Origin: a virus
Taxonomy: Duplodnaviria; Heunggongvirae; Uroviricota; Caudoviricetes
Reading direction: 5' to 3' (one strand)
DNA: 64,000 nt
Virus record (IMG/VR): IMGVR_UViG_3300032117_000012
In this document: positions 1 to 64,000 of the stretch, in pieces
How the letters are laid out: the number at the start of each line of letters is the position of its first letter
Position numbering within the stretch: the first letter of the stretch is position 1
Translations under genes and position numbers: made by a program
Notes under the pieces: generated by a model
The model's input: the letters and a program-made list of their open reading frames with translations, nothing else
Database searches by the model: none
Told to the model about the DNA's origin: nothing

Positions 1-154
1 GTTGAAAAATTAAATTTGGGATCAGTTCAGCAAACAACTATGCATTTGACTTGTAATCAAAAACGCAAAAGTTGATCCCGTTGATTAAAGGTTAATTACC
101 GCATTTAATCAGTTTACCAAAACCGACGCTATTATGTTCTCATAATAGCGAAAT

Positions 155-1609
155 TTGTGGAACATGAACAGTCCACACTTAACCTGTAGAAAATGGAGAA
201 TTATTATGTCTTTTAAGAATGCTGTTTTGAATACACCTGTAGTAGCTCGTACCAAGAATGGTATGAGTGCATTGGAGTCCACTCTTAGCAATACTACTGA
301 CCTATTTTTTAAGATCGGTGCAAGCCGTGGTAAGGATATTTCGGTAAATTTGCTTAAGGCATATCATGAAGATCGTGACCTTACCCTTCGTATCATCCAA
401 TGGGCACGAGATGTTCGTGGTGGAGCAGGTGAACGCCAGCTGTTCCGTCAAGCTCTCAAGCTAATTGAAAAGAATTTCAAGAGTGATCTTCTGGATACTA
501 CTCTTCTTGTTAATGTCCCTGAAATTGGACGTTGGGACGATCTTTTGATTTTTGAAGATGTAGAAGTTAAGGCATATGCATTTTCTTTGATTGCAAAGGC
601 GTTGGAGGCTGGAAATGGTCTATGTGCAAAGTGGATGCCTCGTAAGGGTGCGGTTGCTGTAGAACTCCGTAGCTATCTTGGATGGAGTCCTAAGTTCTAT
701 CGTAAGCGTCTTGTAGAACTTACCAAGGTTGTAGAAACTCAAATGTGTTCTAAGGAATGGGATACCATCAACTTTAGCCACGTTCCTTCACTTGCAATGT
801 CTCGTTACTCTAAGGCATTTGGTAAGAATGCTCCTGATGCATTTACTTCCTATAAGGAAGCCTTGAAGAAGGGTGATGATCCTAAGGTCAAGGTAAATGC
901 GGGAGCAGTTTATCCTTACGACATTGTTAAGAACGTTCGTTATGGGGATAATTCTCTTGCTGATGAGCAATGGAAAGCTTTGCCAAACTATGTTGGTGAT
1001 GCAATGGCCCTACCATTGGTTGATGTTTCAGGGTCTATGACTTCTAAGGTTGGAGGTAGCTCTACTATCTCTTGTCTGGATGTTGCAGTATCTCTTGGTT
1101 TGTATCTTTCTGATAAGAATACAGGAGCATTCAAGGATCTATTCTTGACCTTTAGCAGCAAGCCTAAGTTTGAACATCTGAAGGGGACTCTTTCTCAGAA
1201 GCTTCGCCAAATGGAAAGTTCACATTGGGAAATGTCTACTGATCTTCATTCGGCGTTTAATGAAATTCTGCGAGTAGCGGTTTCTAATCGAGTTCCACCT
1301 GAAGACATGCCTAAGGCTCTTCTGATCCTTTCCGATATGCAGTTTAATTGCTGTATGAATTATGATGATACTGCATTCCAGATGATTCATCGTAAGTATC
1401 ATGAAGCTGGATATGAAGCTCCTAACGTCATCTTTTGGAATTTGAATTCCTCTGACAATGTGCCTGTTCGTTTCGATGAAAAGGGTACTGCACTTGTCTC
1501 TGGATTTTCTCCTTCCATTATGAAGTCGATATTGGATGGAGATATGTCTGGAATGACACCAGAAGGTATCATGAAGAAGGCAGTCCTTTCGGATCGTTAT
1601 TCTTATTGA
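155..1609 (+). CDS. vWA (von Willebrand A) domain protein with MIDAS motif DVSGSMTS; alpha-helical N-terminal region; DUF2828-like/Ro60-like architecture (unresolved). Likely start at ATG 206 preceded by GGAG
   Basis: 467-484 aa ORF; DxSxS MIDAS at VDVSGSMTSKVGG; rho-independent terminator directly downstream. Confidence 0.6.
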   Translation: MWNMNSPHLTCRKWRIIMSFKNAVLNTPVVARTKNGMSALESTLSNTTDLFFKIGASRGKDISVNLLKAYHEDRDLTLRIIQWARDVRGGAGERQLFRQALKLIEKNFKSDLLDTTLLVNVPEIGRWDDLLIFEDVEVKAYAFSLIAKALEAGNGLCAKWMPRKGAVAVELRSYLGWSPKFYRKRLVELTKVVETQMCSKEWDTINFSHVPSLAMSRYSKAFGKNAPDAFTSYKEALKKGDDPKVKVNAGAVYPYDIVKNVRYGDNSLADEQWKALPNYVGDAMALPLVDVSGSMTSKVGGSSTISCLDVAVSLGLYLSDKNTGAFKDLFLTFSSKPKFEHLKGTLSQKLRQMESSHWEMSTDLHSAFNEILRVAVSNRVPPEDMPKALLILSDMQFNCCMNYDDTAFQMIHRKYHEAGYEAPNVIFWNLNSSDNVPVRFDEKGTALVSGFSPSIMKSILDGDMSGMTPEGIMKKAVLSDRYSY

Positions 1610-1698
1610 ATAATTTATTGCTATGGTATACAAACCATACAGTCTGTGCCTGATATATTGAAATGTGATATCAGGAATTGTCAGACCAATAAATAAAA

Positions 1699-1737
1699 GG
1701 TGGAATGTCGTTGTGATGGAGGGCATTCCACCTTTTT
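1699..1737 (+). terminator. rho-independent terminator after vWA gene
   Basis: GGTGGAATG...CATTCCACC hairpin followed by TTTTT. Confidence 0.6.
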
Positions 1738-1782
1738 CATAGTTATAATGTGTATAATATACGATGAATCGATTATTAGATG

Positions 1783-1813
1783 TTGACAGTCTAAATTTTA
1801 TACTCTATAAATA
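1783..1813 (+). promoter_or_regulatory. promoter upstream of tRNA-Ala: TTGACA-17nt-TATAAA, overlapping T4 late-type TATAAATA
   Basis: TTGACA at 1783-1788, tataaata at 1806-1813, tRNA starts 1825. Confidence 0.4.
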
Positions 1814-1824
1814 GATATGTAAAT

Positions 1825-1900
1825 GGGGATGTAGCTCAGTTGGGAGAGCAGAAGCTTTGCAAGCTTAAGGTCAGGAGTTCGAGCCTCCTCATCTCCACCA
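1825..1900 (+). tRNA. tRNA-Ala(TGC), CCA encoded
   Basis: GGGGATGTAGCTCAGTTGGGAGAGC... cloverleaf by hand; anticodon loop TTTGCAA; T-loop TTCGAGC. Confidence 0.8.
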
Positions 1901-1991
1901 ATTTTTAGGAATTTTATATGAGTGGCAGTTGGATTAACAATAAAAGTCACCAACCATCTGAGGGATGGGGCGGTTTAAAATAATAAATTAT

Positions 1992-2062
1992 GGGGCTACC
2001 GATGGGTCGGGTGGCAGGCTGGCAGTCTACTAACCGGGATTCGATTTCCCGTAGCTCCACCA
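1992..2062 (+). ncRNA. miniature tRNA-like element: 7-bp acceptor-like stem (GGGGCTA/TAGCTCC), canonical T-arm (CGGGA TTCGATT TCCCG), discriminator A and CCA, but no recognisable anticodon arm
   Basis: hand folding; region between acceptor and T-arm is only 36 nt and lacks a 5-7-5 stem-loop. Confidence 0.45.
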
Positions 2063-2076
2063 AAGTTTTATAGGTT

Positions 2077-2133
2077 CAGCTTGCTCGTGGGAGCTAGTGC
2101 ATTAAGGTAGATTCGACTTCTACAAGCTGTTCA
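2077..2133 (+). ncRNA. second mini tRNA-like element: CAGCTTG/CAAGCTG closing stem enclosing a T-arm-like hairpin GTAGA TTCGACT TCTAC
   Basis: hand folding; 57 nt; no anticodon arm. Confidence 0.35.
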
Positions 2134-2424
2134 TCAATCTCCCTAGAGGGGATCTGGCTGTGGGTATCTGAAGAGATAAGGTTATGACGGCAGGATACGG
2201 GAAGCCAGTCATATAAATTAGAGGATCTTCCTCTGTGAAACATTACAACAAGCTTCAAGTCTTAATGGCTAAGAAAGCGTTTATATTTTAGGATATAAAC
2301 ACCTACGAAACCAAACGATTTTGCATTTCTAGTAATGGGGAATGGATGAAGAAGATCCTTTATTGTATCTTCTATAGCATAATTTAAGATATACGTTGAG
2401 ATACGTTATTAAGTCTTTATTTTA

Positions 2425-2901
2425 TTGCCAAAGTCGTTTAGACAAGAGAATACAATGTTAAAGAAAATCGCACTAGGATTAACATTTGCCCTAGCTTTCG
2501 TTACCATGGCTCCATCAGTAGCCTATGCAGCAAATAATCAAAATGAAATTAACTGCCTTGCACAAAACATATATTTTGAGGCTGGAAACCAACCCGAACG
2601 TGGCAAGATTGCAGTTGCAACTACAGTGATGAATAGGATTAGGGATGGCCGATTTGGTAGTTCCGCCTGCTCAGTTATACATCAAAGAACAAAACGCACT
2701 TGCCAATTTTCATGGGTTTGTACACATGCAAAAGTACGAGACAGAAAATTGTATGCAAGCGTTATCCCAATAGCGGAAAGAGTATATAATGGTCAAACAA
2801 ATGATCCATCTAACGGGTCATTATTTTTTAGATCAACCCGCTTGACATGCAAACATAGATATGCTATAAGAATTGGTCAGTTAGTTTTCTATAAGGTTTA
2901 A
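2425..2901 (+). CDS. secreted cell wall hydrolase, SleB/Hydrolase_2 family
   Basis: signal peptide MLKKIALGLTFALAFVTMAPSVAYA; motifs GKIAVATTVMNRIRD, FGSSACSVIHQ...CQFSW typical of SleB-type hydrolases. Confidence 0.65.
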   Translation: MPKSFRQENTMLKKIALGLTFALAFVTMAPSVAYAANNQNEINCLAQNIYFEAGNQPERGKIAVATTVMNRIRDGRFGSSACSVIHQRTKRTCQFSWVCTHAKVRDRKLYASVIPIAERVYNGQTNDPSNGSLFFRSTRLTCKHRYAIRIGQLVFYKV

Positions 2902-3059
2902 ATAATGGCAAGTAACGTGTATGATGAATTGGCGATTGATTTTGTTAAAGTCGCCCGCCTAAATAAATTCCAAGCAAATATTATTGTAGATTTCTTAAAA
3001 AATGAGGGATTTATTGATTATGATCAGTTAAAAGAATATTACGAAGAAGAGTCTGAGTA

Positions 3060-3290
3060 ATGTCGTCTTTACCTGAGATTAAAGATCTATGCGTTATTTT
3101 AGATGGACTAGTTAAAACATATAAGATCCCTTATATGGATGCAGCTATTCATTATTGTGAAGAAAATGGAATCGAAATAGAAACTATAGCCAAAGCTATA
3201 AAATCTAATGAAAAGTTGAGGTCTAAAATCCAAACGGAGGCTGAAGACCTCAACTTTTTAACTCAAAAAACAAGTAGAATCGATTTGTGA
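3060..3290 (+). CDS. hypothetical protein
   Basis: 76-aa ORF; stop overlaps the next gene's start (ATGA-type overlap). Confidence 0.4.
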   Translation: MSSLPEIKDLCVILDGLVKTYKIPYMDAAIHYCEENGIEIETIAKAIKSNEKLRSKIQTEAEDLNFLTQKTSRIDL

Positions 3291-3862
3291 CACCATTCGA
3301 AGCATATAAACTTTATAATGCTCTAAAACAGCATTTTAGAGATGAAAAGTATAATTTTTTCAAGTACAATGGTAAGACAAAACTAACAGATTCAACATTT
3401 GAAAAAAGAAAAGATAAATATTTCTTTAAAAAACTCTCTTTACATCCAGATCCTAAAGGTTTTTTGATTGCAAATTTCTCAAAATGCGGATATACTATCT
3501 GGATTGGAGATTTAGTGAAGAGTCCTGAATATCAGGATAATTACCGCAAATGGGCGGCTTCTTTAGGATCCTTATCCTATAATCTTTCTAATGAAATTTC
3601 ATCCTTATCGGATGATTTATCGTCGTTAATAAAAACTAGCGGCGATTATCCAAAGCTATTTCAGTTGTATGTTGATGGATCCTTATCAACAGAAAGCTTA
3701 ATAGCTATGGACTATGTACTTAACTTTATCTCATATTGGGATAAGTTAATTGATGATCCCATCTTCTATCAAGATGTCATATCTCGGGTACGGAAATATA
3801 AACCTTTCGTACAAATAGATATGGTAAAAATAAAGAAAATTTTGAAAGAAAAATGGGGTTAA
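3287..3862 (+). CDS. hypothetical protein
   Basis: 191-aa ORF in a plus-strand operon with gp32. Confidence 0.5.
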   Translation: MTPFEAYKLYNALKQHFRDEKYNFFKYNGKTKLTDSTFEKRKDKYFFKKLSLHPDPKGFLIANFSKCGYTIWIGDLVKSPEYQDNYRKWAASLGSLSYNLSNEISSLSDDLSSLIKTSGDYPKLFQLYVDGSLSTESLIAMDYVLNFISYWDKLIDDPIFYQDVISRVRKYKPFVQIDMVKIKKILKEKWG

Positions 3863-3946
3863 TCCTCTTTGTTATGATATTGTGAACATAAATACTACCG
3901 AGGCTTAGATCCTCATACCATCAGAGAATATAAGAGGAAATATCAC

Positions 3947-4894
3947 ATGTCATTTAGTAAATTTAAACAATCCCAACAAGACTCTCTTCGTAAGCTTAGT
4001 GAAGATTTAGCGAAGACCGAAGGTAATAACAATAAGGCAGATGATCGTCTATGGAAGCCTACCGCAGATAAGCAAGGTAATGGTTCGGCCATCATTCGAT
4101 TTTTAGCTACACCAGCCGTAGATGGTGGCGATAGGCAACCATATGTCAAATATTACGGGCACTCATTCAAAAACGAAGCAAATGGAAAATGGTACATTGA
4201 AAAGTGCCGTTCGACAATTGGATTACCAGATCCTGTAATGGAGGTCAATGGTAAACTTTGGGAAGATGGATCGTATAACGATAAATCCCCTGAGCGTGAA
4301 CAAGCTCGTAAGCAAAAGAGACATCAACATTTCGTTGCAAATATCCTTGTGATCAAGGATACCAATGCTCCCCAGAATGAAGGTAAGATCTTTTTATATG
4401 ATTTTGGTCCCGGAATTTTCAATTTCATTAAAACAGCAATGAATCCACCTATTGATGATTTGACAAAAGAACCTTTGCATGCGGCATTTGATCCATTCAA
4501 TTTTTGGACTGGTGCAGATTTTTATATGCGTTTTAATGTTAAAAATAAGCAACGCACATATGAAAATTCTTCATGGGGCGCACCTCGTGTGTTGGCACCA
4601 GATAACGAATTGGAAAAAATCCATGCAAATGAATTTTCAATAAAAGAATTTATTGATCCAGCGACATTTAAGAGCTTTGAAGAGCTTCATAAGCGCCTCG
4701 CATTTGTTTTGGGTAGTAAGCCTGATTCGTCACCAAGAGAAGAGCCTAAGGAGCTTAAAAAGGCTCTTTCCAAGTCAATGAAAGAAGAATCAGTAGATGA
4801 GTCATTGCCTTGGGATAGTGGTTCTGACTCTAATACAACCTTTGGATCGGATGACTTCGATCCTGATGACTTCGCTAAGTTGTTAGAAGATTGA
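3947..4894 (+). CDS. 32: single-stranded DNA-binding protein, T4 gp32 family
   Basis: GNGSAIIRFLATP and KNEANGKWYIEK blocks match gp32 core; acidic C-terminal tail DSDSNTTFGSDDFDPDDF. Confidence 0.85.
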   Translation: MSFSKFKQSQQDSLRKLSEDLAKTEGNNNKADDRLWKPTADKQGNGSAIIRFLATPAVDGGDRQPYVKYYGHSFKNEANGKWYIEKCRSTIGLPDPVMEVNGKLWEDGSYNDKSPEREQARKQKRHQHFVANILVIKDTNAPQNEGKIFLYDFGPGIFNFIKTAMNPPIDDLTKEPLHAAFDPFNFWTGADFYMRFNVKNKQRTYENSSWGAPRVLAPDNELEKIHANEFSIKEFIDPATFKSFEELHKRLAFVLGSKPDSSPREEPKELKKALSKSMKEESVDESLPWDSGSDSNTTFGSDDFDPDDFAKLLED

Positions 4895-4903
4895 TATCCT
4901 AAA

Positions 4904-4934
4904 TAGGGTGGTGTAATAGCCACCCTATTTTTTT
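4904..4934 (+). terminator. rho-independent terminator after gp32
   Basis: AGGGTGG TGTAATA GCCACCCT hairpin + T7 run. Confidence 0.65.
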
Positions 4935-4949
4935 CAAAGAGATTCCTAT

Positions 4950-6011
4950 ATGAAGTTGCTTTTTATTCTCAAAAGAAGAGAAGATTATAATTCTGAAATA
5001 CATTCAAAAATTGGTCTAAGCACAGGATTATATAATTCCGCTAAATTCATGAATGATATGATGGTGGAATCTGGATTTGATTCTGTCTTAGAGGTGGCTG
5101 TCGATAATAATTGCATAGACAGACTCGTGACTGAACATAACCCAACTCACGTAATTATAGAAGCACTTTGGGTAGTACCTTCTAAATTTGCCGAGCTTAC
5201 AAAATTACATCCTAATGTGACATGGATTATTAGACTACACAGCGAAATGCCCTTCATGGCTGGCGAAGGTATTGCATTGGATTGGATGGGCGATTATGCT
5301 TCATTCAATAATGTTTTAATAGCCTGTAACGCACCAAGAATGCTAGGTGAGGTAAGGGTATTTCTAAAATCAAAATTTAGATGGTCTAATGAGAAGACAG
5401 AGGATAAGGTTATTTACCTTCCAAATTTTTACCCACAAGAATATTCAATTAAATCTTTTGATAAAGATAAATATTGGATCGATATATCTTGTTTCGGAGC
5501 GGTCAGACCTCTTAAAAATCATGTATTACAGGCTCTTGCTGCATTAAAGTTTGCTAATTCCATTAAAAAGCAATTGCGATTTCATGTGAATGGTGATAGA
5601 ATTGAGATGAAGGGAGATCCCATTCTTAATAATCTTAAGGGGATGTTCCAACATTTTTCTACTTCCACTGCCAAACATGAAATTATCATGCATACATGGT
5701 GTCCTAGAGAACAATTTTTAAAAGTATGTTCCGATATGGATATTGGAATGCAGTGTAATCATTCAGAAACGTTTAATATTGTTAGTGCAGATCTTGTTTC
5801 ACAAGGCGTCCCTATTGTAGGATCCAGTGAAATTCCTTGGGCATCTAGGTTATTCAATGCCGAGCCATATAATAGCGATGGTATTGCTAAGGCATTGACT
5901 CGCACATATATGTTTCCAAATGTCAATGTACGAAGAAATCAAAAGAAATTGTATAAATACACTAACAAGACACGTAAAATCTGGGAAAACTATTTTAAAA
6001 GGGTATCATAA
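4950..6011 (+). CDS. hypothetical protein (353 aa)
   Basis: long ORF, no motif recognised. Confidence 0.5.
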   Translation: MKLLFILKRREDYNSEIHSKIGLSTGLYNSAKFMNDMMVESGFDSVLEVAVDNNCIDRLVTEHNPTHVIIEALWVVPSKFAELTKLHPNVTWIIRLHSEMPFMAGEGIALDWMGDYASFNNVLIACNAPRMLGEVRVFLKSKFRWSNEKTEDKVIYLPNFYPQEYSIKSFDKDKYWIDISCFGAVRPLKNHVLQALAALKFANSIKKQLRFHVNGDRIEMKGDPILNNLKGMFQHFSTSTAKHEIIMHTWCPREQFLKVCSDMDIGMQCNHSETFNIVSADLVSQGVPIVGSSEIPWASRLFNAEPYNSDGIAKALTRTYMFPNVNVRRNQKKLYKYTNKTRKIWENYFKRVS

Positions 6012-6013
6012 CA

Positions 6014-6226
6014 ATGTCAAGCGAATTAGATCCTCATTCCGTAGTATTATACAAATGGGATGACCAAGGCAGACTTCAAACTACAAACAAATTTGCTAGA
6101 AATCTAGAAGAAGCTAAACGTATAGCTTCAGAATTTGAGCATGATTTGGTAAAAATTTACAACGAATTTATGGAACTGATTTCCATCAATAGCGATGGTG
6201 GTCCTGATGGAGAGATATACGCATGA
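6014..6226 (+). CDS. hypothetical protein
   Basis: 70-aa ORF abutting neighbours. Confidence 0.4.
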   Translation: MSSELDPHSVVLYKWDDQGRLQTTNKFARNLEEAKRIASEFEHDLVKIYNEFMELISINSDGGPDGEIYA

Positions 6227-6426
6227 AATATATTATTTTAGGGAATGGAATTTCTATTAATAAGGAATTCGAAACTGCGTCAGAAGCCTTTACTTTTGGA
6301 AAAGGTCTAAATGTAAATTTTGCAGTTCATGAAAAAGATATGGGTGTTATAGATCTTAAGCCTGTGATTATTGCAGAGTGCGATAAAGGTTCGAGTACAT
6401 CTGGGCCAGAGTATCTAGCAGGATAA
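6223..6426 (+). CDS. hypothetical protein
   Basis: 67-aa ORF, overlapping start/stop with upstream gene. Confidence 0.4.
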   Translation: MKYIILGNGISINKEFETASEAFTFGKGLNVNFAVHEKDMGVIDLKPVIIAECDKGSSTSGPEYLAG

Positions 6427-6455
6427 TAAAAAGGGGAGCTAATGCTCCCCTTTAG
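6426..6455. terminator. bidirectional rho-independent terminator between convergent genes
   Basis: A-run, GGGGAGC TAAT GCTCCCC hairpin, T-run. Confidence 0.6.
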
Positions 6456-6494
6456 TTTATAGACAGTTATTATTTTGTTCTAGTCTAATTTTAT

Positions 6495-6791
6495 TTAGTT
6501 GTTGGATGATCCACTGTCGCCAGCATCATCTGGTTGGGGAGTAGGTTTCTTTTTAGGAACAAATTTTTCGACACCACTTATACCAAGGCATCCGATTATT
6601 AGATATACTAAAGAATCGTAGATAAATTCGGTAATAGTCTTTCCATAATATAAATTGGAAGCCCAAGTAGCAACCACCATCATCAAACAGATAAATGCGA
6701 CCCATCGTTTAGAGGAAGGGACGCCATCGTAATCCTGAAGAATTTTTGATACATATGAAAATGCGAGAGTTATTTTCATTAATTGCTCCAA
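6495..6791 (-). CDS. small membrane protein (2 predicted TM helices)
   Basis: hydrophobic stretches; ORF abuts next gene. Confidence 0.45.
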   Translation of the reverse strand: MEQLMKITLAFSYVSKILQDYDGVPSSKRWVAFICLMMVVATWASNLYYGKTITEFIYDSLVYLIIGCLGISGVEKFVPKKKPTPQPDDAGDSGSSNN

Positions 6792-8590
6792 TAATTTAAA
6801 TCTAATGAATTTCTTGGTGCTGCCGTTGGAGAAATAGTTACTCCACCACCGCTACCACCAGCACTTGAATTGTTTGTTTTATTATTTATAATAGTATGAC
6901 CGGCAGTAGCAAATTGCTTAGATGTTTTAGCATCCTTCCTTTTTTCATGTTCTCTATCCATGGTCACCAATTGTTTTGATTTTTCTTGTAATGGCGCATG
7001 TATTTTAGTGGCAGGATGAGTTTTAGGTGTAGCTATCATAGGACTTCGTTTAGTAGTTGGTGTAGCCGTGGGTGCGGGAGACGCATCCCCACCATCAAAT
7101 AATTTATAAGCCCCATATCCCAAAGCCGCTGTACCAGCGACAGCAGCCGCTCCGGCTAATACTTCTGGTGCAGCTAGAACAGCTCCAACGCCCGCTAGAC
7201 CCTCTCCTATACCAGCTAGTAGGCCACCACCTTCTACTAACCCTCCTAACGCCTCTGCGCCCCCTACAGCGGCACCTGCCTCTCCACCTAATGCCTCAGC
7301 CCCAGCCGCTTCAGGAGCGGCATCTTTTAAGAGACTTCCACCTTTAGGAGATTTACCATTACCAAATAAATTTTTAACTTTAGGACCAACTTTAGAAAGA
7401 ACATGCTCTCCTACCTTTTCTTCAGCAACACCAGCAGCAACTTTAGTTGCATCATGTAGGAAACTACCTTTATTCCCTTCACCTTCTTCATCTTTAGATT
7501 CTTCATCTTTAGATTCTCTGGTGAACAACTTTTTAAGTTTCTCTCCTACACTTGTCTTGCTTTTTTCTGATACTTGTTCTGCATCATGGCGCTCTTTATC
7601 CTCACGTTCATTAAGCTTTTCTACTTGCTCATGTTCTTGTTTTTCTTCTTCTTTTATTTTACCTGTCATCATATATGAAAGAATATTCGATACGTTCTTA
7701 TCTATCGACATTAATAATTTAGAAGAATCTAGATTCATAATTGGGAACGCATGTTCTCTTTTAATAGGTTCTTTATCTTTTTTGAACCAATTCATTACCT
7801 TTGCAATATCATCCATAATTGGCATGTGAACAGCCAATCGTTCATGAACGTGTCCTACATATTTCTTGGCCGCATCGCCAGCCAGTCTCTTAACTTTATC
7901 ACGATGGTTATTTACCTTATCGTGCTGGTCACCTAATTTTTTATTATGGTCATTAGCATGATTATTTAAATGTTCGGTAATATCATTTTTAGAAAGTGGT
8001 ATTCCATCTTTTCTATAAGAAAAGTCATTGGGAGACATCGGAGCAATACCCATCTTTTTAAGACGAGTTTTTTCTGCATTTGTAAGATCCATTAACTTAC
8101 CAAGAGACTCTCTCTCATTGATAGGTTTGCGCTTAATAAATGCATCTTTGATATTATCAAGAACTTTACTTAGATTATCTAATACTTTACTAGATTTATC
8201 TAGATTAGCGTCAATATGATTCAAAGATTCTTTTAAATTATCACTTGATTTATCTAGATTAGCGTCAATATGATTCAAAGATTCTTTTAAATTATCACTT
8301 GATTTATCTAGATTAGCGTCAATATGATTCAAAGATTCTTTTAAATTATCACTTGATACCTTAGGAAGTCGAGGCTTATCACTTTCTTGTTTTTGTGCTT
8401 GGGGTTCTGGTTTCAGTAACTCAGCTGTTGATACATCTTCTTGTACTTCCGCAGTTTTAACTGTTGCAGAAACACGGTCAAGCATTTTAGCAGTAGCTAT
8501 CGGAGCTTCTTTTTTCCCGGCAAACCATTTTCCATTCGATTCATCAAATGAATATTTTTCGCCATTGATGGTAATAGGTTCTTTAGCCAT
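6779..8590 (-). CDS. large repeat-containing protein: three perfect 18-aa repeats (DKSSDNLKESLNHIDANL), K/E-rich coiled-coil middle, Gly/Ala-rich low-complexity region
   Basis: 603-aa ORF; 54-bp tandem repeats seen directly in DNA. Confidence 0.6.
   Translation of the reverse strand: MAKEPITINGEKYSFDESNGKWFAGKKEAPIATAKMLDRVSATVKTAEVQEDVSTAELLKPEPQAQKQESDKPRLPKVSSDNLKESLNHIDANLDKSSDNLKESLNHIDANLDKSSDNLKESLNHIDANLDKSSKVLDNLSKVLDNIKDAFIKRKPINERESLGKLMDLTNAEKTRLKKMGIAPMSPNDFSYRKDGIPLSKNDITEHLNNHANDHNKKLGDQHDKVNNHRDKVKRLAGDAAKKYVGHVHERLAVHMPIMDDIAKVMNWFKKDKEPIKREHAFPIMNLDSSKLLMSIDKNVSNILSYMMTGKIKEEEKQEHEQVEKLNEREDKERHDAEQVSEKSKTSVGEKLKKLFTRESKDEESKDEEGEGNKGSFLHDATKVAAGVAEEKVGEHVLSKVGPKVKNLFGNGKSPKGGSLLKDAAPEAAGAEALGGEAGAAVGGAEALGGLVEGGGLLAGIGEGLAGVGAVLAAPEVLAGAAAVAGTAALGYGAYKLFDGGDASPAPTATPTTKRSPMIATPKTHPATKIHAPLQEKSKQLVTMDREHEKRKDAKTSKQFATAGHTIINNKTNNSSAGGSGGGVTISPTAAPRNSLDLNYWSN
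8193..8357. repeat. 3 x 54-bp perfect tandem repeat inside CDS 6779..8590
   Basis: unit gattcaaagattcttttaaattatcacttgatttatctagattagcgtcaatat repeated identically. Confidence 0.8.
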
Positions 8591-8746
8591 CGTTATTCTC
8601 TAGTTCCTCTTTAAGCTTCTGTTGTATTAAACCCGAATAGATATCTCTTTCAAAAGGAAATAAATTTTCTATTTCTGGTATAGAGAAATTATGTCGCTGA
8701 GTCAAATTAAATATTAAATAGTAATAGTTTATTAACGAATTATGAC

Positions 8747-9436
8747 TCAGCCCCACGGAAAAAAATCAGCAATTCCTTCCAATTCAATAATTCTATCATT
8801 CTTTTTAGTATTGGTATACTTAATAGTATGGCGAAGTTTTGGCATTGTATCTACAAATTCATCTAAAATCTTTTCATAATTTACTTTTCCAAAATTATTT
8901 ATGAATTCCTGTTTTTCTTCTAAGCTATATGATGCAGCATCATATACTTTATCTCCTTCATAAATCGTTTCCAGACAGGATGCTATCATATCAATTTTAG
9001 TTTTTACCGATGTATCATTAATAGTAGGGTATCGGAATTGAATTTTAATATCATTTCCGATATCTATTAATGTATGATGTTCTGGAAATATAGTGGGCTT
9101 AATAGAATCTATATCGACATCAAATGAATATATCTTATTATCCTCTTTATCTCTATATCGTAGGGTCACAACATCATTGACAGATTTGGCTCTAATTTGT
9201 AAAAATAGATACTCTACATCAAATATTGGTAGTTTATTGACATCTATAGAACTGTCACCAAGACAATTTGTTAATACTTGTTTAACAGCATTCGCTGTAT
9301 CTTTTGGATCATTGCTTTCTTGGGCTATAAGAAATATTTTTTCTTCTCTTACAGTAAAGGGTCTAAATTTTACTTTATCTTTTACACTGATCAAAGATGT
9401 CTCAAAAGTTGGAGCGGAAATAATTGGAAGAGTCAT
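8747..9436 (-). CDS. putative virion/baseplate-associated protein
   Basis: 229-aa ORF adjacent to structural block; no specific motif. Confidence 0.35.
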   Translation of the reverse strand: MTLPIISAPTFETSLISVKDKVKFRPFTVREEKIFLIAQESNDPKDTANAVKQVLTNCLGDSSIDVNKLPIFDVEYLFLQIRAKSVNDVVTLRYRDKEDNKIYSFDVDIDSIKPTIFPEHHTLIDIGNDIKIQFRYPTINDTSVKTKIDMIASCLETIYEGDKVYDAASYSLEEKQEFINNFGKVNYEKILDEFVDTMPKLRHTIKYTNTKKNDRIIELEGIADFFPWG

Positions 9437-9447
9437 TTAAAACCTCA

Positions 9448-10068
9448 TTATAGTATGGTAATACCAGTTGCTGGTAAATTTGTTATTTGGGAAGGCTGTT
9501 GTGATATCGATAGGTTATTTGTATTAAAATTAACAGGATTAGTTGTGGAGTAGTACGTATACGCAAAAGAAGCTGGAACAAGCACCAAGCTGTCCGTTGC
9601 AGCCCATGAAAAATTAATAGGACCGACTGATACAGGGAATATATCTTTAAATGTGGTTGTCATGATCGTTCCGCCATCTTGCCCAAATTGCGTAAGGGTT
9701 CCTTGCCCGATATAGCTATCGTGATAGTTTAAGAGCATAGCCCCTGATCCTGAATACGAGGGCATCACTAGATTTATCCAACTTTGTAAAAGTTCTAAAA
9801 TATTTCCAGATGCATCACAATAAAACATAAGATCTAAGTTGGAAAAATTCGTACCTGTAGCATATGGCATATCAATACCATATCCGAGACGTTTTGTAGA
9901 ATTAGTTTCGATACGTCTATTTGGCTGTTGGGCAGATGTACATAATAGATTAATACTTTGGGCAGATCCTTTAACACTACTAGGAGGATTTAGCATCATT
10001 TCAAAATGGGCTTCTCGTGCCAAACTTTGATTTGTTTGAGATAAGAATGTTTGGATATTGAATGACAT
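9448..10068 (-). CDS. putative virion structural protein
   Basis: 206-aa ORF, Ser/Thr/Asn-rich. Confidence 0.35.
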   Translation of the reverse strand: MSFNIQTFLSQTNQSLAREAHFEMMLNPPSSVKGSAQSINLLCTSAQQPNRRIETNSTKRLGYGIDMPYATGTNFSNLDLMFYCDASGNILELLQSWINLVMPSYSGSGAMLLNYHDSYIGQGTLTQFGQDGGTIMTTTFKDIFPVSVGPINFSWAATDSLVLVPASFAYTYYSTTNPVNFNTNNLSISQQPSQITNLPATGITIL

Positions 10069-10724
10069 TATTTCTTCCTTATGGGTTTAGCAGGTTTCTT
10101 TTGTTTCACGGATGACAACATAGCAGCAGAATCCTTCCAAACAGCAGCAGTAGTTGCTTTTTGGAATTTCTGAGTAGGTAACATCAATGCAATATCCCAT
10201 TCTTTAGGCTCAATGTATAAAAATTGGGATCTCACATGATCGTATAAATACATTTTAAAACATGGCTTGAATAATGAAAGATTAGATGCATTTTTTAAGG
10301 TTTGGTATGATATCATTAAACGAGTTGTATCATCATACTTTTTATTATTAGCTATCACATACAAAGCATCCATTAGTTTAGCCCTTAGCACTGGTTGAAG
10401 ATAGTGTAGGTTAATACCGTAGAATCCTCCGGGGAATGTTGCTACTGGAAATATAAGAGGGAATGCATCCCAATACGGAAGCTCATCTTTATGTTTAGCA
10501 TCATATGTGAACATATACATACGTCCCGGCATACATGTATTAGTGGCCAAAGCATTCCCAAATAGGTTATCTCTATTAGAAATCAATCTAGCAGCCCTAT
10601 AATTTAATGCCTTATTACGAAACCAATCTCTTGCCTCTTTAGATTTATTAGGAAGAATACCCAAATCAGCGGCTTTTTTAAGCATATTACTATAGATATA
10701 TTTACTGGTGGTAGTTGAAACCAT
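10068..10724 (-). CDS. hypothetical protein
   Basis: 218-aa ORF, basic C-terminus. Confidence 0.4.
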   Translation of the reverse strand: MVSTTTSKYIYSNMLKKAADLGILPNKSKEARDWFRNKALNYRAARLISNRDNLFGNALATNTCMPGRMYMFTYDAKHKDELPYWDAFPLIFPVATFPGGFYGINLHYLQPVLRAKLMDALYVIANNKKYDDTTRLMISYQTLKNASNLSLFKPCFKMYLYDHVRSQFLYIEPKEWDIALMLPTQKFQKATTAAVWKDSAAMLSSVKQKKPAKPIRKK

Positions 10725-10750
10725 TTAAAATCATTCCTCGTTTTATATAT

Positions 10751-11188
10751 TTAGTTGATAAACCCACTGTTCTTTTCTGTAGATATAACAAATATCCAGC
10801 CTCGTTCATCACAGAATTTTTTACATGCATTCCATTTCGCCTGATTGATCATATACGTAGAGGCTTCTTCTAGATATCTTTTAGTTTGACGTTTAGGTTT
10901 AACAGGAGGTTTGGTATACTTATCGGGTTTAATCTCCATTACAATTTTATCACCAGCTTTATTTTCTAAGTAAATATCTGGAAAATATCTATGGCTTTTT
11001 TGGTCAATAGGATTAAAGTATACAATAGAAAATTCCTCTGATGCCCATTTTAAAACAGAAGGATCTAAATCTAATCTACGGAATACTTGTAGTTCCCACC
11101 CAGAGCGATATATAATATTATTTGGATTGCCCATATATTTATCGGGATTCTCTGGGGTATAACGGCCTTTATAGGTTTTATAGTTCAT
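10751..11188 (-). CDS. PD-(D/E)xK nuclease-like small protein (TnsA-N-like fold suggested)
   Basis: FPDIYLE ... VMEIKP arrangement resembles the D...(D/E)xK catalytic core. Confidence 0.35.
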   Translation of the reverse strand: MNYKTYKGRYTPENPDKYMGNPNNIIYRSGWELQVFRRLDLDPSVLKWASEEFSIVYFNPIDQKSHRYFPDIYLENKAGDKIVMEIKPDKYTKPPVKPKRQTKRYLEEASTYMINQAKWNACKKFCDERGWIFVISTEKNSGFIN

Positions 11189-12111
11189 TTAATTTATCTC
11201 ACATAAATACTTTATCCAATATAATATTTATAGGGAAAGCCATGAGTTCAACCACTATTACTGACCCAAATGTAGTAAAACAATCTTACAAGCCATATAC
11301 TGGCTCACAATCGCATGTATTTCCGCCTGAATTAGCAAAATCTGCTAATTTTTTATCTATGAATATCAGATCATATCAAAATACTCCCGGAATAACTAGT
11401 GGAGGTTCTGCTCCTTCTGTATCAGGATATAATATTCACCTGCCTATACCATACGCAGGATTAGAAGATAATTTTCATATCGATTATGAAAATACTGCTA
11501 GAGATGTTTTAGGTGGTACAGCGGCTGCTGTTATGGCTGCGCTTCATAATAGAACAGTTGCAGGTGATCCCCATGCAGGATATATTTCTAGAGTAGAAGA
11601 TGGTATAAAAAATAGTTATTATGGTGAATGGGAGGGTATATCTGCCTTTGTGGGATCAGAACTTCACGGGGCTATTTTAAATAAAACTGGCACAATCGGG
11701 CAACAAGCTGTAGGACAAGCTGTTAATCCTAATATATCTGTCTTATTTAAAGGAATAGGTATTAGAACTCATTCGTTCCGATGGAAATTGGTAGCCAAAA
11801 ATTCTGCTGAATCTAATCAAATATACGGAATAATAAAACTTTTAAAAACGGCTGCTCTTCCATCTAGAAACGCTGGTAGTAGTTTTACTATCCTAGATTA
11901 TCCAGATGTTGCATTTTTATCTTTGAATGGCCCTCAGGGTAACGGATTAATTACATTTGCAGGTTTTGGTTGCTTTATCGAAGATATTCAGGTAAGCTAT
12001 GGTGGATCTACGAGTCCTGCATTCTTTTTAAATTCTAATGCACCAGTAGAAGTAGACCTTATGATATCATTTAGAGAACGTACTATTATAACATCGTCGG
12101 ATATATCATAA
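11122..12111 (+). CDS. baseplate/tail-tube associated structural protein (gp48/gp54-like candidate); probable start at ATG ~11242
   Basis: first gene of plus-strand structural operon; Gly/Ser-rich beta-type composition. Confidence 0.4.
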   Translation: MDCPYIYRDSLGYNGLYRFYSSFNLSHINTLSNIIFIGKAMSSTTITDPNVVKQSYKPYTGSQSHVFPPELAKSANFLSMNIRSYQNTPGITSGGSAPSVSGYNIHLPIPYAGLEDNFHIDYENTARDVLGGTAAAVMAALHNRTVAGDPHAGYISRVEDGIKNSYYGEWEGISAFVGSELHGAILNKTGTIGQQAVGQAVNPNISVLFKGIGIRTHSFRWKLVAKNSAESNQIYGIIKLLKTAALPSRNAGSSFTILDYPDVAFLSLNGPQGNGLITFAGFGCFIEDIQVSYGGSTSPAFFLNSNAPVEVDLMISFRERTIITSSDIS

Positions 12112-12707
12112 TGACAACGCCTTCTTATTTCGGAAATTTTCCTAATACAGTTTATAATGGAACAACTATTCCTAATATATTCATGCGAGTTAAATTTCTA
12201 GAAACGTTACGGCTGGCTTCATCTGTATATTATCCATATGTTATAGAAGAAGGAGAAACTGCTGATGGCATCGCATCTTGGTATTATGGTAGTCCCGTTT
12301 ATGATTGGGTAATTTACCTAGCAAATAATATCATAGATCCTTATAGTCAATGGCCCAAAACATCTGCTCAATTTTCAGATTATATTATTAAAACATATGG
12401 TAGTATACAAGCCGCTCAATCTGAAATATTATTCTATAGACGAGAGCCAGATATAGGATATCTATCTCCTGATGGTAGTCAATTTTCATCTTCTCCGCAA
12501 CAGGGATATAATGTTGTGGTAAATAATACAGATTTAAGAATAACTCCATCATCATATGCTACTATACAAGATCCGGCCAATTACTTTCCAGTATATGCGT
12601 ATGATTATGAGAATGAACTTAACGAAAATAAACGTAATATATCACTCATAGATAAAAGTCTATTACAACGAATTGTTTCTGAATTATCTGGATTACTAAA
12701 TGCCTAA
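12111..12707 (+). CDS. baseplate wedge protein, gp53-like with LysM-like segment (tentative)
   Basis: 198 aa (T4 gp53 is 196 aa); VYDWVIYLANNIIDPYSQW...YIIKTYG LysM-like motif; operon position. Confidence 0.35.
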   Translation: MTTPSYFGNFPNTVYNGTTIPNIFMRVKFLETLRLASSVYYPYVIEEGETADGIASWYYGSPVYDWVIYLANNIIDPYSQWPKTSAQFSDYIIKTYGSIQAAQSEILFYRREPDIGYLSPDGSQFSSSPQQGYNVVVNNTDLRITPSSYATIQDPANYFPVYAYDYENELNENKRNISLIDKSLLQRIVSELSGLLNA

Positions 12708-14139
12708 CAATACATATAATCCCGGATCCTTATCCAAGATATCCCTAATCATCACCAACTTTGATGGATCTAAACAAATAGACATATCTTCTATATTCGT
12801 TAATCTCTCTATTACTGAAGATATTTTCAAGAATACATTATACGGATCGGTTATTATCAAAGATGCAATCGGCCTTCTCGAAGGTGCGCCAAATAATCCA
12901 AATTTACAAGGCTTTCCTATAGTCGGAGAAGAATTCCTTTTGGTATCGTATACTCCGTTAAATCAAGATACAGTTAATTTAAGATTTATGGTATATTCTG
13001 TTGACGATATCGTATACGGAAAATCCAATTTTAAAAAACAGTACACCCTTAATTTCTGTAGTGAAGAACATCTGATCGATTCTACTACAGTGGTAATGAA
13101 AAGCTATACTGGCATTAATTCAGATAATGTTCAAAATCTATGTAAGGATTTCTTACAAATAGATAAGGTAGATATACCATATAAAGGACATGCAATTAAG
13201 AAATTCGATAAGATACAGCCGACCAGAGGCAACCAGAATGTTGTCATTCCTAGATTGCCGCCAATTCAAGCCGCACATTTTCTTGCCAGACGTTCTATTG
13301 CGGCAGATGCAGCGATGAATACAGGTACATACCTATTCTTTGAAAACTTTAAAGGATTTAATTTTTGTGATTTGGAATATCTTATCACCCAAGGAATAAC
13401 AAAATTTAATTCATTTGGTAAATATACTTCTCAGACAGATTATCATCCTATGGTATACAGATTCGAAGATCCTATTGTGGTTGGCTCTACCTCTAAACAA
13501 CCACAACTAAGAGAAATGAATGCCATTCAAGCAATGCATCAAAAACATTATTTTGATACTATTGAAAAATTAAAAAGAGGACTAATAGAATCCGATACAG
13601 TCCTATTCGATTATACCAAAGGAACTTATTCTCCTACCAGATATAGATATATAACTACTCTTGACAAAACCAATACCAATCAGGTTGGATTGGGTAATGA
13701 GACAGGAAACTCTTTTCCTACCAATAGTAATTCTTTTATGACATTTGCTACATCTAATAGCGATAATGTCGTTAAATATAGTAAATTTTTCATGATACCT
13801 AAAGATACAAGCCAACCAGACACATTTCTAGATACGATTTATCCTAACAGGGCATCATATTTTACAGGAATGGCCCAGAATATGTTTACTCTAGATACTT
13901 ATGGGAATACCAAAGTAAATGCAGGTGATGTCATTTATGCCACCATTCCGTCTAGTGTAGATAATTCTCCTAATAAATTTATTAGTGGCTATTATCTTGT
14001 TTGTACTATTCGACATATCATAAGTCAAACATATTATCATATGAAAATGGATATCTATAAGAATGCTGTTGACACAAAACTACCAACAATGGATTTACCT
14101 AAATCAAATACCACATCTAACACAGGAAATTCTAAATGA
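12700..14139 (+). CDS. baseplate hub/wedge structural protein (gp27-like candidate)
   Basis: 479-aa ORF immediately upstream of gp5-like genes, overlapping stops/starts. Confidence 0.35.
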   Translation: MPNNTYNPGSLSKISLIITNFDGSKQIDISSIFVNLSITEDIFKNTLYGSVIIKDAIGLLEGAPNNPNLQGFPIVGEEFLLVSYTPLNQDTVNLRFMVYSVDDIVYGKSNFKKQYTLNFCSEEHLIDSTTVVMKSYTGINSDNVQNLCKDFLQIDKVDIPYKGHAIKKFDKIQPTRGNQNVVIPRLPPIQAAHFLARRSIAADAAMNTGTYLFFENFKGFNFCDLEYLITQGITKFNSFGKYTSQTDYHPMVYRFEDPIVVGSTSKQPQLREMNAIQAMHQKHYFDTIEKLKRGLIESDTVLFDYTKGTYSPTRYRYITTLDKTNTNQVGLGNETGNSFPTNSNSFMTFATSNSDNVVKYSKFFMIPKDTSQPDTFLDTIYPNRASYFTGMAQNMFTLDTYGNTKVNAGDVIYATIPSSVDNSPNKFISGYYLVCTIRHIISQTYYHMKMDIYKNAVDTKLPTMDLPKSNTTSNTGNSK

Positions 14140-15107
14140 TTAGTGACCTTCAACATATTATGGGAGTAGATCATACTATATGGTATGTCGGAGTTGTAGA
14201 AAATAGAGATGATCCATTAATGTTAGGTAGATGTCAAGTTAGAATAATTGGTGTACACCCTGATGATAAAACATTAGTTCCTACCACAGATCTTCCATGG
14301 GCTATGCCAATTCTTCCTGTTAATGGATCACCGGCTTTTGCTGGCATGGGGCATTCTCCTGTAGGACCAGTTATTGGTACAACAGTTTTTGGTATATTTG
14401 CTGATGGTATAGAGCGCCAGCTTCCATATATGCTAGGAACGATTGCAGGCGGTGTAGGACACCTTGACGCAGGTTCTAGTGCATCACTAGGGGATACGTT
14501 ATCAGGCTTCGTAGCGGGCTTTATTCCCACAGCTGCATCAACTGGCATGATATCCCGTGGAGCATTCTATGCTAAATTTCTATTACAGAATTTAAATAAT
14601 GCAGGATTTAAAATAAAAGATTTTCATGCAGCGGCAATAATGGGAAATATTGCTGGCGAATCTGGTGTTCAAGCCGTGGTAGAAGGACATTTTGGGCATC
14701 CATCTGGCCCTCCTCCTATCAACAGTCATAATGTCGGATACGGATTTGCACAATGGACCAATAGTAGATTGGTTAATTATCTCAATTATTGTAGCCAACA
14801 TAATAAGAACCCTCAGAGCGAGGATGCTAATATGAGTTTTCTCATATATGAACTTACAGGATCATTTAAAGGTATGTTAAATGCGTTAGCATCTGGCGGT
14901 ACGCATAGTGCAGCTGGAAATCCTAACGGACCACATAATGTGGATAATATCATAGGGGCAACGTCCTATGTCCTAGGACAGTTTGAACGTCCTGCCTATA
15001 GATGTTTAGCCACTACAACACCTCGTCGCATAAATTATGCACAATTGATATGGGCTGGCATGAAAGGTACTGGCCAGCCAGTTAGTGGAACAGGAACCTA
15101 TTCATGA
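14136..15107 (+). CDS. baseplate central spike protein, gp5-like N-terminal OB-fold domain with a putative glycosidase-like segment
   Basis: VGVVENRDDPLMLGRCQVRIIGVHP resembles the gp5/VgrG OB-fold start; GYGFAQWTNSRL segment. Confidence 0.45.
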   Translation: MISDLQHIMGVDHTIWYVGVVENRDDPLMLGRCQVRIIGVHPDDKTLVPTTDLPWAMPILPVNGSPAFAGMGHSPVGPVIGTTVFGIFADGIERQLPYMLGTIAGGVGHLDAGSSASLGDTLSGFVAGFIPTAASTGMISRGAFYAKFLLQNLNNAGFKIKDFHAAAIMGNIAGESGVQAVVEGHFGHPSGPPPINSHNVGYGFAQWTNSRLVNYLNYCSQHNKNPQSEDANMSFLIYELTGSFKGMLNALASGGTHSAAGNPNGPHNVDNIIGATSYVLGQFERPAYRCLATTTPRRINYAQLIWAGMKGTGQPVSGTGTYS

Positions 15108-16903
15108 CAGATTTATCAAACACAATTAATAATATCATAACTTCTACAGAAATGGCAATAGTAGATATAGCATCAACAGATTTTCTTTCTGTTTTCGGTG
15201 GAGCAGGGAACTTATCTGTAAATAATCTAACCCAATATATTCAAAGTTTTACTAATACTATCCCCATTTCTACTGTAGAAACATATCCAACGCTTTCTTC
15301 CACTACTTCAGATGTAGACACTAATACAATATTATATAATCCAAACGTTAGTGTTAGAAGTGATATAACTGGATCAAATACATCTGCCAATGGAGTTGTT
15401 AATCCAACCACTAGATATGTCAATCCAATAGGTAATGAACCTCCTGTAGCGGGGCAGGTTAGCTATTATCCATATAATAAAGCTTATGTGAGTGAGTCAG
15501 GCCATCTTAAAGAAATAGACGATACTCCCGGTAATGAACGTTTGTTAGATCAGCATGTATCTGGTACATATCAGGAAATGAAGGCTTCAGGCGACCATGT
15601 TATCAAGGTGGTTGGTGACAGTTATACAATTGTTGCGGGCGCAGATCATATTACAGTTCAAGGTTCTATATTAGTTCATGGCGAACAAGAATGTAATATG
15701 AGAATAGGTGGTTCCATTAATATTATAACAGATGGAGGATGTAACTTAGTATCAAAGGGGGCACTAAGAGTTAGAGCTTCTAGTTTGGCTTTCGAATCCA
15801 CATCTGGTGATATTTCATTCCTATCTGCTGCCAATTTAACTATGACAGCCGCTGGATCCACTAATATTAAAAGTCAATCGACAGCTATCCAAAGTGATAA
15901 TATAACATCTATCAAAGCTGGGCAGAATTTGGTTATAGAAGCTCAAAAGATATCAGAACATTCTATGTCTGATATTGTCGCTCAGGCAAGCGGAGGAATT
16001 TATATGCAATCCCAAGGAGATACAGATATTATTTCTGGTGGCAAGACTGTATTAACAGGATCATCTATAGAAGTAGCCGGGATATTAAATGCACAAGGTC
16101 AAACTAATATGTTAGCGTCTGGTACTCCTGTTCAAGGACAAGGTTCAGCTAGTGGTAGTAGTCAATCCCCAGATCAATTTGTTCCAGCTCAATTATCTAA
16201 TGGATCTGGTATAACTGGATCTAACAATCCAGATGACGTTTATATGATGAATGATGATGATACCCAATCTGCAATGACAGCTATTCAAACAGGTCTTAAA
16301 AATGGTACTATCCAATCTGCGGATCTTATACCACCTGCGGCTGGTCAATCAGATGCGGCTGGTGCGCCTAATGTCAATTTTAATGCTATTCCAACTTCTA
16401 TTATTGCGCTGCCTAGTGGAGGTGCTTTAGATAATCTTCAGCTATCGCCTAATTTCACTTTGGGAAGACTTTCTAAACATGCTTTGGCAAGCCCTACATC
16501 AGTAGTAGCTCAACATGGGTTAAGTCAATTGCAGATGGTACAAAATCTTCAAATGTTAGCATTGAATTCTCTGGAATTAATTAAGAAAAAGTTTCCAGAC
16601 ATGCAGATTACAAGTGGATTTAGATTAGGAAGTTCTAATTCTCAACATGAACGAGGTATGGCATGTGATATGCAATTTGCATCTGCAAATGCAAATAGAA
16701 ATCAATACTTTACATATGCTCAATGGATACGAGATAATGTACCATACGATCAATTATTATTAGAGTATAAAAATTCTGGTACTAAATTACCATGGATTCA
16801 TATATCATATAATGGTGGAGGAAATAGACGCCAAGTATTAACCCTTTTTAACGGGCTAACACATGGGAGTGGGCTGATCGACCTTTCGGGTAGTTCTTCA
16901 TAA
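15104..16903 (+). CDS. tail spike/needle protein with beta-helical repeats and C-terminal peptidase M15-like domain
   Basis: repeats of the VVGDSYTIVAGADHITVQGS type; C-terminal ITSGFRLGSSNSQHERGMACD matches the SxHxxGxAxD zinc-binding motif of M15/VanY-type peptidases. Confidence 0.5.
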   Translation: MTDLSNTINNIITSTEMAIVDIASTDFLSVFGGAGNLSVNNLTQYIQSFTNTIPISTVETYPTLSSTTSDVDTNTILYNPNVSVRSDITGSNTSANGVVNPTTRYVNPIGNEPPVAGQVSYYPYNKAYVSESGHLKEIDDTPGNERLLDQHVSGTYQEMKASGDHVIKVVGDSYTIVAGADHITVQGSILVHGEQECNMRIGGSINIITDGGCNLVSKGALRVRASSLAFESTSGDISFLSAANLTMTAAGSTNIKSQSTAIQSDNITSIKAGQNLVIEAQKISEHSMSDIVAQASGGIYMQSQGDTDIISGGKTVLTGSSIEVAGILNAQGQTNMLASGTPVQGQGSASGSSQSPDQFVPAQLSNGSGITGSNNPDDVYMMNDDDTQSAMTAIQTGLKNGTIQSADLIPPAAGQSDAAGAPNVNFNAIPTSIIALPSGGALDNLQLSPNFTLGRLSKHALASPTSVVAQHGLSQLQMVQNLQMLALNSLELIKKKFPDMQITSGFRLGSSNSQHERGMACDMQFASANANRNQYFTYAQWIRDNVPYDQLLLEYKNSGTKLPWIHISYNGGGNRRQVLTLFNGLTHGSGLIDLSGSSS

Positions 16904-17066
16904 CGTCTTGTGCAGCTGCCCATGCAGTCTCAGCTTGCCTAGTATGGATGATAATATTTCCGATAGGATCACCCACAGATCCATGAATATCCTTGGCATA
17001 GACAGGATTAGAAATCAAGATAGTAATCGACATAATAAAATACTTCATGGTTGAACTCCTTATCAA
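16848..17066 (-). CDS. small secreted protein (signal peptide MKYFIMSITILISNPVYA; likely start ~17048)
   Basis: ORF with N-terminal signal-like segment, convergent with tail spike gene. Confidence 0.35.
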   Translation of the reverse strand: MIRSSTMKYFIMSITILISNPVYAKDIHGSVGDPIGNIIIHTRQAETAWAAAQDVMKNYPKGRSAHSHVLAR

Positions 17067-17106
17067 TTGATTTGGTATAACACCAATAGATTAATTATTG
17101 GTTATC

Positions 17107-17481
17107 TTATGCCAAAGAATTTTTGATGAAGTTATACCCCAAACCGAATTCATATTCGATATAATCATAGCCATAAAATTTAAATTGTTCTTCAAGTCCT
17201 TCTGCACAAATGAGGATTCGAATAGCGTCTTCACGACTATTGTTCATTGCATCACGAATAATCAGAATACGATTATTGAAATCAGCTTCCCGATTTTTTT
17301 GTTCAATCCGTTCACGTTCAATAGAAGCGTCAGAAATTTCACAAACTTCATCCCAAATTGCTTGCTTACCGTCATCATCAGCACTCTTCCACTGTTGCCA
17401 GAAATTAGAAGTAGGACGATATCCGTATGCATCCTTATGGATATCCGAAATAAGATTTTCATCAAAAGTGTGATTGGTCAT
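17107..17481 (-). CDS. hypothetical acidic protein
   Basis: 124-aa ORF; its 5' end and upstream region are duplicated at 17594..17667. Confidence 0.45.
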   Translation of the reverse strand: MTNHTFDENLISDIHKDAYGYRPTSNFWQQWKSADDDGKQAIWDEVCEISDASIERERIEQKNREADFNNRILIIRDAMNNSREDAIRILICAEGLEEQFKFYGYDYIEYEFGLGYNFIKNSLA

Positions 17482-17507
17482 AATGACTTCCTTTGCGTGA
17501 ATATCCT
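17396..17507. repeat. direct repeat copy 1 (start region of CDS 17107..17481 plus upstream)
   Basis: tgccagaaattagaa...tcaaaagtgtgatt..ataatgacttcctttgcgtgaatatcctc shared with 17594..17667; copy 1 has a 49-nt insertion. Confidence 0.7.
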
Positions 17508-17544
17508 CTTCTAATATATTTTAATTATAGTGTCAACATTTATT

Positions 17545-17895
17545 TTAAATTTTTGACTTCGATATAATCATATAGATAAAATCTAAAATCTTCTGCCAGA
17601 AATTAGAAATGATATTTTTATCAAAAGTGTGATTAATTATAATGACTTCCTTTGCGTGAATATCCTCATCCAAAAATATTAAATGAGGATTACCATTGTG
17701 CTTACACCATGCCAAAGCGACCTGTGCCTCATCGGATGTAGGTGATGATCTGGATCTAATTCTATCGACCGTTTCCAATAATTCTAATGCACCATCACGC
17801 ATCCATTTTGGTAGATCTTCATTTGTTGATTTATCCAATAGTCTTTGTCTAAACTCATTATAACGTTGAGTTTGTTTAATTTCTTCGTCTGTCAT
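17545..17895 (-). CDS. hypothetical protein; C-terminus derived from a duplicated N-terminus of the neighbouring gene
   Basis: 116-aa ORF ending IINHTFDKNIISNFWQKIL vs neighbour MTNHTFDENLIS...NFWQQW. Confidence 0.45.
   Translation of the reverse strand: MTDEEIKQTQRYNEFRQRLLDKSTNEDLPKWMRDGALELLETVDRIRSRSSPTSDEAQVALAWCKHNGNPHLIFLDEDIHAKEVIIINHTFDKNIISNFWQKILDFIYMIISKSKI
17594..17667. repeat. direct repeat copy 2, forms the C-terminus of CDS 17545..17895
   Basis: near-identical 15 + 52 nt blocks; ATG of copy 1 changed (ggtcat to aattat). Confidence 0.7.
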
Positions 17896-17908
17896 AAATT
17901 TTCCTTAA

Positions 17909-17940
17909 TAAAAAAGGGGAGAGATTTCTCCCTCCCCTTT
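17909..17940 (-). terminator. rho-independent terminator downstream of outer-membrane protein gene
   Basis: GGGAGA GATT TCTCCC hairpin flanked by A-run (T-run on minus strand). Confidence 0.55.
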
Positions 17941-17973
17941 CCCCGCCTATTCTAAATCAGCCCATGCTCTAAT

Positions 17974-18453
17974 TTAGAATCGTAGAGTTGCCGTAGCAGC
18001 TACAGCATTCTTATGGGTAGATCCCAAATCATGATATTGGTATTGGGCACCTACAGATACCGGACCAACAACATTAACCTCGACACCGCCAGTGAAAACA
18101 GCTCCCTTAATGGAACGAGCATTAAAATCACGGAAATTATCATATGCCGCACCAGCATAAAGAAGCGCATGGTTATTCAATTCGTAACCAACTCGGCCAC
18201 CAACGTTGATGTCAGAACGATCAAATACGTTTGACAACCCAGCTTCTACACCTACCGTAACAGGTCCGACAAGCTTTGCATCATATCCAGCTTCTACGCC
18301 ATAATTGAAACTATGGTTCGCAGGCACATTTGTAACATCCTGATAGCCAGCTGTCGCTGTCACACGAGGTCCAGTAAAGCTATCTGCCATAGCAGGAGTT
18401 GCAGCAAATGCAAGGACAGCTGTAGCGATAGCAAACAAAATAGACTTATTCAT
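17974..18453 (-). CDS. outer membrane beta-barrel protein (OmpX/Ail/Lom/OmpW-like small barrel) with signal peptide
   Basis: MNKSILFAIATAVLAFAATPAMA signal; alternating Gly/aromatic beta-strand pattern; C-terminal aromatic residue (LRF); visibly higher GC than flanks. Confidence 0.6.
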   Translation of the reverse strand: MNKSILFAIATAVLAFAATPAMADSFTGPRVTATAGYQDVTNVPANHSFNYGVEAGYDAKLVGPVTVGVEAGLSNVFDRSDINVGGRVGYELNNHALLYAGAAYDNFRDFNARSIKGAVFTGGVEVNVVGPVSVGAQYQYHDLGSTHKNAVAATATLRF

Positions 18454-18586
18454 ATATTCATTCCTTTAATAATATTAGTTTAGTTTAGACTTAAGCTCTT
18501 CTGCCTTGGCTTTCCATAAGGCTTGGAACTTAGGATTCTTTGCCCTTGCCATCAGGTCATAGAATTTCGAAATAGTTTCTATAGGG

Positions 18587-18949
18587 TTAAACATTTTTAT
18601 TTTCTCTGTTGTATTGTTCGACACTGCGCATGCCTGCGGGAGAAATAATTACTTGACCTCTTGCAGAATCTCCATAATCAGCAAAAGTCAACCAATGAAG
18701 ATTTTCTTTTCCTACAAGATTTACAAAATCGGCCATTACTTTTCGTGTCATTCTAGGCAGATCCCGATATACCCAATCGATTTTATCTGGAAAGCATTCA
18801 CGAACTAGAGAAGCTTCTAATTCATCAGACAGCTTCTTTAACTCTTGCATTTCTTCCTTTGTGAATGGATTATTACCAGCCATACAATTACACCTTTCGA
18901 TTCCACAATATACAAAACATTTCTTATTGATTAACTCGGGTCCATACAT
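18587..18949 (-). CDS. hypothetical protein
   Basis: 120-aa ORF. Confidence 0.4.
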   Translation of the reverse strand: MYGPELINKKCFVYCGIERCNCMAGNNPFTKEEMQELKKLSDELEASLVRECFPDKIDWVYRDLPRMTRKVMADFVNLVGKENLHWLTFADYGDSARGQVIISPAGMRSVEQYNRENKNV

Positions 18950-19539
18950 TCTTTATAAATCCTTGATCTTACGTCATTTGCCGACATACCTTCCGTATCT
19001 AAAGAATTTAGAAAATTGGCAATATGATCCAATCCTTCATAGAGATAAGGTTTAGGTGTCTTACTAACATTTGCATCATAGATCTTTTTACGTAGACCAG
19101 ACGAACTAAAATGATGATCACGAGAACAATAATGAATCTTAATAGGTAAATTAGCCCCTGTAAAAGTATGATTATGTTTGTAATCAGCACCAAGAAATCT
19201 AACATCAATTGGATACGTTGTCAAGATAGCATATAGATCATCTTCTGTTTCGTATGGAATAATTGTGGCACCTGATGCAAAAATACAACTACTTAATTGT
19301 AACCATCGTTCGAAATATGATTGGATAGGTCTGTTCTTCTCAGGGCGATCTATAGTGGGATCAGTATGCAATCCAATATAGAGGTGGCTACAATTCTCCC
19401 TACATTCCTTAAGCATTAGTAAATGCCCAGCATGTAAAAGATCAAATGAAGAAGCTATGAAACCATTTGTCATGAATTTAAAATCGCTTCTACCAAAAAG
19501 ATAAACCCTACTGTGATCACTATAAGATCCATAGCACAT
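18931..19539 (-). CDS. cytidylyltransferase-like nucleotidyltransferase (TagD / RfaE domain II-like; sugar-phosphate nucleotidyltransferase)
   Basis: SSFDLLHAGHLLMLKE HxGH motif, LHTD, FLGADYK blocks parallel glycerol-3-phosphate cytidylyltransferase. Confidence 0.6.
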   Translation of the reverse strand: MCYGSYSDHSRVYLFGRSDFKFMTNGFIASSFDLLHAGHLLMLKECRENCSHLYIGLHTDPTIDRPEKNRPIQSYFERWLQLSSCIFASGATIIPYETEDDLYAILTTYPIDVRFLGADYKHNHTFTGANLPIKIHYCSRDHHFSSSGLRKKIYDANVSKTPKPYLYEGLDHIANFLNSLDTEGMSANDVRSRIYKECMDPS

Positions 19540-19863
19540 TTAGTGATATAATATGCAATACGAGACACCATAGAAAACCTATGTATTGGATTATTCTTGT
19601 CGAATGTACGGGCTATATCACATACTCCAATCCACAACATTAAAAATGTAAGAATGTAATAAAATATCATCACCATTTGGTTAAAACCTCATATAAACTT
19701 TTTATCATATACTTAATAAGTGCAACAGGCCACCATACAAGTTCCGAAGTGGTCATAAAATTTCCAGCTCCACCAATTACGAGAAACAATCCAATTATAG
19801 GCCATGCTAAAGTCACAAGAAAAATAATCATACTCATATTTTAATTTCCCTTTTATTCACGGT

Positions 19864-20328
19864 CTATTGTGGTGCATGGCGAGTAGTTTGTTTTGCAAGA
19901 AAGAACATAATTCGAGGCATATAATTCGCAGCTTGTTTGAGTAAATTACGTGCCTCACATTCCCATTCCACCGCTTCAGCTAAGATTTCTTTGGTATTGG
20001 TAAGCTTGGCGTTGGTTATATCGAGTAATTCTTTAGCGTATTTTAGGGCAGTTATGCGGTGATCTGCATCTTCTCTGAGAGCTATCACGTTACGTTTAAG
20101 ATGAGCAACCTCATACCGTAGTTCAGTAATCACGGTGGCGGCTCGTCCCTCATATGTTTTATCTGGTGTGGGCCAAGAATATAAATCGGTGCGTCCATCT
20201 AGATTGTCAGTTTGGCGTAGTGACTTCGCTTCGGCCATCATCTTACTAATTTCCGAAGAGGCAATAGCAGATAAGTAAAGTTGTTCCACCAGTGCATTCA
20301 GTTCATCTTCAGGCATTTGGTTAGTCAT
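19864..20328 (-). CDS. hypothetical protein
   Basis: 154-aa ORF. Confidence 0.4.
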   Translation of the reverse strand: MTNQMPEDELNALVEQLYLSAIASSEISKMMAEAKSLRQTDNLDGRTDLYSWPTPDKTYEGRAATVITELRYEVAHLKRNVIALREDADHRITALKYAKELLDITNAKLTNTKEILAEAVEWECEARNLLKQAANYMPRIMFFLAKQTTRHAPQ

Positions 20329-20551
20329 GGTTAGTGTCTCGTTCTACATCGTTACTGAGACGACCAAAAATAAAACCAAGAACCATAGCACTAACGGGAC
20401 CAAAAAATGCATTCCAATTCATTGAATCGCCACACATACCCACGCCAGCAATTGCCATAAAAATTGGTGATATAATCATTGCCACGATAAAATATAATAT
20501 ATTCTTCATATCACTTCCCTTTATTTTGGTTTGTGAGAAAGGCTTTGGCAC
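20321..20551 (-). CDS. small membrane protein
   Basis: 76 aa, two hydrophobic helices. Confidence 0.4.
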   Translation of the reverse strand: MPKPFSQTKIKGSDMKNILYFIVAMIISPIFMAIAGVGMCGDSMNWNAFFGPVSAMVLGFIFGRLSNDVERDTNHD

Positions 20552-20807
20552 GTTTTAAATGATCTGATGATCCGGCAATAACACCTGATGTCAAGCATTC
20601 GATAATGGATACTGCTAATTCCAAAGTTGCTTCAGTATCAGTTAAACGATCCTCGGCTGCGATTCTGTGGCGGGCGAAGGCTTGGACAGGTACTTCATGA
20701 TCCCATTGCCCATCGACTATCCCCTCCCCAGCGCCTTCTGTGTGCGGGAATGTCCAGCGCACTAATGCTCCAGCCGCTTCCCTATCCGCTTGCGTCGCCT
20801 CAATCAT
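20511..20807 (-). CDS. hypothetical protein
   Basis: 98-aa ORF. Confidence 0.35.
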   Translation of the reverse strand: MIEATQADREAAGALVRWTFPHTEGAGEGIVDGQWDHEVPVQAFARHRIAAEDRLTDTEATLELAVSIIECLTSGVIAGSSDHLKRAKAFLTNQNKGK

Positions 20808-21129
20808 GGCTGGTGTCCTGTTCTGCGAGAAAGTCAGAAACTGGCGGTGGTAAATCGCAGGGATCCACCCAATTTCTTAACAGCTGCACCGCCTCCGCCA
20901 GCCGTGCCTTAGTGTCTATCAAATCCTTCAAGTGTGTTGCAGCAGCTTTAGCAGTTGCTTGGTATGCCGTTTTCATATCATTCATTGCAGACAACATACG
21001 GAATTTTTCTTCTTTCAATTCAGCGAGTTCTTTATCTAGAATATCTAGTTCTTTAACTAGAGCATCCCGCTCATCCCGCATTTCACACCAAGTCTTGTCA
21101 TCATCATGTATCATCATAAAACCTTTCAC
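20800..21129 (-). CDS. hypothetical coiled-coil protein
   Basis: 109 aa, heptad-like K/E/L pattern. Confidence 0.4.
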   Translation of the reverse strand: MKGFMMIHDDDKTWCEMRDERDALVKELDILDKELAELKEEKFRMLSAMNDMKTAYQATAKAAATHLKDLIDTKARLAEAVQLLRNWVDPCDLPPPVSDFLAEQDTSHD

Positions 21130-21180
21130 TTAATTTATGTCTCTAAACGCATAAAATAAGTTTATGCTATAAAGGACATA

Positions 21181-21639
21181 TTATGGATTCATCCATTTTT
21201 CTTTAAGTGCCATCGCATCCCACCACGCATTATGGCGAACAGCATTTTCAAGTTTACTTGGATATGAGTCCACCCTTACCATACGAAAGGTGAGGTTGTC
21301 AAGCCCTACCATCATACCCGGTCCAGTAATTAAACATTCATTAAAATATTTAATATCATCTGGCCAATCTGCAATTATAACCGGATCACGATCATTTCCG
21401 ATAAGGGTTTTAATCTTTCTACCAATATCGGCTGTATTATCACATTTATATGCCATACCGGGAAGAGGACTTGGAATATCCCATAGAATGGGAAGAACAT
21501 TATCCTTTACCCATTGTTCACATTTCTTTTTCGATACAGGAGCTACACAATAAATGCTTTCACCATCCTGCCTGACCAATGCAAGAGAGATTAATTCTCC
21601 GCCGAATCCATTAAATTCACAATCTAAAAAATAAATCAT
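21181..21639 (-). CDS. DEDD-type 3'-5' exonuclease-like protein (tentative)
   Basis: N-terminal FLDCEFNGFGGELISLALV resembles Exo I motif (D-x-E) of DnaQ-like exonucleases. Confidence 0.4.
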   Translation of the reverse strand: MIYFLDCEFNGFGGELISLALVRQDGESIYCVAPVSKKKCEQWVKDNVLPILWDIPSPLPGMAYKCDNTADIGRKIKTLIGNDRDPVIIADWPDDIKYFNECLITGPGMMVGLDNLTFRMVRVDSYPSKLENAVRHNAWWDAMALKEKWMNP

Positions 21640-21872
21640 ACCAATTCTTCTCTATAAAAAGTATGACCATATCCATCTACAGTTATACCATATAATTTTT
21701 CATACCAATCTGGGATATACCGTTTAGGAGCTTTAGCAAAGAAGTCTTTAAATGCATCCAACCATACTTTCCGATCTTTCAAATCAGCACTATACGATAG
21801 GGTAAACAAAGATTGATTTGGTATCAATTCCATATCATCTGTTAAAACAGTAAATCTTGTAGGCATGCTCAT
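21636..21872 (-). CDS. hypothetical protein
   Basis: 78-aa ORF with start/stop overlap. Confidence 0.35.
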   Translation of the reverse strand: MSMPTRFTVLTDDMELIPNQSLFTLSYSADLKDRKVWLDAFKDFFAKAPKRYIPDWYEKLYGITVDGYGHTFYREELV

Positions 21873-21884
21873 AATATAAACCTT

Positions 21885-22256
21885 TTATCTTGGTGCTCTT
21901 CGCTCTATAACATGATGAATAAATTTCTCAGGAGAAAAATATTTCTCAAATATGGCCAATACTAACATAGGATCATATGGTTTGCAAGAAAAAATATCAA
22001 CATAGGCAGAATTGCCGTCAGACGGGCAAAAATGTGCCGATATATTAGAGTCTTGTAAAAGCTGATAAATGGAGAATCCAACCTTATTAGGATCGTTGGT
22101 TTCACACCATACGATTTGAAGATCCCCAATTTTAATCATTTCGATACGTTCAAGAAGTTCATCTATAAACTTTTGAAATGTTATCTTACAATTAATAGCA
22201 TCTGAATTACAATTAGATGCATCGATGGCAGTCAACCATCCCCAAGGTTCTTCCAT
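21885..22256 (-). CDS. hypothetical protein
   Basis: 123-aa ORF. Confidence 0.4.
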   Translation of the reverse strand: MEEPWGWLTAIDASNCNSDAINCKITFQKFIDELLERIEMIKIGDLQIVWCETNDPNKVGFSIYQLLQDSNISAHFCPSDGNSAYVDIFSCKPYDPMLVLAIFEKYFSPEKFIHHVIERRAPR

Positions 22257-22562
22257 TTTGTTCTCCGTTTAAAAAGTAAAGAATCTATTTATCAAACGGA
22301 GAACAAAACGATTACCAATCTAGGTCATCTTCCTCCATAAGTGCTTCTATATTTCTAGTGTGTAGAGCATTCCGTATCTTTTTTTCTTTTCGATGGGAAT
22401 TACGATCAAAGATATCTCGCCTAAAATCTCGAACATCATCATATTCATGACTTTTACGCATATCATCTTGGCTCTTAGACATTGAAATTAAAACCTCTTC
22501 TCAATAAACACAGATTCTTTACTCCTATTTTACTCTGGTGTCAAGGGTATATTCATTCCCTA

Positions 22563-23204
22563 TTACCCAACCTTCTCCGATTGGTGTGAATTCTTCACAT
22601 GTTTCGCTAGTGGGCCGGGTAAAAAATTCCCGTCCTCTGCGGATGATATGCAACCAAAAGGGCATGGCTTTGCTTTGCTTCTGTCCTTTTTTTCGTCCTT
22701 TCCCGATACCACAATCTGTGAAGATTGAAGATCTAAAACATCATCTGTTTTTGTAACATTATGCTGATTCAAATCTGGCAATAATCCGGGAAATGTGTTA
22801 TGAACCAAATCATATGTGATATTCTTATAAGGACATCTTTTCTCTTTCATAGCAAGAACAAGTTCTGCATCGTCTGGATCAAGAGCCTCTAGTAGCTGTA
22901 CAAACATAGTTTGACGTTTAAGATCTGGAATATTGTCAGCCTGTCCTTTGATGAATAGATAAAGGGTTCTAGACTCCCTGTAAAGACTTCCTTCACTATC
23001 AGCAGCCTTTGGCATCTTTTTAAAGTTAGGTGCGCCTTCAGGAAGGTTAAATACTACGTCAGGGTGAAACATATACATCAAAATTTGTACGAGTGGTTTA
23101 ATGCTTGCACATGTACCCAATGCATCTTGGCGTTGTTTAGGATCTTTAATTCCAGAAATAATCTTGAGAATTTCAGAAATCCCCTGTCTACGCTGTTCAG
23201 TCAT
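22563..23204 (-). CDS. hypothetical protein
   Basis: 213-aa ORF; Cys/His pairs near C-terminus. Confidence 0.4.
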   Translation of the reverse strand: MTEQRRQGISEILKIISGIKDPKQRQDALGTCASIKPLVQILMYMFHPDVVFNLPEGAPNFKKMPKAADSEGSLYRESRTLYLFIKGQADNIPDLKRQTMFVQLLEALDPDDAELVLAMKEKRCPYKNITYDLVHNTFPGLLPDLNQHNVTKTDDVLDLQSSQIVVSGKDEKKDRSKAKPCPFGCISSAEDGNFLPGPLAKHVKNSHQSEKVG

Positions 23205-23385
23205 ATTATCATTCGCCTTTTATAATTGTCTTAAATTGTGAAACACTATCAAGAAACATCAATTGTTTCTTATGTGGAAGATCATAGAAGTTCTTCTTAT
23301 TATATAGGAGGCGATAAAATTGAGATGCTTGGGATATTTCTTCACTTGTATACATATCGAGATTCTACCTATTCATAAATTTTGT

Positions 23386-24111
23386 TCAAATCAATGCGTT
23401 GTTACGAACATCATCAAACAGCTGGTCACGCAATAGTTCACCATCTGAATACACATCTTGCAAAACATCATCTTCTGCATACATCTCATATTTAACGGGA
23501 TGGCTCTCCGTGGTATAAGTAAAAAACTTACTATCCCAATATGGGGTATGCTTAAGAATCATTCGACCCTTCTTAGACCTTTTACCAGAATCAGTAAGAG
23601 GATCCTTATACACGTCAATCCATTCACCGTTGATAAATGCCGCCGAACACTTCATTGCAAACTTTTGATCGTCACGATTAACAATCTGTAGAAGAGCGCC
23701 GCCTTGGCCGAATGCCACATTATCAGCACTATAACCAATAGCAATAATAGCATTCAGAATTTCTTTGATAGTGTCAATAGTAATACCATCGCCTTGAATT
23801 ACACGAACATTGTTGAGAACCTTATATCCTTTATCATTAATAGCATGCCCAAAATGATAATCAAGGATTCGGATGCAGCTTTCTACCACTGTTGCTGGAT
23901 CGCCACTATCTGGGCGGATAACGGTAAACCCACCAAGTTCTCCGTTCAAGATAATCTTCTGTTTAATTTCAGGATCAGTTCCTAGGAGTTCGCAAAACTC
24001 AAAAATATTATAAGTATCTCCTACTATTGCAAAAGTCTTACCACCGGTGCCAAAATTGTCAATCATCGTGTTAATGTAGGTTCGTTCACTCATTTTATAT
24101 TTCCTTTCCAA
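23386..24111 (-). CDS. nadV: nicotinamide phosphoribosyltransferase (NAMPT/NadV), C-terminal fragment translated from its own ATG
   Basis: IRPDSGDP, VIQGDGI, RSKKGRM blocks align to NAMPT C-terminal half. Confidence 0.8.
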   Translation of the reverse strand: MERKYKMSERTYINTMIDNFGTGGKTFAIVGDTYNIFEFCELLGTDPEIKQKIILNGELGGFTVIRPDSGDPATVVESCIRILDYHFGHAINDKGYKVLNNVRVIQGDGITIDTIKEILNAIIAIGYSADNVAFGQGGALLQIVNRDDQKFAMKCSAAFINGEWIDVYKDPLTDSGKRSKKGRMILKHTPYWDSKFFTYTTESHPVKYEMYAEDDVLQDVYSDGELLRDQLFDDVRNNALI

Positions 24112-25199
24112 TCAACTAGTTTAAAAGAGCATCCATTAAACTTAGCGTTTCTTTTTGAATAACTATTATATGTGCCTTCTTTGATGGCTATGTTCCATAC
24201 CCCTTCAGTGCATCTATGTTCTCTCAAAAATGAACCTTTATTACCACAAAAGGTAAACAAAAGATTGTCTACCGGGGAATAGCATTCTATTTTCTTGTCA
24301 GTAGCCTTCATGTGAATACTAGGATCATACTCATCGCAGTTGATATTCACAAACTTATTCAGTTCTTTAATAAAGACTGTGACCATCCCCTTTGTTGTTC
24401 CATGATCAGGTTTCCTATTTTCTTTGGACGCCAGTGTTGAGTATCTATCCTTATTATGGTAATATTCTTCGGTTGTTACATGACATATTTTATCAGTGAA
24501 GGAGTCTTTTACAGTAACCTTACCTGCATGAATGCCATTAAGTTCATGATTGTCTTCTGTAGTTGCATATCTTCGCATTCCAGCATCATCTATTACTTTC
24601 CCTCCAAACACCTTAACATGAACACTAGGATCAAACATGCTAACTGGCATGGAACTTGTTTCTCCTGTTTCAATAACTCGTACACTAACTTTGCCAGACG
24701 ATGCGGTGCGATATAGATGTTTATTGTTTCGGTATTCCTCTACGGAAACTCTACAAACACCACCAGATGATATTTTTATAACCCGAACACTGTTGCTAGT
24801 AGGATAAGCATGAATAGTAGAATCAAACTCATCTTTTGGAATCCTGAAATAAGTTGAATCTTCTAGCAATCTAACAACAACCGTATTTTTAGTATTCCAC
24901 CCTCTGCCTCCGGATATTATATTATAAGTATCTACCCTTTTCACGAAATCTTCATTTACAAGTTCCGCTTCTTTGTTATTCATCTCATCAAACGAATCAT
25001 ACATGTATAATATGCGTCTGCTAAACGCATGAACACCGTATTTTAACAAGGCATTAGTAAAACGAGTCCCGGAACCAAGATATCCATCATCAATGTTGGT
25101 AGTAGAATGCTGTCCAACATATATCATACCATTGATAGTATTTGTAGTTTCGTATATAATATAAAACATTTTTAAGTATGCTCCATTGCAGTAACACAC
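24090..25199 (-). CDS. GIY-YIG homing endonuclease inserted inside the NAMPT gene
   Basis: N-terminal IYETTNTINGMIYVGQHS...GYLGSGT GIY-YIG module; sits between the two NAMPT halves with a 4-nt gap and an overlap. Confidence 0.75.
   Translation of the reverse strand: MCYCNGAYLKMFYIIYETTNTINGMIYVGQHSTTNIDDGYLGSGTRFTNALLKYGVHAFSRRILYMYDSFDEMNNKEAELVNEDFVKRVDTYNIISGGRGWNTKNTVVVRLLEDSTYFRIPKDEFDSTIHAYPTSNSVRVIKISSGGVCRVSVEEYRNNKHLYRTASSGKVSVRVIETGETSSMPVSMFDPSVHVKVFGGKVIDDAGMRRYATTEDNHELNGIHAGKVTVKDSFTDKICHVTTEEYYHNKDRYSTLASKENRKPDHGTTKGMVTVFIKELNKFVNINCDEYDPSIHMKATDKKIECYSPVDNLLFTFCGNKGSFLREHRCTEGVWNIAIKEGTYNSYSKRNAKFNGCSFKLVDWKGNIK
24090..25199 (-). mobile_element. freestanding homing endonuclease gene insertion splitting nadV
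   Basis: see CDS; no room for a group I intron core at either junction. Confidence 0.6.
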
Positions 25200-25203
25200 T
25201 TAT

Positions 25204-25908
25204 TTAGTCCTTTTGGTGACTTGCACTTATAGAATGTTCGCTAGCAGGAATACTAAAACCAGCCATATCAGCACCATAATACCGACGAGCATACAAAAGA
25301 GCTTCGATAGTGTCAGTACCCATGAAGTTGATAAGATGGGCAGATCCGCCAATTCCAGCAGATTCCAAACTAGATACGCCACGAGCGCCGAAATCGTGCA
25401 ATTTAAAATTAATATCAGCGGGTGTGCCAGTATGTTCAAGAGCATCCAAAATCACCTTCTTAATTTCACGACTATTGGTTGCTACTGTTGTAGGATACCA
25501 AATCGAACGAAGAATAGCAGTTTCAAGAAAACTTGTCAACCAATAACATTTTGGATCTGTGTTGATGATAGTCGCCAACACATTACGAACAGGAATAACC
25601 ATTCCCTCTGGAACTGCCTTAATATGAACAGGAAGGCAACCATTATGAGCATGAAGAATATATTCCCATCCTTCACGGTTAAATGGTTCACCATGGGCAG
25701 TAATAATGGCCTCAGCTTCATCAATCATGTCTTGGGTAATAGGTGCAAGCAAGTATTCCTTGATAAATGCTTGGAGGCCAAAAAATACGGTTTCATCATA
25801 CTTTCCACCCCTACTCTCGATATAACTGTAGATATATTCGGTGTTAGGAGGATATTGATTGAACTGGCTGTACTTATACGAATCTGCGTTAAGAATAATA
25901 TTTTTCAT
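25204..25908 (-). CDS. nadV: nicotinamide phosphoribosyltransferase (NAMPT/NadV), N-terminal fragment
   Basis: ADSYKYSQ, HDFGARGVSS, PASEHSISA blocks align to NAMPT N-terminal half; ends ...SHQKD where homologues continue. Confidence 0.8.
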   Translation of the reverse strand: MKNIILNADSYKYSQFNQYPPNTEYIYSYIESRGGKYDETVFFGLQAFIKEYLLAPITQDMIDEAEAIITAHGEPFNREGWEYILHAHNGCLPVHIKAVPEGMVIPVRNVLATIINTDPKCYWLTSFLETAILRSIWYPTTVATNSREIKKVILDALEHTGTPADINFKLHDFGARGVSSLESAGIGGSAHLINFMGTDTIEALLYARRYYGADMAGFSIPASEHSISASHQKD

Positions 25909-25961
25909 AGTAGCAAAACTCCTTTGCTTGTTAATGATCTTGGTCTGTCCTAGATCAGTCG

Positions 25962-26276
25962 TTATTTAGGCGAAAACTTAAAAACCGCATCATAATTTTC
26001 ATTCCATCCGGGAGAATCATATACTACAGTCCAACCCTGTTGTCTATAAATTTCTTCAATATCAAGATAATTATTTTCGAATATTTCTACTCGTGTCATC
26101 CCAGATTTAATGAGCTTTTCTATAATTGTATTTTGAGAAATTGTAAATGGTCTATTATTAAATTCCTTAACAATTAACTCATTAACAGTTTCGATAACAA
26201 TTTGAGGAATATAATGGACTTTACTAGATAAAGCTTCTTTTGGTGAAATAGGAAGTATATGTCTAGATGTTACCAT
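25962..26276 (-). CDS. hypothetical protein
   Basis: 104-aa ORF between nadV and macrodomain gene. Confidence 0.4.
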   Translation of the reverse strand: MVTSRHILPISPKEALSSKVHYIPQIVIETVNELIVKEFNNRPFTISQNTIIEKLIKSGMTRVEIFENNYLDIEEIYRQQGWTVVYDSPGWNENYDAVFKFSPK

Positions 26277-26758
26277 TATTCAAACTCCACTAAAGTTACC
26301 GAGCCTCCTTGCTCTGTTATCACCTTAGCAAAATCTTCTAGCATAGTCAAGATACGATTTTTATCTCCACCAGCAAGACCCATTCCGATATAAGGAAATC
26401 CAAATCTAGCTTTACTAAGTGTAGTAAGCTTCTTTAGAATAAGATAGAAGCTCTCATACTCGAAATGATCAATGCCACGAGGCGTATAGTGGACCTGAGT
26501 GTATGCATTGATCACGATGAAATTAAAAGTTGTATACGAGCTAAAGTTGCCAAGCTTAGCGACAGGATTCTTCCACTGTTGAGATGCCAAACAATCAGCA
26601 TCATATGCACCCGGATATCTTGCACGAATTTCCTTGGCAATGCCCCCTGCCATTGTGTTTTGACAGTTGCAACCATGTACGATAACATCAAACTCACCTT
26701 GTTCGGCAAGATCAATAAGGTTTCCTTTGGTATGTTTAAGCATTGTTCTGACTTTCAA
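26276..26758 (-). CDS. macrodomain protein (ADP-ribose binding/processing)
   Basis: GEFDVIVHGCNCQNTMAGGIAKEI is the macro-domain signature block. Confidence 0.7.
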   Translation of the reverse strand: MKVRTMLKHTKGNLIDLAEQGEFDVIVHGCNCQNTMAGGIAKEIRARYPGAYDADCLASQQWKNPVAKLGNFSSYTTFNFIVINAYTQVHYTPRGIDHFEYESFYLILKKLTTLSKARFGFPYIGMGLAGGDKNRILTMLEDFAKVITEQGGSVTLVEFE

Positions 26759-26975
26759 TTTTTCGAATTTTCGGCTTCATATTTTCATAAATTATATGAC
26801 GACAAGCGGCTAATGAAAATGGGTTGTAAGGAACAAAACATCCTCCTGAACCATCATCATTCAGCGACCATCTAGAACAAAATTCTATACAATCACATTC
26901 AACACGATCTGTTGTTTTATCATTTATCATAAAATTTATCCCAAATTGCGTTTCGGAATCGAATATGGTGGTAAA

Positions 26976-27281
26976 TTATATTCGATTCCGAACCTCATCA
27001 TCCCATTTGCAAAAGGTTTTGTATTTCTTAGTAGACTGTTCTACAATTGCGATCGATTGAGAAAAATTGAAATTATTGGCGACAAAGTAATTCAAAGCAG
27101 CGTATACGTCACCGATTTCTTCGATAAACTTTTCATTAAGATCGCCAGACCAATGATCAGTCTTGCCTTCAGATCCAATCAGCTTTCCGCAAACTTGTTG
27201 CAGTTCACCCAATTCTTCGATCAGCTTGGACAACCCGTTCCATTCGCTTGATCCTATACAATATGGTTTAGTCATGGCCAA
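26976..27281 (-). CDS. MazG-like nucleotide pyrophosphohydrolase (small all-alpha NTP-PPase)
   Basis: LIEELGEL and EEIGDVYAAL EExxE/D metal-binding motifs. Confidence 0.5.
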   Translation of the reverse strand: MAMTKPYCIGSSEWNGLSKLIEELGELQQVCGKLIGSEGKTDHWSGDLNEKFIEEIGDVYAALNYFVANNFNFSQSIAIVEQSTKKYKTFCKWDDEVRNRI

Positions 27282-27616
27282 TCCTGCGCTTTCTTACGTT
27301 CAAATTCACGTAGCATTTTAGCATTTTTTTGTTTTAAACGAATGCTTCTTTCATATTCTTTATCCATATTAATAAAAAATTTCTTTTCCTCACATGTTAG
27401 ATCTATGTTGAATAGAGTATCTCTATCTGCTAAAATTGCGCCTCTCGTCAATGTTACAGTTTTCCAGAAGAATCCATAAACACAAACACGCCAATTATCG
27501 TTTATATTACGAATTCTATCTTTATTGACATAATAGCTCGTTTCATGCCAATTATCCCATAAGATATCATATCCCTCATTTTTAATTTGGTTTATAACAA
27601 ATTGTGCAAATCTCAT
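27272..27616 (-). CDS. hypothetical protein
   Basis: 114-aa ORF. Confidence 0.4.
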   Translation of the reverse strand: MRFAQFVINQIKNEGYDILWDNWHETSYYVNKDRIRNINDNWRVCVYGFFWKTVTLTRGAILADRDTLFNIDLTCEEKKFFINMDKEYERSIRLKQKNAKMLREFERKKAQDWP

Positions 27617-27871
27617 TTTTCTATCCTTTATTCACATATCTAATTCAAGCTAAACCAAAGATATCTGTTGGTATACTCGTTATAGATATCAATGCCTTCC
27701 TTTAACTTATATAATGTAAGTCTTTTATCTGGAAGCTTACGAGTTATAATAGCTTTAAGTTTAAAATAATCTAAATCTGACATTACTCGACCTTATCTAA
27801 TATATCAAGAATTTCTTTTTCAGTTGCCTCATCATCATTATAATCTTCGTTAATAAACTTAACTGGATCAC

Positions 27872-28108
27872 CTATCTTAAATTTATTAATTTGTTCTTGT
27901 AGAAAAGTATATATATCAATGGTGATAAAATATCACTAGAACCATAATAATTACTTTTCTGTAATATCTTTTTACGTAAATCACATGTAGTATAAGCTTC
28001 TATTTTATCTCTTACATTTCTAGTCTCATTATAAAATTCTACCATCAATTTTTCAGTATTAGAATCTATTAATACTTTGAATAACTTATCTTGGAACTTA
28101 ATATACAT
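27872..28108 (-). CDS. hypothetical protein
   Basis: 78-aa ORF. Confidence 0.3.
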   Translation of the reverse strand: MYIKFQDKLFKVLIDSNTEKLMVEFYNETRNVRDKIEAYTTCDLRKKILQKSNYYGSSDILSPLIYILFYKNKLINLR

Positions 28109-28168
28109 AATTAATCACCTTAATAATTTACTTCATAAATACATTAACTAATCTTTAATTTATAACGA

Positions 28169-28480
28169 TCAGTTAGACTTTTCAGTTAAACTGCAAACTG
28201 AATCAATATTGTCTGTTTCAATAAGCTGCCATCCATTATATGCATTCCAAATAGCAAATCTTCCATCAAACTGTCCTCCATGTAATTTTTGTATTTTCGT
28301 ATCTCCACAAATTTTAACTATTGTGGAAGATACAGGTAACTTATATTGTTCTTCCACAGTTTCATTTTCATTTCCAGCTAGATTACGATATGGGGGATTG
28401 CCGATGTAATACCCAGAAGAGGCGTCATCATCACAACCAGAAAGAGTTAAACATATTAATATCATAATAAAGTATTTCAT
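28169..28480 (-). CDS. lipoprotein
   Basis: MKYFIMILICLTLSGC lipobox. Confidence 0.5.
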   Translation of the reverse strand: MKYFIMILICLTLSGCDDDASSGYYIGNPPYRNLAGNENETVEEQYKLPVSSTIVKICGDTKIQKLHGGQFDGRFAIWNAYNGWQLIETDNIDSVCSLTEKSN

Positions 28481-28529
28481 AACTAATTCCTTAATAATTT
28501 ACTACTGCTTGTCCAATTTTTAAATTTAT

Positions 28530-29015
28530 TCATGGCAATGTTTCCGGGTAATAATGTGTTTCAACCACATTTTTGCATCTATCACATAAGCCAGTTTCAT
28601 TGTCAACAATTTTATATCGTTTCCAACACCTAGGGCATTTTAGATCTAAATTTATAAAATGTAATGCGCCGAGTTTAACTTCGCCACAATTAGCAATATT
28701 ACAATCGGAAGGAAAGATTCCTGATGGTATACAGACGATATCTTCAATACTAGCTCCTCTGCCTACAATATCAGACAGTTCGCCAGATTGATTATCCATA
28801 TCGAGCATAATAGCTACATCAAACATATTGGTATAAAATATCCATCCAATATCTTCAGCCTTTGTAATTTTATTTTGCTTTCTGATATTCATGTCTAATT
28901 TGCTCGCTGCGTTATCAATTAAATCTCGCAATATTTTCTTCACATCAAATTCATGAAATTCAATATCTTGATGTTTGTCCATCAAATTAGTATCAGTGTC
29001 AAAAAGTAGACGCAT
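28530..29015 (-). CDS. hypothetical protein with C-terminal zinc-ribbon (CPRC...CDRC)
   Basis: 161-aa ORF, paired CxxC. Confidence 0.45.
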   Translation of the reverse strand: MRLLFDTDTNLMDKHQDIEFHEFDVKKILRDLIDNAASKLDMNIRKQNKITKAEDIGWIFYTNMFDVAIMLDMDNQSGELSDIVGRGASIEDIVCIPSGIFPSDCNIANCGEVKLGALHFINLDLKCPRCWKRYKIVDNETGLCDRCKNVVETHYYPETLP

Positions 29016-29018
29016 ATA

Positions 29019-30116
29019 TCATACTCCTAGGAAGAAATTGATAATATGAAAATGATCATCAAAAAGCATATCTTCACGAAGTTCCCCGATAGGGATCCAC
29101 TTTGCTTTTTCAGCATCATCCGCACCTTTGACCTTAGGCAATTTTACATCATCTGTCAACTTGAAATGGGCAGCATGAGTGATAACCCTACCCAAAGTAG
29201 ATCGATGCACATCATCGAACACATGTTCGCCTACTTGACAACCACGGATAACCTTTTCAGGAACCTTAATAAGAGTTTCTTCCTTAAGTTCACGAAGGAT
29301 ACCATCGGATATACGTTCATCCATCTCTAAATGGCCTCCCGGAAGTGCCCACAGCCCCTTTCCCGGCTCACTGCGGCGCTTTACCAACAGAATATGCCCA
29401 GATTGCTCTACAACAGCATCTACAGTAACATGTTTAACTGGATATGGTGCAGCTGCCCATGATTTCTTATATGCCTTTACGTGGACCAATTCCGACTTCA
29501 ATTGGTCATACTCTGAGGTATGAATAAATCGGTCAAAGAGAAATTGTGCGCTCTCCTTAGGAAGAAGAGAATCTTGGACTTCCCATTTATGTAACCGTCC
29601 TTCAAGAAATCCTTCACGAATATTAGTTGCATGAATATCTCCATGAACATCCACATTCACGGATTCCCATTGGGGGAACAATTTAAGATAATATGAAGAA
29701 TGATCTTTAGAGGCTCCAATCAAGCCTACTTTGGCATCAGCAGTTCCATGAAGATGAAATCCACCCTCATTAATGATATCAAGAGTTACATTATTAGCAA
29801 TATCTTGAATTTGCTTAACCCACGCACTATCATTGTAAAGCTTATCATATAGAGGCTTAATAATAAGGCGACTGTTAGCAGTTTCTGTGGAATATCCAAA
29901 TGGAATCCCTACATGATCTGAGAATACCTCAGAAATAACATTTTCTCGCTCTTGAAATGTAAAGGGGGTACGAATTGTACGTGCTTTACCAGCAGATCCA
30001 ACCAAAACCAAGACATTTCTTGATTTCTCTAAAGCGGTTTGGATAACCTTGACATGGCCAAGGTGAAGAGGACTAAATCGCCCAATAAAAACCAATAGGT
30101 CAAATTCTTTATTCAT
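29019..30116 (-). CDS. natV: bifunctional NMN adenylyltransferase / Nudix hydrolase (NatV/NadM-like)
   Basis: N-terminal GRFSPLHLGH HxGH nucleotidyltransferase motif; C-terminal Nudix box GGHLEMDERISDGILRELKEETL. Confidence 0.85.
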   Translation of the reverse strand: MNKEFDLLVFIGRFSPLHLGHVKVIQTALEKSRNVLVLVGSAGKARTIRTPFTFQERENVISEVFSDHVGIPFGYSTETANSRLIIKPLYDKLYNDSAWVKQIQDIANNVTLDIINEGGFHLHGTADAKVGLIGASKDHSSYYLKLFPQWESVNVDVHGDIHATNIREGFLEGRLHKWEVQDSLLPKESAQFLFDRFIHTSEYDQLKSELVHVKAYKKSWAAAPYPVKHVTVDAVVEQSGHILLVKRRSEPGKGLWALPGGHLEMDERISDGILRELKEETLIKVPEKVIRGCQVGEHVFDDVHRSTLGRVITHAAHFKLTDDVKLPKVKGADDAEKAKWIPIGELREDMLFDDHFHIINFFLGV

Positions 30117-30176
30117 AGCTCAAAACTCCTTTGAGTAATTATGCAAAGAGTCTATCTCTAAGCATCGGTATTTATA

Positions 30177-30485
30177 TTAGCAAGAATGCTCTCTTAATAC
30201 GATTCCAACCTTTGTCTGAATATATTGACAATCATATTTATTATCTTGAATTATATTCATATCGTCAGTAGTTTTATCTCCATCTGTCCGATATCCAATT
30301 ACCAATCCATCATTTGATGGTGGTGTTGAAGTAGATGTATCGACAGGAACATCAGTTTCGCTGGTAGTAGGTATTCCTGTATCGACTTGAGATGTATTAA
30401 TTTTATTATGTTTACCAGATTGCCCACCTTGGGCTTCGCATCCTGATAGCAAACATATCGCAATAATGCAAGATAAAAGTTTCAT
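30177..30485 (-). CDS. lipoprotein
   Basis: MKLLSCIIAICLLSGC lipobox. Confidence 0.5.
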   Translation of the reverse strand: MKLLSCIIAICLLSGCEAQGGQSGKHNKINTSQVDTGIPTTSETDVPVDTSTSTPPSNDGLVIGYRTDGDKTTDDMNIIQDNKYDCQYIQTKVGIVLREHSC

Positions 30486-30495
30486 ATTATAATCC

Positions 30496-30523
30496 TAAAA
30501 AATGGAGGGGATTTCTCCCCTCC
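30496..30523 (-). terminator. rho-independent terminator after SPFH gene
   Basis: GGAGGGGA TTTC TCCCCTCC hairpin with T-run on minus strand. Confidence 0.6.
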
Positions 30524-30531
30524 AAATTCAA

Positions 30532-31386
30532 TTAGTTGCTAGGAAGCTGGATCATATTGGATGCATTGCCTGCAACATAAGTTGGCAAATGACCATCCCA
30601 CTTTTCCAGATACTTTTGCTTCAGAATGTTGGGATTCGCTTCTAGAGCTTGTGCCTCGATCTGGGTAGCCTTAGCATCACCTGTAGCCTTAGCTACTCGT
30701 GCTTCTGCATCAGCCTTGGCAGTTGCGACATTAGCTTCAGCTGCCAGAGCTTGCTGTTGGTTAGTGATCTTTTGATTGATCTGTGCCATAACAGCCTGAG
30801 GAACACGAGGACCGCCAGCCCAATAAAGCTGCTCTACAACCAAACCACGGTCGTTGAAAAACTTCTGAACATCAACCTGAGTTCGTGCCAAAAGCTCTCC
30901 CTTCTTAGCACCATAGATATCTTCAATGCTCATTGCAGAGGCTTGATTAATCAAAGCTCCACGAATTTCATTGCGAAGTGGTCCAGCAATGATATCGTCC
31001 ATATCCATACGATAGTTTGTATACAACTTAGGAGCCTTAGATGGATCCACATGGTATGCTACACCAATATCTGCTGTAGCACTCATACCGTTACTATCGT
31101 TGAACTGAAATTCCTCGTTAACATTATTCCCTTCATTGGAAGAAGCTGTCCAAACATAAGTATGAGTCGATACAGGATACTCATAAATCGAAGTGCCTAG
31201 TCCGGTAAAATAAGTACCAATTCCCTTAGGATCTGGATCTACACCGGCATTAGAACCCCATGAGGTAACTTGGATACCCACGTTACCCGGAGCAACCCTC
31301 GAACACGCACCAAGACTGACAGCGCAAACGCTAAGCAAAATAATATCACGAATCTTCATTATTAACATCTTCCTTTTGATTGACAA
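30532..31386 (-). CDS. SPFH/band-7 (prohibitin/HflKC-like) domain lipoprotein
   Basis: lipobox SLGAC; SPFH core with Ala/Gln/Glu-rich coiled C-terminal region. Confidence 0.65.
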   Translation of the reverse strand: MSIKRKMLIMKIRDIILLSVCAVSLGACSRVAPGNVGIQVTSWGSNAGVDPDPKGIGTYFTGLGTSIYEYPVSTHTYVWTASSNEGNNVNEEFQFNDSNGMSATADIGVAYHVDPSKAPKLYTNYRMDMDDIIAGPLRNEIRGALINQASAMSIEDIYGAKKGELLARTQVDVQKFFNDRGLVVEQLYWAGGPRVPQAVMAQINQKITNQQQALAAEANVATAKADAEARVAKATGDAKATQIEAQALEANPNILKQKYLEKWDGHLPTYVAGNASNMIQLPSN

Positions 31387-31576
31387 CTGGCATTATTGCC
31401 GCTGCTCGTTTAAATACGATGGAAATAACCCATACAATAATCGATACCATCAATACGATTAGTGCAATTCCGACATCATCATGAGCATTAAACAAAAACT
31501 GAATAGTCTTTGGTATCAAGATGAATACACCAAATATAATAAATGGCCATTTAGCCACATTTAAAAAAGATTTCAA
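31346..31576 (-). CDS. small membrane protein
   Basis: 76 aa, 2 TM. Confidence 0.4.
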   Translation of the reverse strand: MKSFLNVAKWPFIIFGVFILIPKTIQFLFNAHDDVGIALIVLMVSIIVWVISIVFKRAAAIMPVVNQKEDVNNEDS

Positions 31577-31809
31577 GACTTTTTCCCCTTAGATTTTGCA
31601 ATAAGAAATCCAATAGTTGGAAATATTGCAATAAACCACACTATGGATAATGCCACACTGGATAACAAATATCCAAAAACCTTTTCTCCATCGATTTCTG
31701 TAGTCCTACTACGACTAAAGGTATCGAACACTTGAAAATCTTTACCATATGCCAAATAACCTCGAATAATGAGAGTTACTATTGCTCCCAATATATAAAG
31801 TTCACACAT
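31573..31809 (-). CDS. small membrane protein
   Basis: 78 aa, 2 TM. Confidence 0.4.
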   Translation of the reverse strand: MCELYILGAIVTLIIRGYLAYGKDFQVFDTFSRSRTTEIDGEKVFGYLLSSVALSIVWFIAIFPTIGFLIAKSKGKKS

Positions 31810-32062
31810 TCTTTTTTTCCTTTAAGAGTTTAGCAATTTTCTTTCCCATTGTAAATACAATTATAGCTGGAATGACCATAATAATTATAGGCCATGCCAA
31901 AGAGCTTATAATGAGAAGTAAAGTGCATTTAAGAAGCATATCCTCGTCAAGTTCCCCATTTTTATAATAAAAAGGTGTGGGATCAGATTGGTACGCAAAC
32001 CCTATTATTCCAATAATCAAAAAGAATATAAGTAATGCACATACGAAATATATAAACATATT
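31802..32062 (-). CDS. small membrane protein (start trimmed to MFIYFV to avoid overlap with DUF932 gene)
   Basis: hydrophobic 86 aa; listed ORF 31802..32239 overlaps the DUF932 C-terminus. Confidence 0.35.
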   Translation of the reverse strand, partial: NMFIYFVCALLIFFLIIGIIGFAYQSDPTPFYYKNGELDEDMLLKCTLLLIISSLAWPIIIMVIPAIIVFTMGKKIAKLLKEKKNV

Positions 32063-32114
32063 GGTTTTCCTATGAGGGAAGAAGGGGGGGTGGTAAATCC
32101 ACCCCCTAGTTAAA

Positions 32115-33161
32115 TTAGGCAGCTTCTGCCATTTCCATAGCAATGTTTGCAGCTTGGATCTTACGATTCTGGTTTGCACCAAACCAAGCGGATTGAAGAC
32201 GGCTTTCAGTCGAACGACCAAGGATGTGATCAGTGGCATAAGTCACTGCATTAAATGCCTGCCACCATGTGCCACGACCAAATTCTGCACCGGGCTGACT
32301 CTCTAGTGCTTCGTATACGGTACGAGCTGGACGGCTGGCCAGTTCACCCTCTTCAGCCTTAGCATTGCTGACAGCTGGGAAAATACGGTTAAAGTATTCA
32401 ACAATGGTTTCATTGGTGAAACGCTTGCTAGACAGATATTCAGCCATTTCCTTATACTTAGCAAGCTTCTCCTTCGAAATACCGAGGGCTTCCTTTGCAA
32501 GATCAGCATTAAACTGGCTACGATGACCAGCTGAGAACCGAGAAGTAAACGAGGAACCCATTGCCATTGCAAGAGTATTAGCACAGACTACCCGGATAGG
32601 AGTAAAACGGATTTCAATCGACTTACCATACTGATGCGGGTTAGAAAAAAGAAGAAATCCTTCAACTCGATCATGACCAAGAATTTCAAACGATTCATTG
32701 ATCTTGGCAAGTGCCCATACATTACGACCATCGTTCAAGGAACCTGCGGTATTCATTTCCATATCACCAGCAGCGACAAAATCATTAAAGAAATTAAACG
32801 CTTCGCTGTTTTGAACAGGATTCCAATCCTTACCAACAACATCCAAAATACGATTATCAGAAGTGCGAACCAACGCCGACTTTGCGTTAACTCGAATGGT
32901 TTCACCATTTACATGGGTGAAAAGAGGAGTCTTCGCAACTTCCCAATCCAAGCCAGCAGCCTGCATAATCTGTTCAGGAGTCAAATCAGCCGGAACCTTA
33001 GTACCCAGACCGTGCCAAGGCAATTCACCAGCCCAAGCCATCTGTGCTTCACCATTTACCATTTCAAGTGCATGTGCCATAATATATTTTCCTTTTAACC
33101 AGAGCAGTCCATCCGCTCTTGATGTGACTCTTATACCCCCAACAGATATAAGAGTCAACAT
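32115..33161 (-). CDS. DUF932 (phage/plasmid-related protein, TIGR03299-like)
   Basis: 348 aa; DWNPVQNSEAFNFF...GSLNDGRNVWALAKI blocks characteristic of DUF932. Confidence 0.65.
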   Translation of the reverse strand: MLTLISVGGIRVTSRADGLLWLKGKYIMAHALEMVNGEAQMAWAGELPWHGLGTKVPADLTPEQIMQAAGLDWEVAKTPLFTHVNGETIRVNAKSALVRTSDNRILDVVGKDWNPVQNSEAFNFFNDFVAAGDMEMNTAGSLNDGRNVWALAKINESFEILGHDRVEGFLLFSNPHQYGKSIEIRFTPIRVVCANTLAMAMGSSFTSRFSAGHRSQFNADLAKEALGISKEKLAKYKEMAEYLSSKRFTNETIVEYFNRIFPAVSNAKAEEGELASRPARTVYEALESQPGAEFGRGTWWQAFNAVTYATDHILGRSTESRLQSAWFGANQNRKIQAANIAMEMAEAA

Positions 33162-33189
33162 CTTTTTTCAAAAAAGTGCAATTATTTTA

Positions 33190-33474
33190 TCAACCCTGTC
33201 GAGAACCCGGATTTGTGTACTTCTCCTTACGAGGAGATGCATTAAATTCATTTTGACGGGATGTTAGCTTGGTAAGAACTCGCCGCATAGTACGGCCACC
33301 GGGGAACTTCTTCCCAGACCGTGTACGAGCGGGTTTAGTGTTGTTTACTCCAACCCTGCGACCGTTTACCAAAATATGGATAGACTGATCTTTCGTATCA
33401 CTAGGAACGCCTAGAAGATCTTGACGAGTCTTTGAAGTCATACAAGCAATTTGAATAGAAGATAGATTATTCAT
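33190..33474 (-). CDS. hypothetical basic protein
   Basis: 94-aa ORF; conserved start context GGAAATTATATTATG. Confidence 0.4.
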   Translation of the reverse strand: MNNLSSIQIACMTSKTRQDLLGVPSDTKDQSIHILVNGRRVGVNNTKPARTRSGKKFPGGRTMRRVLTKLTSRQNEFNASPRKEKYTNPGSRQG

Positions 33475-33490
33475 AATATAATTTCCTTTA

Positions 33491-33883
33491 TTAATCTACG
33501 GTTTCTTCGACGCAGCAAAAATTTTCAAATTCTCGCCATGATCCTGTAAATATTACATCAGTAGGATCCTTGATCACCACCTTATCTGGATAAATGTGAT
33601 ACTCAAATTCCTGCCATTTATCTTGATTCAATTCAGGAGAACACAAATAAATTCCTCCCGCACTATCACCTTTCAATCGGCCAACAATTTGAGCAGCCAT
33701 ACATCCCATTCCATTAAATTGGGTAGCTGCATCATTGTAGCCATTTACCATAGTCTTAGAATTCATAAAAGATGCGATATCCTTACCATGTCCTGTAGGA
33801 TAACCATCAAATTGACGATAAAATGCCACAAACGGGGTTTTTCCATCAGTTTCATAAAAGTATGTTAGTGACCGAGTTCCCAT
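33491..33883 (-). CDS. hypothetical protein
   Basis: 130-aa ORF; same start motif. Confidence 0.45.
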   Translation of the reverse strand: MGTRSLTYFYETDGKTPFVAFYRQFDGYPTGHGKDIASFMNSKTMVNGYNDAATQFNGMGCMAAQIVGRLKGDSAGGIYLCSPELNQDKWQEFEYHIYPDKVVIKDPTDVIFTGSWREFENFCCVEETVD

Positions 33884-33902
33884 AATATAATTCCTTCAAA
33901 AT

Positions 33903-34202
33903 TTAATTAATAGTAACGTTCTTCATTTCTCGAAGAGCTTGATCCACACCAGAATTTATACGGTGTTGAATTAGGTCAATATATGCTGGAACTAATGTTT
34001 TAGCTCCACCTTGAATGGCCAAAGTATATACAACTCCTTCTATCTTCCATGTTAACGCTGAAGATATAATACCAAATTTTTCTGTGGTTGTCAAGTCATC
34101 ATGAGATTTAAAATAGGAATCAGTTGTCTTTGTAAGCTCGGCTACCAATTCTATAATATAATTATGAAGATCATCTAGTCGTTCGGTTTTTATTTTATTC
34201 AT
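33903..34202 (-). CDS. hypothetical protein
   Basis: 99-aa ORF; same start motif. Confidence 0.4.
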   Translation of the reverse strand: MNKIKTERLDDLHNYIIELVAELTKTTDSYFKSHDDLTTTEKFGIISSALTWKIEGVVYTLAIQGGAKTLVPAYIDLIQHRINSGVDQALREMKNVTIN

Positions 34203-34214
34203 AATATAATTTCC

Positions 34215-35048
34215 TTAAATGTGACAATCGACCACAGTAAACCACTGGTCTGATGGTGTTTTATTAATAAGGTCTGCGTACCAATTGTACCACTCGGTTT
34301 TACTCATTTCGTTAGAAACGCTGCCAAACCAACCCATTTCTCCCCGTTCGAACCAAGTTCCATCCTTTACAACAGCAAAAGTTGTAAAGGCTGCTGCCCT
34401 AGCATTACTAGCGTATTCATCTTCAGTTACTGAATATGATTCATAATTTCTATCCCACCTGAATTCTTCAGATGCATTAAGATCCATAATCACTGGAGAA
34501 GATGAGAAGATTTGTCTAGCCTTATCATGATTATAATCATTTTCCAACAAAATATAATTATAAGTTGGAAGCACTCGGCCATCACGAATTGTGTGAAATT
34601 TTTTCCATTTAATTCTAGCAGACGCTTCAGCATCATCACGAATCTTTACAATATTGATGGCACCTTTAGTTGATTTGTCCATGGCAATATGTCCACCCCA
34701 TCGACCACCGACAACCCACCAATCCCATTTTTTATTAGGATTGGTTCGATGAATAACTCGATTAATGTGACCGTTTGATTTACGGGTGAATCGATAATAC
34801 TTACCATTTTCATTTATATCATCTCCATAATAATACGAAAGAAATTCAACAAATGTCATTTTGGTATTATCAGGAGATGAATTATGAGCTTTAAATTCTG
34901 CCCTAGCCTCAGCCGTAATGTCGATATCTTTGACATATTGATCATCTAACCCTGTACATTCAAATTCATGCCAAGGCGCAAGAATGGTTTCCAGCTCCAT
35001 TTGGGTAGGCTTAGTGGGTGTGATTACCAGTAGACTAAAATGTGACAT
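34215..35048 (-). CDS. hypothetical protein (277 aa, Trp-rich)
   Basis: long ORF; same start motif. Confidence 0.5.
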   Translation of the reverse strand: MSHFSLLVITPTKPTQMELETILAPWHEFECTGLDDQYVKDIDITAEARAEFKAHNSSPDNTKMTFVEFLSYYYGDDINENGKYYRFTRKSNGHINRVIHRTNPNKKWDWWVVGGRWGGHIAMDKSTKGAINIVKIRDDAEASARIKWKKFHTIRDGRVLPTYNYILLENDYNHDKARQIFSSSPVIMDLNASEEFRWDRNYESYSVTEDEYASNARAAAFTTFAVVKDGTWFERGEMGWFGSVSNEMSKTEWYNWYADLINKTPSDQWFTVVDCHI

Positions 35049-35100
35049 AATATAATCCTCAATTTGATGTGAAAATATATAACCTAATTAGCGATAGATG

Positions 35101-35367
35101 TCAAATCCTATTTTCACCTTCTTTAATCGCTCTTTCAATCATTACCCTCAACATAGTTGTTAGATTTGGATCGATCACATTGATAACACTTGCATACCAA
35201 CCAACAATATCGCTAAGTGCATCTGCAATAATAAATGACGATTCAGGAGTAAGATTTTTGGCGTTAGCTCCACCAAGAAACACCAGAATTTCTTCATGAA
35301 TAATTTTACGTAGGCTATCAGACTTTTTCATCAATTGTTCAATATCTACCATGATTAATCGTTCCAT
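35101..35367 (-). CDS. hypothetical protein
   Basis: 88-aa ORF. Confidence 0.35.
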   Translation of the reverse strand: MERLIMVDIEQLMKKSDSLRKIIHEEILVFLGGANAKNLTPESSFIIADALSDIVGWYASVINVIDPNLTTMLRVMIERAIKEGENRI

Positions 35368-35696
35368 TCTATAATAAGTTTACGGCCATTTTTACGCAAA
35401 ATCCCAACATAATTACCGATATTATTATCAATAATTGCCTCTTCATCAGGATCTATTTCAAAAATACTAAGACCTTCTTTCTCACAGGCATAGGTCCAAC
35501 TTCCAAGTACACCATATTTAACATGAGATGTAGCATCTGTCGCCCGTTCAGCATGGCTATGCATAATTGCTATTCTACGCTGATAGTCGGTATTATACCA
35601 TCCAGAACATTTATAAGCATAGTCAAATCGTACAATTTCAATGCCTTCTTCTGTGACCTTAACATCTTTCCGACGAGTGTAGCAATAAACGCCCAT
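35355..35696 (-). CDS. hypothetical protein
   Basis: 113-aa ORF. Confidence 0.4.
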   Translation of the reverse strand: MGVYCYTRRKDVKVTEEGIEIVRFDYAYKCSGWYNTDYQRRIAIMHSHAERATDATSHVKYGVLGSWTYACEKEGLSIFEIDPDEEAIIDNNIGNYVGILRKNGRKLIIEWND

Positions 35697-35756
35697 AAAG
35701 ATCTCCTTTGTGTTGAAGCCTTTATAGACGTTTATAAAACTAAGTCAAGCCTAAAT

Positions 35757-36230
35757 TTAAAAATCTTTTATGTTAGATACCAAGTCGATAGTCTGTTCAG
35801 CGGATGTATGAGTTATTCCTCTGCCACCAGCTGTGATAAATGCGTCAACATTTTTCCATTGATCATCTATCAATAATATATCATGCGCTGCATACAGAGC
35901 TTTTACCTCTTTTTTAGGTACGATAACTGGAATCCAAGATGGAAATCCATTGGATATCAACCATCTAATTTTCTGTTTAGCAACATCAATGAATAAATCC
36001 TGTTGAATGCCACCAGCGGATGAAAGATAAAAAACTTTAAGATTTATCGATTGAAGATATCTAATAAGATCGAATGCATCTGGTAAAACAGGAAGGGTTT
36101 CAAATCCACCATCTTTAACAAATTTTGGAAATTTCCACTGCCACTCTTCTTTTGTGCTACTAGAAAAATCATATCCAGAATTAAAATCTGCCAATACGCC
36201 ATCTATATCTAAAGCAATTGTTGTAATCAT
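35757..36230 (-). CDS. HAD-superfamily phosphatase (candidate heptose bisphosphate phosphatase GmhB-like or nucleotidase)
   Basis: LDIDGVLADF DxDG(V/T) motif I. Confidence 0.55.
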   Translation of the reverse strand: MITTIALDIDGVLADFNSGYDFSSSTKEEWQWKFPKFVKDGGFETLPVLPDAFDLIRYLQSINLKVFYLSSAGGIQQDLFIDVAKQKIRWLISNGFPSWIPVIVPKKEVKALYAAHDILLIDDQWKNVDAFITAGGRGITHTSAEQTIDLVSNIKDF

Positions 36231-36844
36231 TAGTATTTTATCTCCTCTGGATTTTTATCGCTCTGAGTTCTACGGATAGTCTGAGCGATAAAATGCATCA
36301 ATGCTTGGCTTGCATCTTCAACAATCCCATAATTATTAGATTCGATATGTAAATAAACATCTGAGTAGTCTAATGCTGCTCCTCCATCGAATCCTACAAT
36401 TGCAATTGTTTTCATACATTTAGCTTTAGCTGTTTGTAATGCTTTGCAAATATTTGGACTATTTCCAGATGAACTAATAGCAATTAAAACATCATTGCGC
36501 CTTCCTTGCCATTCTATTTGTTTTGAAAAAACTTCATCATAACCAATATCATTGGCGATGGCAGTCATAACAGAAACATTTGATGCTAAAGAAATAATTT
36601 TTGGATATAATTCTGTATCTGTTGCTACCCCTTTCATACAATCACATGATAAATGTTCAGATATTGCTGCTGACCCGCCATTGCCACATGTGAATATGGT
36701 TTTAGAAGATCCCATAGCTTGTATCATAATATCAACTATTTGATCTAAATCAAATTCATCAATATTATGAATTGCTACTGCTAGGTCATCAGCATAAGTA
36801 TGCAAATCTAGATAAGGTTTAGTCACGATATACCACCTTTGCAC
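36230..36844 (-). CDS. gmhA: SIS-domain sedoheptulose-7-phosphate isomerase (GmhA-like)
   Basis: FTCGNGGSAAISEHLSCD matches the GmhA GNGGSAADAQH block. Confidence 0.7.
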   Translation of the reverse strand: MQRWYIVTKPYLDLHTYADDLAVAIHNIDEFDLDQIVDIMIQAMGSSKTIFTCGNGGSAAISEHLSCDCMKGVATDTELYPKIISLASNVSVMTAIANDIGYDEVFSKQIEWQGRRNDVLIAISSSGNSPNICKALQTAKAKCMKTIAIVGFDGGAALDYSDVYLHIESNNYGIVEDASQALMHFIAQTIRRTQSDKNPEEIKY

Positions 36845-37766
36845 CTTCTGGTGCCATTTTAACTGTTAACACTGTGTCTTTAAACTTACATTGTGTTAAT
36901 TTGTTGCGATCTTTTTCTGTTTGCATCATGGCTAATATATACCCACCTCCGCCAGCACCAAGAACCTTACATCCGATACTGCCTAAGGAATAACAAGTTT
37001 CAATAATATCATCTATGATATTGTTTGATATTTCGGATGATGTTTTTTTCTTAAGGTTCCACGAATGAGATAAATTTGTGCCATACTGAATTATATCTAC
37101 TTTAGAATTTCCAATTAAATGCGCTATATCTTTTATTTTATCTAAGTGGTTCGATTTATCAAACACCACAGTATCTAAAATTGAGGTGGCTTTTCTTTGT
37201 ATTCCAGTTGAAATAAGAACACAATTATCCAATATATTATTATCATCAATTTTAGAAATTTTACATCCAGATTCTGAATATTCGATATAATTCATCCCAC
37301 CAAATGCTGAAGCATACTGATCTTGTTTGCCAATTCTCCATCCGCATTTTTCAATTTCTATCTTAGAGGCAAGCTCTGCTATTGAATATGCATTATATCC
37401 AGAAAAAGAATATAAATCTACTACAGCAGAAATAAGGGCACATGTGAAGGCAGAAGATCCACCTAGCCCACTTCCTATCGTAGGAATATCCGCCCATGTA
37501 TTAATTTCGATACCTGTTTTTATTCCAAAATATTTGAGAACTTCTCTGACAATATCATGTTCAATATCATTGATATCATAGACAAGTTCTTGTTTCATAT
37601 ATGAAATTTTAACATGACGATGCGGAGTTTTACTAACAGCCACATAAACAAATTTATCAACAGCGATGGAGATTGTAGCGCCACCGCCATTATTAATATA
37701 ATACTCTGGAACATCTGTACCACCTCCAAAAAAGCTAACCCGTAACGGAGCTTTAGCTAAAATCAT
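36819..37766 (-). CDS. GHMP-family sugar kinase, D-glycero-D-manno-heptose 7-phosphate kinase (HddA)-like
   Basis: N-terminal APLRVSFFGGGTD and internal GSGLGGSSAF GHMP ATP-binding motif. Confidence 0.7.
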   Translation of the reverse strand: MILAKAPLRVSFFGGGTDVPEYYINNGGGATISIAVDKFVYVAVSKTPHRHVKISYMKQELVYDINDIEHDIVREVLKYFGIKTGIEINTWADIPTIGSGLGGSSAFTCALISAVVDLYSFSGYNAYSIAELASKIEIEKCGWRIGKQDQYASAFGGMNYIEYSESGCKISKIDDNNILDNCVLISTGIQRKATSILDTVVFDKSNHLDKIKDIAHLIGNSKVDIIQYGTNLSHSWNLKKKTSSEISNNIIDDIIETCYSLGSIGCKVLGAGGGGYILAMMQTEKDRNKLTQCKFKDTVLTVKMAPEGAKVVYRD

Positions 37767-37921
37767 AAAATTTCCTCAATAACAACCCCAACCTCTACAT
37801 TTAGTACATTTTACCCCGCCGCCGGGGGCATTAACTATATCCCCGTCACAATCTGGGGTAGCATCCCATAGCTCATCGTGATATTCTTTGCGCTTGGCTT
37901 CTTTACGTCCATCCTCTGTCA

Positions 37922-38932
37922 TTATCCGGTCCTATACATGAACTTTGGAGACGCTACAGAAATGTCTTTCCCTATGTTTTCGGCTACCAATGATTGGCAT
38001 AAGGCATTCCACTGAGAAGACACTCTATCCCAATTAAATCTAAAATCTGCATATGTTTTTACAAAATTAAGATATGGCATCATATTATCATTTTGTAGAC
38101 GATTAATAGTATCATCCAAGAGATTATAGAACAATCCAGCATGTTTGTTTTGATCATTATCCCATTGATATTGTAATGTCAACCCACCACTTGTATCAGT
38201 TAATCCTGCAAAATTAGGATGAACGCATACACAACCAGATGACATTGCCTCAATCAAGGATCTACTATTACATTCCATCCAAATGGAAGGATATGCAAAA
38301 ATATGTGCATTTGCTACATGCTGTCTTACAGTTTCGTTACTAGCAAATCCGTGGTAGTTAATTTGGGGATGATTTCGACAACGTTCAAATAATTCTTCGA
38401 ATTGTGCATCAGCTTCTGACCATCCATAAATTGCATAGCTAGAAAATACATCTAAAATTATATTAGGATGTTTCTTCGCCAGTTCTTCAAATACTGGCAC
38501 CAAGATGTTCAATCCTCTCTGAGGAGTGGAGGTATAGATTAAACGTATTTCTTTTTTTGGATCTGGTTTATTAATTGCTGGAAATGGATCAATTGCGGTA
38601 TCGATTACACAGAATTGCTGAGTTTGGGGGACACCTAACAACATCTGATATGCGTTCATTTGCCAATTACCACAATATACTATCTTATGAAACCTATTTC
38701 TGCTATTAGGATCCTGTAGATGTTTAGTTTCACTATCCATTGGTAGATCATGAACCCAATAAATTCTAAGCCTATCATCATGTAATTCTCGTACACGAGA
38801 AGGAATAATCTGAAATTTATCATGAAATTCCGGGTTTAATCTTGAAATAAGACCTTCTACCATTTGTTCAGTTCCGCCATGAGAATTCTTATTTAATTCA
38901 TTACGGGACCAAAGTTTTGGATCAATGCTCAT
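37922..38932 (-). CDS. glycosyltransferase (GT4-like, tentative)
   Basis: HGGTEQ N-terminal block and C-terminal E..SLIEAMSSGCVCV resembling GT4 E-x7-E region. Confidence 0.45.
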   Translation of the reverse strand: MSIDPKLWSRNELNKNSHGGTEQMVEGLISRLNPEFHDKFQIIPSRVRELHDDRLRIYWVHDLPMDSETKHLQDPNSRNRFHKIVYCGNWQMNAYQMLLGVPQTQQFCVIDTAIDPFPAINKPDPKKEIRLIYTSTPQRGLNILVPVFEELAKKHPNIILDVFSSYAIYGWSEADAQFEELFERCRNHPQINYHGFASNETVRQHVANAHIFAYPSIWMECNSRSLIEAMSSGCVCVHPNFAGLTDTSGGLTLQYQWDNDQNKHAGLFYNLLDDTINRLQNDNMMPYLNFVKTYADFRFNWDRVSSQWNALCQSLVAENIGKDISVASPKFMYRTG

Positions 38933-39908
38933 AATTTAATTCCTCGATATGTCTATAATGCGATTTAATAATATCGCTTAAATTGTGTTTGGGTCTATAA
39001 TTCAATTGTGTGATGGTTTTAAACGTATCTGCTAAAAGATACGCAGGATCCCCAGAACGTTCTTCGCTTATCGAATAAGTTAAAGGAAAATGCTGCTGAA
39101 ACATTTTTACAAGCTCTTTATTAGAGCTATGGCATGCATTACCATTTCCAACGTTAAATGTGTCGAAATATCCATATTCAGTGAGGATGATATGGTTGGC
39201 GGCAGCTATAAGAGTTCGACACACATCTTCTACATGTATGTAATCTCTAACACAGGTTCTGTCATATGTATTATAATCAGATCCAAATATCTTGAATTCA
39301 GACTTATTTATAGAGGCCATAGACATTTTTGTCAATATATGAGGTTGATCAACATCCTGTCCTAATTCCCCATATGAGCCTGCTACATTGAAAAACCTCA
39401 TAGCCATAGCTCTGGCACCATATGCGGCACATACAGCCTCTAAGAGCTTCTCTCCGAACCATTTGGTCCATCCATAGGGGTTGATGGGATTTCCTGCTAA
39501 ATCTTCTCTGATTAGATGTGATGTTCCAACATCACCATATACCGCAGCAGAAGAAGCAAAAACAATAGGAGTTTTTTGATTTACTCCTTCTACGATACCA
39601 GTCAACATTTCAGTTAAATGTGAATTGTTGTTTTTAAAATATGTAAGAGGATTTGTCACAGATGGGCCAAGCAAACTATTGGCTCCTAAATGGAATATTA
39701 CATCAACTTTATTTTGTTTAGCTTTCCAAAAGTTGATATTGCCATATCCTGTAGGCTTATTATTATAAGCACGAGAAACATAATTAGAAATGATGTCCAA
39801 AGGCTTATTATCAATATCCAAAGCCACAACATTCCAACCAGATTCATGAAGAATTTTACAAAGAATTCGGCCAATATATCCCCCTGCTCCGGTAACAATA
39901 GCTTTCAC
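38922..39908 (-). CDS. NAD-dependent sugar-nucleotide epimerase/dehydratase (SDR; GalE/HldD-like)
   Basis: MKAIVTGAGGYIGRIL Rossmann GxxGxxG; YGWTK catalytic YxxxK. Confidence 0.7.
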   Translation of the reverse strand: MKAIVTGAGGYIGRILCKILHESGWNVVALDIDNKPLDIISNYVSRAYNNKPTGYGNINFWKAKQNKVDVIFHLGANSLLGPSVTNPLTYFKNNNSHLTEMLTGIVEGVNQKTPIVFASSAAVYGDVGTSHLIREDLAGNPINPYGWTKWFGEKLLEAVCAAYGARAMAMRFFNVAGSYGELGQDVDQPHILTKMSMASINKSEFKIFGSDYNTYDRTCVRDYIHVEDVCRTLIAAANHIILTEYGYFDTFNVGNGNACHSSNKELVKMFQQHFPLTYSISEERSGDPAYLLADTFKTITQLNYRPKHNLSDIIKSHYRHIEELNYEH

Positions 39909-40062
39909 AATTCATCCCCAATTTCTATTTCTTCAACATATTTTCGCCCGATATCTAAGCATAACGACAAGACTGCCATTGCACTTATTCTGGACGCTAG
40001 ATTTACAACTAACCATACCGCTATTTTAGCTTTAATATGTTCCCATTTGGTCAACGGTTGTA

Positions 40063-40557
40063 TCATATACTCTCACTTATCGTATAAGAAATAACATTTG
40101 AATAATTCAGATTAAATTTTCCATGTTTACCAGACACTACCACGATATCTTTATCTAATGGATCTAATGATATAAATGTAAGCATATCTTGTTCACTGTG
40201 TAAACCAGTGTTATATTCAACCGATAATGGAGAATAATTTGTCATATCATGAAAAAATAATGATTTATATTGATCATCCATTTCTGAAATATATTCAACT
40301 AAAGAATCATACCCGCCTATAGGTCTATAGTAAGAATCTTCGTATATAACCCAAATTTGAGGAACAGTCTTAGCATCTGGTGCTAATTCTAAAAGCTCTT
40401 CTTTGGTATAGTCCTCTCCAAGATTCATATATGTAAATTCAAAATTCTTATTAGTGAGAACTTCTTTTGCTTTATCACAAAATTGACAATTATTTTTTCC
40501 ATAAACGATGAAACGCATATTATCTCCAAGAAATTTTATTAATAGAAATCCTAGCAT
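40063..40557 (-). CDS. glutaredoxin/NrdH-like redoxin with C-terminal extension
   Basis: FIVYGKNNCQFCDKAKEVL CxxC in glutaredoxin context, TVPQIWV. Confidence 0.6.
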   Translation of the reverse strand: MLGFLLIKFLGDNMRFIVYGKNNCQFCDKAKEVLTNKNFEFTYMNLGEDYTKEELLELAPDAKTVPQIWVIYEDSYYRPIGGYDSLVEYISEMDDQYKSLFFHDMTNYSPLSVEYNTGLHSEQDMLTFISLDPLDKDIVVVSGKHGKFNLNYSNVISYTISESI

Positions 40558-40735
40558 CAGGATATAGACGATCTAGGTAACTTTGGACGGCAAATTCTGA
40601 TTCAGCCCCATGCAAATGGACCACACTGGATCCCTGTTGCTGACGACGATTACGAACATTATTCTTAGAATAATAAAAATCGACCATAAAGTTTGCCATG
40701 GAATTGTCTCCTTATTTAGGAGTTATATTCCAATT

Positions 40736-41401
40736 TTACTCAGATGTCAAGCTATAATATGCGTCAACTCTTTCATGTGCGACTGTAACCCAATCGGATA
40801 CATTTTCAATAAAAACAGATGGACCATCGCCATTTTCGTTAGCAATGATAATCACAACTTGATCAATGGATATCCCAGTTAGTTCTTTAAATGCGATAGC
40901 ATAGATCGTAGATTGGATAAAATAATCTTCTATCCATTCTTTCTTTTTCTCGTTGGTGCTGGTTTTATAGTCTATAATCGATCTTTTGCCCTTAAATTTG
41001 GCAATTAAATCAGATCTTCCGGCTATTCGAAGTGTATCTGAATATAATGGAACTTCTATCCCTACAATATTTCTAACATTTTTTAATAGAATAGGTCTTA
41101 TTTGGCCAAATAGAGCTAATGCCAAACTATTTTCCCGTCTAGGATCTATTTTTTCTCCCATGACAAATCGTTCGGCCAAACTATGTAATTCATTTCCTCG
41201 CATTGCAGCGGCCCTAGTGATTCTATCAGCTTCTGCATCTCCAATTTTAAGTCTCCATTTTATTAGATGGTCTTTATCGGATGTTTTACCTAATACCGTA
41301 GTCACTGATGGATATTTTTTACCATCTGGTGTGATATAATATCTACCTGTTGGTAGAGTTTCACATTCTAAATCTTCAAATTTCATTAATTCAAGTGACA
41401 T
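40736..41401 (-). CDS. PD-(D/E)xK nuclease family protein
   Basis: GIEVPL ... SIIDYKTS D/E-x-K arrangement. Confidence 0.45.
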   Translation of the reverse strand: MSLELMKFEDLECETLPTGRYYITPDGKKYPSVTTVLGKTSDKDHLIKWRLKIGDAEADRITRAAAMRGNELHSLAERFVMGEKIDPRRENSLALALFGQIRPILLKNVRNIVGIEVPLYSDTLRIAGRSDLIAKFKGKRSIIDYKTSTNEKKKEWIEDYFIQSTIYAIAFKELTGISIDQVVIIIANENGDGPSVFIENVSDWVTVAHERVDAYYSLTSE

Positions 41402-41408
41402 AATTTAT

Positions 41409-41735
41409 TCAATCTGTAGTAGCTTTGATACCAAATTTTTTCTGTTTAGCCTTTACGACTTCTCGAATTTTTGTTTGCTTAATACCTTTATCACCATATG
41501 TATCTGCCATTTTAGAAGTAGGATTGGCTCTAGCTATTCTTCCCATCATATCATTAAATCCGGCATCTGGTTTGATACTATCGCCAGTTCCGCTTATGAT
41601 AGCACATCCAGTTACCATTTGTTTTATATGAGGATTGTCGGCCAAATAAGATTCACGAGCGGAAATACCCATATAATCTTCCCATTCTTCATCAGTTTCA
41701 GTATTTTTAAATCTGTAAATAGGCATTAATCCCAC
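41409..41735 (-). CDS. hypothetical protein
   Basis: 108-aa ORF. Confidence 0.4.
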   Translation of the reverse strand: MGLMPIYRFKNTETDEEWEDYMGISARESYLADNPHIKQMVTGCAIISGTGDSIKPDAGFNDMMGRIARANPTSKMADTYGDKGIKQTKIREVVKAKQKKFGIKATTD

Positions 41736-42193
41736 AATCCTCTATAATATTTGCCAAATAATATCAATCCATTAGCTATACGTTTATCATATTCTAATGC
41801 AGATTCTTTATCATACCAATATTTAGGCTTGTTTGGATCCACTTGGTCATTTATATGCATTTCTGAATATTTTGGTTTATCAGCTTTAGGGGTGAAAACT
41901 AATGTCATATTATCACTATGATGATGAAAATCTTCTGGCTTTAAAATTTGAGCAAATGCCCAAATCATTTCATCCAAAGCCCAATTCCATCTATCATGTA
42001 CAGTTTCATCGTTATCAAAACCTGAATTATGATTCCTTAATTCTTCTGGTACATCTTCGTTATCTACAATACATGAACCATGCTTATTCTTTTTTAATTT
42101 GATGAGAGCGGGATGAATAATTCGTGCTAACGTGTAGTCAAGATTCCACACATCTTTACGAGATATCTTGACTACACGATTAGTTACTTTCAT
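41726..42193 (-). CDS. hypothetical protein
   Basis: 155-aa ORF. Confidence 0.45.
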   Translation of the reverse strand: MKVTNRVVKISRKDVWNLDYTLARIIHPALIKLKKNKHGSCIVDNEDVPEELRNHNSGFDNDETVHDRWNWALDEMIWAFAQILKPEDFHHHSDNMTLVFTPKADKPKYSEMHINDQVDPNKPKYWYDKESALEYDKRIANGLILFGKYYRGLWD

Positions 42194-42204
42194 AATTTTA
42201 CTTT

Positions 42205-42657
42205 CTAGTGTCTAACAACATGATCGGCGGCGTGAGTAGCGGCCCATGCCAGAGGTTTAATTTGTGCATCTATACCCAGACAGCCCTTAACCCAACCAAG
42301 AGCTTCTTTAACAGCCACATTAGACTTATGCTTTGGATTTGGATTGATATCAAGATGGACCGACATATGCCTACCACCTAGGACTTCCAGAATATCAGTT
42401 GCGGCATCTACTGCAAACTGAACCTCTGTCAGTAGTCGTTGCTTTAGATTGCCATAATCTTCTAGGTCTACTGTATGATGAAAAATTTGGCATCCATGTC
42501 GAGAATCTTTATGTAGAATAATAACAGTTGAATACTTTGCCATCCACTTTTTATTTTTCTTATAACGAATACTATCTGCGCCAACATACACAGAAGAACT
42601 TTGTGATGAGTTCATGATAGCTTTTTTGGCATCTTCAAACATATTACTTCCTTTCAA
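42205..42657 (-). CDS. hypothetical protein
   Basis: 150-aa ORF. Confidence 0.45.
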   Translation of the reverse strand: MKGSNMFEDAKKAIMNSSQSSSVYVGADSIRYKKNKKWMAKYSTVIILHKDSRHGCQIFHHTVDLEDYGNLKQRLLTEVQFAVDAATDILEVLGGRHMSVHLDINPNPKHKSNVAVKEALGWVKGCLGIDAQIKPLAWAATHAADHVVRH

Positions 42658-42715
42658 AACATTAAGTAATGTTGCCTTCTATATAGACTTGATATTACTA
42701 TGTCAAGGAAAATAT

Positions 42716-42790
42716 TGGCGAATGCGCTGGGATTCGAACCCAGATTTTCAGTTTTGGAGACTGACGTGTTAAACCATTGATCACTACGCA
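42716..42790 (-). tRNA. tRNA-Trp(CCA)-like; good anticodon arm (TCAGT CTCCAAA ACTGA) and T-arm, CCA encoded, but acceptor/D-stem pairing irregular (possible bulge) - may be atypical or pseudo
   Basis: hand folding of reverse complement. Confidence 0.45.
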
Positions 42791-42876
42791 AACGTGAGGG
42801 CAAGGTTTTTTAAAGAAAAACCCTGCAAGAAAACTTAATCTCTGTATTATACCAGAGCAGCTCTGATGCATGCTAC

Positions 42877-43086
42877 CTATTGTCCGAGATTAACGACATT
42901 TTGGTTCTTAATAACTAAATCATTTTTAGTTGCATAATCTATAACATCTGAATAATAAAATATTATTCCGCCGCCATCCCGTGGTTTGGTATTCGGTAAA
43001 GCTTTAAGAAAGCTAAATGTTTGCGGATAGAAATATTTACTACTATCGAATATATCATCTATTATTTCTTGATCGGTCATATGCAA
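42877..43086 (-). CDS. hypothetical protein
   Basis: 69-aa ORF. Confidence 0.3.
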   Translation of the reverse strand: MHMTDQEIIDDIFDSSKYFYPQTFSFLKALPNTKPRDGGGIIFYYSDVIDYATKNDLVIKNQNVVNLGQ

Positions 43087-43087
43087 C

Positions 43088-43273
43088 CTAATTAAAATTA
43101 TTTATAATTTCTATTATTTCTTTATATTGATGCAGTGAGTTTGCCGATGTGCCTGCCAATATTACGACTAGTAATTCTAAATGTTCTCTAGGCATCGTTT
43201 TAATATGTTCTATATATTCGTTAAAATCTGGACGATCATGTGACATATTTAATCCCTCATAAAATACTAGCAT
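43088..43273 (-). CDS. hypothetical protein
   Basis: 61-aa ORF. Confidence 0.3.
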   Translation of the reverse strand: MLVFYEGLNMSHDRPDFNEYIEHIKTMPREHLELLVVILAGTSANSLHQYKEIIEIINNFN

Positions 43274-43291
43274 ATGAAACGTATATACAAT

Positions 43292-43367
43292 TGGTCGGGA
43301 AGACAGGGATCGAACCTGCGACCTGATGCTCCCAAAGCACCCGCTCTACCACCTGAGCTACTTCCCG
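43292..43367 (-). tRNA. tRNA-Pro(TGG), CCA encoded
   Basis: CGGGAAG acceptor, GCTC AGGTGGTAGA GC D-arm, anticodon loop TTTGGGA, T-loop TTCGATC. Confidence 0.8.
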
Positions 43368-43370
43368 ATA

Positions 43371-43425
43371 TTCTTTATTTAGTTTTAGGCGGGAGTGACG
43401 ATTCTTCACCCGCTCTACCATCTTA
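43371..43425 (-). repeat. partial tRNA duplication: D-arm segment CACCCGCTCTACCA repeated from tRNA-Pro, fused to a GC hairpin; no T-arm
   Basis: 14-nt identity with 43338-43351; hairpin GCGGGTGA...TCACTCCCGC. Confidence 0.4.
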
Positions 43426-43511
43426 CTGTCAAGCCTTCTATATGACTATTTTTGGCCTTTGTGATTGGTGTGCTATTTATTGATCGTTTAACTACACTAC
43501 TAAAACAATAT

Positions 43512-43593
43512 TGGCACCCTAGGTAGGATTCGAACCCACATGTTAGTTCCAGTTACCTTTCGCTCCGTTCGTAGCGGAGGGGGATACTAGGGC
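43512..43593 (-). tRNA. atypical long tRNA-like gene (82 nt): perfect 7-bp acceptor, canonical T-arm, CCA; internal region has hairpin CTCCG CTACGAA CGGAG (anticodon ACG if read as anticodon arm) but no normal D-arm
   Basis: hand folding; 22-nt unassigned region. Confidence 0.4.
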
Positions 43594-43789
43594 ATTAATT
43601 GGTTGCGGTGTCACGGATTTGCACCGGTTTTCTAGGATATGAGCCTAGTGAGATACTGAACCTCCCACCCGCTATGAAACTCTGTGAAGCCCTTTCAACT
43701 TCTTGGATAGCTCCCTTACCGATAGTCTATCTATGTCATCTTCCCGATGCGGGGCTAAGTTTTTACGGATATTTTCTTAGCATCTAATA

Positions 43790-43864
43790 TGGTACTCGGT
43801 AGTGGGATCGAACCACTGACAACTGCCGTGTAAAAGCAGCACTCTACCGCTGAGTTAACCGAGC
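43790..43864 (-). tRNA. tRNA-Val(TAC), CCA encoded
   Basis: GCTCGGT acceptor; ACTC AGCGGTA GAGT D-arm; anticodon loop TTTACAC; T-loop TTCGATC. Confidence 0.8.
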
Positions 43865-43881
43865 ATTTTTTCAAAATTTTA

Positions 43882-43957
43882 TGGTACGGACGGTGAGGAT
43901 CGAACTCAACACCTACTGGTTGGAAGCCAGTCACGCAAACCACTACGCCACGCCCGC
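43882..43957 (-). tRNA. tRNA-Gly(TCC), CCA encoded
   Basis: GCGGGCG acceptor; anticodon arm ACTGG CTTCCAA CCAGT; T-loop TTCGATC. Confidence 0.75.
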
Positions 43958-44016
43958 ATGTATTTCTAAAGTATATATGTAAATTTATAGGTTGTCAAGT
44001 AATATTTTCAATATTT

Positions 44017-44024
44017 TATAAATA
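44017..44024 (+). promoter_or_regulatory. T4 late-promoter-like TATAAATA upstream of homing endonuclease gene
   Basis: exact octamer 64 nt upstream of candidate start 44088. Confidence 0.3.
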
Positions 44025-44027
44025 ACT

Positions 44028-44792
44028 TTGTGGTTCACGAAGTCCCCACTTCCAACCACCTTAACAGCTTTCAAGGAGCATGTCAACATGATTATTTATC
44101 TCTACGTAAAACAACATTCCATCACAGGATTAAAATATTTTGGAATGACTACTAAATTAAATCCCTTTACTTATAAAGGTTCTGGTAAATATTGGTCAAA
44201 ACATATCAAAAAACATGGTAGAGATTATATTAAAACATTAGATGTTTGGGGATTTGATGACCAAAAGCTTTGTACTGAGTTTGCTTTAAAATTCTCTCGT
44301 GATAATAATATCGTCAATTCTAATCAATGGGCCAACCTTATAGAAGAGATTGGAATTTCTGGAAGAATTAGAGGGCAGTCGGGATCACCAAGAAGCGAAG
44401 AGTGCAGAATAAAAATATCAGAAAAAGCTTTAGGTAGAAAATCTTGGAACAAAGGACTAACTAAAGAAAATGATCCAAGGGTTGCTAAAATATCACAATC
44501 CTTGTCAGGTATAAAGAAAAATTCCGAACATATTGAAAAATTAAAAATTCCTAAATCGGATGAACATAAACAAAAAATAAAAGAAATAATGAATAAAGAT
44601 AAATATAAAAACTTATTAGCAGATAGAGTCAGAGGAATACCAAGAACAGAAGAACAAAAGCATAAACAACGATTGGCTATGATAGGTAGACCCGGAGCAA
44701 ACAAAGGAAAACCTATGTCTGAAGAAAGTAAAAGAAAACTCAGCGAGTCTCAAAAATTAAGAATAGCCAAAAGGAAAGAATTATGTCCATAA
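44028..44792 (+). CDS. GIY-YIG/NUMOD3 homing endonuclease (seg-like, freestanding); likely start at MIIYLYV (44088)
   Basis: IYLYVKQHSITGLKYFGMT GIY-YIG-like start; repeated NUMOD3-type motifs (GRKSWNKGL, GRPGANKGKPMSEESKRKLS). Confidence 0.65.
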   Translation: MWFTKSPLPTTLTAFKEHVNMIIYLYVKQHSITGLKYFGMTTKLNPFTYKGSGKYWSKHIKKHGRDYIKTLDVWGFDDQKLCTEFALKFSRDNNIVNSNQWANLIEEIGISGRIRGQSGSPRSEECRIKISEKALGRKSWNKGLTKENDPRVAKISQSLSGIKKNSEHIEKLKIPKSDEHKQKIKEIMNKDKYKNLLADRVRGIPRTEEQKHKQRLAMIGRPGANKGKPMSEESKRKLSESQKLRIAKRKELCP

Positions 44793-45124
44793 ACAATATT
44801 AATAAAAAAATAGCGGTCACTGCAACTGATTTAATGGGGACCATGGGAACAGTGTATTTTTTCTTTTTTTTAGTTATGATACCATTGGTATTCCCCACAT
44901 TAATGACTCCAATAATGTATATTTCATCGTCTATAATTCAACTTGTTGTCCTTCCTCTTATCATGGTAGGACAACAAGTTCAAGGTGAAAAGACAGAAAT
45001 AAGAGCAATCCAAGATCATGAAACATTGATGGCAGAATTAGCTGAAATCAAAGAAATTCATTCAACTCTCAATCAACTTCATAAGGATAAAGCTGGATGT
45101 GGTTACGTCTCTGTCTCTTCTTGA
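44783..45124 (+). CDS. membrane protein
   Basis: 113 aa with two long hydrophobic segments. Confidence 0.45.
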   Translation: MSINNINKKIAVTATDLMGTMGTVYFFFFLVMIPLVFPTLMTPIMYISSSIIQLVVLPLIMVGQQVQGEKTEIRAIQDHETLMAELAEIKEIHSTLNQLHKDKAGCGYVSVSS

Positions 45125-45681
45125 TCTTAAATATTATTTTATGTAGTAATCCAACATTCGGTCAAACTATAACTGCTGATAGGCCGGGTATTGGTGCGGA
45201 TCCTGAAACTGTTCCACAATATACATTACAACCAGAGATGGGAACTGATTCTAAAGAAATTCGCCTTGGGGTATTAAAAGGATTTGAATTGGATCGAGAT
45301 GACACAAGCTGGGGGGCCAAGGTATCACTAATAGATAATGATACATTTAAATCATCTCTAAAAATATCATATGATGAAACTCTTAAAACTGTGGTAGAAA
45401 TTCCTTCCAATTATACCTACAACAAATGGTTTAATTTAGGAACAGATATTTCTATCTCTAAGACAGTTAAGATATACGCTGGCGAATTTAATTTTACTCC
45501 TACTTCTACCTTAACAATCAGTCCAACTGTATATTTTGATGGTAAACCTAGAGTAGCGGCTTTTGTAGCATGGATACCACTTAAACATCAAAATATACAA
45601 TTCGATATCGGATATGACAAGAAAAAGTTTAGTATTGGAATAAGCACGGCTTTAAATTTCAAAGACATATTTAAAAAATAA
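45097..45681 (+). CDS. secreted beta-rich protein (signal peptide)
   Basis: MWLRLCLFLILNIILCSNPTFGQ signal-like N-terminus. Confidence 0.45.
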   Translation: MWLRLCLFLILNIILCSNPTFGQTITADRPGIGADPETVPQYTLQPEMGTDSKEIRLGVLKGFELDRDDTSWGAKVSLIDNDTFKSSLKISYDETLKTVVEIPSNYTYNKWFNLGTDISISKTVKIYAGEFNFTPTSTLTISPTVYFDGKPRVAAFVAWIPLKHQNIQFDIGYDKKKFSIGISTALNFKDIFKK

Positions 45682-45824
45682 AGGGTTTTTCCTAGCCGGA
45701 ACGCACTCTACCCTTAAACGTTTTATTAACTTGGCTGCGACAACCGGAATTGCACCGATGTTTTCCTAACATAACCTACCCTAGGATTGTAGGTACGCTT
45801 ATTTAGAAGCTTATATCACAAAAT

Positions 45825-46031
45825 TTATTCTTGTTTTTCGGCCATCCAATTTTCTGCAAAATTCATTGCATCTTTTCTTGAAGAAAGATTATATGCAATC
45901 ATTTTATTATCGAATATGAAACTCCAAGTAAGATTTACATTATTACGCACGATATCAATATAGATGTTATTTTTGTAAACACAAAGATCATAATCAGGAT
46001 ACTTCAAATCTTCTTGATTCCAGTCTATCAT
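45825..46031 (-). CDS. hypothetical protein
   Basis: 68-aa ORF. Confidence 0.35.
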   Translation of the reverse strand: MIDWNQEDLKYPDYDLCVYKNNIYIDIVRNNVNLTWSFIFDNKMIAYNLSSRKDAMNFAENWMAEKQE

Positions 46032-46079
46032 AATATTACCCTTCCATTTGTCAAAGTCTGAAACTTATCTGACTTTGGA

Positions 46080-46433
46080 TCATATTCTTCCCAATCTTTT
46101 AGCCCAAGGACCTCTAAATGTCAAGAGAAAAGTAGTACCATTTGAATCAACTTTATGAAAATCTTCTCGTCTAGTTATAAATGGTTTCAAACTTGGTTTA
46201 TGCCAAACCCATCTACCACCTAAAAAAGTTTCTGTCAATCTTCCATAAAGAACCCATGAAAAGCAATTGAATGCATGAGAATGAAACATTTCTCTCGATT
46301 TGCCTTCAAATTTCAAAAGCGCAATTGAAAAAACATTTTTCCATTCTATCAACCAATATCCTGTAACAGTGGATTCTGGACCGCCATCTTTCATAATTTT
46401 AAATAATTTCATATTCCATCCTAACAGCTTCAA
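46080..46433 (-). CDS. hypothetical protein
   Basis: 117-aa ORF. Confidence 0.4.
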   Translation of the reverse strand: MKLLGWNMKLFKIMKDGGPESTVTGYWLIEWKNVFSIALLKFEGKSREMFHSHAFNCFSWVLYGRLTETFLGGRWVWHKPSLKPFITRREDFHKVDSNGTTFLLTFRGPWAKRLGRI

Positions 46434-46680
46434 CCAACTTTCGTCTGTGGGTCTTTCGGGGATTCTGGTTTAATGGAACTACTATAATCCCTTTTTCGTA
46501 ATATAACAGGCTGCGCTGTGCTTAACCGGGACCACCCGCACACCGAATCGAACGGTTCAGACCTCTTGTTCAAAAAAGTATTTTTTAAATGCGGTAATCA
46601 GCCTAATATCACAGGATTGCTTTTGTCCGCTAAGACACCCAAAGTTATAGCGTTTTTATTTGCTGTAACAATCCTAAAAC

Positions 46681-46754
46681 TGGCGACTCTGACGGGACTC
46701 GAACCCGTCTTCACCGGTAGACAGCCGGTGGCCTTCCCTGACGGCAACAGAGCC
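46681..46754 (-). tRNA. tRNA-Asp(GTC), CCA encoded
   Basis: GGCTCTG acceptor; anticodon arm ACCGG CTGTCTA CCGGT; T-arm CGGG TTCGAGT CCCG. Confidence 0.8.
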
Positions 46755-46759
46755 ATTAT

Positions 46760-47002
46760 TTAATATTTAGATAGGTTTCTGATAGGAATTATCTTATCTT
46801 CTCCATCTTTATATGTCACTATTACACATGCCTCGTCGTAATATGTACAAAATTCAGAAATAATAGCCAGTTGACATCCAAATTTATTGGTATTTACTAG
46901 CACCATTTCCCCAACTTCATAGTTCGTTTGGGCATGTCGACCGTGAGTTGGAATTGCATCGATTAGAATTGGTTTCATAAAACTTCTCCTTACCATCTGC
47001 AA
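46760..47002 (-). CDS. hypothetical protein
   Basis: 80-aa ORF. Confidence 0.35.
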   Translation of the reverse strand: MQMVRRSFMKPILIDAIPTHGRHAQTNYEVGEMVLVNTNKFGCQLAIISEFCTYYDEACVIVTYKDGEDKIIPIRNLSKY

Positions 47003-47036
47003 TAAATCATTTTCAACACAAAGTCAACATAAAAAT

Positions 47037-47118
47037 TGGTGGGTAAGTGTGGACTCGAACCACTCCCGGTTAAGGTCAGGTTTTACAGACCGTCTGCTAG
47101 AACCCCTAGCTTTACCTA
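47037..47118 (-). tRNA. degenerate tRNA-like gene (T-arm GTGG TTCGAGT CCAC and ACCA end present; acceptor and anticodon arms do not fold canonically) - probable pseudo-tRNA
   Basis: hand folding. Confidence 0.3.
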
Positions 47119-47128
47119 CACATAAATG

Positions 47129-47204
47129 TGGTGCCTCTCCGAGGTTTCGATCCCCGTTCTTCCGCTCTTCAGGCGGACGCTATGACCACATCAGCTAAAG
47201 AGGC
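47129..47204 (-). tRNA. tRNA-Phe(GAA), CCA encoded
   Basis: GCCTCTT acceptor; GCTG ATGTGGTCA TAGC D-arm; anticodon arm TCCGC CTGAAGA GCGGA; T-loop ATCGAAA. Confidence 0.75.
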
Positions 47205-47219
47205 ACTCTATTAAACCAT

Positions 47220-47289
47220 CCGTAGCATGAGGATTCCTACCCCGCCCAACCAATCTTAGCTATTCAACTATGAATGCCCATCGCTACGG
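47220..47289 (-). ncRNA. tRNA-sized structured element closed by a 7-bp stem CCGTAGC/GCTACGG with internal hairpins; not a canonical tRNA
   Basis: hand folding; no TTCGA T-loop. Confidence 0.25.
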
Positions 47290-47347
47290 TGATGGGTGGC
47301 CTCTTACTCTGTGTTTCGAGTTTCGAACCTCTACACACATATAAAAC

Positions 47348-47422
47348 TGGTCTAGGTGGTGGGTAACGCTCCCACGATCCGGTGGTTCCAAACCACCGTT
47401 TAGCCCTTGCTATCTCACCTAG
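47348..47422 (-). tRNA. atypical tRNA-like gene: 7-bp acceptor CTAGGTG/CACCTAG + ACCA, anticodon arm GGTGG TTTGGAA CCACC (anticodon TGG, Pro), but D-loop only 4 nt and T-loop AGCGTTA non-canonical
   Basis: hand folding on both strands; minus orientation supplies the CCA end. Confidence 0.35.
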
Positions 47423-47430
47423 ATATTATA

Positions 47431-47507
47431 TGGTAGCGATGGAGAGATTCGAACTCACACTGTTCTGGTTCTAAGCCAGTTGTCTCCTGCCGTTGGACTA
47501 CATCGCC
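47431..47507 (-). tRNA. tRNA with anticodon TAG (Leu-CUN) but type-I architecture (5-nt variable loop), discriminator A, CCA encoded
   Basis: GGCGATG acceptor; anticodon arm ACTGG CTTAGAA CCAGA; T-arm GTGAG TTCGAAT CTCTC. Confidence 0.5.
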
Positions 47508-47508
47508 A

Positions 47509-47961
47509 CTATCTTTTTTGTGAATGGCAATTTGGACATAAAAATTGTAAATTTTCAGGTGAGTCATCCCAATGTTTTTCATTGATATGATCAATTTCTA
47601 AAATCAATTTTTTATTATTCCAAAAAGATTCAATTTTACATTCATTACATATTTCTGGTATCCCTAAAGCAATTAATCCATTTCTTAAATGGGATGCTTT
47701 TTGTCTTCCAGAATTTATATCTCTTGTAACTAAGCGTTCGATAGGATTTCTCTTATTTAGAGAGACTTTTCCTTTATTCCAAGCTTGACCAGTCATATGA
47801 GACAAATCAATTTGAAATTTCGAACACACACGCTTTAAATGACTTATGTTGCCTCCGACAGGCCTCTTGTCACATTTCCTCAAAACTTCAGATAAAGACA
47901 TCGAATCTGCTACTATTAAAGCTAATTCATCTTTTTTATAATTATTATATTTTTTATTCAT
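47509..47961 (-). CDS. HNH homing endonuclease
   Basis: C-terminal DHINEKHWDDSPENLQFLCPNCHSQK HNH motif; starts 2 nt after a tRNA. Confidence 0.7.
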   Translation of the reverse strand: MNKKYNNYKKDELALIVADSMSLSEVLRKCDKRPVGGNISHLKRVCSKFQIDLSHMTGQAWNKGKVSLNKRNPIERLVTRDINSGRQKASHLRNGLIALGIPEICNECKIESFWNNKKLILEIDHINEKHWDDSPENLQFLCPNCHSQKR

Positions 47962-48206
47962 TGATTACTCCATTAGTAGAGTAACTATTTATATAATATT
48001 GTATATTTACTAATCTAAAATGATTGATGTTTTCTTGCTACGCCCTTCTAGCTTAGAAAAAGTTTATCAGGCTAACATCAATCATTTTAAATCTGGTTCC
48101 AATATATAGTCACCAGCAACCTTTAAAACACACTTTAAAACACAAAAATAATTACAATATCCAATAAATTAATAAAAATATTAAGTTAGGGCATAATAAC
48201 TTCTCC

Positions 48207-48214
48207 TATTTATA
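48207..48214 (-). promoter_or_regulatory. T4 late-promoter-like TATAAATA on minus strand in a 480-nt noncoding region
   Basis: plus-strand tatttata. Confidence 0.25.
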
Positions 48215-48344
48215 AAAGAATTCGTATTAAGATTTAGCTAGAATATATTATATTGCATTTATTGTCAAGAGAAAATTTCAGTGTACAGAAACTTTCAAAC
48301 TCTATCTCGGAGCGACCGAACATTCTCCCCCTAGGGAGCTTACT

Positions 48345-48420
48345 GGTGGACCATCTCGGGTTCGAACCGAGGACATACGGATTAAAAGTCCGCCACTCTA
48401 CCTACTGAGTTAATGGTCCA
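48345..48420 (-). tRNA. tRNA-Lys(TTT), CCA encoded
   Basis: GGACCAT acceptor; ACTC AGTAGGTA GAGT D-arm; anticodon arm GCGGA CTTTTAA TCCGT; T-arm CTCGG TTCGAAC CCGAG. Confidence 0.8.
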
Positions 48421-48450
48421 ATTAACTGTTCAAACGGCTGTAGACAAAAC

Positions 48451-48699
48451 TTAATTTGTCTTAACTTGTCTTAAATATTCCAACACTTCTTCTTCAGTAT
48501 CATATACTTTGATATGTGTCAAAGGATTTCTTAGTGCTACATGAATTTTAGACCCAAATTTACGGATTATTCCATATCCTTCAAATCTTCCTTCACCAGC
48601 TTGTCTATTATTCCAACGAGTCCTATACCTATAGGGAAAAGGTTCGCTATTATAGTCTACATTCAATATTTCTGCACATTTTTGATAAAAACTTTTCAT
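48451..48699 (-). CDS. hypothetical protein
   Basis: 82-aa ORF. Confidence 0.35.
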   Translation of the reverse strand: MKSFYQKCAEILNVDYNSEPFPYRYRTRWNNRQAGEGRFEGYGIIRKFGSKIHVALRNPLTHIKVYDTEEEVLEYLRQVKTN

Positions 48700-48730
48700 A
48701 CCAATTATATAGTATAGTTTTTATATTATG

Positions 48731-48934
48731 TCAAGATAAAAGTTCAATTTCATCTTCATTACAAGGACATGTAACATGATCAAAAAAAACGTTTTTATCA
48801 TCAAATAGTACATCATATGGCCAACGAGTTGTGTTAACTATACCTACAATAGTCCCAGCTCTTGTTGTTGCTCCTTCGAAATTGTAGGAACATTTTTTGG
48901 TGGCTATGATTTTATCTCCTACTTTAAATTTCAC
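48731..48934 (-). CDS. hypothetical protein
   Basis: 67-aa ORF. Confidence 0.35.
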   Translation of the reverse strand: MKFKVGDKIIATKKCSYNFEGATTRAGTIVGIVNTTRWPYDVLFDDKNVFFDHVTCPCNEDEIELLS

Positions 48935-48936
48935 GA

Positions 48937-49641
48937 TTACGCTGCCTTTTTGAAGAGGAAAAAGCTTTCGTGCTGTGGATAATTATCCACAAATTTACGA
49001 GCATAATATGAAATATGGTTATTGCTAATCTTGAAATCTGGGATATCCCAACGAATTCGTTCAACAATGGTCTTAGGTGAAATAGTTGTGTGACCACGAT
49101 TCATCGCACGAAATGCATACGACTTAAAGAGAGTATACACATATGGATTCTCAGTGTCAAACTTTGTAAAGCTTTCAACCAAAGAATTATCTTTAGTGGC
49201 ATTCGCTGGCTCTTGTGCTGTAGGTGTTTCTACAGGTGACGATACAGCTTCAACCAATACAAGATCATTCTCATCAAAAGCTCCACGCCCCTTAAAGGAG
49301 TCAACACAAGTATAGGCATACTTATCGCCTGCCCATACCTTGTATACTGTCATATTCTTCCAAATGGGATACTTAATAGAACTGACCTTATCACCAACCT
49401 GAAACTTAGTTGGGGTTACCTTTGGTTCTTCGATTTTCTGAGGAACGAGAAAGATTTCATCTAGTGCAAACAGAGTTGCACTATAACTTGAATGAGTTCC
49501 TACCAACTTTGCTCGAATTGGATATGGTCGGCCATTTAGAACTTCCATAACTTCCAAATCTTTGTCAGCCAAATCAGAAAATGGATATTTACCATTTTGC
49601 TTCGTCTGACGCACAATATCACCAATCTTATAATAAACCAT
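48937..49641 (-). CDS. hypothetical protein (234 aa)
   Basis: long ORF. Confidence 0.5.
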   Translation of the reverse strand: MVYYKIGDIVRQTKQNGKYPFSDLADKDLEVMEVLNGRPYPIRAKLVGTHSSYSATLFALDEIFLVPQKIEEPKVTPTKFQVGDKVSSIKYPIWKNMTVYKVWAGDKYAYTCVDSFKGRGAFDENDLVLVEAVSSPVETPTAQEPANATKDNSLVESFTKFDTENPYVYTLFKSYAFRAMNRGHTTISPKTIVERIRWDIPDFKISNNHISYYARKFVDNYPQHESFFLFKKAA

Positions 49642-49707
49642 AATATATTCTCCGTTTCAATATGAGGGCATTATACCCTGTTTAATAACTCTTGTCAACT
49701 CTTTTTT

Positions 49708-49779
49708 TGGTGGCTGGTAGTGGATTCGAACCACTCTGAGAGGCTTATGAAACCTCTTTAATCACCAGATCGACCAGCC
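49708..49779 (-). tRNA. tRNA-Met(CAT) (elongator-type G1-C72 pair; could be Ile2/lysidine type), CCA encoded; D-arm short
   Basis: GGCTGGT acceptor; anticodon arm GAGGT TTCATAA GCCTC; T-arm AGTGG TTCGAAT CCACT. Confidence 0.6.
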
Positions 49780-50000
49780 ATTGTGTTTTTAATCTTAGAT
49801 TGTTCTATAACCAAATCAAGTTTATTTCGAAGGTTAATTGCATCAATTATTACCTGAAAATCCCCTCCTGCTATAGGTTTATTATTTTCAATTATATCAT
49901 ATGCATCTTTTTGATAATCCATAAGAGATATCTGTAGTTGTGTCATAAGTTTAGTAATAACTCGACCATCAACCCATGTTACGGTATTAGTCCTTTTCAT
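49758..50000 (-). CDS. hypothetical protein
   Basis: 80-aa ORF. Confidence 0.35.
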   Translation of the reverse strand: MKRTNTVTWVDGRVITKLMTQLQISLMDYQKDAYDIIENNKPIAGGDFQVIIDAINLRNKLDLVIEQSKIKNTMAGRSGD

Positions 50001-50016
50001 AATATAAAACCTTTAA

Positions 50017-50041
50017 TGGTGCCGATGGTTAGATTCGAAAC
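50017..50041 (-). repeat. isolated tRNA 3' fragment (T-loop TTCGAAT, T-stem 3' strand CTAAC, acceptor 3' strand CATCGGC, A, CCA) without matching 5' half
   Basis: reverse complement GTTTCGAATCTAACCATCGGCACCA. Confidence 0.45.
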
Positions 50042-50057
50042 ACATATATAGTTGCGG

Positions 50058-50128
50058 TGCCCCCAGAAGGAATCGAACCCTCGTGTCCAACTTACAAGAT
50101 TGGCAGTCTACCATTGACTTATAGGGGC
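50058..50128 (-). tRNA. tRNA-Thr(TGT), CCA not fully encoded (ACCG)
   Basis: GCCCCTA acceptor; AGTC AATGGTA GACT D-arm; anticodon arm CCAAT CTTGTAA GTTGG; T-arm GAGGG TTCGATT CCTTC. Confidence 0.75.
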
Positions 50129-50169
50129 ATTATGACTATAATGAGATATAAATTATATTAGGAGTATAT

Positions 50170-50829
50170 ATGTATACAAATAAATGCATAACATGTCAAG
50201 AAAATTTTACCGTAAATAGAGACTCTAGGAAAAGAAAGTATTGCAATTCATGCAAAGAAAAACAACCCAAACCCTCTACTTCTAAGACCTGTAAAAATTG
50301 TCAGAAAAATTTTGCAACCCCGACATATCATCAAAGGGTAAAAATATTCTGCTCGCATTCTTGTTCTGCTGAATTTAATAATAAATTAAGATCAAAGAAT
50401 ATGGTACAAAAATTAAAGACAAATATTGTTAAGAAAAACATTGAGCCACAATTTTGTATTTTATGTAATACTAAAGTAAAGTTTAAAAAATCGAAATATT
50501 GTTCTAAAAATTGTGAACTGACACATAAAAAGAAAATAAAACTAGACAAATTTGAAAAAGGTGAATTATCTTCCAAATTGGCTAAAGATATTCTCTTAGA
50601 GAATCACGGTAACATATGCTTGAATACAACTTGCGCATGGGATTTCACAAAGAAATTTGTCAGTGTTGAACTTGAACATATAGATGGTAACTCAGAAAAT
50701 AATTTACCAGAAAATTTGACCTTACTATGCCCAAACTGCCATTCTTTAACGTCAACTTATAAAGCTAAAAATAAAGGAAATGGTAGATCTGTCAGAATGG
50801 AAAGATATTATTCTGGTAAAAGTTATTGA
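50170..50829 (+). CDS. HNH homing endonuclease with N-terminal CxxC zinc-finger repeats
   Basis: C-terminal NLTLLCPNCHSLTS HNH motif; multiple CxxC pairs. Confidence 0.7.
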   Translation: MYTNKCITCQENFTVNRDSRKRKYCNSCKEKQPKPSTSKTCKNCQKNFATPTYHQRVKIFCSHSCSAEFNNKLRSKNMVQKLKTNIVKKNIEPQFCILCNTKVKFKKSKYCSKNCELTHKKKIKLDKFEKGELSSKLAKDILLENHGNICLNTTCAWDFTKKFVSVELEHIDGNSENNLPENLTLLCPNCHSLTSTYKAKNKGNGRSVRMERYYSGKSY

Positions 50830-50912
50830 AAGGTTGGTACGGGCGACAGGACTCGAACCTGCATGAGTAAAACTCGGGAAATTTTAAGTCTCCGGTGTCT
50901 ACCAAATTCCAC
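50826..50912 (-). tRNA. tRNA-Leu(TAA), type II with variable stem-loop, CCA encoded
   Basis: GCGGGCG acceptor; anticodon arm GGAGA CTTAAAA TTTCC; variable arm GAGT TTTA CTC; T-arm GCAGG TTCGAGT CCTGT. Confidence 0.7.
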
Positions 50913-51114
50913 CACGCCCGCAAAATAATGTTTAATTAAAAGGATGAAAAAATGTTTTTTCTTTCCCGCAATGAGAACATTTATAATCCATAAACGTTCC
51001 ATGGTTATTTGAATTATCTTCAATATTTTCTGATACAGTTGTATTATTATACAACCAATCATGAAAACCCAATTTACATAGAATATTCTTAATCATAATA
51101 TAAAACCTTTTAAC

Positions 51115-51199
51115 TGGTGCCCTGAGTGAGACTTGAACTCACATTCCCGAAGGATCCAAATTTTGAATCTGGTGCGTCTACCAATTCCACCATCAGGGC
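51115..51199 (-). tRNA. tRNA-Leu(CAA), type II, CCA encoded
   Basis: GCCCTGA acceptor; anticodon arm CCAGA TTCAAAA TTTGG; variable arm TCC TTCG GGA; T-arm GTGAG TTCAAGT CTCAC. Confidence 0.75.
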
Positions 51200-51333
51200 A
51201 TTCAACTTATATAGGACAGTTTTTATAATGTGTCAATCATTATTTTATATAAGTGGTTAATCCACATATAAAAATCCCTATCAAATACCGTGGTAGATAT
51301 ATCTGATAGGGATTTAAAAGTCAATACTAATTT

Positions 51334-52551
51334 TTAGTGATTGATGCGAATAATTCCATCATGATCTACTTTATTTGCAAAATGTCCTGCGGCTTCGTTT
51401 TTAACGCCTTTTAAGCGTAAACCAGATACAACACCATGTCCAGCTTTACCGAGCGTTCTACCAGCTTGTGCGTGACGATCAAAGGTATTATCATCATGAT
51501 CCCCGTTTACGATAGGGTATCTACGGCCAGATTTCACATCTTCAACATGAGTAGGATTTGGAACATCCTTACCCCTGTGATAAACCATAGCCACTGTATG
51601 TCCACCTTCCAATTTCTTAACTGATTCATGATCGTTTGATTCAGCATGTCCTGTCCCTGTATGCGAAAGTGTAAGATGATAATTTTCAGGCGTTTTAGGA
51701 TGGCCGACACGGTTAGGAATTTTTGTGTAATCATAAAATTGGGCACCCGGATGACGCTTAAAAAGTTGCGGAGCATGATGTTCCCATGAAATATCCGAAG
51801 TAACATTCATACGAACTCCCGGTTTATATCCCTTCTTTGTTGCTGCCTTAACGTGATTACCAATTTCATGATCAATTAATCGTCCAGCATGTTCAGGATG
51901 CATTGCCAAATAATGTGTTCTCAAAACTTTGGCCGATAATGCTGCGTCTGGATATTGTTTATTTCCACCAGCTTCTGTACCCAAGCAATTTGCACGGCAT
52001 TCTTTAGAAGCACGAGGGCAAACATCAAACTTATGAAGACCATTAGTTGCGTGTGGTGCTAAAGAAAGTCCTTTTGTATGAACCATCTCACCTGTGGATT
52101 TCTTAGTCTTACCATTTTCACCTAGCATAGATGGACCAGTTTTATATCCACGACTTTGGGCAAAAGAATTCCAATGAGCCTTTGATTCTTTAAGTTTTGC
52201 ACTAGATTGTGAAGGAGATTCGTGTTCCATCGATTCAAACGTATGACGAAGTTTTTGCCCCATTGTCTTATGTACATTTGCCCCATCAGGAAGCTCAGAA
52301 TTGCCCTGTTGAATAAGGGCACGAGTCTTAGGTAAATTCATAGACTTATGAGCAAACTTTTCAACATCGACATCTTCAAAAATGCTGCCAAACATTTTAT
52401 CATCCACGCCTTCATGCATAGATCCTGTGTGCATAGATGGATCGGAAGGACTACTTACATGGAATAAAAAGTCATGAAGACACTTATTGGTGATTAATGG
52501 ATGTTCGCTGACAGCCATTGCTTCAGCCAAAAATGAGGTAAAAGTTTTCAT
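51334..52551 (-). CDS. internal head protein-like, His-rich 405-aa protein with T4-type capsid targeting sequence at N-terminus
   Basis: N-terminal MKTFTSFLAEA parallels the T4 internal protein (IPIII/Alt) leader MKTYQEFIAEA, including the L-x-E prohead-protease cleavage context. Confidence 0.5.
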   Translation of the reverse strand: MKTFTSFLAEAMAVSEHPLITNKCLHDFLFHVSSPSDPSMHTGSMHEGVDDKMFGSIFEDVDVEKFAHKSMNLPKTRALIQQGNSELPDGANVHKTMGQKLRHTFESMEHESPSQSSAKLKESKAHWNSFAQSRGYKTGPSMLGENGKTKKSTGEMVHTKGLSLAPHATNGLHKFDVCPRASKECRANCLGTEAGGNKQYPDAALSAKVLRTHYLAMHPEHAGRLIDHEIGNHVKAATKKGYKPGVRMNVTSDISWEHHAPQLFKRHPGAQFYDYTKIPNRVGHPKTPENYHLTLSHTGTGHAESNDHESVKKLEGGHTVAMVYHRGKDVPNPTHVEDVKSGRRYPIVNGDHDDNTFDRHAQAGRTLGKAGHGVVSGLRLKGVKNEAAGHFANKVDHDGIIRINH

Positions 52552-52744
52552 AGTTTAAAATATCCCTGTTGATGTTGTACTTATTCTATTTAGGGTTTAT
52601 GGTGCTTCCAAACGGTCCCGATCCGTAAACCTATTTCTAGGTTCCCTTTGTTTAGCAAACAAGGACAGCCACCCGACTGCTCTACCTTCCATTGACTTAT
52701 ATATCGGTCATTAAATGCCTTTATGCCTCATATAGCAGTCATTA

Positions 52745-52834
52745 TGGCGGAACCGGTGGGATTCGAACCCACGGACCCCGTAAAGGGTCGCCACCTTTCC
52801 AAGATGGTGCCTTAGACCGCTCGGCCACAGTTCC
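52745..52834 (-). tRNA. tRNA-Ser(GGA), type II, CCA encoded
   Basis: GGAACTG acceptor; GCC GAGCGGTCTAA GGC D-arm; anticodon arm CCATC TTGGAAA GGTGG; long variable arm GACCC TTTAC GGGGTC; T-arm GTGGG TTCGAAT CCCAC. Confidence 0.75.
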
Positions 52835-52959
52835 AGTTATAACTTAAAATATTTACCGCACTTTAATCTGTAACTAATAGTTTGATTACTTACACTATTC
52901 TCCGAGAATTACTAATAGATTTACGTTATCTACTATTTAGTAATTCTCGGAGTTCTATG

Positions 52960-53046
52960 AGGAAGGCGGGTGGTGTCGATCCCCACACCCGTTAAGGTGC
53001 CACTAGTTTTCAAGACTAGGCTGTAGGCCGCTACAGTTCACCTTCC
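52960..53046 (-). tRNA. tRNA-Ser(TGA)-like type-II gene with non-canonical T-arm and no encoded CCA (opposite-strand reading would give anticodon TCA)
   Basis: GGAAGGT/GCCTTCC acceptor; D-arm CTGT AGCGGCCT ACAG; anticodon arm CTAGT CTTGAAA ACTAG; T-region GTGGG GATCGAC ACCAC poorly paired. Confidence 0.4.
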
Positions 53047-53114
53047 ATATTCATTATATATGTATAATAGGCTTAACCCATGTTAATTTAATCCGCTTGA
53101 TTGGAACCATTATT

Positions 53115-53735
53115 TTACATAGTTGGGCCATTACCATTTTTAAACCCAATTTCTCCGCCTTGATCAATAATGGCCTGACATACATCATCAAACAGCATAG
53201 GTTTGAATTCCGTATGCTCGGCAGATACACAAAAATATCTTGGATCTATTCCTTCTTTATAAAAGGTCTGATATCCAAAACTTCCACCGGGACCATCTAG
53301 TTCTTTGTATGGAACTTTCGTCATAACCCTGTTAGAATGAAGATGACCATGTATATTACATCCGAACCTTCCAAGAGACTCAGCATGAATTGGGATATGA
53401 GATAGAATCAACCCATTCATTACATGGTAACCACGAATATCATAAAAATACGGAGTATAATCAGTCAATTTAAAAATATCATGATTGCCCTTGATCAAAA
53501 CCTTCTTTCCATTCAGTTTACCAAATGTAGACAGATGTTTACGACCAATAACCGCATCTCCTAGTACATAAACTTTATCGTTATCTTGAACTGTATCATT
53601 CCACAGTTCAATCATAGCAATATCCATCTCTTCCGCCGAATTCCAAGGCCGAATGGGGTTACCATTTTTATCTGTAAAAACACACATATTGTTATGTCCA
53701 AAATGTGTATCAGCGATTAGAAATGTTCTACTCAT
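53115..53735 (-). CDS. calcineurin-like metallophosphoesterase (candidate 3'-phosphatase/2',3'-cyclic phosphodiesterase of an end-healing system)
   Basis: DTHFGH, GDAV, GNHD, GHLH metallophosphatase motifs. Confidence 0.7.
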   Translation of the reverse strand: MSRTFLIADTHFGHNNMCVFTDKNGNPIRPWNSAEEMDIAMIELWNDTVQDNDKVYVLGDAVIGRKHLSTFGKLNGKKVLIKGNHDIFKLTDYTPYFYDIRGYHVMNGLILSHIPIHAESLGRFGCNIHGHLHSNRVMTKVPYKELDGPGGSFGYQTFYKEGIDPRYFCVSAEHTEFKPMLFDDVCQAIIDQGGEIGFKNGNGPTM

Positions 53736-53916
53736 ATTTATTCCTTACAAATGATCCATTAAAATATCCGACCATTTTTCAATTATTTCATCTCTGATAT
53801 CATCGTCAAGATCGTTCCATTCATCTCCGATACCTTTACGAGATTCCAAATCTTTAACAATGGCCTCTGCCGCTTCTCTATACGAAGCAATATCATTTGT
53901 CAACATCCTTGACTCC

Positions 53917-54384
53917 TCAAACATAAGAAATTTTAGAAAAACCTTCTTCCATCATGGGATGTTGAAAATTCATCGCCATAGATTCCAAAACATGTTTTGG
54001 AATTGTCTTACCGAGACGAGAATCCAACCTACGCTGCCATTCTTCTTTATCTGGAACAGGAAATACAACAGCCTTAAAATTATATCCAAATGGTTTCAAA
54101 ATATCGATAATTCTTTTCCGAGACTTCACCGAAAGATTAGTACGATCAATGTAGATATCAGACCCAGCTTCAGCTAACTTAGCCAGACGATTAAACATGG
54201 TTTTCTCAGCAAACCCTATAAGATCTTTAAATGCTGCATCATATGTCATCATATAGGTATTAGCAATATCTTCAATAATTCGATCTGTAGAAACAACAAA
54301 GGTATTAAAATCTTTCTGTGCATCAACCCAAGTGGATTTACCGGATCCGGGAACGCCGACTAAAAAAGTACATTTACGCATCAT
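53917..54384 (-). CDS. polynucleotide 5'-kinase, T4 Pnk kinase-domain homologue (P-loop)
   Basis: VGVPGSGKSTW Walker A identical in T4 Pnk (GCPGSGKSTW); IYIDRTNL parallels Pnk ISDTNL. Confidence 0.7.
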   Translation of the reverse strand: MMRKCTFLVGVPGSGKSTWVDAQKDFNTFVVSTDRIIEDIANTYMMTYDAAFKDLIGFAEKTMFNRLAKLAEAGSDIYIDRTNLSVKSRKRIIDILKPFGYNFKAVVFPVPDKEEWQRRLDSRLGKTIPKHVLESMAMNFQHPMMEEGFSKISYV

Positions 54385-54551
54385 CAGATCCTTTCTTCTT
54401 AAAAGTATACTTCAATTTTGGAACAACAACCATTTGTTGAGTTTCATTATAATAAGGATTAACCGAAACTCCAACCAATTCCCAACCTTCTCGTTTATGC
54501 CATGCCAGAGTTTCAGGAGAAAGTCCAGTTTTAACTGTCAAAATATTATAA

Positions 54552-55688
54552 TTACTCATAATCTCTTACGCCTTTAAATTTTCCAAATCTTGGTATACCA
54601 TCAGGAGTATAATCCTGAAATACTACAGTACCCATTTTACCTATAATTTGAGATTTGTCAACCAAAAGTTGTCGGCAATATTCGAGAGAACCTAATGGAC
54701 CACTTCCAAATAATTTACCTTCTTTTGTCTGACAAATTACATTCGCAGCTACTCCCTCACGATTACCATCTCCATCCACCACATCAATAATCAAAAATTC
54801 ATCATCCTGAAATTCTTTCCATTTCATTAATGATGTCGAACGCTTAAATTCATATTTTTCATTGAGACGTACCATGCCACCTTCAAACTCAGATTGTAGA
54901 TATTCCGAACATACATTACCGACATTTTCCAATGGACAGTCGAGAATAGTATCTACGGCCACAATAGAAGGATGATTAATAACATATACGATTGCCTCAT
55001 ACGTAGAATATCTTTGTATAAATCCTACATCTATAGATGGCACATCATAAATCCAGTATTGAACCTTGGCAGCAGATTCGATAAGATCTTCCGCAGTTGG
55101 AGTTTTTTTCTTAATCAATGACATTATCTTATTAAAATTACGGCTATATTCATGGTTATAAAGTTCGCCGTCCAGAATAAGATCTGGGAATTGTTCAAAT
55201 AATGGTGCCAACGCATCCGAAATATGGGGAACAGATACAAATAATTCTTTATTACGAGAAAAACATCCATCTTTGGTGACGATACATCTGGCACCATCTA
55301 ATTTTGGTTGGACTGATACTGAGGTAACTCCGGCTTCAATTAAAAACCGTAGACGATCTTTCCATTTTGTTGCCAACATAGGTTCAACACCTTGTCTGTT
55401 ATCAACATCATTAATGTTTTCAAAATAGCCTTTTTTTATTTGTTTTTCATACATCGCTATTACTTCAAGTTCGGCCTGATCTTCTGGCGAAGTTTCGTTA
55501 GTTTTTCCTACATTTTTAGACTTACACCTAGTCCAACTAGAAATAGTCTTCTTTCCATCTATTTGGCCAGAAATAGTATGGTAAGACCCCCCATCGATTT
55601 CTGCGTACCAAATTTGAATATTACCTTTGGTTGTTCTTTTATACAGATGAGGTTTCGTTTTCATTAATAATTTCTTTCTTAAAAACAT
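54552..55688 (-). CDS. ATP-dependent DNA ligase
   Basis: EPMLATKW start-of-domain motif; KLDGAR nucleotidyltransferase motif I (KxDG). Confidence 0.7.
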   Translation of the reverse strand: MFLRKKLLMKTKPHLYKRTTKGNIQIWYAEIDGGSYHTISGQIDGKKTISSWTRCKSKNVGKTNETSPEDQAELEVIAMYEKQIKKGYFENINDVDNRQGVEPMLATKWKDRLRFLIEAGVTSVSVQPKLDGARCIVTKDGCFSRNKELFVSVPHISDALAPLFEQFPDLILDGELYNHEYSRNFNKIMSLIKKKTPTAEDLIESAAKVQYWIYDVPSIDVGFIQRYSTYEAIVYVINHPSIVAVDTILDCPLENVGNVCSEYLQSEFEGGMVRLNEKYEFKRSTSLMKWKEFQDDEFLIIDVVDGDGNREGVAANVICQTKEGKLFGSGPLGSLEYCRQLLVDKSQIIGKMGTVVFQDYTPDGIPRFGKFKGVRDYE

Positions 55689-55799
55689 AATGTGTGTGAT
55701 AATTTTTCACATATACTGAGACTAATTCCCATCCATCCGCTCCATATCTATTCATTGTAGCTTCAGACATTTCAACAAAATTTAAATATTGAAATGTCT

Positions 55800-56231
55800 T
55801 CACTTCTCGGCCTCTGGATAGATAATAATCATAGGCTTTTGTTGTTTTTCTGCATAATCATGCGTATACCATGTTCCTCCATTAGGTTGCCATTCTTTTT
55901 GATATGGCACTACCATAAGAAGATCTGTCTCGTCAACTATATTTCTATTACGAGCAAAATAGCTTAAAGGCTCTCTACGTTCATCTGAGATAACAAAAGC
56001 TCGTAGATCCTCTTTTGCAGGCGGATGGCATACAATTTTATAACCAAGTTGTTTGGCTATATCTGCTAATTCTGCATCAACTCCTATACAATCGCCATGA
56101 TGAAATTCAAATTCTTCATAAATTTTTGCACCTTCATGTTTAATATTATGAAGAAAATTGCATGCCATTTGAATTTGATATTGATTACAACCGGAACGTG
56201 TGCCTGTTACACCGATCTTGATAACACTCAT
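55800..56231 (-). CDS. SLOG/DUF2493-like Rossmann-fold protein (tentative)
   Basis: IGVTGTRSG N-terminal glycine-rich motif, HHGDCIGVD. Confidence 0.3.
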   Translation of the reverse strand: MSVIKIGVTGTRSGCNQYQIQMACNFLHNIKHEGAKIYEEFEFHHGDCIGVDAELADIAKQLGYKIVCHPPAKEDLRAFVISDERREPLSYFARNRNIVDETDLLMVVPYQKEWQPNGGTWYTHDYAEKQQKPMIIIYPEAEK

Positions 56232-56647
56232 ACATCAGTCTCCGAATTTAACTTATTAATAAACCAAGGTCTAGCGATATTCGCAATAGGACCACCAAGT
56301 TTCTTTGGGTCAATCTGGGAAGCAATCATTGTATCCATTTCTTCCTTCATGATATCATTGAAAACCCAACGAATAAAGTCTCCCATAGATTTCATTTCAA
56401 ATAGCATAATTTGAACAGTAGAATCAGAATTAACAAACGTCAATGCTCTTGACGAAACATGTGCATTCCAATATCCAGATTCATACATCCATACTAAAGC
56501 TTCATCTCTAGCCTTGGTAGATTTGGGATAGATATCCCAATCATTAATTGGTTTATTTGTGACTAAACTGGTAATAGCTCCGCCAGCAATAAAGCATTCT
56601 TTCAGACCAGCTGACCCACCGAATACAGCAAGAATTTTATCTTTCAT
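56228..56647 (-). CDS. hypothetical protein
   Basis: 139-aa ORF, GG..G glycine-rich N-terminus. Confidence 0.4.
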   Translation of the reverse strand: MKDKILAVFGGSAGLKECFIAGGAITSLVTNKPINDWDIYPKSTKARDEALVWMYESGYWNAHVSSRALTFVNSDSTVQIMLFEMKSMGDFIRWVFNDIMKEEMDTMIASQIDPKKLGGPIANIARPWFINKLNSETDV

Positions 56648-56779
56648 GCTAGAACTCCCACTCGAATGGTGGGAGGTTGACGATGATCGCTCGGAAGACG
56701 TTCCTTCTAAAATAGGAAAAGATTTAATAGATTTTATAATATCATGCTTTCTACATTAAAGATTATACACATACTTCGT

Positions 56780-57580
56780 TTAGATGTCAAGTGTTAAATT
56801 GGGATTGAACTCATTTTTATTTTCTTCTCTGTAACCCTTTGGATTAGCTACAATTCTAGTTTTTCCAATGTGGTAATCGAAGCTAGAGTGAGTGTGTCCA
56901 TGTGTCCAAAGCACAATATGCTCATTATCTAAAATCAATTCGGACAAATCAGAGTGATATGCACCGTTCAAGTGATAATCACCAGCATATTTTGCATTTA
57001 TACTAAGTGGACTTGGGGCATGATGAGTGCATACCACAACTTTCCCAACATACCCCTCAATTTCCTTTTTAAGGTATGCTACAGCCTTGTCATGTAGCAA
57101 TACGGCATCAGATACCTTGAATTTACGATAATTAGGCTTACCCCATGTAATAAGCCTAAAGTCATTCATACAATCACCAATAATAACAAGAGACGTAGGA
57201 TTACGTTTGTTGCCATCAAACCATAAAGTGGAACCGATAAATTTAATCTCATCTATAACAATAGAATCATTATCCAAAACATGAACATTTGGATACGCAT
57301 TAAACAACACTTTTAAATATGCCGCATATGAATCGATCCTACCATGATAATATTCATGGTTGCCAAGGATATAAATTACATTCTTCCAGTTTTCAGAACA
57401 ATAATCCATAAATGAGCTAAAATCAGCATTAAGAGTAAGCTGATAAGGACTCTCTGATCCACGAAGTAGATAGTCAATCACGTAAATATCCCCGGAAAGA
57501 ACGAGAACGTCCGATCCGGGGATAGGGCGAGGCAGAGTATCAAACTCTGCATGTAGATCACTTAAAACGGTTATTTTCAT
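56780..57580 (-). CDS. calcineurin-like metallophosphoesterase (second copy)
   Basis: VLSDLHAE, GDIY, GNHEYY, HHAP, GHTH motifs. Confidence 0.7.
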   Translation of the reverse strand: MKITVLSDLHAEFDTLPRPIPGSDVLVLSGDIYVIDYLLRGSESPYQLTLNADFSSFMDYCSENWKNVIYILGNHEYYHGRIDSYAAYLKVLFNAYPNVHVLDNDSIVIDEIKFIGSTLWFDGNKRNPTSLVIIGDCMNDFRLITWGKPNYRKFKVSDAVLLHDKAVAYLKKEIEGYVGKVVVCTHHAPSPLSINAKYAGDYHLNGAYHSDLSELILDNEHIVLWTHGHTHSSFDYHIGKTRIVANPKGYREENKNEFNPNLTLDI

Positions 57581-57887
57581 CTCTATACATCCTATAATCT
57601 TTAATTAATGGTTCTACAATTAGTACATAAGTTGGAATTATTGTAATCGCACCAAGTATGATACACAATGCACCAACCTCTCCCACAAATGATGCTAGTA
57701 GAAAAAATATTTCAATTGATCCCCATACTCCAACACAAGCTGCAAATAGTAAACTAAATGCGGCTACAAAATCCATCAGCGCATCATTATCCAATATAGC
57801 TGCCCAAAGAGCTTTCCAATCAATCATTATACATCGCTCCATCAAACCATTCATCACGAAGTTGATTATATTTGGTATTGCTACCAA
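57558..57887 (-). CDS. small membrane protein
   Basis: 109 aa, hydrophobic. Confidence 0.4.
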   Translation of the reverse strand: MVAIPNIINFVMNGLMERCIMIDWKALWAAILDNDALMDFVAAFSLLFAACVGVWGSIEIFFLLASFVGEVGALCIILGAITIIPTYVLIVEPLIKDYRMYRDENNRFK

Positions 57888-59065
57888 GATTATTACGAAC
57901 CATATTTAAAATGGCATCGTATGCTAGGGCCGGAGAATTGTCATCAAACAATTTAAATACCAAAGGTCGAAGGTAAGGAAGCTCCTTATCACCATATTTG
58001 ATGGCATAAGTTTTACGATCCAACCCAAGAGTTTTTGTATAATATTCGACCCTGTTGAAAAGACAGGTTGCCATTTCATGCAAGAAAAACTCAATTTTAT
58101 ATTCGAAATTTATCAACTTGATACGATCTTCATCTAGCACATGAGCTTTAATATCGTCAAGAGAATTTTCCAAAATCATCTCAACAATATTTCGATCTTG
58201 TAAAATCGATTCCTTGGCTTTATGGATTTGGACATACCAATGGCACTTCAATTTTACCATATGGCCTGAGTCAAATCGAACCACAAAACCTTCAAGGTCT
58301 TCCAAATCATGGACGTATTCAAGGAAAGCCTTAGTATCGTTTTGTTCTCCATAATTGGTCATATTAAATACCCGAACAACAGGAATATCACCATTACCTT
58401 CTACAAATTTAACCATGGAATCATGCTTTGCATAATGGCCATTATGCAAATGACGAATAGCAGTCAAAACAAGCTGATCTTCTTTATAATCAAGTACGAT
58501 ACGTTGTTTACGTGAACACCATTCAAAGATCGGAGTAAGGTGCATGGAAATCATCCAACGAGCAAACTTCTCATATTGGGGATTGTTCTTCACAAACTCC
58601 TCTACAGGCTTAGCAACATCGGTAGCACCCATCTTAGTACCCCTAGATCATCTGACCATCGACAATGAATGGAGCAATCATGCTTCCATCTAATTTTTCA
58701 ACAATGACATGTGGATGACCAAGATTTATTTGATTTTCCTGAGTTTCTTCACGCTCGTTCACGTTGAAGAACTTATGATAAGGGCGACGAATAATATCAC
58801 CAGTTTTAGAATCAAAAATGATACCACGACATTCACGGCGAATTTTGGCTTGATATTGTGGAAGATTACGCTCCTCTAAAGAACCAATCGTCTTAAACTC
58901 ACCATTTACATCAGGAAACGTATCATGAAAACAAACGTTATAGTTTACAACAGTATAACCTTCTTTCTCGGCAACTACAAATTCAGGACGATCCTTGATA
59001 GCAGGTAGAACATCTTTAATATTATAGATTTCTGGGAATTCATATCCGTACATAATATATCTCAC
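57820..59065 (-). pseudogene. rnlA: RNA ligase 1 (T4 RnlA/gp63 family) split into two ORFs (58643..59065 N-terminal with motif I EKLDGSM; 57820..58632 C-terminal) by a +1 frameshift at atc-tag-ggg; either disrupted, a homopolymer sequencing error, or recoded
   Basis: motif I EKLDGS (T4 KEDGSL); C-terminal GLDRKTYAIKYG, HWYVQIHKAKESI, EGFVVRFDSGHMVKLK parallel T4 Rnl1; joining frames gives DGQMI-RGTKMGATD matching T4 LDGDEILFKSKGSIKSE. Confidence 0.6.
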
Positions 59066-59117
59066 TTTTATCTGTTACAAGTGTCATAATATACAAAATC
59101 AGCTGTGTCAATAGATA

Positions 59118-59594
59118 TTATGATGATTTATTTTTAACCAATCGATATCCAAGAATCCTAGCAGCTTCTTTAATCAATTTAAGATTAACATCATTATTAT
59201 CTTGTCCACGCTTCCATGCACCATATGACAGAGCATTAAATCCATCATAATGATCCAACATAGCGAGAGTTTGATTGTCAGCATGAGTGCATTCGACAAC
59301 TCTACCATAATTTCCTATCTTGTTAGAATATGTTGGGGAATAGATAATCTTTTTACCCAATTCTGGATCGTTACTCCATTGATGGAGGTAATCATTGTTC
59401 AACATTATTACAGTACGATAACCCATATTAATTCTCCCTTTATGCCGCAACACACATATGAAAATGAAGACCCGTTTCGAGAGCTTTATGGCCGATTGCC
59501 ACCGGAAAGAATCTTCCTTCTGGCGTAGCTGCAATAACCACATTTTGATTAGCATCACCAAGAATTTTCTCTGCCGCTTTAACAGCATTCGCAT
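59118..59594 (-). CDS. hypothetical protein (likely start at internal MGYRTVIML)
   Basis: 158-aa ORF. Confidence 0.4.
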   Translation of the reverse strand: MRMLLKRQRKFLVMLIKMWLLQLRQKEDSFRWQSAIKLSKRVFIFICVLRHKGRINMGYRTVIMLNNDYLHQWSNDPELGKKIIYSPTYSNKIGNYGRVVECTHADNQTLAMLDHYDGFNALSYGAWKRGQDNNDVNLKLIKEAARILGYRLVKNKSS

Positions 59595-59715
59595 AAGTCT
59601 TATACGTTTTCAGAGCAGTATTGATGTCTGACGATCCATTCCAAAGAACTTTCATGCTACTTCCTTTCGGTCTTGATGTAACTCTTCTAACGTATTTTAA
59701 ATTAGGTGTCAACAA
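59440..59715 (-). CDS. hypothetical protein
   Basis: 91-aa ORF overlapping previous in another frame. Confidence 0.3.
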   Translation of the reverse strand: MLTPNLKYVRRVTSRPKGSSMKVLWNGSSDINTALKTYKTYANAVKAAEKILGDANQNVVIAATPEGRFFPVAIGHKALETGLHFHMCVAA

Positions 59716-59907
59716 TTAATTTAAAACAATTTCAGAAAGAAGCACATATCCATGAACACTAGGAAGTGCCTTATATTCATATAGATGGTAAAGAATGGAA
59801 TTGTAGTTTGTGATAATTCCGGGAATAATTTGGTATCCGAGGGCGGTAACGCTCCACCGTCTATGAATTATCAGTTCATTGCTCTACTTTTGAGCTACAC
59901 GGATATC

Positions 59908-59982
59908 TGGATGCCCCGTTTGGACTCGAACCAAAACCTACAGATTCAAAGTCTGTTGTCACTACCATTAGACTAAGGGGCA
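59908..59982 (-). tRNA. tRNA-Gln(TTG), U1-A72 pair, CCA encoded
   Basis: TGCCCCT acceptor; anticodon arm ACAGA CTTTGAA TCTGT; T-arm TTTGG TTCGAGT CCAAA. Confidence 0.7.
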
Positions 59983-59995
59983 TTAATTTTTATTA

Positions 59996-60069
59996 TGGAT
60001 GCCCTCCAAGGACTCGAACCTTGATTCACGGAGTCAGAGTCCGCTCTCTTACCATTAGAGGAAAGGGCA
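59996..60069 (-). tRNA. tRNA-Gln(CTG), U1-A72 pair, CCA encoded
   Basis: TGCCCTT acceptor; CTCT AATGGTA AGAG D-arm; anticodon arm GCGGA CTCTGAC TCCGT; T-arm CAAGG TTCGAGT CCTTG. Confidence 0.75.
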
Positions 60070-60442
60070 ATATAGTATATATGTTACTTTTTAAACATAG
60101 GATATGTTAATCTTTGATATAGCAAATAAGAACCAATTATCCCACTAAATATAGCAAGGCTATAATGCCCAATAAATATATCGGCTATACATCCCAGCAA
60201 ATTCAAAATTATAAGAATCATATGTATAATTTTTATTGTCATAATATTTCACTTTTTCTTAAACAAAGGAGAGTATATTAGTTGGTGAGTTATGGCTAGA
60301 GCGAATAACCCGCTTATAAAAGAACTAATATACTCACCAGAATATAATTCTGTCACACACGCCATCGCATTTAATGCGGCAAGGATAGTTCCTATGGCTT
60401 CAAACAATTTGTACTTTGGCATGTCATTACTTTCATTTTATA

Positions 60443-60519
60443 TGGTAGCCCCACCGAGTTTCGATCCCGGATCATAGACTTGAGAGGTCTATATGCTACC
60501 CAACTTACACCATGGGGGC
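60443..60519 (-). tRNA. tRNA-Glu(CTC)-like, CCA encoded; acceptor has one C-C mismatch; 5' end overlaps the stop region of the GIY-YIG gene
   Basis: anticodon arm TAGAC CTCTCAA GTCTA; T-arm CCGGG ATCGAAA CTCGG; acceptor GCCCCCA/TGGGGCT. Confidence 0.5.
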
Positions 60520-61143
60520 CGTTCTTCCTTTATACCATCCATCTGGAATATTGTCAATTCTTTTTATCTTTTTATTTACTATACCATCAGTAATCCATTG
60601 TGTTCCAAATTGTGAGTTTTCTTTTCCACAATTTTTTCCTATTTTAGATAAACGCATTTTATTTTTAGATTCATCTGAATGTTTTTTACCAAGAAATGTA
60701 GAAAATGCTTCTTTACCGTGGCGTTCTATAATCTTAGATATTCTATTTAATTTCCAACTTTCGGATGAATGATATTCTTTAAATTGTTTAGATGTATAAT
60801 TTCTACGACTATATCCTCCCATGCTAGAAGCTCGTGGTGATCTTAGTCCATTTGAATTAATATAACTAAATCCACCTTTACCTCCAACACAGATATTGTA
60901 GGTGTCATTTCTTGCACAAAACTCTTCAGTTACTAATTCGGCTTCCTTGGAATTCATCTCAAATTTGGTATCAAAAATATATACGATTTCTTTATCAAAA
61001 TTACTTATTCCATATTTTTCAATGGCATGATTCAATAATGTTCCTGATCCCATATATGAATCTTTTAAATTCTTTGTTTGATGTTTTCCGATATAAATTT
61101 TACCATTTATCTTATTTGTTATTTTATAAATTGTATAAAACAA
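60505..61143 (-). CDS. GIY-YIG homing endonuclease
   Basis: MFYTIYKITNKINGKIYIGKHQT...YMGSGT GIY-YIG module. Confidence 0.7.
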   Translation of the reverse strand: MFYTIYKITNKINGKIYIGKHQTKNLKDSYMGSGTLLNHAIEKYGISNFDKEIVYIFDTKFEMNSKEAELVTEEFCARNDTYNICVGGKGGFSYINSNGLRSPRASSMGGYSRRNYTSKQFKEYHSSESWKLNRISKIIERHGKEAFSTFLGKKHSDESKNKMRLSKIGKNCGKENSQFGTQWITDGIVNKKIKRIDNIPDGWYKGRTAPMV

Positions 61144-61210
61144 AATATTCTCCGGGTTTACATAATTAGATTTACCATATGTACTATATATGTAAACCCG
61201 GAGTTCTATG

Positions 61211-61283
61211 TAGAGCAGACGGGGTTCGAACCCGCTTACACTTGATTGAAAATCAAGCCGCCCGCCGATTAGCGTTCTGCTCC
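61211..61283 (-). tRNA. tRNA-Glu(TTC); CCA not encoded
   Basis: GGAGCAG acceptor; anticodon arm CTTGA TTTTCAA TCAAG; T-arm GCGGG TTCGAAC CCCGT. Confidence 0.65.
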
Positions 61284-61286
61284 ATA

Positions 61287-61838
61287 TTAATCAATAGTAA
61301 CCGTAACTCCGGTTTTTTCTATTGGCTTTAATAAATCATAATATATGCTATATATAGCATGTTTATGTGCTATGTCAATATCTTTTTTCGCATCATCCAT
61401 AAAAAATTTTCTAGCAGAGATAATATTTTGATTCCGCATATTATCTCTGATATCTGTACTCAAAAGTAACCACGAACCATTATCATAATTTTTAATAGTT
61501 GTCGAATCAATATTAGGGGTACTTATAAAAGTTTTTGGCAAATGTACAGATATCTTTTTATTAGCATAATCTACGTTATAAGTTATCTTATTTAAACTTG
61601 TTTTAAATTCTACAGAACCACTTATAATAGATGATAGCTCTGCCTTCATTTTATAGTTTTGGTATGTAGATGTCGCCACTGTTGTAGAATTATATTCTAA
61701 TGATACTAGATCACTCTTTTCTTTTAATTGAGAAATAGCATTCACTACAGTACCGATATTATCCCAATCACTCCGAGCCATAACCCCAATTATAAAATAA
61801 GTTATTAATGCACCAGCTATACAAGATTTATACCCCAT
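61287..61838 (-). CDS. membrane-anchored/secreted hypothetical protein
   Basis: N-terminal hydrophobic segment, 183 aa. Confidence 0.45.
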   Translation of the reverse strand: MGYKSCIAGALITYFIIGVMARSDWDNIGTVVNAISQLKEKSDLVSLEYNSTTVATSTYQNYKMKAELSSIISGSVEFKTSLNKITYNVDYANKKISVHLPKTFISTPNIDSTTIKNYDNGSWLLLSTDIRDNMRNQNIISARKFFMDDAKKDIDIAHKHAIYSIYYDLLKPIEKTGVTVTID

Positions 61839-62946
61839 AATGACGAATTGCCTTATAATTGGTAGATGTTTTTTGAGAATAAATTTTCAACTCTTTACCT
61901 TGATAAGAAATCAGGGGTTTAGAACATCCATGCGAAATCCAATTAAGAGCATGTGTCCTAGCATAGGCTGGATTATGGTGGGCCGTAGCAATATATTCCA
62001 CCATTTGCTCTCTTTGATAAACACAACGCTTATTAAATTTTATAATTTGATCTGAATTCATCTTTTTAATCAAAGACATAATATTATAAGTTGAAAAATA
62101 ATATGCAGCCCGATCACTTGTCAACCCCTGAAGTTTAATTACAGAGGTCGGAAGCTTATGATGACGAGAATACTTACTAATTTTATTAGCAGGTCGCAAT
62201 CCATCTTTATCAAATCCTACGGCATAGGATGTAAATTGATATCTACCCATGCTAAGCAAAGTATCTCCCAATGACGGAATATTATCCAGAAAATTACGAC
62301 CACCTTCTTTCATATAAAGATTCATCATAATATAATTCTGCTCACCATTACGATATGGCATCAATTCCGTCATAGAATACGCTGTAAGAGCATTTGCATC
62401 AATTTGGATGGCAGAGTACACTAGTCCCCAACAATGCGCTGTATCAAGCTTATTATCAACACACAAATGTCCCCAATTAATATCGTTCTTAACCTTACCA
62501 AGGTCCATATTCAAAATATGATTATGGCGAACGATTGACATCTTTTCAGGCGAAGAATTTACATAATGGTCAATAATAGACGATGCAGATGATACAGTGG
62601 CAGGAGAAACATTTTGAATATGCAATTTCTTATTCCATACACGTTTCATAGACGAATTCCAATCCACAGTCTTGGAATTTGGAATATTTCCATTGAAGTC
62701 TAAATACCCAAATGACAGTTTGGATAGACCAGCTTTTTTAACTGGTGCAAAATCAACTGGTCCTCTTTTATCAATACGATGTGACAATTCAAACCTAAAC
62801 AATGGTTTAAATCCAGCATAATCGTTCTTAAAAGGCGCTAAACCAATAATCATCGGAATAGCAGCCAATTTAACCAAATTATAAACATTACTCATAATAT
62901 ACTCCTGTCTTATTTTAGGACTATACCAGAGAAAGGTTAATGTCAA
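61828..62946 (-). CDS. hypothetical protein (372 aa)
   Basis: long ORF. Confidence 0.5.
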   Translation of the reverse strand: MTLTFLWYSPKIRQEYIMSNVYNLVKLAAIPMIIGLAPFKNDYAGFKPLFRFELSHRIDKRGPVDFAPVKKAGLSKLSFGYLDFNGNIPNSKTVDWNSSMKRVWNKKLHIQNVSPATVSSASSIIDHYVNSSPEKMSIVRHNHILNMDLGKVKNDINWGHLCVDNKLDTAHCWGLVYSAIQIDANALTAYSMTELMPYRNGEQNYIMMNLYMKEGGRNFLDNIPSLGDTLLSMGRYQFTSYAVGFDKDGLRPANKISKYSRHHKLPTSVIKLQGLTSDRAAYYFSTYNIMSLIKKMNSDQIIKFNKRCVYQREQMVEYIATAHHNPAYARTHALNWISHGCSKPLISYQGKELKIYSQKTSTNYKAIRHYGV

Positions 62947-62959
62947 GTTAATTTTGGTG

Positions 62960-63175
62960 TTATTCTTTTATATTAGCGGCTGCTAATGCCCATTCTATCA
63001 TTTCTTGAACGGCAACTCTATTTTTGAATTGACTTCTATGATATTCACACGATGCTTCAATTCCTGTTGGATATTCTCCAATATAATGGATACCTTTTAT
63101 CCCAGATTTATAGCATCCGGTGGTCTGGCCGCCGGGATGTTCACGAATAGGCCAAGATTCATACTTAATAGGCAT
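62960..63175 (-). CDS. hypothetical protein
   Basis: 71-aa ORF. Confidence 0.35.
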   Translation of the reverse strand: MPIKYESWPIREHPGGQTTGCYKSGIKGIHYIGEYPTGIEASCEYHRSQFKNRVAVQEMIEWALAAANIKE

Positions 63176-63177
63176 TT

Positions 63178-63504
63178 TTAAAACCCTAGATAAAAATCTG
63201 TCGGATAATATAAAATTGGAAGTTTAGTAGCTTCAATTCGTTCGTCTATAGCAGAATTAATTGAATTTCTTAATTCTTCTAATTTAGAAGCAAAGAACTC
63301 GTTGAATTTATTAGGAACCTCATATCCAAGATGTGGAAGTTCAAAATCTAATTTAGATCCTACTTGCCAAAAATCTTCATACTTAACAAGTTTGTCTTCA
63401 TAATAATGAACTCTGGCTAGAAAAACTTTAGTCACAAAATTATGAAATCTATCTTTTTCAACAACGGCAACTAATCTAATTTCTGTTTTATGTAGACTCA
63501 TCAA
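63178..63504 (-). CDS. hypothetical protein
   Basis: 108-aa ORF. Confidence 0.4.
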   Translation of the reverse strand: MMSLHKTEIRLVAVVEKDRFHNFVTKVFLARVHYYEDKLVKYEDFWQVGSKLDFELPHLGYEVPNKFNEFFASKLEELRNSINSAIDERIEATKLPILYYPTDFYLGF

Positions 63505-63517
63505 TATATCCTAAATT

Positions 63518-63591
63518 TGGTGCGGATGGGGAGAATCGAACTCCCGACTCAACACTGGCAATGTCGCACGTTACCCCTACGCCACACCCGC
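63518..63591 (-). tRNA. tRNA-Gly(GCC), CCA encoded
   Basis: GCGGGTG acceptor; GCGT AGGGGTA ACGT D-arm; anticodon arm CGACA TTGCCAG TGTTG; T-arm GGGAG TTCGATT CTCCC. Confidence 0.75.
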
Positions 63592-64000
63592 AATCCTAAC
63601 TTGAGTTGTTCTATTTAAAGGAACTTGTCTAACATATTCACCTTCAGCTTTACGATTACTCCAAGGCTTTAAATTATGTTCCAAAATTACCTTATCTTTG
63701 ATAATAACAGCTCTAGTACATTCTTTATTCAACTGAACATAATATACACCATATTCATCTGCCAATGGGTTAGGAATTTTAGAGGTGAAACTTTTTTCTC
63801 TTCGCCATTGGTGATCTTTTCGTTCAATACAATTAATTGCCCCGAATGGAAACGCAACATCACCTTGCCAATTACCGTGACGAACCTCGATTTCCCAACA
63901 ATAAATTACTTCTCCATCTGAATTTAATGTAAGAAGATCGATGCCATGCTCATTTGCATTATCGATGGTCTTATATCCCTTAGCTTCAAATTGAAGATTC
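63577..64000 (-). CDS. hypothetical protein, 5'-truncated by window end (at least 141 aa); stop region overlaps tRNA-Gly 5' end
   Basis: open frame on minus strand runs from window edge to TAG at 63577-63579. Confidence 0.5.
   Translation of the reverse strand, partial: NLQFEAKGYKTIDNANEHGIDLLTLNSDGEVIYCWEIEVRHGNWQGDVAFPFGAINCIERKDHQWRREKSFTSKIPNPLADEYGVYYVQLNKECTRAVIIKDKVILEHNLKPWSNRKAEGEYVRQVPLNRTTQVRIAGVA

Follow-up and report, generated by a model that had tools for sequence, protein, structure and literature searches.

Several phage genes with a homing endonuclease gene (HEG) in their midst have been described. In Pectobacterium phage CB7 and in phiTE, nicotinamide phosphoribosyltransferase (NAMPT) is split by the HNH gene CB7_245 (Buttimer et al., 2020, PMC7344957); RT-PCR showed no splicing in CB7, and the authors proposed that the two halves associate post-translationally. 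In Aeromonas phage Aeh1, nrdA is split by mobE, the established model of an arrangement called 'genes in pieces'; the two NrdA polypeptides form an active enzyme, and splicing occurs neither at the RNA nor at the protein level (Crona et al., 2011, PMC3045599). Fractured genes containing split inteins and a freestanding endonuclease come mostly from metagenomic DNA of phage-like character (Dassa et al., 2009, PMC2677866), and freestanding GIY-YIG homing endonucleases of the Seg type are known from T4-type phages (reviewed in PMC2988022). Phage NAMPT itself constitutes one half of the NAD-reconstitution pathway NARP2 (NAMPT and NMN adenylyltransferase), which counters NAD-depleting defences (bioRxiv 10.1101/2024.02.11.579819).

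Here, we analyzed a stretch of 64,000 nucleotides from a virus of the Caudoviricetes (IMG/VR record IMGVR_UViG_3300032117_000012; called the window for simplicity). Unlike the one-piece NAMPT / NadV, the NAMPT polypeptide of this locus is encoded in two pieces: three ORFs, all on the minus strand, encode a NAMPT N-half, an endonuclease and a NAMPT C-half, which is the genes-in-pieces layout with the host gene in two ORFs and signals for separate translation downstream. We consider it likely that a freestanding Seg-like GIY-YIG HEG, mobile by homing, split NAMPT into two translated, non-spliced pieces. The features used throughout the study are as follows.

25204 to 25908, minus strand: NAMPT N-half, 234 aa, with the NAMPT_N domain and the beginning of the catalytic barrel; ends ...PASEHSISASHQKD; stop codon TAA at 25206-25204
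25170 to 25203, minus strand: spacer of 34 nt between the N-half stop and the most likely endonuclease ATG, with GGAG at 25184-25181
24090 to 25169, minus strand: gene of the Seg-like GIY-YIG homing endonuclease, most likely 359 aa; stop codon TGA at 24092-24090
23386 to 24093, minus strand: NAMPT C-half, most likely 235 aa plus stop; its ATG at 24093 overlaps the endonuclease stop (ATGA)
23920 to 25260, minus strand: tract read as co-converted in the comparison with the related locus L008, 83-97% nucleotide identity, mostly ≥90%
29019 to 30116, minus strand: bifunctional NMN adenylyltransferase/Nudix gene (NCBIfam NF003786, 411 bits at a cut-off of 397; Pfam CTP_transf_like and NUDIX)

The gene starts given here deviate from a mechanical ORF listing, in which the endonuclease ran from 25199 to 24090 with a GTG start (369 aa) and the C-half from 24111 to 23386 with a TTG start (241 aa). 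All endonuclease homologues in the alignment begin with M[FY]Y.IY, so that the true start is almost certainly the ATG at 25169, which is preceded by the GGAG motif, and the spacer behind the N-half measures 34 nt. The original prediction of a 369-aa endonuclease located 4 nt behind the N-half stop therefore required revision in both figures, while the proposed overlap with the ATG of the C-half was retained. This ATG at 24093 (MSERTY..., 235 aa) is the most likely start of the C-half; an AAGGA Shine-Dalgarno sequence at 24106-24102 precedes it and sits within the final endonuclease codons. The N-terminal extension 'MERKYK' of the C-half was discarded as an artefact of the ORF listing. Shine-Dalgarno sequence and ATG at the 3' end of the endonuclease gene are conserved in the window and in the relatives L009 and L011, and both are kept in L061, where the HEG is deleted. 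The endonuclease ORF has its own start and a frame different from that of the N-half; in relatives, the spacers measure 45 and 35 nt. Between the TAA and the next NAMPT codon the inserted segment comprises 1113 nt, a multiple of 3, which keeps the two halves in one reading frame. An identical N-half protein is recorded on 17 contigs (five loci from five different samples among the matches listed) and locus L003 contains all three ORFs with 100% amino-acid identity to the window, showing that the split is not an assembly artefact. The three genes probably form a co-transcribed unit. A terminator scan around the junctions returned no terminator-like site in either of them, and promoter counts in the same regions were no better than in shuffled sequences. 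At the endonuclease start, a weak hairpin predicted by RNA folding of the 34-nt spacer was rejected as a means of sequestering the ribosome-binding site (z -1.36, not significant). The T4-type late promoter TATAAATA showed no enrichment in the window, with 11 copies vs 13 expected; directly upstream of the endonuclease gene it is present in L009 and L011.

The two outer ORFs were assigned to NAMPT by profile searches. The N-half matches Pfam PF18127 (9.6e-32) and positions 1-59 of the PF04095 profile, of which the C-half covers positions 91-222. On the 500 positions of PHROG 448, the N-half spans 13-260 and the C-half 263-493; on the 465 positions of NCBIfam PRK09198, the respective ranges are 5-238 and 241-461. 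Once joined, the halves align without a gap at the junction both to the Xanthomonas NAMPT 7yqo (E 1e-146) and to human NAMPT, in which D256 stands opposite D234. These data bear out the claim that the halves are collinear with NAMPT and that no residues are missing between them, and the two fragments map to adjoining rather than to non-contiguous or overlapping NAMPT regions. Together they supply the NAMPT_N domain and, behind it, an entire type II phosphoribosyltransferase barrel. In the alignment to the human enzyme (human numbering counted by hand), equivalents of F193, R196, D219 and H247 are kept in the N-half and of D279, R311, D313, G353, D354, G383 and G384 in the C-half, i.e. the catalytic histidine and the PRPP- and nicotinamide-binding residues are all present across the two halves. 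The catalytic histidine corresponds to His225 of the N-half (codon CAT at 25236-25234). An AF2 model of the joined halves computed with a 130-row alignment attained a pLDDT of 94.4 and TM-scores of 0.92-0.94 against NAMPT crystal structures; a model from the single sequence (pLDDT 36) was discarded. Whether the break falls in a loop had been raised along with the original prediction, and in the model the junction 234|235 is indeed located in a 5-residue coil (231-235) between helices 225-230 and 236-248, the first of which begins at the catalytic histidine; the break lies 9 residues past this histidine. Of all 10-residue blocks of the model, the one with the junction has the lowest confidence, which may in part come from the alignment of half-length sequences. 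The motif 'PASEHS[IV]' was ruled out as a marker of split alleles, as the intact NAMPT of phage 4MG carries it as well.

The putative GIY-YIG catalytic domain of the endonuclease encompasses approximately aa 1-95 (25169-24885) and contains the motifs IIY (4-6) and YVG (17-19); E67/E69 and N83 are invariant in the alignment of full-length homologues. Matches were obtained to PHROG 314 'homing endonuclease' (2.7e-30) and, by tblastn, to genes of T4-like phages that are annotated as Seg-like GIY-YIG (~1e-22). Pfam matches to SegE_GIY-YIG/GIY-YIG (0.003-0.018; PF19835 0.003-0.018, PF01541 0.005 in one member) and the NCBIfam match to TIGR01453 (5.9e-5, 23 bits at a cut-off of 56) were below the curated cut-offs. 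Relatives of the endonuclease carry Pfam GIY-YIG, SegE or NUMOD3 matches, and a PDB profile search with the endonuclease gave chance-level matches only. The C-terminal region (~aa 96-359) presumably binds DNA. Judged by eye, it is composed of repeat-like units of ~30-45 aa (G.V.V...G...V..EY..N..Y); self-BLAST for internal repeats returned the self-match only, and no Pfam match above threshold was found in the C-terminal 260 aa. Among 50,697 phage records, there was neither a full-length relative of the endonuclease (best coverage 52%) nor near-identical DNA in a cultured phage.

Full-length HEG homologues with 38-93% identity to the HEG of the window were found at the same site of the split NAMPT genes in the metagenomic relatives L008, L009, L011/12, L013, L017-20 and L063, and the more divergent L066 contains the HEG in the same NAMPT region. 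One endonuclease family thus recurs at one site across many diverged phages and is a mobile element, not a one-off. Members of this family also occur freestanding next to intact genes, namely upstream of a 450-aa NAMPT in L021 and downstream of a 503-aa NAMPT in L067/68. The N-half had 1,666 hits. Out of the best 120 N-half clusters, 36 end at the split site and 66 read through (the script flagged 39 as split, minus 3 truncated intact-type clusters, and 67 as read-through, minus one that is split-like). A comparison with HEG-less homologues had been suggested for defining the insertion site, and the close intact-type relatives L010 and L021 served this purpose. A 248-aa ORF in L010 was considered as a second split site and rejected, because the gene is of the intact type with one in-frame TAG. 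In L008, the HEG is frameshifted, which could be an assembly error, and both NAMPT halves are intact. In L061/L062, the HEG is gone except for ~13 codons of its 3' end, leaving two ORFs (265 and 231 aa) that overlap, are intact and were seen on at least 4 contigs. Short junction tails of ~15 and ~5 residues with variable sequence characterize the type-B relatives (L011, L013, L061). At locus L069, a C-half-like ORF stands alone close to a related endonuclease gene, and there is no N-half in the 4 kb available, where the contig ends; L069 may be a degraded locus.

Presence or absence of the HEG is polymorphic at a fixed site, and the flanking sequences exhibit a co-conversion pattern, as revealed by two comparisons. 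In a sliding-window comparison with L008, DNA identity over the tract at 23920-25260 was markedly higher than in the rest of the well-aligned gene (57-83%, mostly 60-79%). This tract comprises the endonuclease gene, ~50 nt of the upstream and ~170 nt of the downstream exon. Between the same two loci, dS was 0.43 in the endonuclease gene, whereas the synonymous sites of NAMPT were saturated (pS ~0.8). At the level of sequence, this profile is as expected for homing with co-conversion of the flanks. The second comparison was made with L010, the intact allele that is the nearest relative of the window N-half (83%), and yielded a mosaic: identity was 85-86% over residues 1-210 of the N-half and 65% over residues 211-234, dropped to 46% over the first 66 residues of the C-half and was 73% over the next 90.

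Many phage HEGs are encoded in introns, and a group I intron (or a degenerate one) housing the endonuclease ORF, with splicing restoring a single NAMPT mRNA, would be compatible with an insert that is a multiple of 3 and keeps the halves in frame, and with 'group I intron endonuclease' (TIGR01453) being the best, albeit sub-threshold, NCBIfam match of the catalytic domain. We regard this explanation as very improbable, because a search of positions 22500-27000 on both strands against Rfam (E<=10) detected neither a group I or II intron nor any other intron family, and the non-coding flanks of 34 nt upstream and 0 nt downstream are too short for the conserved core (P3-P8), as had been anticipated. 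Further, the C-half has a conserved start and Shine-Dalgarno sequence of its own, the HEG-deleted relic L061 still consists of two ORFs instead of one restored gene, and the comparable insertion in CB7 was experimentally non-splicing (PMC7344957). Even less credible, and to our minds barely worth retaining, is a fractured gene in which split-intein halves at the fragment ends mediate protein trans-splicing, despite the identical gene order (host-N, freestanding endonuclease, host-C) of phage-like metagenomic loci with split inteins (PMC2677866). The N-half has 0 extra residues at its C-terminus and the C-half 0 beyond Met at its N-terminus, so nothing is available to form intein halves; Ser is the first residue after Met in the C-half, but intein blocks are absent, and even the tails of the type-B relatives amount to only ~15 and ~5 residues of variable sequence. 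The absence of intron hits in Rfam, the gap-free junction and the HEG-less homologues together uphold the view of a gene split by a freestanding HEG, which is neither an intron nor an intein.

Two further explanations concern the fate of the split gene. The insertion might have inactivated NAMPT and be recent enough for the two ORFs to persist as decaying remnants, in line with scores of the single halves below the PRK09198 equivalog cut-off (338 bits for the N-half and 242 for the C-half vs 405) and with the possibly degraded locus L069. This is unlikely, since split alleles diverge by up to ~40% at the protein level with saturated synonymous sites and yet keep ORFs, starts, ribosome-binding sites and catalytic residues intact. 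In both halves dN is only 0.13-0.56, and in the 66 codons next to the junction, which move together with the HEG, pN/pS is 0.09-0.57 with pS near saturation. Such purifying selection on both halves suggests that the two-piece NAMPT likely works as an enzyme. Should intact alleles be converted by homing again and again, the selection seen in the distal exons could stem in part from their time as an intact gene, and the split state is addressed directly only by the cassette-linked 66 codons, which are constrained, and by the HEG-less relic, in which both ORFs outlast loss of the HEG on at least 4 contigs. The NMNAT-Nudix gene is retained as well; by analogy with the NARP2-type pair, it would be the pathway partner using the NMN made by NAMPT. 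Alternatively, the fission could be old and vertically inherited in one phage lineage with the endonuclease as a passive resident that no longer moves. In most pairs the endonuclease does diverge in parallel with the NAMPT halves and at a higher rate (window vs L009: N-half 73%, endonuclease 49%). We nevertheless consider an old fission more doubtful still than a dead gene: split and intact alleles interleave in the NAMPT tree (neighbour-joining, no support values), with intact L010 as the nearest relative of the window N-half, the L008 profile and the L010 mosaic show that the cassette was exchanged together with its flanks, the endonuclease family also exists freestanding beside intact NAMPT genes, and the endonuclease of the window is under purifying selection (dN/dS 0.087 vs L008).

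For a gene split by a mobile freestanding HEG, we propose the following course of events. Upon co-infection, the endonuclease would cut a HEG-less NAMPT gene at or near the conserved codons just past the catalytic histidine. Repair off the HEG-carrying allele would install the HEG in the recipient along with a stop codon before it and a ribosome-binding site and ATG after it, and the adjoining exon sequence, ~50 nt on the upstream and ~170 nt on the downstream side, would be copied with it. The insertion point is the 5-residue loop between the helix of the catalytic histidine and the next helix. NAMPT would then be produced as polypeptides of 234 aa and 235 aa that assemble non-covalently, presumably as an (N-C)2 counterpart of the usual homodimer, and feed NMN to the neighbouring NMN adenylyltransferase. 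Neither RNA nor protein splicing would take part. As precise excision is unlikely, NAMPT would stay in two pieces after decay or deletion of the HEG.

HEG-driven genes in pieces, and even a split NAMPT, have already been published, and the locus is not new in kind. The original prediction was extended by corrected starts, by a widespread arrangement with signs of active homing and by this published precedent. The relatives exhibit stages of a HEG life cycle within one gene family, namely beside an intact target, inside it, frameshifted, and deleted with a lasting scar. We lean slightly towards a broader interpretation, according to which a GIY-YIG family specialized on phage NAD-reconstitution genes is actively remodelling NAMPT in many uncultured phages, from one piece to a stable enzyme of two subunits. 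The fission would outlive the element, as in L061, HEGs would be a way in which genes of an anti-defence metabolic enzyme are naturally, recurrently and permanently divided, and the loop past the catalytic histidine would be a permissive place for a split, reached by HNH and GIY-YIG elements independently of each other. The break 9 residues past the catalytic histidine is a natural split site of NAMPT and could guide the design of split enzymes and tests of barrel assembly. Surveys expecting a NAMPT of ~470 aa could miscount split genes as fragments or pseudogenes, given that 36 of the 120 best N-half clusters are split.

In comparison with fractured genes, the window has the same order of three ORFs and an endonuclease cassette that brings its own gene-control signals, but lacks intein sequences, so that the halves cannot be ligated. 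With the T4-type Seg endonucleases it shares a freestanding gene and a co-conversion pattern in the flanks, which marks intronless homing; its putative N-terminal GIY-YIG domain has homology to annotated genes of the Seg-like type. Seg genes are usually located between genes, whereas the endonuclease of the window is placed inside a coding sequence. As in Aeh1, a freestanding endonuclease gene is inserted into a conserved enzyme gene, two polypeptides result and the insertion supplies stop and start signals; the host gene and the endonuclease family (mobE is HNH-type) are different. In Aeh1 the halves cannot assemble without the tails that the insertion created, whereas the halves in the window have none and type-B L011, L013 and L061 have short ones, and activity was proven for Aeh1 and is inferred from conservation for the window. 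The differences to CB7 pertain to the endonucleases, which are unrelated (HNH, 193 aa in CB7; Seg-like GIY-YIG, 359 aa in the window), and to the exact break, which in CB7 is more distant from the EHS motif by ~8 residues (16 vs 8 in the window) and inside a family-specific insertion. The split NAMPT of CB7 adjoins a Prs-like gene, indicating that it may be a NARP1-type homologue, whereas the type found in the window is NMNAT-linked. Population-level evidence of homing and HEG-less split relics, as present among the relatives of the window, were not reported for CB7. Common to both is the same enzyme family in two ORFs around a homing endonuclease gene, which in CB7 shares 19 nt with the N-half ORF and 4 nt with the C-half ORF, with the break in the same region, between the helix following the catalytic histidine and the next helix.

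Three consecutive minus-strand ORFs make up the NAMPT locus of the window, with a predicted GIY-YIG homing endonuclease gene (HEG) between the two NAMPT halves, and this layout agrees with the original prediction:

25908-25204, minus strand, NAMPT N-half: 234 aa, C-terminus ...IPASEHSISASHQKD, stop TAA at 25206-25204
ATG 25169 to stop TGA 24092-24090, minus strand, GIY-YIG endonuclease (middle ORF): 359 aa
from ATG 24093-24091, minus strand, NAMPT C-half: 235 aa, MSERTY...

The middle ORF had been described as 369 aa long, beginning 4 nt after the N-half stop and overlapping the C-half ATG. The overlap stands (TGA 24092-24090 with ATG 24093-24091), but the ORF is most likely 359 aa long and preceded by a 34-nt spacer. 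The ORF listing gives GTG 25199 as its start; we took ATG 25169, which has GGAG 11 nt before it, because all endonuclease homologues begin with M[FY]Y.IY. The Shine-Dalgarno sequence of the C-half, AAGGA (24106-24102), lies within the final codons of the middle ORF. A C-half start at TTG 24111 ('MERKYK...') was rejected as an artefact of the ORF listing. Because the inserted segment measures 1113 nt, C-half and N-half happen to share a frame. The exact N-half protein is recorded on 17 contigs; among the matches listed, five N-half loci come from five different samples, and in one of them (L003) each of the three ORFs is 100% identical at the amino-acid level.

The halves are collinear with NAMPT and no residues are missing, as had been claimed. 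In Pfam the N-half comprises NAMPT_N and the beginning of the NAPRTase domain, the remainder of which is in the C-half; PHROG 448 is matched at 13-260 and 263-493 and NCBIfam PRK09198 at 5-238 and 241-461 by the N- and C-half, respectively. The joined halves align without a gap at the junction to Xanthomonas NAMPT 7yqo (E 1e-146) and to human NAMPT. By residue count along the human alignment, His225 is the counterpart of catalytic His247; D256 stands opposite the last N-half residue and H257 opposite the C-half Met, which puts the break 9 residues past the catalytic histidine. Residues for catalysis and substrate binding are conserved on either side. An AF2 model of the joined halves built from a 130-row alignment (pLDDT 94.4, pTM 0.92; the single-sequence model was useless) matched NAMPT crystal structures in Foldseek with TM 0.92-0.94. 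It places the junction in a predicted 5-residue coil (231-235) between helices 225-230 and 236-248, within its lowest-confidence 10-residue block; a loop position, which the original prediction had left to structural comparison, is thus indicated by the model.

Splicing of the window NAMPT is not supported, and both the intron and the intein had been argued against from the outset. An Rfam search (E<=10, 22500-27000, both strands) returned no intron, and the non-coding DNA around the middle ORF is too short for an intron core. At the junction there are no extra residues able to form intein halves, which sets the window apart from the 'fractured genes' of PMC2677866, which have them. Neither junction contains terminator-like sites, which fits a single transcript.

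The middle ORF matches PHROG 314 'homing endonuclease' (2.7e-30), and in tblastn its residues 1-150 align, at ~1e-22, with genes annotated as Seg-like GIY-YIG in T4-like and other phages. The ORF has both motifs, GIY and YIG, as well as the conserved Glu and Asn. Curated Pfam and NCBIfam models match only under their cut-offs, and family membership is therefore supported by sequence homology rather than by curated thresholds. The C-terminal 260 aa gave no above-threshold family match and only chance-level PDB matches. By eye, ~aa 96-359 (24093-24884, minus strand) resemble five or six repeats of ~30-45 aa (G.V.V...G...V..EY..N..Y); self-BLAST of this region did not confirm internal repeats, and chance-level similarity to KOW-type modules (ribosomal L24, SPT5 KOW6) gives only hints. 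Possibly it is a module, so far undescribed, with which Seg-like endonucleases bind DNA. A second Seg-like GIY-YIG gene (60505-61143, minus strand) lies between tRNA-Glu genes 60443-60520 and 61210-61283; it shares 54% identity with the NAMPT-associated endonuclease over its first 90 residues (E 8e-28) and differs from it in the C-terminal part. The window has 19 tRNA genes, 18 in a loose minus-strand cluster (42716-63591) amid small ORFs and one at 1825-1900 (plus strand).

The N-half, used as a protein query, matched numerous clusters of ~234-251 aa from long contigs (up to 323 kb). The top 120 clusters were sorted by their C-termini, with four automatic assignments corrected: 36 stop at the break site of the window (EHS-[IV]xx[SA][YFH]G[KR]-stop or a short tail) and 66 continue across it with EHS-T[IVM]T[SA]WG. 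The HEG-less homologues proposed for locating the insertion site were found as intact alleles of the L010 and L021 type, and they define it. The three-ORF order with the same break site recurs in metagenomic loci L008, L009, L011/12, L013, L017-20 and L063, and in divergent L066 with a break in the same region. The endonucleases of these relatives are homologous over their full length and 38-93% identical to that of the window; full-length endonuclease clusters number ~33. A freestanding endonuclease lies immediately upstream of an intact 450-aa NAMPT in L021 and immediately downstream of an intact 503-aa NAMPT in L067/68. L008 has both NAMPT halves intact beside a GIY-YIG domain with a 2-nt frameshift. 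In L061/L062 (at least four contigs) the endonuclease is reduced to ~13 codons of its 3' end, fused to the N-half tail and holding the C-half ribosome-binding site and ATG context, and NAMPT is still two overlapping ORFs (265 + 231 aa). The comparative data cover several life-cycle stages of the element; of most interest is the relic that is still split after losing its HEG. L010, the closest relative of the window N-half (83%), has an intact-type gene. One in-frame TAG (2432-2434) stands there in place of the Lys codon of relatives, for which a point mutation, stop-codon reassignment or an error in sequencing may account.

Several patterns argue for homing with co-conversion. Between the window and L008, nucleotide identity is 83-97% (mostly >=90%) over the endonuclease gene and the adjoining exon DNA (~50 nt upstream, ~170 nt downstream), against mostly 60-79% for the remaining well-aligned part of the gene. 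The endonuclease gene has a dS of 0.43, whereas NAMPT synonymous sites are saturated. Protein identity to L010 is 85-86% (N-half 1-210), 65% (N-half 211-234), 46% (C-half 1-66) and 73% (next 90 C-half residues), so the junction-proximal exon segments have a different history from the remainder of the gene. In a neighbour-joining tree made from the N-terminal 220 residues, without support values, split alleles are interspersed among intact ones. Just upstream of the insertion point, intact alleles conserve ...ACN TCN TGG GGN CGN... and split alleles have other sequence, which, we infer, would shield them from their own endonuclease.

Comparison of split alleles gave saturation at synonymous sites and a dN of 0.13-0.36 (N-half) and 0.24-0.56 (C-half). 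Part of this purifying signal could stem from time as an intact gene; for this reason the 66 C-half codons nearest the junction, which move together with the endonuclease gene, were also taken by themselves and gave pN/pS 0.09-0.57 at pS 0.49-0.84 (0.13/0.80 for L011 against HEG-less L061). Persistence after HEG decay or loss, conserved start signals and conserved catalytic residues further point to a functional split enzyme, and the NMNAT-Nudix partner gene is kept 3 kb away. Taken together, codon constraint, persistence, start signals, residues and partner gene make a working heteromeric NAMPT quite probable.

The NAD/ADP-ribose neighbourhood of the split gene contains a Macro-domain protein at the Pfam threshold (26276-26758, minus strand; 22.2 bits vs 22), the bifunctional NMNAT-Nudix protein (29019-30116, minus strand) and an SPFH/Band 7 protein (30532-31386, minus strand); in L011/L012 the corresponding neighbourhood includes a NADAR-domain gene. 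An S-adenosylmethionine decarboxylase-like gene lies at 21885-22256 (minus strand; Pfam 3.4e-14), and 155-1609 (plus strand), ~200 nt upstream of tRNA-Ala, matches PHROG 850 'RNA-binding protein' (5.7e-144). Between N-half and endonuclease start, a conserved motif (~CTGCTCYRTTGCRGGAA) occurs in the diverged relatives L009 (5709-5752), L011 (5735-5787) and L013 (2941-3000). In L009 and L011 it precedes TATAAATA, which is the consensus of T4 late promoters. The motif is present in the window only in diverged form, and TATAAATA is not enriched there. Immediately upstream of the split NAMPT of L009, on a 305-kb phage-like contig, is a DUF723-domain gene, possibly a further nuclease (3944-4891, minus strand), and an IS605 OrfB/TnpB-like gene lies at the locus edge (10530-10708, minus strand). 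Upstream of the split NAMPT of L013, a 601-aa ATPase-like ORF (138-1943) has, by eye only, an intein-like insert (C...HN ends, endonuclease-like middle). In L066 (158-1009) and L067 (1-790), as in Pectobacterium phage CB7, the endonuclease-associated NAMPT homologue adjoins a Prs-like gene, not an NMNAT gene, which suggests that the NARP1-type (Adps/Namat) pathway of NAD reconstitution could be a further target of the endonucleases.

The observation is confirmed and its interpretation supported overall, and the kind of event is already known, with a published precedent in the same enzyme family. A literature search found no description joining NAMPT, split, phage and GIY-YIG, and split genes go unmentioned in the NARP paper (bioRxiv 10.1101/2024.02.11.579819). 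In a tblastn survey of cultured phages, CB7 NAMPT was found annotated as two CDS flanking an HNH endonuclease gene. The CB7 insertion is reported not to be removed at the mRNA level, and post-translational association of the halves as in Aeh1 NrdA was proposed (PMC7344957). Aeh1 nrdA-mobE fragments can form an active enzyme via insertion-derived tails (PMC3045599), whereas the window halves are without tails. The CB7 break lies in that inter-helix region too, at 16 rather than 8 residues from the EHS motif (~8 further away) and within a family-specific insertion, and the CB7 endonuclease is unrelated to that of the window. New here are the different endonuclease family, the precisely mapped site and the wide environmental distribution.

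Follow-up and report, generated by a model that had tools for sequence, protein, structure and literature searches.

Several described systems come close to the sugar locus considered here. In bacteria, the GDP-D-glycero-alpha-D-manno-heptose pathway (GmhA, HddA, GmhB, HddC) is encoded in capsule, O-antigen and S-layer glycan clusters, with Burkholderia WcbL and Campylobacter HddA as examples. Among phages, Caulobacter phage Cr30 carries a block, gp014-gp019 (KF301602 / NC_025422), annotated as phosphoheptose isomerase, D,D-heptose 7-phosphate kinase, glycosyl transferase, UDP-glucose 4-epimerase and glutaredoxin; no functional study of this block turned up in the searchable literature. Related sugar genes lie in a cluster of Synechococcus phage SynMITS9220M01 (genes 196-207, MT408532). 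The T4-like phages RB69, DLP3 and HY126 have an arabinosyl-5-hydroxycytosine system that uses Afh/Aat genes and UDP-arabinose, with RB69 gp51/AfhF as the sugar-bisphosphate phosphatase of the arabinose pathway (PMC13326640). Finally, a phage cluster of HAD/kinase, cytidylyltransferase and GT-B genes gave heptosyl-5hmC in E. coli, and glycosyltransferase activity was found to depend on partner epimerases (bioRxiv 10.1101/2023.12.21.572611).

Results

The window analysed here, a stretch of 64,000 nt, is a portion of the genome of an uncultured freshwater T4-like myovirus without a close sequenced relative. Its minus strand carries, in order from upstream, genes for a glutaredoxin, a 53-aa ORF, a short-chain dehydrogenase/reductase (SDR), a glycosyltransferase (GT), a 48-aa ORF, a kinase, an isomerase and a HAD phosphatase. 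Junction spacing from glutaredoxin to HAD is -4, -4, -11, a gap of 155 nt between GT and kinase that contains the 48-aa ORF, -26 and -1 nt, the overlaps within the five-gene block being 1–26 nt. A preliminary description had placed five of these genes in a row. All five ORFs were recovered on the minus strand with unchanged coordinates, every motif quoted for them was present (ALDIDGVLADF, GNGGSAA, APLRVSFFGGGTD, GAGGYIG and YGWTK), and the family calls had strong statistics (SIS_2 4.6e-21, GHMP_kinases_N 5.8e-15, Glycos_transf_1 7.7e-11, Epimerase 7.5e-35).

The NrdC-like glutaredoxin (40063..40557, minus strand; Pfam Glutaredoxin 1e-11) has a 4-nt overlap with the ORF that follows. It serves as a conserved anchor upstream of the module or of the GT in Cr30, DLP6, phiM12, RHph_I1_18 and the metagenomic loci L010/L011, L017 and L111. 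Two small ORFs inside the block were absent from the preliminary description. The first, of 53 aa (39905..40066, minus strand), sits between glutaredoxin and SDR with 4-nt overlaps at both ends, and public assemblies of this phage also call it as a gene; a WYL_2/DUF2693 protein and a 55-aa ORF are found at its site in relatives. The second, of 48 aa (37776..37922, minus strand), has a Cys-rich translation (CDGD...CTKCRGWGC) and is likewise called in four public contigs of this phage, and relatives carry unrelated small ORFs in or near the same position.

The isomerase (36230..36844, minus strand) is a GmhA-like, SIS-domain ketose-phosphate isomerase of an H-D-K-x-E-H subfamily, with an ORF of 204 aa and a probable start at ATG 36826, the one chosen by gene callers, which yields 198 aa. 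Its PDB matches at ranks 1-10 are all GmhA, with DiaA at 11-12, and it scores 120-121 bits against the NCBIfam gmhA models, whose cut-offs are 209-276. Compared with characterised GmhA, it retains H61, H180 and the phosphate-binding serines and carries the substitutions E65D, Q172E and R69G, the first two of which fall at metal or catalytic positions of GmhA. The H-D-K-x-E-H signature was found in 41 of the 45 cellular isomerases that adjoin HddA-like kinases; in a Sphingomonas locus the same subfamily is accompanied by an HddA-like kinase, an HddC-GmhB fusion, SDRs and surface-glycan GTs. Because the subfamily adjoins HddA-like kinases and HddC–GmhB fusions in bacteria, we favour a heptose reading of the isomerase. 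The neighbouring GHMP sugar kinase (36819..37766, minus strand; 315 aa) is HddA/WcbL-like. Its best four PDB matches are WcbL/HddA-type heptokinases (WcbL 5.5e-32, 3k85 9e-27, HddA 4n3o 1e-20), and among NCBIfam models HddA comes first (114 bits, cut-off 600) and fucokinase second (62 bits). The segments PTIGSGLGGSS, QDQY and GAGGGGY are invariant among phage homologs of the kinase, which is predicted to phosphorylate D-glycero-D-manno-heptose 7-phosphate at C1. The heptose class first proposed for these two enzymes was thereby upheld, the best matches in both PDB and NCBIfam being GmhA and WcbL/HddA rather than non-heptose families.

At the downstream end of the block lies a HAD-superfamily phosphatase (35757..36230, minus strand; 157 aa; DIDG motif; PHROG 2643 1.5e-21). 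It resembles NT5C, a 5'(3')-deoxyribonucleotidase, rather than GmhB, and scores exactly at the cut-off of the Pfam NT5C model. The enzyme is a candidate heptose-1,7-bisphosphate 7-phosphatase, the alternative being a dNMP nucleotidase. An NT5C-like HAD adjoins the module in this phage lineage only. In four lineages the module includes a HAD, each time of an unrelated type, and one of these types is homologous to RB69 gp51/AfhF (42% identity).

A nucleotidyltransferase (NTase) of the cytidylyltransferase-like TagD / ECT / RfaE-domain-II class is encoded 16 kb from the cassette (18931..19539, minus strand; probable start Met23). It contains an HAGH motif (LLHAGHLL) and matches CTP_transf_like (6.4e-09), PHROG 7878 (1.4e-26), TagD (47 bits) and rfaE_dom_II (40 bits). 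This distance, and the presence of the family in phages that lack heptose genes, speak against a part in the pathway. In locus L110 an ortholog lies within the module (44% identity, E 3e-31); cyanophage SynMITS9220M01 encodes, directly after HddA and GmhA, a homolog of 35% identity joined to a mini-HAD in one protein; and homologs abut the kinase in jumbo phage LR756511 and adjoin it in a Pedosphaera genome. Since an ortholog sits within the module in L110 and the cyanophage homolog is fused to a phosphatase beside isomerase and kinase, we assign the distal NTase to the pathway, as had been suggested at first, and predict that it is a heptose-1-phosphate nucleotidyltransferase. A further point against it is that a GHMP (alpha-anomer type) kinase and an RfaE-II/TagD-class NTase are not a textbook pairing.

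The SDR (38922..39908, minus strand; 328 aa) is an extended, GalE-like NDP-sugar 4-epimerase with a GAGGYIG motif and a Ser...YGWTK triad. It scores 196 bits against TIGR01179 galE (cut-off 262) and 94 bits against heptose_epim, and the ~30 best PDB matches are all UDP-hexose 4-epimerases, with HldD reaching only 8e-14. The enzyme is thus not HldD-like. Given its resemblance to UDP-hexose 4-epimerases, the SDR may act on a hexose. The initial view of the locus as a set of heptose pathway enzymes is borne out at the level of families and needs amending in detail: no enzyme reaches the curated cut-off of its equivalog model, the SDR is GalE-like and the HAD NT5C-like.

These departures bear on an alternative in which the genes do not form one pathway: the SDR would supply UDP-galactose/UDP-GalNAc to the GT, the HAD would be a dNMP nucleotidase, and isomerase and kinase would boost the host heptose pool or use another ketose phosphate. 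The low scores fit this account, as do the SDR, whose best matches are bona fide UDP-hexose 4-epimerases, and the GT-only relatives, in which the GT functions with none of the other genes. However, the SDR tracks kinase and isomerase in relatives and is missing from every relative that has the GT alone. Many large phages that lack heptose genes carry the HAD family, whose Cr30 member is placed in a nucleotide-metabolism block beside dCMP deaminase, RNR and ThyA; against this, several lineages recruit a phosphatase and an NTase into the module or fuse them within it. The isomerase active-site signature is non-canonical, but this same signature is the rule beside cellular HddA-like kinases and HddC-GmhB fusions. 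We regard separate roles for these genes as improbable.

The GT (37922..38932, minus strand; 336 aa; PHROG 2170 4.3e-40) is a retaining GT4-type enzyme of GT-B fold with an EX7E motif at E220-E228. Its AlphaFold model has a pLDDT of 90.6, and the top Foldseek matches are 7qsg, SenB, BshA, HepE, GtfA, TarM and PimA. A metagenomic search returned 3,144 homologs, and orthologs with 35-48% identity are found in Cr30, DLP6, the phiM12 group, RHph_I1_18 and vB_OspM_OC. The GT is the lineage-conserved core gene of the locus. An SDR–GT–kinase–isomerase core lies in synteny behind glutaredoxin in Cr30, six IMG/VR contigs (L007-L012), a 232-kb contig (L017), L110 and the P0022 contig, the metagenomic T4-like contigs with this core being 56–232 kb long. 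At this position phiM12, DLP6, RHph_I1_18 and L111 have the GT without the sugar genes, and we therefore read the latter as a donor-supply add-on to a lineage-conserved GT. In relatives that have the GT alone, the donor domain has diverged no further than in those with the module, so that the donor is perhaps not heptose-specific. A complete heptose pathway had been thought unusual for a lytic phage; instead, Cr30 (GenBank KF301602) and a cyanophage already have this cassette annotated, it recurs in many metagenomic T4-like contigs, and cassettes of this kind are common among environmental T4-like phages.

Discussion

Taken together, the cassette and the distal NTase probably make an activated heptose that is passed to the phage GT, a judgement that covers the pathway together with the GT and no single acceptor. 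From family membership and gene linkage, which are directly observed, we infer each catalytic step, the sugar and the nucleotide as follows. Host sedoheptulose 7-phosphate would be converted by the SIS isomerase to D-glycero-D-manno-heptose 7-phosphate, which the GHMP kinase would phosphorylate at C1. A HAD phosphatase, here probably the adjacent NT5C-like enzyme, would remove the 7-phosphate, and the cytidylyltransferase-like enzyme would form an NDP-heptose, with CDP or ADP as the most likely nucleotide. The GalE-like SDR would then epimerise the NDP-heptose, probably at C4, and the GT4 enzyme would transfer the heptose to its acceptor with retention. The cassette would thus be a donor-supply module joined to a GT kept at a fixed locus in this T4-like branch.

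As to the acceptor, the candidate slightly ahead of the others, though itself less likely than not, is envelope remodelling, in which heptose would be attached in the infected cell to a lipid-linked or surface glycan of the host (LPS core, O-antigen, capsule or S-layer glycan); if so, receptors might be masked, superinfection blocked, or progeny kept from adsorbing to debris. In cells, homologs of isomerase and kinase are found within clusters for surface polysaccharides that also encode large GT2/GT4/WsaF-type transferases and a PAP2 phosphatase, yet a GT homolog was absent from all 80 cellular loci examined. Similar sugar genes of cyano- and pelagimyophages have been interpreted in this way (PMC7029224), although literature searches gave no experiment in which a lytic T4-like phage remodels LPS through its own GT4. 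Lipid-linked acceptors are common for GT4 enzymes, and the envelope proteins of this phage include an OMP beta-barrel, encoded two genes away from the NTase, and a lipoprotein; the module, however, has no flippase, polymerase or membrane GT. The GT also stays at a fixed locus in phages of alpha- and gammaproteobacteria, whose envelopes are very different, and the acceptor and donor domains of this enzyme are conserved to about the same degree.

Conservation of the GT and its acceptor domain across phages of such different hosts would suit DNA hypermodification better, in which the GT would place heptose on a hydroxylated pyrimidine (5hmC, 5hoC or 5hmU) and so shield phage DNA against restriction enzymes and CRISPR. 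Parallels would be glucosyl-hmC in T4, arabinosyl-5hoC in RB69 and heptosyl-5hmC from a metaviromic cluster. The pathway logic (SIS isomerase, anomeric kinase, HAD phosphatase, NTase, GT-B) is identical to that of the RB69/DLP3 arabinose route, and module relatives use an AfhF-type phosphatase. Heptosyl-5hmC formation via cytidylyltransferase and GT-B has been reconstituted, with epimerase+GT pairs a recognised DNA-GT subclass (bioRxiv 10.1101/2023.12.21.572611), and structural neighbours of our GT (7qsg, 3mbo, 2gej, 6kih, tll1591) are those reported for known phage DNA GTs (PMC13326640 Table 1). The gene moreover lies in a replication/nucleotide-metabolism block (NrdAB, Grx, RNase H, exonuclease). 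Against this, searches of the window and ~16 kb of flanks, which make up part of the genome, found no hydroxylated-pyrimidine pathway and gave neither a ThyA/gp42 homolog nor a DNA methyltransferase, a TET/JBP dioxygenase or a dCTPase. The complete genome of Cr30, with its full module, encodes a single, canonical ThyA homolog (48% identical to E. coli ThyA, with L143, C146, D169 and N177 kept) and also a dCMP deaminase; DLP6 carries ThyX; and the ThyA of a close relative adjoins DHFR, as expected for a true dTMP synthase. In addition, the GT is slightly acidic (pI 6.1), and the title of one reference describes Cr30 as a transducing phage. The negative search of the window for a hydroxylated-pyrimidine pathway, the canonical ThyA of Cr30 and the ThyX of DLP6 disfavour the known DNA-glycosylation routes and weaken the suggestion, made at the outset, of DNA glycosylation, which we now consider rather unlikely. 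In a rough split, we give still less weight, and equally little, to a virion or other phage protein as acceptor and to something other than envelope, DNA or phage protein.

Among known systems, Cr30 shares with the window a T4-like myovirus background, the order Grx, SDR, GT, kinase, isomerase at 35-45% identity, and a TagD-like NTase elsewhere in the genome (gp178, 42% identical to the window NTase). It differs in that its NT5C-like HAD is not adjacent, another small ORF separates kinase and isomerase, and there is no similarity at the DNA level. The bacterial GDP-heptose pathway has the same isomerase and GHMP kinase families, cellular loci showing the same isomerase subfamily and pairing, and likewise includes phosphatase, NTase and SDR tailoring steps. 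In the phages, however, a cytidylyltransferase-fold enzyme replaces the HddC-type (PF00483) NTase, an NT5C-like or AfhF-like HAD replaces the GmhB-type phosphatase, and a single soluble GT4 stands without polymerisation or export genes. The RB69, DLP3 and HY126 system follows the same chemical logic, but the window has a GmhA-like rather than KdsD-like isomerase, a GHMP rather than APH-like kinase and an NTase of different fold; its GT has no detectable sequence match in RB69, and the 5hoC synthase (a ThyA homolog with D169N) was not found in the window. The metaviromic 'contig 53' and the epimerase+GT 'subclass II' clusters (bioRxiv 10.1101/2023.12.21.572611) are alike by description in their cytidylyltransferase-like NTase, HAD, kinase, GT-B and heptose and, for subclass II, in an epimerase adjoining its GT. 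They differ in that a C5-methyltransferase and a TET-like 5mYOX, neither of which was seen here, are encoded alongside and give rise to the 5hmC acceptor, and contig 53 relies on host GmhA and an APH-like kinase, whereas the window module brings its own isomerase and GHMP kinase. In SynMITS9220M01, finally, HddA-like and GmhA-like genes precede a member of the same NTase family (35% identity), which there forms a fusion with an AfhF-like mini-HAD, and one SDR bears the annotation heptose epimerase; the cluster is far larger, with an extra kinase, NTases, dehydratases and GTs, and identities are lower, at 29-30%.

Gene organization and genomic setting

The window phage is a T4-like myovirus, with a gene content that includes gp32, gp59, baseplate hub and wedge proteins, gp2, DNA ligase and Rnl1. 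The five minus-strand ORFs of the sugar cassette, together with the motifs quoted for them in the preliminary description, are present at the coordinates claimed. From the upstream glutaredoxin gene (40063-40557) to the HAD phosphatase gene, neighbouring genes overlap by 1-26 nt, with the single exception of a 155-nt gap, and a convincing terminator inside the cassette was looked for and not seen. This gap, between the genes for the glycosyltransferase (GT) and the kinase, holds a 48-aa Cys-rich ORF (37776-37922, minus strand; …PDCDGD…CTKCRGWGCY), which four public contigs from this phage list as a gene; relatives carry unrelated small ORFs near this position. A scan for sigma-70 promoters and terminators gave background levels. 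The T4-type late promoter TATAAATA was observed 11 times against 13 expected and was not placed upstream of the baseplate genes; since it is neither enriched nor positioned, it does not allow the timing of expression to be inferred.

When the cassette and bases 1-17000 were compared by megablast with 50,697 phage records, there were zero matches, and the sole blastn match was a 49-nt stretch in the kinase gene of Caulobacter phage Cr30. Proteins identical to those of the window were found on metagenomic contigs measuring 95 kb at most, which come from JGI samples and Logan assemblies of SRA runs. Public data sets that contain this phage include SRR11285472 and JGI 3300013094, 3300031759 and 3300032665. 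The genome is probably longer than 150 kb, of which 64 kb is visible, and as contigs carrying window genes reach 84-95 kb at most, its replication and nucleotide block is out of reach.

Several other features of the window were recorded alongside the cassette. A NAMPT gene (23386-25908, minus strand) is interrupted by a homing endonuclease ORF (24090-25199) that separates its N-terminal part (25204-25908) from its C-terminal part (23386-24111); the arrangement may reflect an insertion of the intron or intein-like kind, or else a truly split gene. Together with a gene for a NadR-like NMNAT-Nudix protein (29019-30116), it makes up an NAD-salvage set. The window has 19 tRNA genes, 18 of them on the minus strand (42716-63591) and the other at 1825-1900 (plus strand), with HNH, GIY-YIG and NUMOD3 homing-endonuclease ORFs lying among them (44028-44792, 47509-47961, 50170-50829 and 60505-61143). 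An RNA/DNA end-repair-like set (53115-58632, minus strand) comprises a phosphoesterase, an AAA_33 P-loop kinase, an ATP-dependent DNA ligase, a Gad2-domain protein (56228-56647, minus strand, from the public gene table), a metallophosphoesterase and an Rnl1-type RNA ligase. A homologue of S-adenosylmethionine decarboxylase (21885-22256) and a Macro-domain protein (26276-26758) are also encoded on the minus strand; in relatives, the former stands just upstream of the glutaredoxin-GT locus.

The isomerase and kinase point to a heptose as the probable sugar

The preliminary description had proposed a heptose as the substrate of the SIS isomerase (36230-36844, minus strand) and the GHMP kinase (36819-37766, minus strand), whose genes overlap, and both structure and family searches lent this support, as the heptose families GmhA and WcbL/HddA came out best. 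In the case of the isomerase, the best curated matches were GmhA models, at 120 and 121 bits, below the equivalog cut-offs of 209 (TIGR00441) and 276 (NF010546), and GmhA structures accounted for all ten best matches among solved structures, with DiaA at ranks 11-12. For the kinase, HddA was the best NCBIfam match (114 bits, below the NF049969 cut-off of 600), followed by fucokinase at 62 bits, and the top four solved structures were the heptokinases WcbL (4usm/4usk), 3k85 and HddA (4n3o). Its GHMP motifs PxGSGLGxSS, QDQY and GAGGGG are invariant, and the predicted reaction is the conversion of heptose 7-phosphate to the alpha-1,7-bisphosphate.

Residues are given in E. coli GmhA numbering, whose positions agree with PDB alignments; these alignments also supplied the residues of Neisseria and Colwellia. 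Of the zinc and catalytic residues of GmhA (H61, E65, Q172 and H180), the phage isomerases retain H61 and H180 and carry the substitutions E65D and Q172E. S55, D94, S119, S121 and S124 are likewise kept, the phosphate-binding serines among them, whereas R69G (preceded by Lys) and T120S are further substitutions. A different ketose phosphate is still conceivable as the substrate. The substitutions are consistent in all phage homologues and in 41 of the 45 kinase-linked cellular ones. These came from a comparison of 80 cellular loci, from many phyla, that carry the closest kinase homologues (31-41% identical); 45 of the loci have a GmhA-like isomerase within 8 kb of the kinase. Isomerases that adjoin GHMP (HddA-like) kinases form a distinct subfamily, with H-D-K-x-E-H in place of the H-E-x-R-Q-H of canonical GmhA; the signature is found in all phage homologues and in 41 of these 45 cellular isomerases, and none of the proteins that carry it scores at or above the curated GmhA cut-offs. 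Sphingomonas asaccharolytica offers an example in which an isomerase and kinase of this sort accompany an HddC-GmhB fusion, SDRs and large GTs for surface glycans, in what is a cluster of the canonical GDP-heptose type. In light of this cluster, and of how common the signature is in kinase-linked cellular loci, we read the H-D-K-x-E-H subfamily as the predicted isomerase of the GHMP-kinase heptose route. The phage arabinose pathway was considered and rejected, since the isomerase resembles GmhA and not KdsD, and the kinase belongs to the GHMP and not to the APH-like type.

Candidates for the phosphatase and nucleotidyltransferase steps

The phosphatase (35757-36230, minus strand) does belong to the HAD family, as had been proposed, and its sequence is not GmhB-like: the protein is NT5C-like, of the 5'(3')-deoxyribonucleotidase type (Pfam NT5C at cut-off; PHROG 2643, 1.5e-21). 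The GmhB/histidinol-phosphatase-like HAD subfamily was not recovered, NCBIfam gave no family, and the PDB offered a weak match only, to mitochondrial deoxyribonucleotidase. Large phages without heptose genes commonly have a member of this NT5C-like family, which adjoins the module only in the window's lineage; in Cr30 it is placed between the dCMP deaminase and ribonucleotide reductase genes. By itself, the gene looks like one of nucleotide metabolism.

Other HADs occupy the module elsewhere. In the IMG/VR module loci, a mini-HAD of ~110 aa lies between the GT and SDR genes (L009 674-976, L011 8713-9036, L012 8710-9033 and, frameshifted, L010); further coordinates recorded for this family are L002 7448-8200 and L109 9709-10095. 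The mini-HAD is 42% identical to RB69 gp51 and matches PDB 9iqw ('Capsule biosynthesis protein') at 3.7e-11. This RB69 protein is the analog of the arabinose 1,5-bisphosphate phosphatase AfhF (PMC13326640); the RefSeq label of RB69p051, 'phosphoheptose isomerase', looks like a misnomer. Sphingomonas has a fusion protein that combines a GmhB-type HAD with an HddC-type nucleotidyltransferase (NTase), and in the fecal contig L003 a Hydrolase_6-type HAD adjoins the isomerase. That unrelated HADs appear in the module across lineages, a non-orthologous replacement, argues that a phosphatase step belongs to the pathway. The window's NT5C-like HAD is a reasonable, though unproven, candidate for this step, and a GmhB-like function is conceivable for it by analogy.

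Contig L003 itself (MT835644.1, 6064-12231), labelled 'UNVERIFIED bacteriophage', is high in GC and carries HAD, SIS, GT4, SDR, GHMP and PAP2 genes with the spacing of the Actinomycetota loci L030, L033, L046 and L051; its DNA may come from a bacterium or an actinophage and not from a relative of the T4-like phages.

An NTase of the HddC type (PF00483) was found neither among the window ORFs scanned nor in the precomputed Pfam tables of the same contigs. The window does encode, at 18931-19539 (minus strand), a cytidylyltransferase-like NTase with a HAGH motif, of the class that includes ECT, TagD and RfaE domain II. It scores above the cut-offs of PF01467 (6.4e-09) and TIGR00125 (43 bits against 27.7) and short of the equivalog models for TagD (47 of 165 bits) and rfaE_dom_II (40 of 181 bits). 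The suggestion that this distal gene serves the cassette gained support from four observations of gene order or fusion. In the module-bearing relative L110, the order is WYL_2, NTase, SDR, GT, kinase and isomerase, and its NTase is 44% identical to that of the window (E 3e-31). Cyanophage SynMITS9220M01 has HddA- and GmhA-like genes followed immediately by gene 206, which encodes a fusion of a small (AfhF-like) HAD phosphatase with an NTase whose domain is 35% identical to the window protein. Both jumbo phage LR756511 and a Pedosphaera genome have the NTase abutting the kinase. Finally, the Cr30 copy, 42% identical, lies ~5 kb from the cassette when the linear record is closed end to end. Taken together, these arrangements make the distal NTase of the window a probable member of the pathway.

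The SDR and the glycosyltransferase

The extended SDR (38922-39908, minus strand) is closest to GalE. It scored 196 bits against the galE model, its best match even though it falls below the TIGR01179 cut-off of 262, as compared with 94 bits (cut-off 275) against TIGR02197, the ADP-heptose 6-epimerase model. The ~30 best solved structures were UDP-hexose 4-epimerases, and in the PDB GalE was matched at 5e-40 as against 8e-14 for HldD (4ej0). The motifs are those of GalE, with GAGGYIG as the NAD site (GxxGxxG) and SSAAVYG and YGWTK supplying the Ser and YxxxK of the triad.

The GT (37922-38932, minus strand) is a Glycos_transf_1 (GT4) enzyme above the Pfam cut-off, with the invariant EX7E pair of a retaining GT-B enzyme (E220-x7-E228). 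While sequence searches with the GT and HAD against solved structures gave no informative match, a structural model of the GT (pLDDT 90.6) had only GT4/GT-B enzymes as its top Foldseek matches. As a pointer to the acceptor, fold searches against the PDB and BFVD were set aside as non-discriminating, as the neighbours span enzymes with DNA, lipid, protein, polysaccharide and small-molecule acceptors. A metagenomic protein search with the GT returned 3,144 matches.

At the equivalog level, the cassette reached none of GmhA, HddA, GalE, GmhB and HddC; at the level of fold and motif, its proteins fall into the SIS/GmhA-like, GHMP, SDR, GT4 and cytidylyltransferase-like families. We infer the catalytic steps, the nucleotide and the stereochemistry of the sugar from homology and gene context.

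A lineage-conserved glycosyltransferase with a sugar-gene add-on

The same block, in the same order, is annotated in Cr30 (KF301602), itself T4-like, as glutaredoxin, 'UDP-glucose 4-epimerase', 'glycosyl transferase', 'D,D-heptose 7-phosphate kinase', a small ORF and 'phosphoheptose isomerase', with proteins 35-45% identical to those of the window. The SDR–GT–kinase–isomerase core is also present in six IMG/VR contigs (kinases ~54% identical, order of GT and SDR swapped), on a 232-kb ENA contig and on two more T4-like contigs (GTs with 58-68% identity). A GT without sugar genes sits at the same position in phages of the phiM12 group, DLP6, RHph_I1_18 and a 129-kb contig, the locus being ordered glutaredoxin, GT, ~365-aa protein, ~120-aa protein and RNase H. 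Given these GT-only relatives, the GT is a lineage-conserved element, and the SDR, kinase and isomerase are an add-on gained and lost as a unit. Since the SDR is found only where kinase and isomerase occur, it is tied to the heptose genes and not to the GT alone. The ~365-aa protein that follows the GT or module in relatives was considered as a further module member; having no homologue in the window and no Pfam match, it was judged a syntenic neighbour.

In DLP6 (L004 4669-7948), a methyltransferase, a nucleotide-diphospho-sugar (GT-A) transferase, a hypothetical protein and glutaredoxin precede the GT ortholog; an 18-enzyme restriction panel was run on this phage, according to the DLP6 paper. 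Cr30 additionally encodes an inositol-1-phosphate synthase (gp121, L025 44209-45390), a cupin 'cysteine dioxygenase' (gp128, L025 48905-49354) and an AlkB-like 'alkylated DNA repair' protein (L027 19470-20021). In the library searched, no paper linked Cr30 or a phage phosphoheptose isomerase to a function, and the phiM9 paper contains nothing relevant.

Possible acceptors of the sugar

The host envelope, a serious possibility though short of probable, is suggested by the cellular homologue clusters, which make surface glycans, and by the similar cyano- and pelagimyophage genes, which have been interpreted likewise (PMC7029224). In addition, the phage encodes a lipoprotein and, two genes downstream of the NTase, an OMP_b-brl beta-barrel protein (2.7e-11; 17974-18453, minus strand), which suggests that it may put proteins into the host envelope. 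The distribution of the GT speaks against this acceptor: it is kept across phages whose hosts have dissimilar envelopes, and a homologue is found in 0 of the 80 cellular loci. Its acceptor and donor domains are, moreover, conserved to about the same degree (50% and 50% identity with DLP6; 62% and 61% with the GT-only relative L111), although per-domain conservation, like the pI of the GT, is a weak indicator only.

Phage DNA is a rather doubtful acceptor. The logic of the pathway copies the arabinosyl-5hoC route of RB69 and DLP3, the GT gene is located among replication genes, and, as in a hypermodification cluster, a GT-B transferase is combined with a dedicated NDP-sugar supply. The structural neighbours of the GT model are also those reported for phage DNA GTs. 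There is precedent in a metaviromic cluster of HAD/kinase, cytidylyltransferase and GT-B genes that made mono- and di-heptosyl-5hmC in E. coli, in a study in which epimerase and GT pairs were a functional subclass and the 5-HepmC species is one of 449 amu (bioRxiv 10.1101/2023.12.21.572611). Against this, the search for hydroxymethyl-pyrimidine genes proposed in the preliminary description came back negative: no ThyA/gp42 homologue (hence none with N177D or D169N), DNA methyltransferase, TET/JBP enzyme or dCTPase, and no C5-methyltransferase with 5mYOX/TET, was found in the scanned window ORFs and ~16 kb of flanks. The sole ThyA homologue of Cr30 (gp049) is canonical, being 48% identical to E. 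coli ThyA and keeping L143, C146, D169 and N177; these four positions distinguish methylating, hydroxymethylating, cytosine-specific and 5hoC-forming enzymes. DLP6 encodes ThyX, ThyA adjoins DHFR in a close relative, and Cr30 is described as a transducing phage.

A phage protein is an unlikely acceptor, conceivable in principle, and some other acceptor altogether we hold to be similarly improbable.

Significance and relation to known systems

One tentative and rather improbable reading is that a large, mostly uncultured T4-like branch uses its own NDP-heptose pathway and core-like GT4 to decorate a phage-intrinsic target. That this target would be either DNA (through a base-hydroxylation unrelated to ThyA homologues or TET/5mYOX) or a conserved virion protein is, for the two together, a speculative proposal. 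If true, heptose-based hypermodification or virion glycosylation would be new to cultured T4-like phages. Should the pathway operate as inferred, numerous environmental T4-like phages would turn an intermediate of the pentose-phosphate pathway into an activated heptose for their own GT, a family with >3,000 metagenomic members and a fixed locus. The acceptor, once identified, could reveal a new DNA or virion modification (with a bearing on restriction, CRISPR and defence evasion), a rewriting of the host surface, or something else. Two annotation rules are also suggested: that an isomerase of the H-D-K-x-E-H subfamily is a marker of the heptose route with a GHMP kinase, and that in phages this route can be completed by TagD-like NTases and by HADs that are AfhF-like or NT5C-like.

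The cassette had been described as unusual, a view that does not survive comparison with public records: phage heptose genes are already annotated in Cr30, in SynMITS9220M01 and as PHROGs 14703, 34407 and 7878, and heptosylated phage DNA has a preprint precedent (bioRxiv 10.1101/2023.12.21.572611), so the cassette is not rare. Its interest lies instead in the acceptor of a very abundant GT family, in a non-textbook combination of enzymes and in the experimental tractability of the cultivable Cr30. The block in Cr30, annotated but unstudied, is the closest known system; in mechanism the cassette appears like the bacterial GDP-heptose pathway, and in its logic it matches the phage UDP-arabinose pathway.

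What the first reader, a model, noticed from the sequence alone, without database searches (positions are those of the whole stretch)
43512..53046. Several tRNA-sized genes with intact acceptor/T-arm/CCA but aberrant D or anticodon arms inside the array
Six loci fold only partially.
- 43512-43593: perfect acceptor and T-arm, CCA, but no D-arm and a 22-nt unassigned segment.
- 47037-47118: T-arm and CCA only.
- 47220-47289: 7-bp closed hairpin element.
- 47348-47422: Pro-like anticodon TGG with a 4-nt D-loop and AGCGTTA T-loop.
- 52960-53046: Ser-like type II with poor T-arm; the opposite strand would read anticodon TCA.
- 42716-42790: Trp-like with irregular acceptor.
- They may be decaying pseudogenes, but conservation of acceptor plus CCA hints at processed small RNAs with non-decoding roles (tRNA-like stable RNAs, decoys for anticodon nucleases, or RNase P/Z processing signals).
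- The Ser-like gene's possible UGA-reading anticodon on the opposite strand is worth a specific check.
Basis: seen in the sequence. Interest (0 to 1): 0.6.

Follow-up and report, generated by a model that had tools for sequence, protein, structure and literature searches.

The report
Odd phage tRNAs, including rewired tRNA-Arg
The six odd loci are a mixed set of unusual phage tRNA genes, and one of them belongs to a large, apparently undescribed phage family of arginine tRNAs that lack the normal cloverleaf D-arm but are conserved in a way that points to real decoding.

Summary
All tRNAs of the array lie on the minus strand, and read that way the six loci are not one class.

- **42716-42793:** ordinary tRNA-Trp(CCA) with two U·U mismatches in the acceptor stem.
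- **43512-43593:** a standard member of a phage-borne family of non-cloverleaf tRNA-Arg. There is no D-arm 5' of the anticodon arm. The anticodon stem is extended by a covarying helix, and a D-loop-like UAAYUGGA sits 3' of it. About 160 unique relatives carry Arg anticodons, apart from a few parsing errors and one odd loop. ARAGORN misses most of them, and the copies checked in cultured phage records are unannotated.
- **47348-47422:** tRNA-Pro(UGG) of an "alternative elbow" class (T-loop AGCGUUA plus an AAG D-loop). The class is shared by tRNA-Ile(GAU) at 59831-59904 and by 118 unique viral tRNAs covering most anticodons.
- **52959-53046:** a Sec-like, (8/4)-type tRNA-Ser with anticodon UGA (it reads UCA). 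This kind is already known from phages. This copy is atypical: one extra nucleotide in the T-stem and no encoded CCA. The "UGA-reading anticodon on the opposite strand" idea fails.
- **47037-47118** (Tyr-like) cannot form a proper acceptor or anticodon stem. **47220-47289** is a stable hairpin. Both are lineage-specific and stay unresolved; they are probably fossils.

The parts
43512..43593 (-). Non-cloverleaf tRNA-Arg(ACG), 'type B', 82 nt. Acceptor 43593-43587 / 43522-43516; UAU 43586-43584; helix P 5' CC 43583-43582; anticodon stem 43579-43575 / 43567-43563; loop CUACGAA 43574-43568 (anticodon 43572-43570); CGAAA 43562-43558; helix P 3' GG 43557-43556; D-loop-like UAACUGGA 43555-43548; linker ACUAACAU 43547-43540; T-arm 43539-43523; discriminator G 43515; CCA 43514-43512.
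   Evidence: Sequence. Model R1 scores it 51.2 bits, E 1.4e-9. It falls in the commonest type B group, CCC/AGG.
47348..47422 (-). tRNA-Pro(UGG) with the alternative elbow: D-arm UAGC-AAGG-GCUA, 6-bp anticodon stem, T-arm GUGGG-AGCGUUA-CCCAC, ACCA.
   Evidence: Cloverleaf MFE with z = -4.05. Called by ARAGORN at -ps90. Class membership.
52959..53046 (-). Sec-like / (8/4)-type tRNA-Ser(UGA): 8-bp acceptor GGAAGGUG/CGCCUUCC, 6-bp D-stem CUGUAG/CUACAG with loop CGGC, anticodon loop CUUGAAA, 6-bp variable arm, T-stem GGGG/CC(A)CC with one extra nucleotide, T-loop AUCGACA, discriminator U, no CCA.
   Evidence: RF01852 47.9 bits. MFE. ARAGORN -ps90. Comparison with 12 (8/4) Ser tRNAs.
42716..42793 (-). 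tRNA-Trp(CCA), canonical cloverleaf, with U2·U71 and U3·U70 in the acceptor, G73 and CCA.
   Evidence: ARAGORN default. RF00005 47.2 bits. Sequence.
47037..47118 (-). Tyr-like (GUA loop) degenerate tRNA: D hairpin GCUAG-GGGUU-CUAGC, 3-bp anticodon stem, 4-bp T-stem, ACCA, and an acceptor with a mismatch and a bulge.
   Evidence: Sequence. Fold z = +0.78. No ARAGORN or Rfam call. No relatives beyond identical contigs.
47220..47289 (-). Stable irregular hairpin closed by CCGUAGC/GCUACGG (extendable to 47216-47295). No CCA and no anticodon-like loop.
   Evidence: MFE -24.9 kcal/mol, z = -3.33. No Rfam match.
59831..59904 (-). tRNA-Ile(GAU) of the same alternative-elbow class (D-loop AAAAGUA, T-loop AGCGUUA). 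It lies outside the finding but explains the Pro-like locus.
   Evidence: RF00005 52.4 bits. Missed by ARAGORN. Sequence.
43597..43673 (-). Met-like (CAU loop) weak tRNA-like element 6 nt upstream of the Arg gene: A1·A72, a bulged acceptor, T-loop UGCAAAU.
   Evidence: RF00005 15 bits. ARAGORN -mt.

Best explanation
The six loci are a mixed set of non-canonical phage tRNA genes on the minus strand. They are not one class of non-decoding RNAs.

**The Arg locus (43512-43593).** This is the key one: a tRNA-Arg(ACG) with a rewired core.
- The acceptor stem and T-arm are canonical, and CCA is encoded.
- There is no D-arm before the anticodon arm. A short helix (P) extends the anticodon stem instead.
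- The D-loop sequence (UAAYUGGA, with the GG and an A in the place of A20) follows the anticodon arm.
- In the 83-nt sister type A, a second helix (positions 9-11 with 47-49) closes over both elements.

**Inferred mechanism for the Arg locus.**
- The RNA is cut out of the array transcript through its normal acceptor/T-arm minihelix.
- It folds into an L-shape. The displaced GG docks on the normal T-loop, and U8 and the U before the T-stem keep their usual partners.
- ArgRS charges it through C35/G36 and the A after GG.
- It reads CGU/CGC/CGA, the commonest Arg codons of this phage.

**The other loci.**
- 47348-47422 is a tRNA-Pro(UGG) that decodes with an alternative elbow: T-loop AGCGUUA paired with an AAG D-loop.
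- 52959-53046 is an (8/4)-like tRNA-Ser(UGA), possibly impaired.
- 42716-42793 is a working tRNA-Trp.
- 47037-47118 and 47220-47289 are most likely fossils of tRNA turnover in the array.

**Shown:** the sequences, helices, covariation, anticodon restriction and distribution. **Inferred:** processing, 3D fold, charging and decoding.
For: **Type A family (83 nt), 79 distinct sequences.**
- 96.8% of cells are paired, against 63% in shuffles and 45% or less when slid. The covariation score is 0.92 against 0.23.
- Pair 10:48 reads GC 46, AU 28, UA 3, CG 1.
- Pair 11:47 reads CG 47, UA 18, AU 8.
- Pair 13:37 reads GC 63, AU 9, CG 5 (smaller set).

**Type B family, 64 unique sequences including the window copy.**
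- Helix P pair 1 is 100% Watson-Crick (CG 38, GC 11, UA 10, AU 5).
- Pair 2 is 98% Watson-Crick.
- The paired fraction is 0.79, against 0.42 in shuffles.
- The window's UAUCCCC...GAAAGG-UAACUGGA arrangement recurs in 10 unique members. One of them, L457, has an identical anticodon arm.

**Anticodons.**
- Type A: UCU 66, ACG 14, UCG 6, CCU 4. The rest are parsing errors plus one odd loop.
- Type B: ACG 25, UCU 21, UCG 13, CCU 4, CCG 1.

**Scores and context.**
- Model R1 scores the window copy 51.2 bits. The best ordinary tRNA scores 41.5 or less.
- Arrays L170 (25 tRNAs) and L185 (14 tRNAs) have no canonical Arg tRNA, only these.
- The same search pattern gave 17 true members among 20 viral hits, but 1 among 16 hits in 185,579 genomes.
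- CGU is the top Arg codon in the window, 105 of 311.

**Alternative elbow class.**
- 126 of 138 pattern hits are tRNA-shaped, giving 118 unique sequences that cover most anticodons.
- D-loops contain [A/U]AG in 81% and GG in 12%. All 797 canonical tRNAs have GG in that region.

**Ser locus.** RF01852 scores 47.9 bits, and (8/4) tRNA-Ser is known from phage clusters.
Against: - There are no expression, end-mapping or aminoacylation data for any of these RNAs.
- The window copy is of type B, where only two pairs of helix P are proven. The third is usually C·A, and a closing helix could not be demonstrated, partly because my search pattern fixed the AU before the T-stem.
- RF00005 does not recognise the window copy at all.
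- Some phages carry canonical Arg tRNAs beside the odd ones, for example L172 and L181, so the odd ones are not always needed as decoders.
- The Ser locus differs from all 12 (8/4) comparators: it has an extra nucleotide at the T-stem and lacks CCA.
- The Tyr-like locus and the hairpin have no comparators at all.
- The literature library is incomplete, so the Arg family may have been described somewhere I could not search.
Confidence: 0.7

Rival explanations
1. All six loci are decaying tRNA pseudogenes left by duplication and turnover in a phage tRNA array. Their acceptor/T-arm/CCA halves simply decay more slowly.
For: - The Tyr-like locus folds no better than shuffles and is called by no program.
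- The Met-like neighbour scores only 15 bits.
- The Ser locus has an extra nucleotide and no CCA, unlike its 12 relatives.
- Further fossil-like fragments lie between the genes.
- The array is interspersed with homing endonucleases.
Against: - The Arg locus matches a family of about 160 unique sequences, with compensatory changes in every helix and anticodons restricted to Arg.
- The Pro locus is a perfect cloverleaf (z = -4.05). Its odd T-loop and D-loop recur together in 118 unique viral tRNAs.
- Trp passes all standard tests.
Confidence: 0.1
2. The odd RNAs are stable tRNA mimics that do not decode. They act as decoys or sponges for host anticodon nucleases or other tRNA-targeting defences; the Arg-type hairpin would serve as bait for an Arg-specific nuclease.
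For: - A tRNA repair-like module sits beside the array: an Rnl1-like ligase, a kinase and metallophosphatases. This suggests pressure from host tRNA nucleases.
- Some phages carry canonical Arg tRNAs next to the odd ones.
- A decoy would also keep an Arg anticodon loop.
Against: - In L170 and L185 the odd genes are the only Arg tRNAs in otherwise broad sets.
- The family keeps everything a decoder needs and a loop decoy would not: a 7-bp acceptor, the discriminator, frequent CCA, a canonical T-loop, GG plus an A20-like A, U8 and a U48-like U.
- Isoacceptor diversity (five Arg anticodons) tracks codon families rather than one nuclease target.
Confidence: 0.15
3. The poorly folding elements (Tyr-like, hairpin, Met-like) persist because they serve as RNase P / RNase Z / RNase E punctuation that releases the neighbouring tRNAs and small ORFs from the polycistronic transcript.
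For: - They sit 6-15 nt from real tRNAs and keep acceptor/T-arm-like minihelices or a strong hairpin.
Against: - They show no conservation beyond identical contigs.
- Nothing distinguishes this idea from neutral fossils.
- It does not apply to the Arg, Pro, Ser or Trp loci.
Confidence: 0.05

Closest known systems
D-arm-lacking mitochondrial tRNAs (metazoan mt-tRNA-Ser(AGY), nematode mt-tRNAs; PMC4013460, PMC7609411)
   Same: There is no D-arm 5' of the anticodon arm. The molecule is a three-way junction of acceptor, anticodon arm and T-arm, with connector regions.
   Different: - The phage Arg family keeps a canonical T-loop and a D-loop-like UAAYUGGA (GG plus A) placed 3' of the anticodon arm.
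- It extends the anticodon stem with a covarying helix.
- It is confined to Arg and occurs in phages of bacteria, not in organelles with co-evolved factors.
(8/4) tRNA-Ser / allo-tRNA group (Mukai et al., NAR 2017, PMC5389517)
   Same: Locus 52959-53046 shares these features: an 8-bp acceptor, a 4-bp T-stem, a long D-stem with a tetraloop, a long variable arm, U73, a Ser anticodon, and a location in a phage tRNA cluster.
   Different: The window copy has one extra nucleotide in or next to the T-stem 3' strand and no encoded CCA. All 12 comparators are exact 8/4 with CCA.
tRNA-Sec (Rfam RF01852)
   Same: A 6-bp D-stem with a 4-nt loop, a long acceptor and a long variable arm. The score of 47.9 bits just passes the gathering score of 47.
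   Different: The anticodon is UGA (Ser), not UCA. The T-loop is not canonical. ORFs in the window show no sign of UGA recoding.
Canonical bacterial and phage tRNA (Rfam RF00005)
   Same: Acceptor stem, T-arm, anticodon arm with U33, and CCA. The genes sit in a tRNA array.
   Different: The D-arm is absent or transposed in the Arg family. The elbow nucleotides are replaced in the AGCGUUA class. [quoted passage not shown]
Eukaryotic initiator tRNA T-loop (A54-A58; PMC7912444)
   Same: A natural precedent for replacing U54 in the T-loop while keeping an L-shape. The window's Phe (AUCGAAA) and Ser (AUCGACA) T-loops resemble it.
   Different: The AGCGUUA loop also replaces residues 55 and 58. It co-occurs with loss of GG in the D-loop. 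That review does not mention this combination.

Membership tests
Canonical tRNA (RF00005), for 43512-43593 | 7-bp acceptor, discriminator, T-arm of 5 bp with a UUCRANY loop | tested here: met
   GCCCUAG/CUAGGGU, G73, CCA, GUGGG-UUCGAAU-CCUAC
Canonical tRNA (RF00005), for 43512-43593 | D-arm between the acceptor and the anticodon arm | tested here: not met
   Only 7 nt (UAUCCCC) separate the acceptor from the anticodon stem
Canonical tRNA (RF00005), for 43512-43593 | Score at or above the gathering score of 29 bits | tested here: not met
   No RF00005 match at E<=10 on 321 nt. Only 14.4 bits on RF01852
Non-cloverleaf phage tRNA-Arg family (defined here), for 43512-43593 | Helix P: the nucleotides after UAU pair with those just before UAAYUGGA | tested here: met
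   CC/GG. The same CCC/AGG arrangement occurs in 10 unique members. The family pairs are 100% and 98% Watson-Crick with all four pair types
Non-cloverleaf phage tRNA-Arg family (defined here), for 43512-43593 | D-loop-like UAAYUGGA 3' of the anticodon arm, and a U before the T-stem | tested here: met
   UAACUGGA at 43555-43548 and ...CAU before GUGGG
Non-cloverleaf phage tRNA-Arg family (defined here), for 43512-43593 | Arg anticodon in a 7-nt loop with U33 | tested here: met
   CUACGAA, anticodon ACG. The family has ACG, UCU, UCG, CCU and CCG only
Non-cloverleaf phage tRNA-Arg family (defined here), for 43512-43593 | Closing helix 9-11 / 47-49 (type A) | tested here: inconclusive
   Proven in type A (98.7% paired, two covarying pairs). 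In the window copy G10 is missing, which leaves A9-U and U-A with a bulged C. In type B no covariation could be shown
Non-cloverleaf phage tRNA-Arg family (defined here), for 43512-43593 | Charged with arginine and used on the ribosome | not testable with these tools
   Needs tRNA-seq, acid gels or in vitro ArgRS assays
(8/4) tRNA-Ser / allo-tRNA (PMC5389517), for 52959-53046 | 8-bp acceptor stem | tested here: met
   GGAAGGUG/CGCCUUCC with one G·U
(8/4) tRNA-Ser / allo-tRNA (PMC5389517), for 52959-53046 | 4-bp T-stem directly abutting the acceptor (12-bp branch) | tested here: inconclusive
   GGGG/CC(A)CC needs a bulged A, or GGGG/CCAC with a G·A mismatch plus an extra C. All 12 comparators lack the extra nucleotide
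(8/4) tRNA-Ser / allo-tRNA (PMC5389517), for 52959-53046 | Long D-stem with a tetraloop, a long variable arm, G73 or U73 | tested here: met
   CUGUAG-CGGC-CUACAG, a 6-bp variable arm, U73
tRNA-Sec (RF01852), for 52959-53046 | Anticodon UCA reading UGA | tested here: not met
   The loop is CUUGAAA, so the anticodon is UGA
UGA suppressor tRNA on the + strand, for 52959-53046 | A tRNA fold on the + strand with anticodon UCA | tested here: not met
   No tRNA or Sec match on the + strand at E<=10. ARAGORN finds none even at 80% thresholds. Stops in the window are TAA 21, TGA 6, TAG 0
Alternative-elbow tRNA class (defined here), for 47348-47422 | T-loop AGCGUUA on a 5-bp stem, followed by a 7-nt acceptor strand and NCCA | tested here: met
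   GUGGG-AGCGUUA-CCCAC-CACCUAG-A-CCA
Alternative-elbow tRNA class (defined here), for 47348-47422 | D-loop with [A/U]AG in place of GG | tested here: met
   The D-loop is AAGG. AAGN tetraloops occur 12 times in the class, and [A/U]AG is found in 95 of 117 D-loops
D-arm-lacking mitochondrial tRNA, for 43512-43593 | Organellar origin and loss of the D-loop/T-loop contact | tested here: not met
   It lies in a phage array and retains GG and a canonical T-loop

The most novel reading that the evidence does not exclude
Phages of bacteria carry a widespread, so far undescribed class of functional arginine tRNAs with a non-cloverleaf topology. The anticodon arm is nested inside what would be the D-stem, and the D-loop is moved to its 3' side. 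Bacterial ArgRS, EF-Tu and ribosomes would accept these tRNAs. A second class replaces the universal G18-G19 / T54-Psi55 elbow with an A-G / A54-G55...U58 elbow. The window carries one gene of the first class and two of the second.
Probability: 0.5. Interest if true: 0.9.

Novelty: new variant of a known kind. Interest (0 to 1): 0.8.

Why it matters
**For tRNA biology.**
- The cloverleaf with a 5' D-arm is treated as universal outside mitochondria. A 2024 paper states that all known bacterial tRNAs are canonical (PMC11551756).
- A natural family of rewired tRNA-Arg working in bacterial cells would show that bacterial ArgRS, RNase P, EF-Tu and the ribosome tolerate a different core topology. 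The family is covariation-proven and restricted to phages.
- It would give synthetic biologists a ready-made orthogonal scaffold.

**For phage biology.** It opens a testable question: do phages rewire tRNA cores and elbows to escape host tRNA-targeting defences? Cultured carriers exist, including Pseudomonas phages IME180 and Bitten.

**For annotation.** Standard tools miss these genes. ARAGORN misses 148 of 159, and the copies checked in GenBank phage records are unannotated. Phage tRNA repertoires, and the codon-usage arguments built on them, are therefore incomplete.

Tried and rejected
- **Synteny.** Relatives found through GP88 (L001-L006) and the metallophosphatase (L087-L166) have tRNA arrays, but blastn finds no homologues of the six loci.
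- **Near-identical contigs.** L081-L086 are 100% identical at the loci they cover, so they give no information.
- **Self-match.** An exact-match scan for the Ser locus in IMG/VR found nothing.
- **Metagenome scan.** It was wasted on a Phe T-arm 17-mer that proved generic: 120 unrelated hits and no relatives.
- **Neighbouring ORFs.** The 80-aa and 234-aa ORFs have no diverged homologues. The Tyr-like locus and the hairpin therefore could not be compared with anything.
- **A variable-arm hairpin in type A (AUU...AAU).** Rejected, because variation at columns 42-43 is not compensated (alignment).
- **ARAGORN's occasional 'cloverleaf' for family members.** Rejected as an artefact. It shifts the acceptor upstream and uses the true 5' acceptor strand as a D-arm.
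- **GGAAC-containing ordinary tRNAs.** For example the L088 tRNA-His; excluded from the family.
- **Reading the Ser locus on the + strand.** Rejected.
- **Literature search by sequence string.** It returned only primer matches.
- **Cultured phages with the window's Pro and Ile genes.** blastn found no match.

Full report
**Orientation and inventory.**
ARAGORN finds 19 tRNAs in the window, 18 of them on the minus strand between 42716 and 63591. Rfam agrees and adds one more at 59834-59904. All six flagged loci therefore have to be read on the minus strand.

The array is interspersed with HNH and NUMOD3 homing endonucleases. The phage has no close relative among deposited phages. It has near-identical contigs in JGI and Logan assemblies and relatives at 50-76% protein identity in IMG/VR, on contigs of up to 405 kb.

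A simple scan for '7-bp acceptor + 5-bp T-stem + NCCA' gives 18 hits in the window, against 0-1 in shuffles.

**Locus by locus.**
- **42716-42793** is tRNA-Trp(CCA) by ARAGORN default and scores 47.2 bits on RF00005. Its only oddity is two U·U mismatches in the acceptor.
- **47348-47422** folds as a perfect cloverleaf (MFE -32.1 kcal/mol, z = -4.05) with anticodon UGG. ARAGORN calls it at 90% thresholds, while RF00005 gives nothing.
- **52959-53046** matches the tRNA-Sec model at 47.9 bits. ARAGORN at 90% calls it tRNA-Ser(UGA).
- **43512-43593** has a perfect acceptor, a canonical T-arm, GCCA and a perfect hairpin CUCCG-CUACGAA-CGGAG only 7 nt after the acceptor. It has no D-arm.
- **47037-47118** cannot form a good acceptor or anticodon stem (z = +0.78).
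- **47220-47289** is a strong hairpin (z = -3.3) without tRNA features.

**The Arg locus belongs to a large family.**
A look-alike in L018 led to a pattern scan of IMG/VR. That scan returned 17 true relatives among 20 hits. Two broader scans followed.

Type A is 83 nt, with 95 unique sequences. Its layout runs in this order:
1. the 5' strand of the acceptor stem;
2. U8, then A9-N10-N11;
3. C12-N-N, then one nucleotide;
4. the anticodon arm;
5. UAA, then N-N-G38;
6. UAAYUGGA;
7. N47-N48-U49;
8. GAAAAU;
9. the T-arm, the 3' strand of the acceptor stem, and the discriminator base.

On 79 distinct sequences the proposed structure is 96.8% paired, against 63% in shuffles and 45% or less when slid by 1-3 columns. 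The covariation score is 0.92 against 0.23 (smaller set).
- The closing helix 9-11/47-49 is 98.7% paired and covaries. Pair 10:48 reads GC 46, AU 28, UA 3, CG 1. Pair 11:47 reads CG 47, UA 18, AU 8.
- As sequence, the combinations are UAGC/GCU 35, UAAC/GUU 19, UAGU/ACU 12, UAAU/AUU 7, UAGA/UCU 5, and others.
- Helix P (12-14/36-38) also covaries.

The anticodon arm and the D-loop-like bulge are therefore enclosed by a helix whose 5' strand follows U8 directly. That is not a cloverleaf.

Type B is 78-83 nt, with 64 unique sequences including the window copy. Its layout is: acceptor, UAU, helix P, anticodon arm, (A/U)GAAA, helix P, UAAYUGGA, 5-9 nt, T-arm.
- The first two P pairs are 100% and 98% Watson-Crick, with all four pair types.
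- The paired fraction is 0.79, against 0.42 in shuffles (maximum 0.51 in 1000 shuffles).
- The window's arrangement (UAUCCCC ... CGAAAGG UAACUGGA) is the commonest sort, and L457 has the identical anticodon arm.
- A covariance model built from type A alone scores the window copy 51.2 bits (E 1.4e-9), above every ordinary tRNA in 1.3 Mb (41.5 bits or less).

**Identity and distribution.**
- Anticodons are UCU 66, ACG 14, UCG 6, CCU 4 in type A, and ACG 25, UCU 21, UCG 13, CCU 4, CCG 1 in type B. Apart from a few parsing errors and one odd loop (L397), none is non-Arg.
- The genes lie inside phage tRNA arrays. In L170 (25 tRNAs called) and L185 (14 called) no canonical tRNA-Arg is called. The odd genes supply two and three Arg isoacceptors respectively.
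- The same pattern found only one true member among 16 hits in 185,579 species-representative genomes, on a 19-kb MAG contig.
- Cultured phages carry the family: Pseudomonas phages IME180 (95.1 bits), Bitten (64.3 bits), vB_PaeM_Ty, HHBS10_2 and Boevelstad, and Maribacter phage Panino. In these records the locus is unannotated or overlapped by a 'hypothetical protein'.
- ARAGORN default of 95 type A and 2 of 64 type B elements. When it does, it may force a false cloverleaf.
- RF00005 scores the IME180 copy 41.7 bits by deleting the D-arm and inserting 20 nt in the variable region.

**How it probably works (inference).**
- The conserved single-stranded nucleotides map onto the canonical tertiary set. 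U8 is invariant. UAAYUGGA offers an A14-like and an R15-like A, G18-G19, and an A right after GG, where A20 (the D-loop identity element for ArgRS, from established knowledge) would lie. The nucleotide before the T-stem is an invariant U even in the scan that left it free, like U48 of an A15·U48 Levitt pair.
- The T-loop is canonical. The molecule can therefore plausibly form an L-shape. One stack would be acceptor/T-arm. The other would be a long stack of closing helix, helix P and anticodon stem. The bulged 'D-loop' would dock on the T-loop.
- All family anticodons keep C35, the ArgRS anticodon determinant. This explains why the anticodon wanders only within the Arg box if the RNA must be charged.
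- In the window's 27 long ORFs, CGU (105), CGA (43) and CGC (20) make up 54% of Arg codons. No other Arg tRNA is present in the 64 kb.

**The Pro-like locus and the alternative elbow.**
Its T-loop AGCGUUA also occurs in the window's tRNA-Ile(GAU) at 59831-59904.
- 126 of 138 matches are tRNA-shaped, giving 118 unique sequences.
- The anticodons cover Ile, Met, Tyr, Lys, Asn, His, Gln, Trp, Val, Gly, Cys, Phe, Pro, Glu, Asp, Ser, Ala and Thr, plus a CUA suppressor.
- Their D-loops contain [A/U]AG in 95 of 117 and GG in only 14. All 797 canonical tRNAs from the related loci have GG in that region.
- AAGN tetraloops like the window's AAGG occur 12 times.

This looks like a coordinated replacement at the elbow: G18 to A, Psi55 to G, and U54·A58 to A54...U58, with G19-C56 kept. 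That reading is inferred, not shown. The locus is best read as a second, alternative-elbow tRNA-Pro(UGG) beside the canonical one at 43292-43367.

**The Ser-like locus.**
On its own strand the anticodon is UGA.
- **Features:** an 8-bp acceptor, a 6-bp D-stem with a tetraloop, a long variable arm and U73. These are the features of the (8/4) tRNA-Ser / allo-tRNA group, which Mukai et al. found in phage tRNA clusters (PMC5389517).
- **Relatives:** my descriptor scan found such Ser tRNAs (anticodons UGA, GGA, GCU, CGA) in many viral loci.
- **Deviations:** the window copy differs from all 12 comparators by one extra nucleotide at the T-stem (GGGG/CC(A)CC). It also lacks CCA, although two other tRNAs of the array lack CCA as well.
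- **Verdict:** it may work or may be decaying; I put this at about even. It would be the array's only reader of UCA and UCG (111 + 50 codons).
- **Suppressor idea:** the idea of a UGA suppressor on the + strand is rejected.

**Unresolved loci and context.**
- The Tyr-like locus and the hairpin have no relatives beyond identical contigs. The spacer next to them holds another T-arm-like fragment. They are most simply fossils.
- The Met-like element at 43597-43673 is weak as well.
- Beside the array lie an Rnl1-like RNA ligase, a kinase and two metallophosphatases. This suggests pressure from host tRNA nucleases. It keeps the decoy hypothesis alive as a minority view.

**Comparison with what is known, and novelty.**
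- **Already known:** the Ser locus is a divergent member of a known kind, and Trp is ordinary.
- **Arg family:** it works like a tRNA but fails the defining cloverleaf feature. Its nearest analogues are D-arm-lacking mitochondrial tRNAs, which lack the retained GG / T-loop elements.
- **Literature:** I found no description of the Arg family or the AGCGUUA/AAG elbow in the searchable literature. A 2024 paper states that all known bacterial tRNAs are canonical.
- **Caveats:** the library is incomplete, no experiment supports function, and parts of the family consensus were fixed by my search patterns.

Noticed in passing
window 59831-59904 (-): tRNA-Ile(GAU) with T-loop AGCGUUA and D-loop AAAAGUA. 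Rfam scores it 52.4 bits, but ARAGORN default misses it.
   Followed up: yes
window 1992-2062 (+): A 71-nt tRNA-Ala-like minihelix (G3·U70, A73, CCA, canonical T-arm) lies 92 nt after tRNA-Ala(UGC). A hairpin CCGA-UGGG-UCGG follows the acceptor directly, and there is no proper anticodon arm. No program calls it.
   Followed up: partly
window 43597-43673 (-) and 45732-45820 (-): Two more CCA-ended tRNA-like elements with T-loops UGCAAAU and UGCAAUU (G at position 55) and D regions without GG. The first has a CAU loop and an A1·A72 mismatch, like the initiator-type Met tRNAs seen in the AGCGUUA class.
   Followed up: partly
window 53115-58632 (-): A tRNA repair-like gene set lies next to the array: an Rnl1-like RNA ligase (57820-58632), metallophosphatases (56780-57580, 53115-53735), an AAA_33 kinase (53917-54384) and an ATP-dependent ligase (54552-55688).
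   Followed up: partly
window 49708-49779 (-): tRNA-Met(CAU) of 72 nt with a very short D region. ARAGORN calls it, but RF00005 scores it below 27.5 bits.
   Followed up: no
window 47290-47347 (-): The spacer between the Pro-like gene and the hairpin contains GUGUGUAGAGGUUCGAAACUCGAAACACAG. It looks like the fossil of a T-arm plus an acceptor strand.
   Followed up: no
L091, L095, L104, L121, L123, L124, L130, L133-L135, L140, L141, L156 (coordinates): tRNA-Ile(UAU) genes of 90-96 nt with an inserted variable-region hairpin that carries a conserved CCAGAUUAGCG-like motif. They recur in the arrays of the related jumbo-phage contigs.
   Followed up: no
L240, L295, L298, L299, L302 (coordinates): A group of tRNA-Tyr(GUA)-like genes with an 8-bp acceptor, a 4-bp T-stem and an AGCGUUA T-loop. 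A covarying helix (CCAUAC/GUAUGG, CCGGUC/GAUCGG, CCCGCC/GGUGGG) encloses the anticodon arm and is followed by GGAAGU. This is the same nesting principle as in the Arg family.
   Followed up: partly
L101, L147, L158, L164, L185, L216 (CUA); L128 (UUA): Suppressor-type tRNAs (anticodons CUA and UUA) occur in related viral arrays. None was found in the window.
   Followed up: no
L397 (type A Arg-family member): One family member has the loop CCUGUAA. It lacks U33, and the anticodon positions read UGU. It is the only clear departure from Arg anticodons.
   Followed up: no
PV037721 (Pseudomonas phage Bitten), L188 2497-2576: The record's tRNA numbering skips tRNA0007 exactly where the unannotated Arg-family element lies. 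A prediction there may have been discarded during annotation.
   Followed up: no
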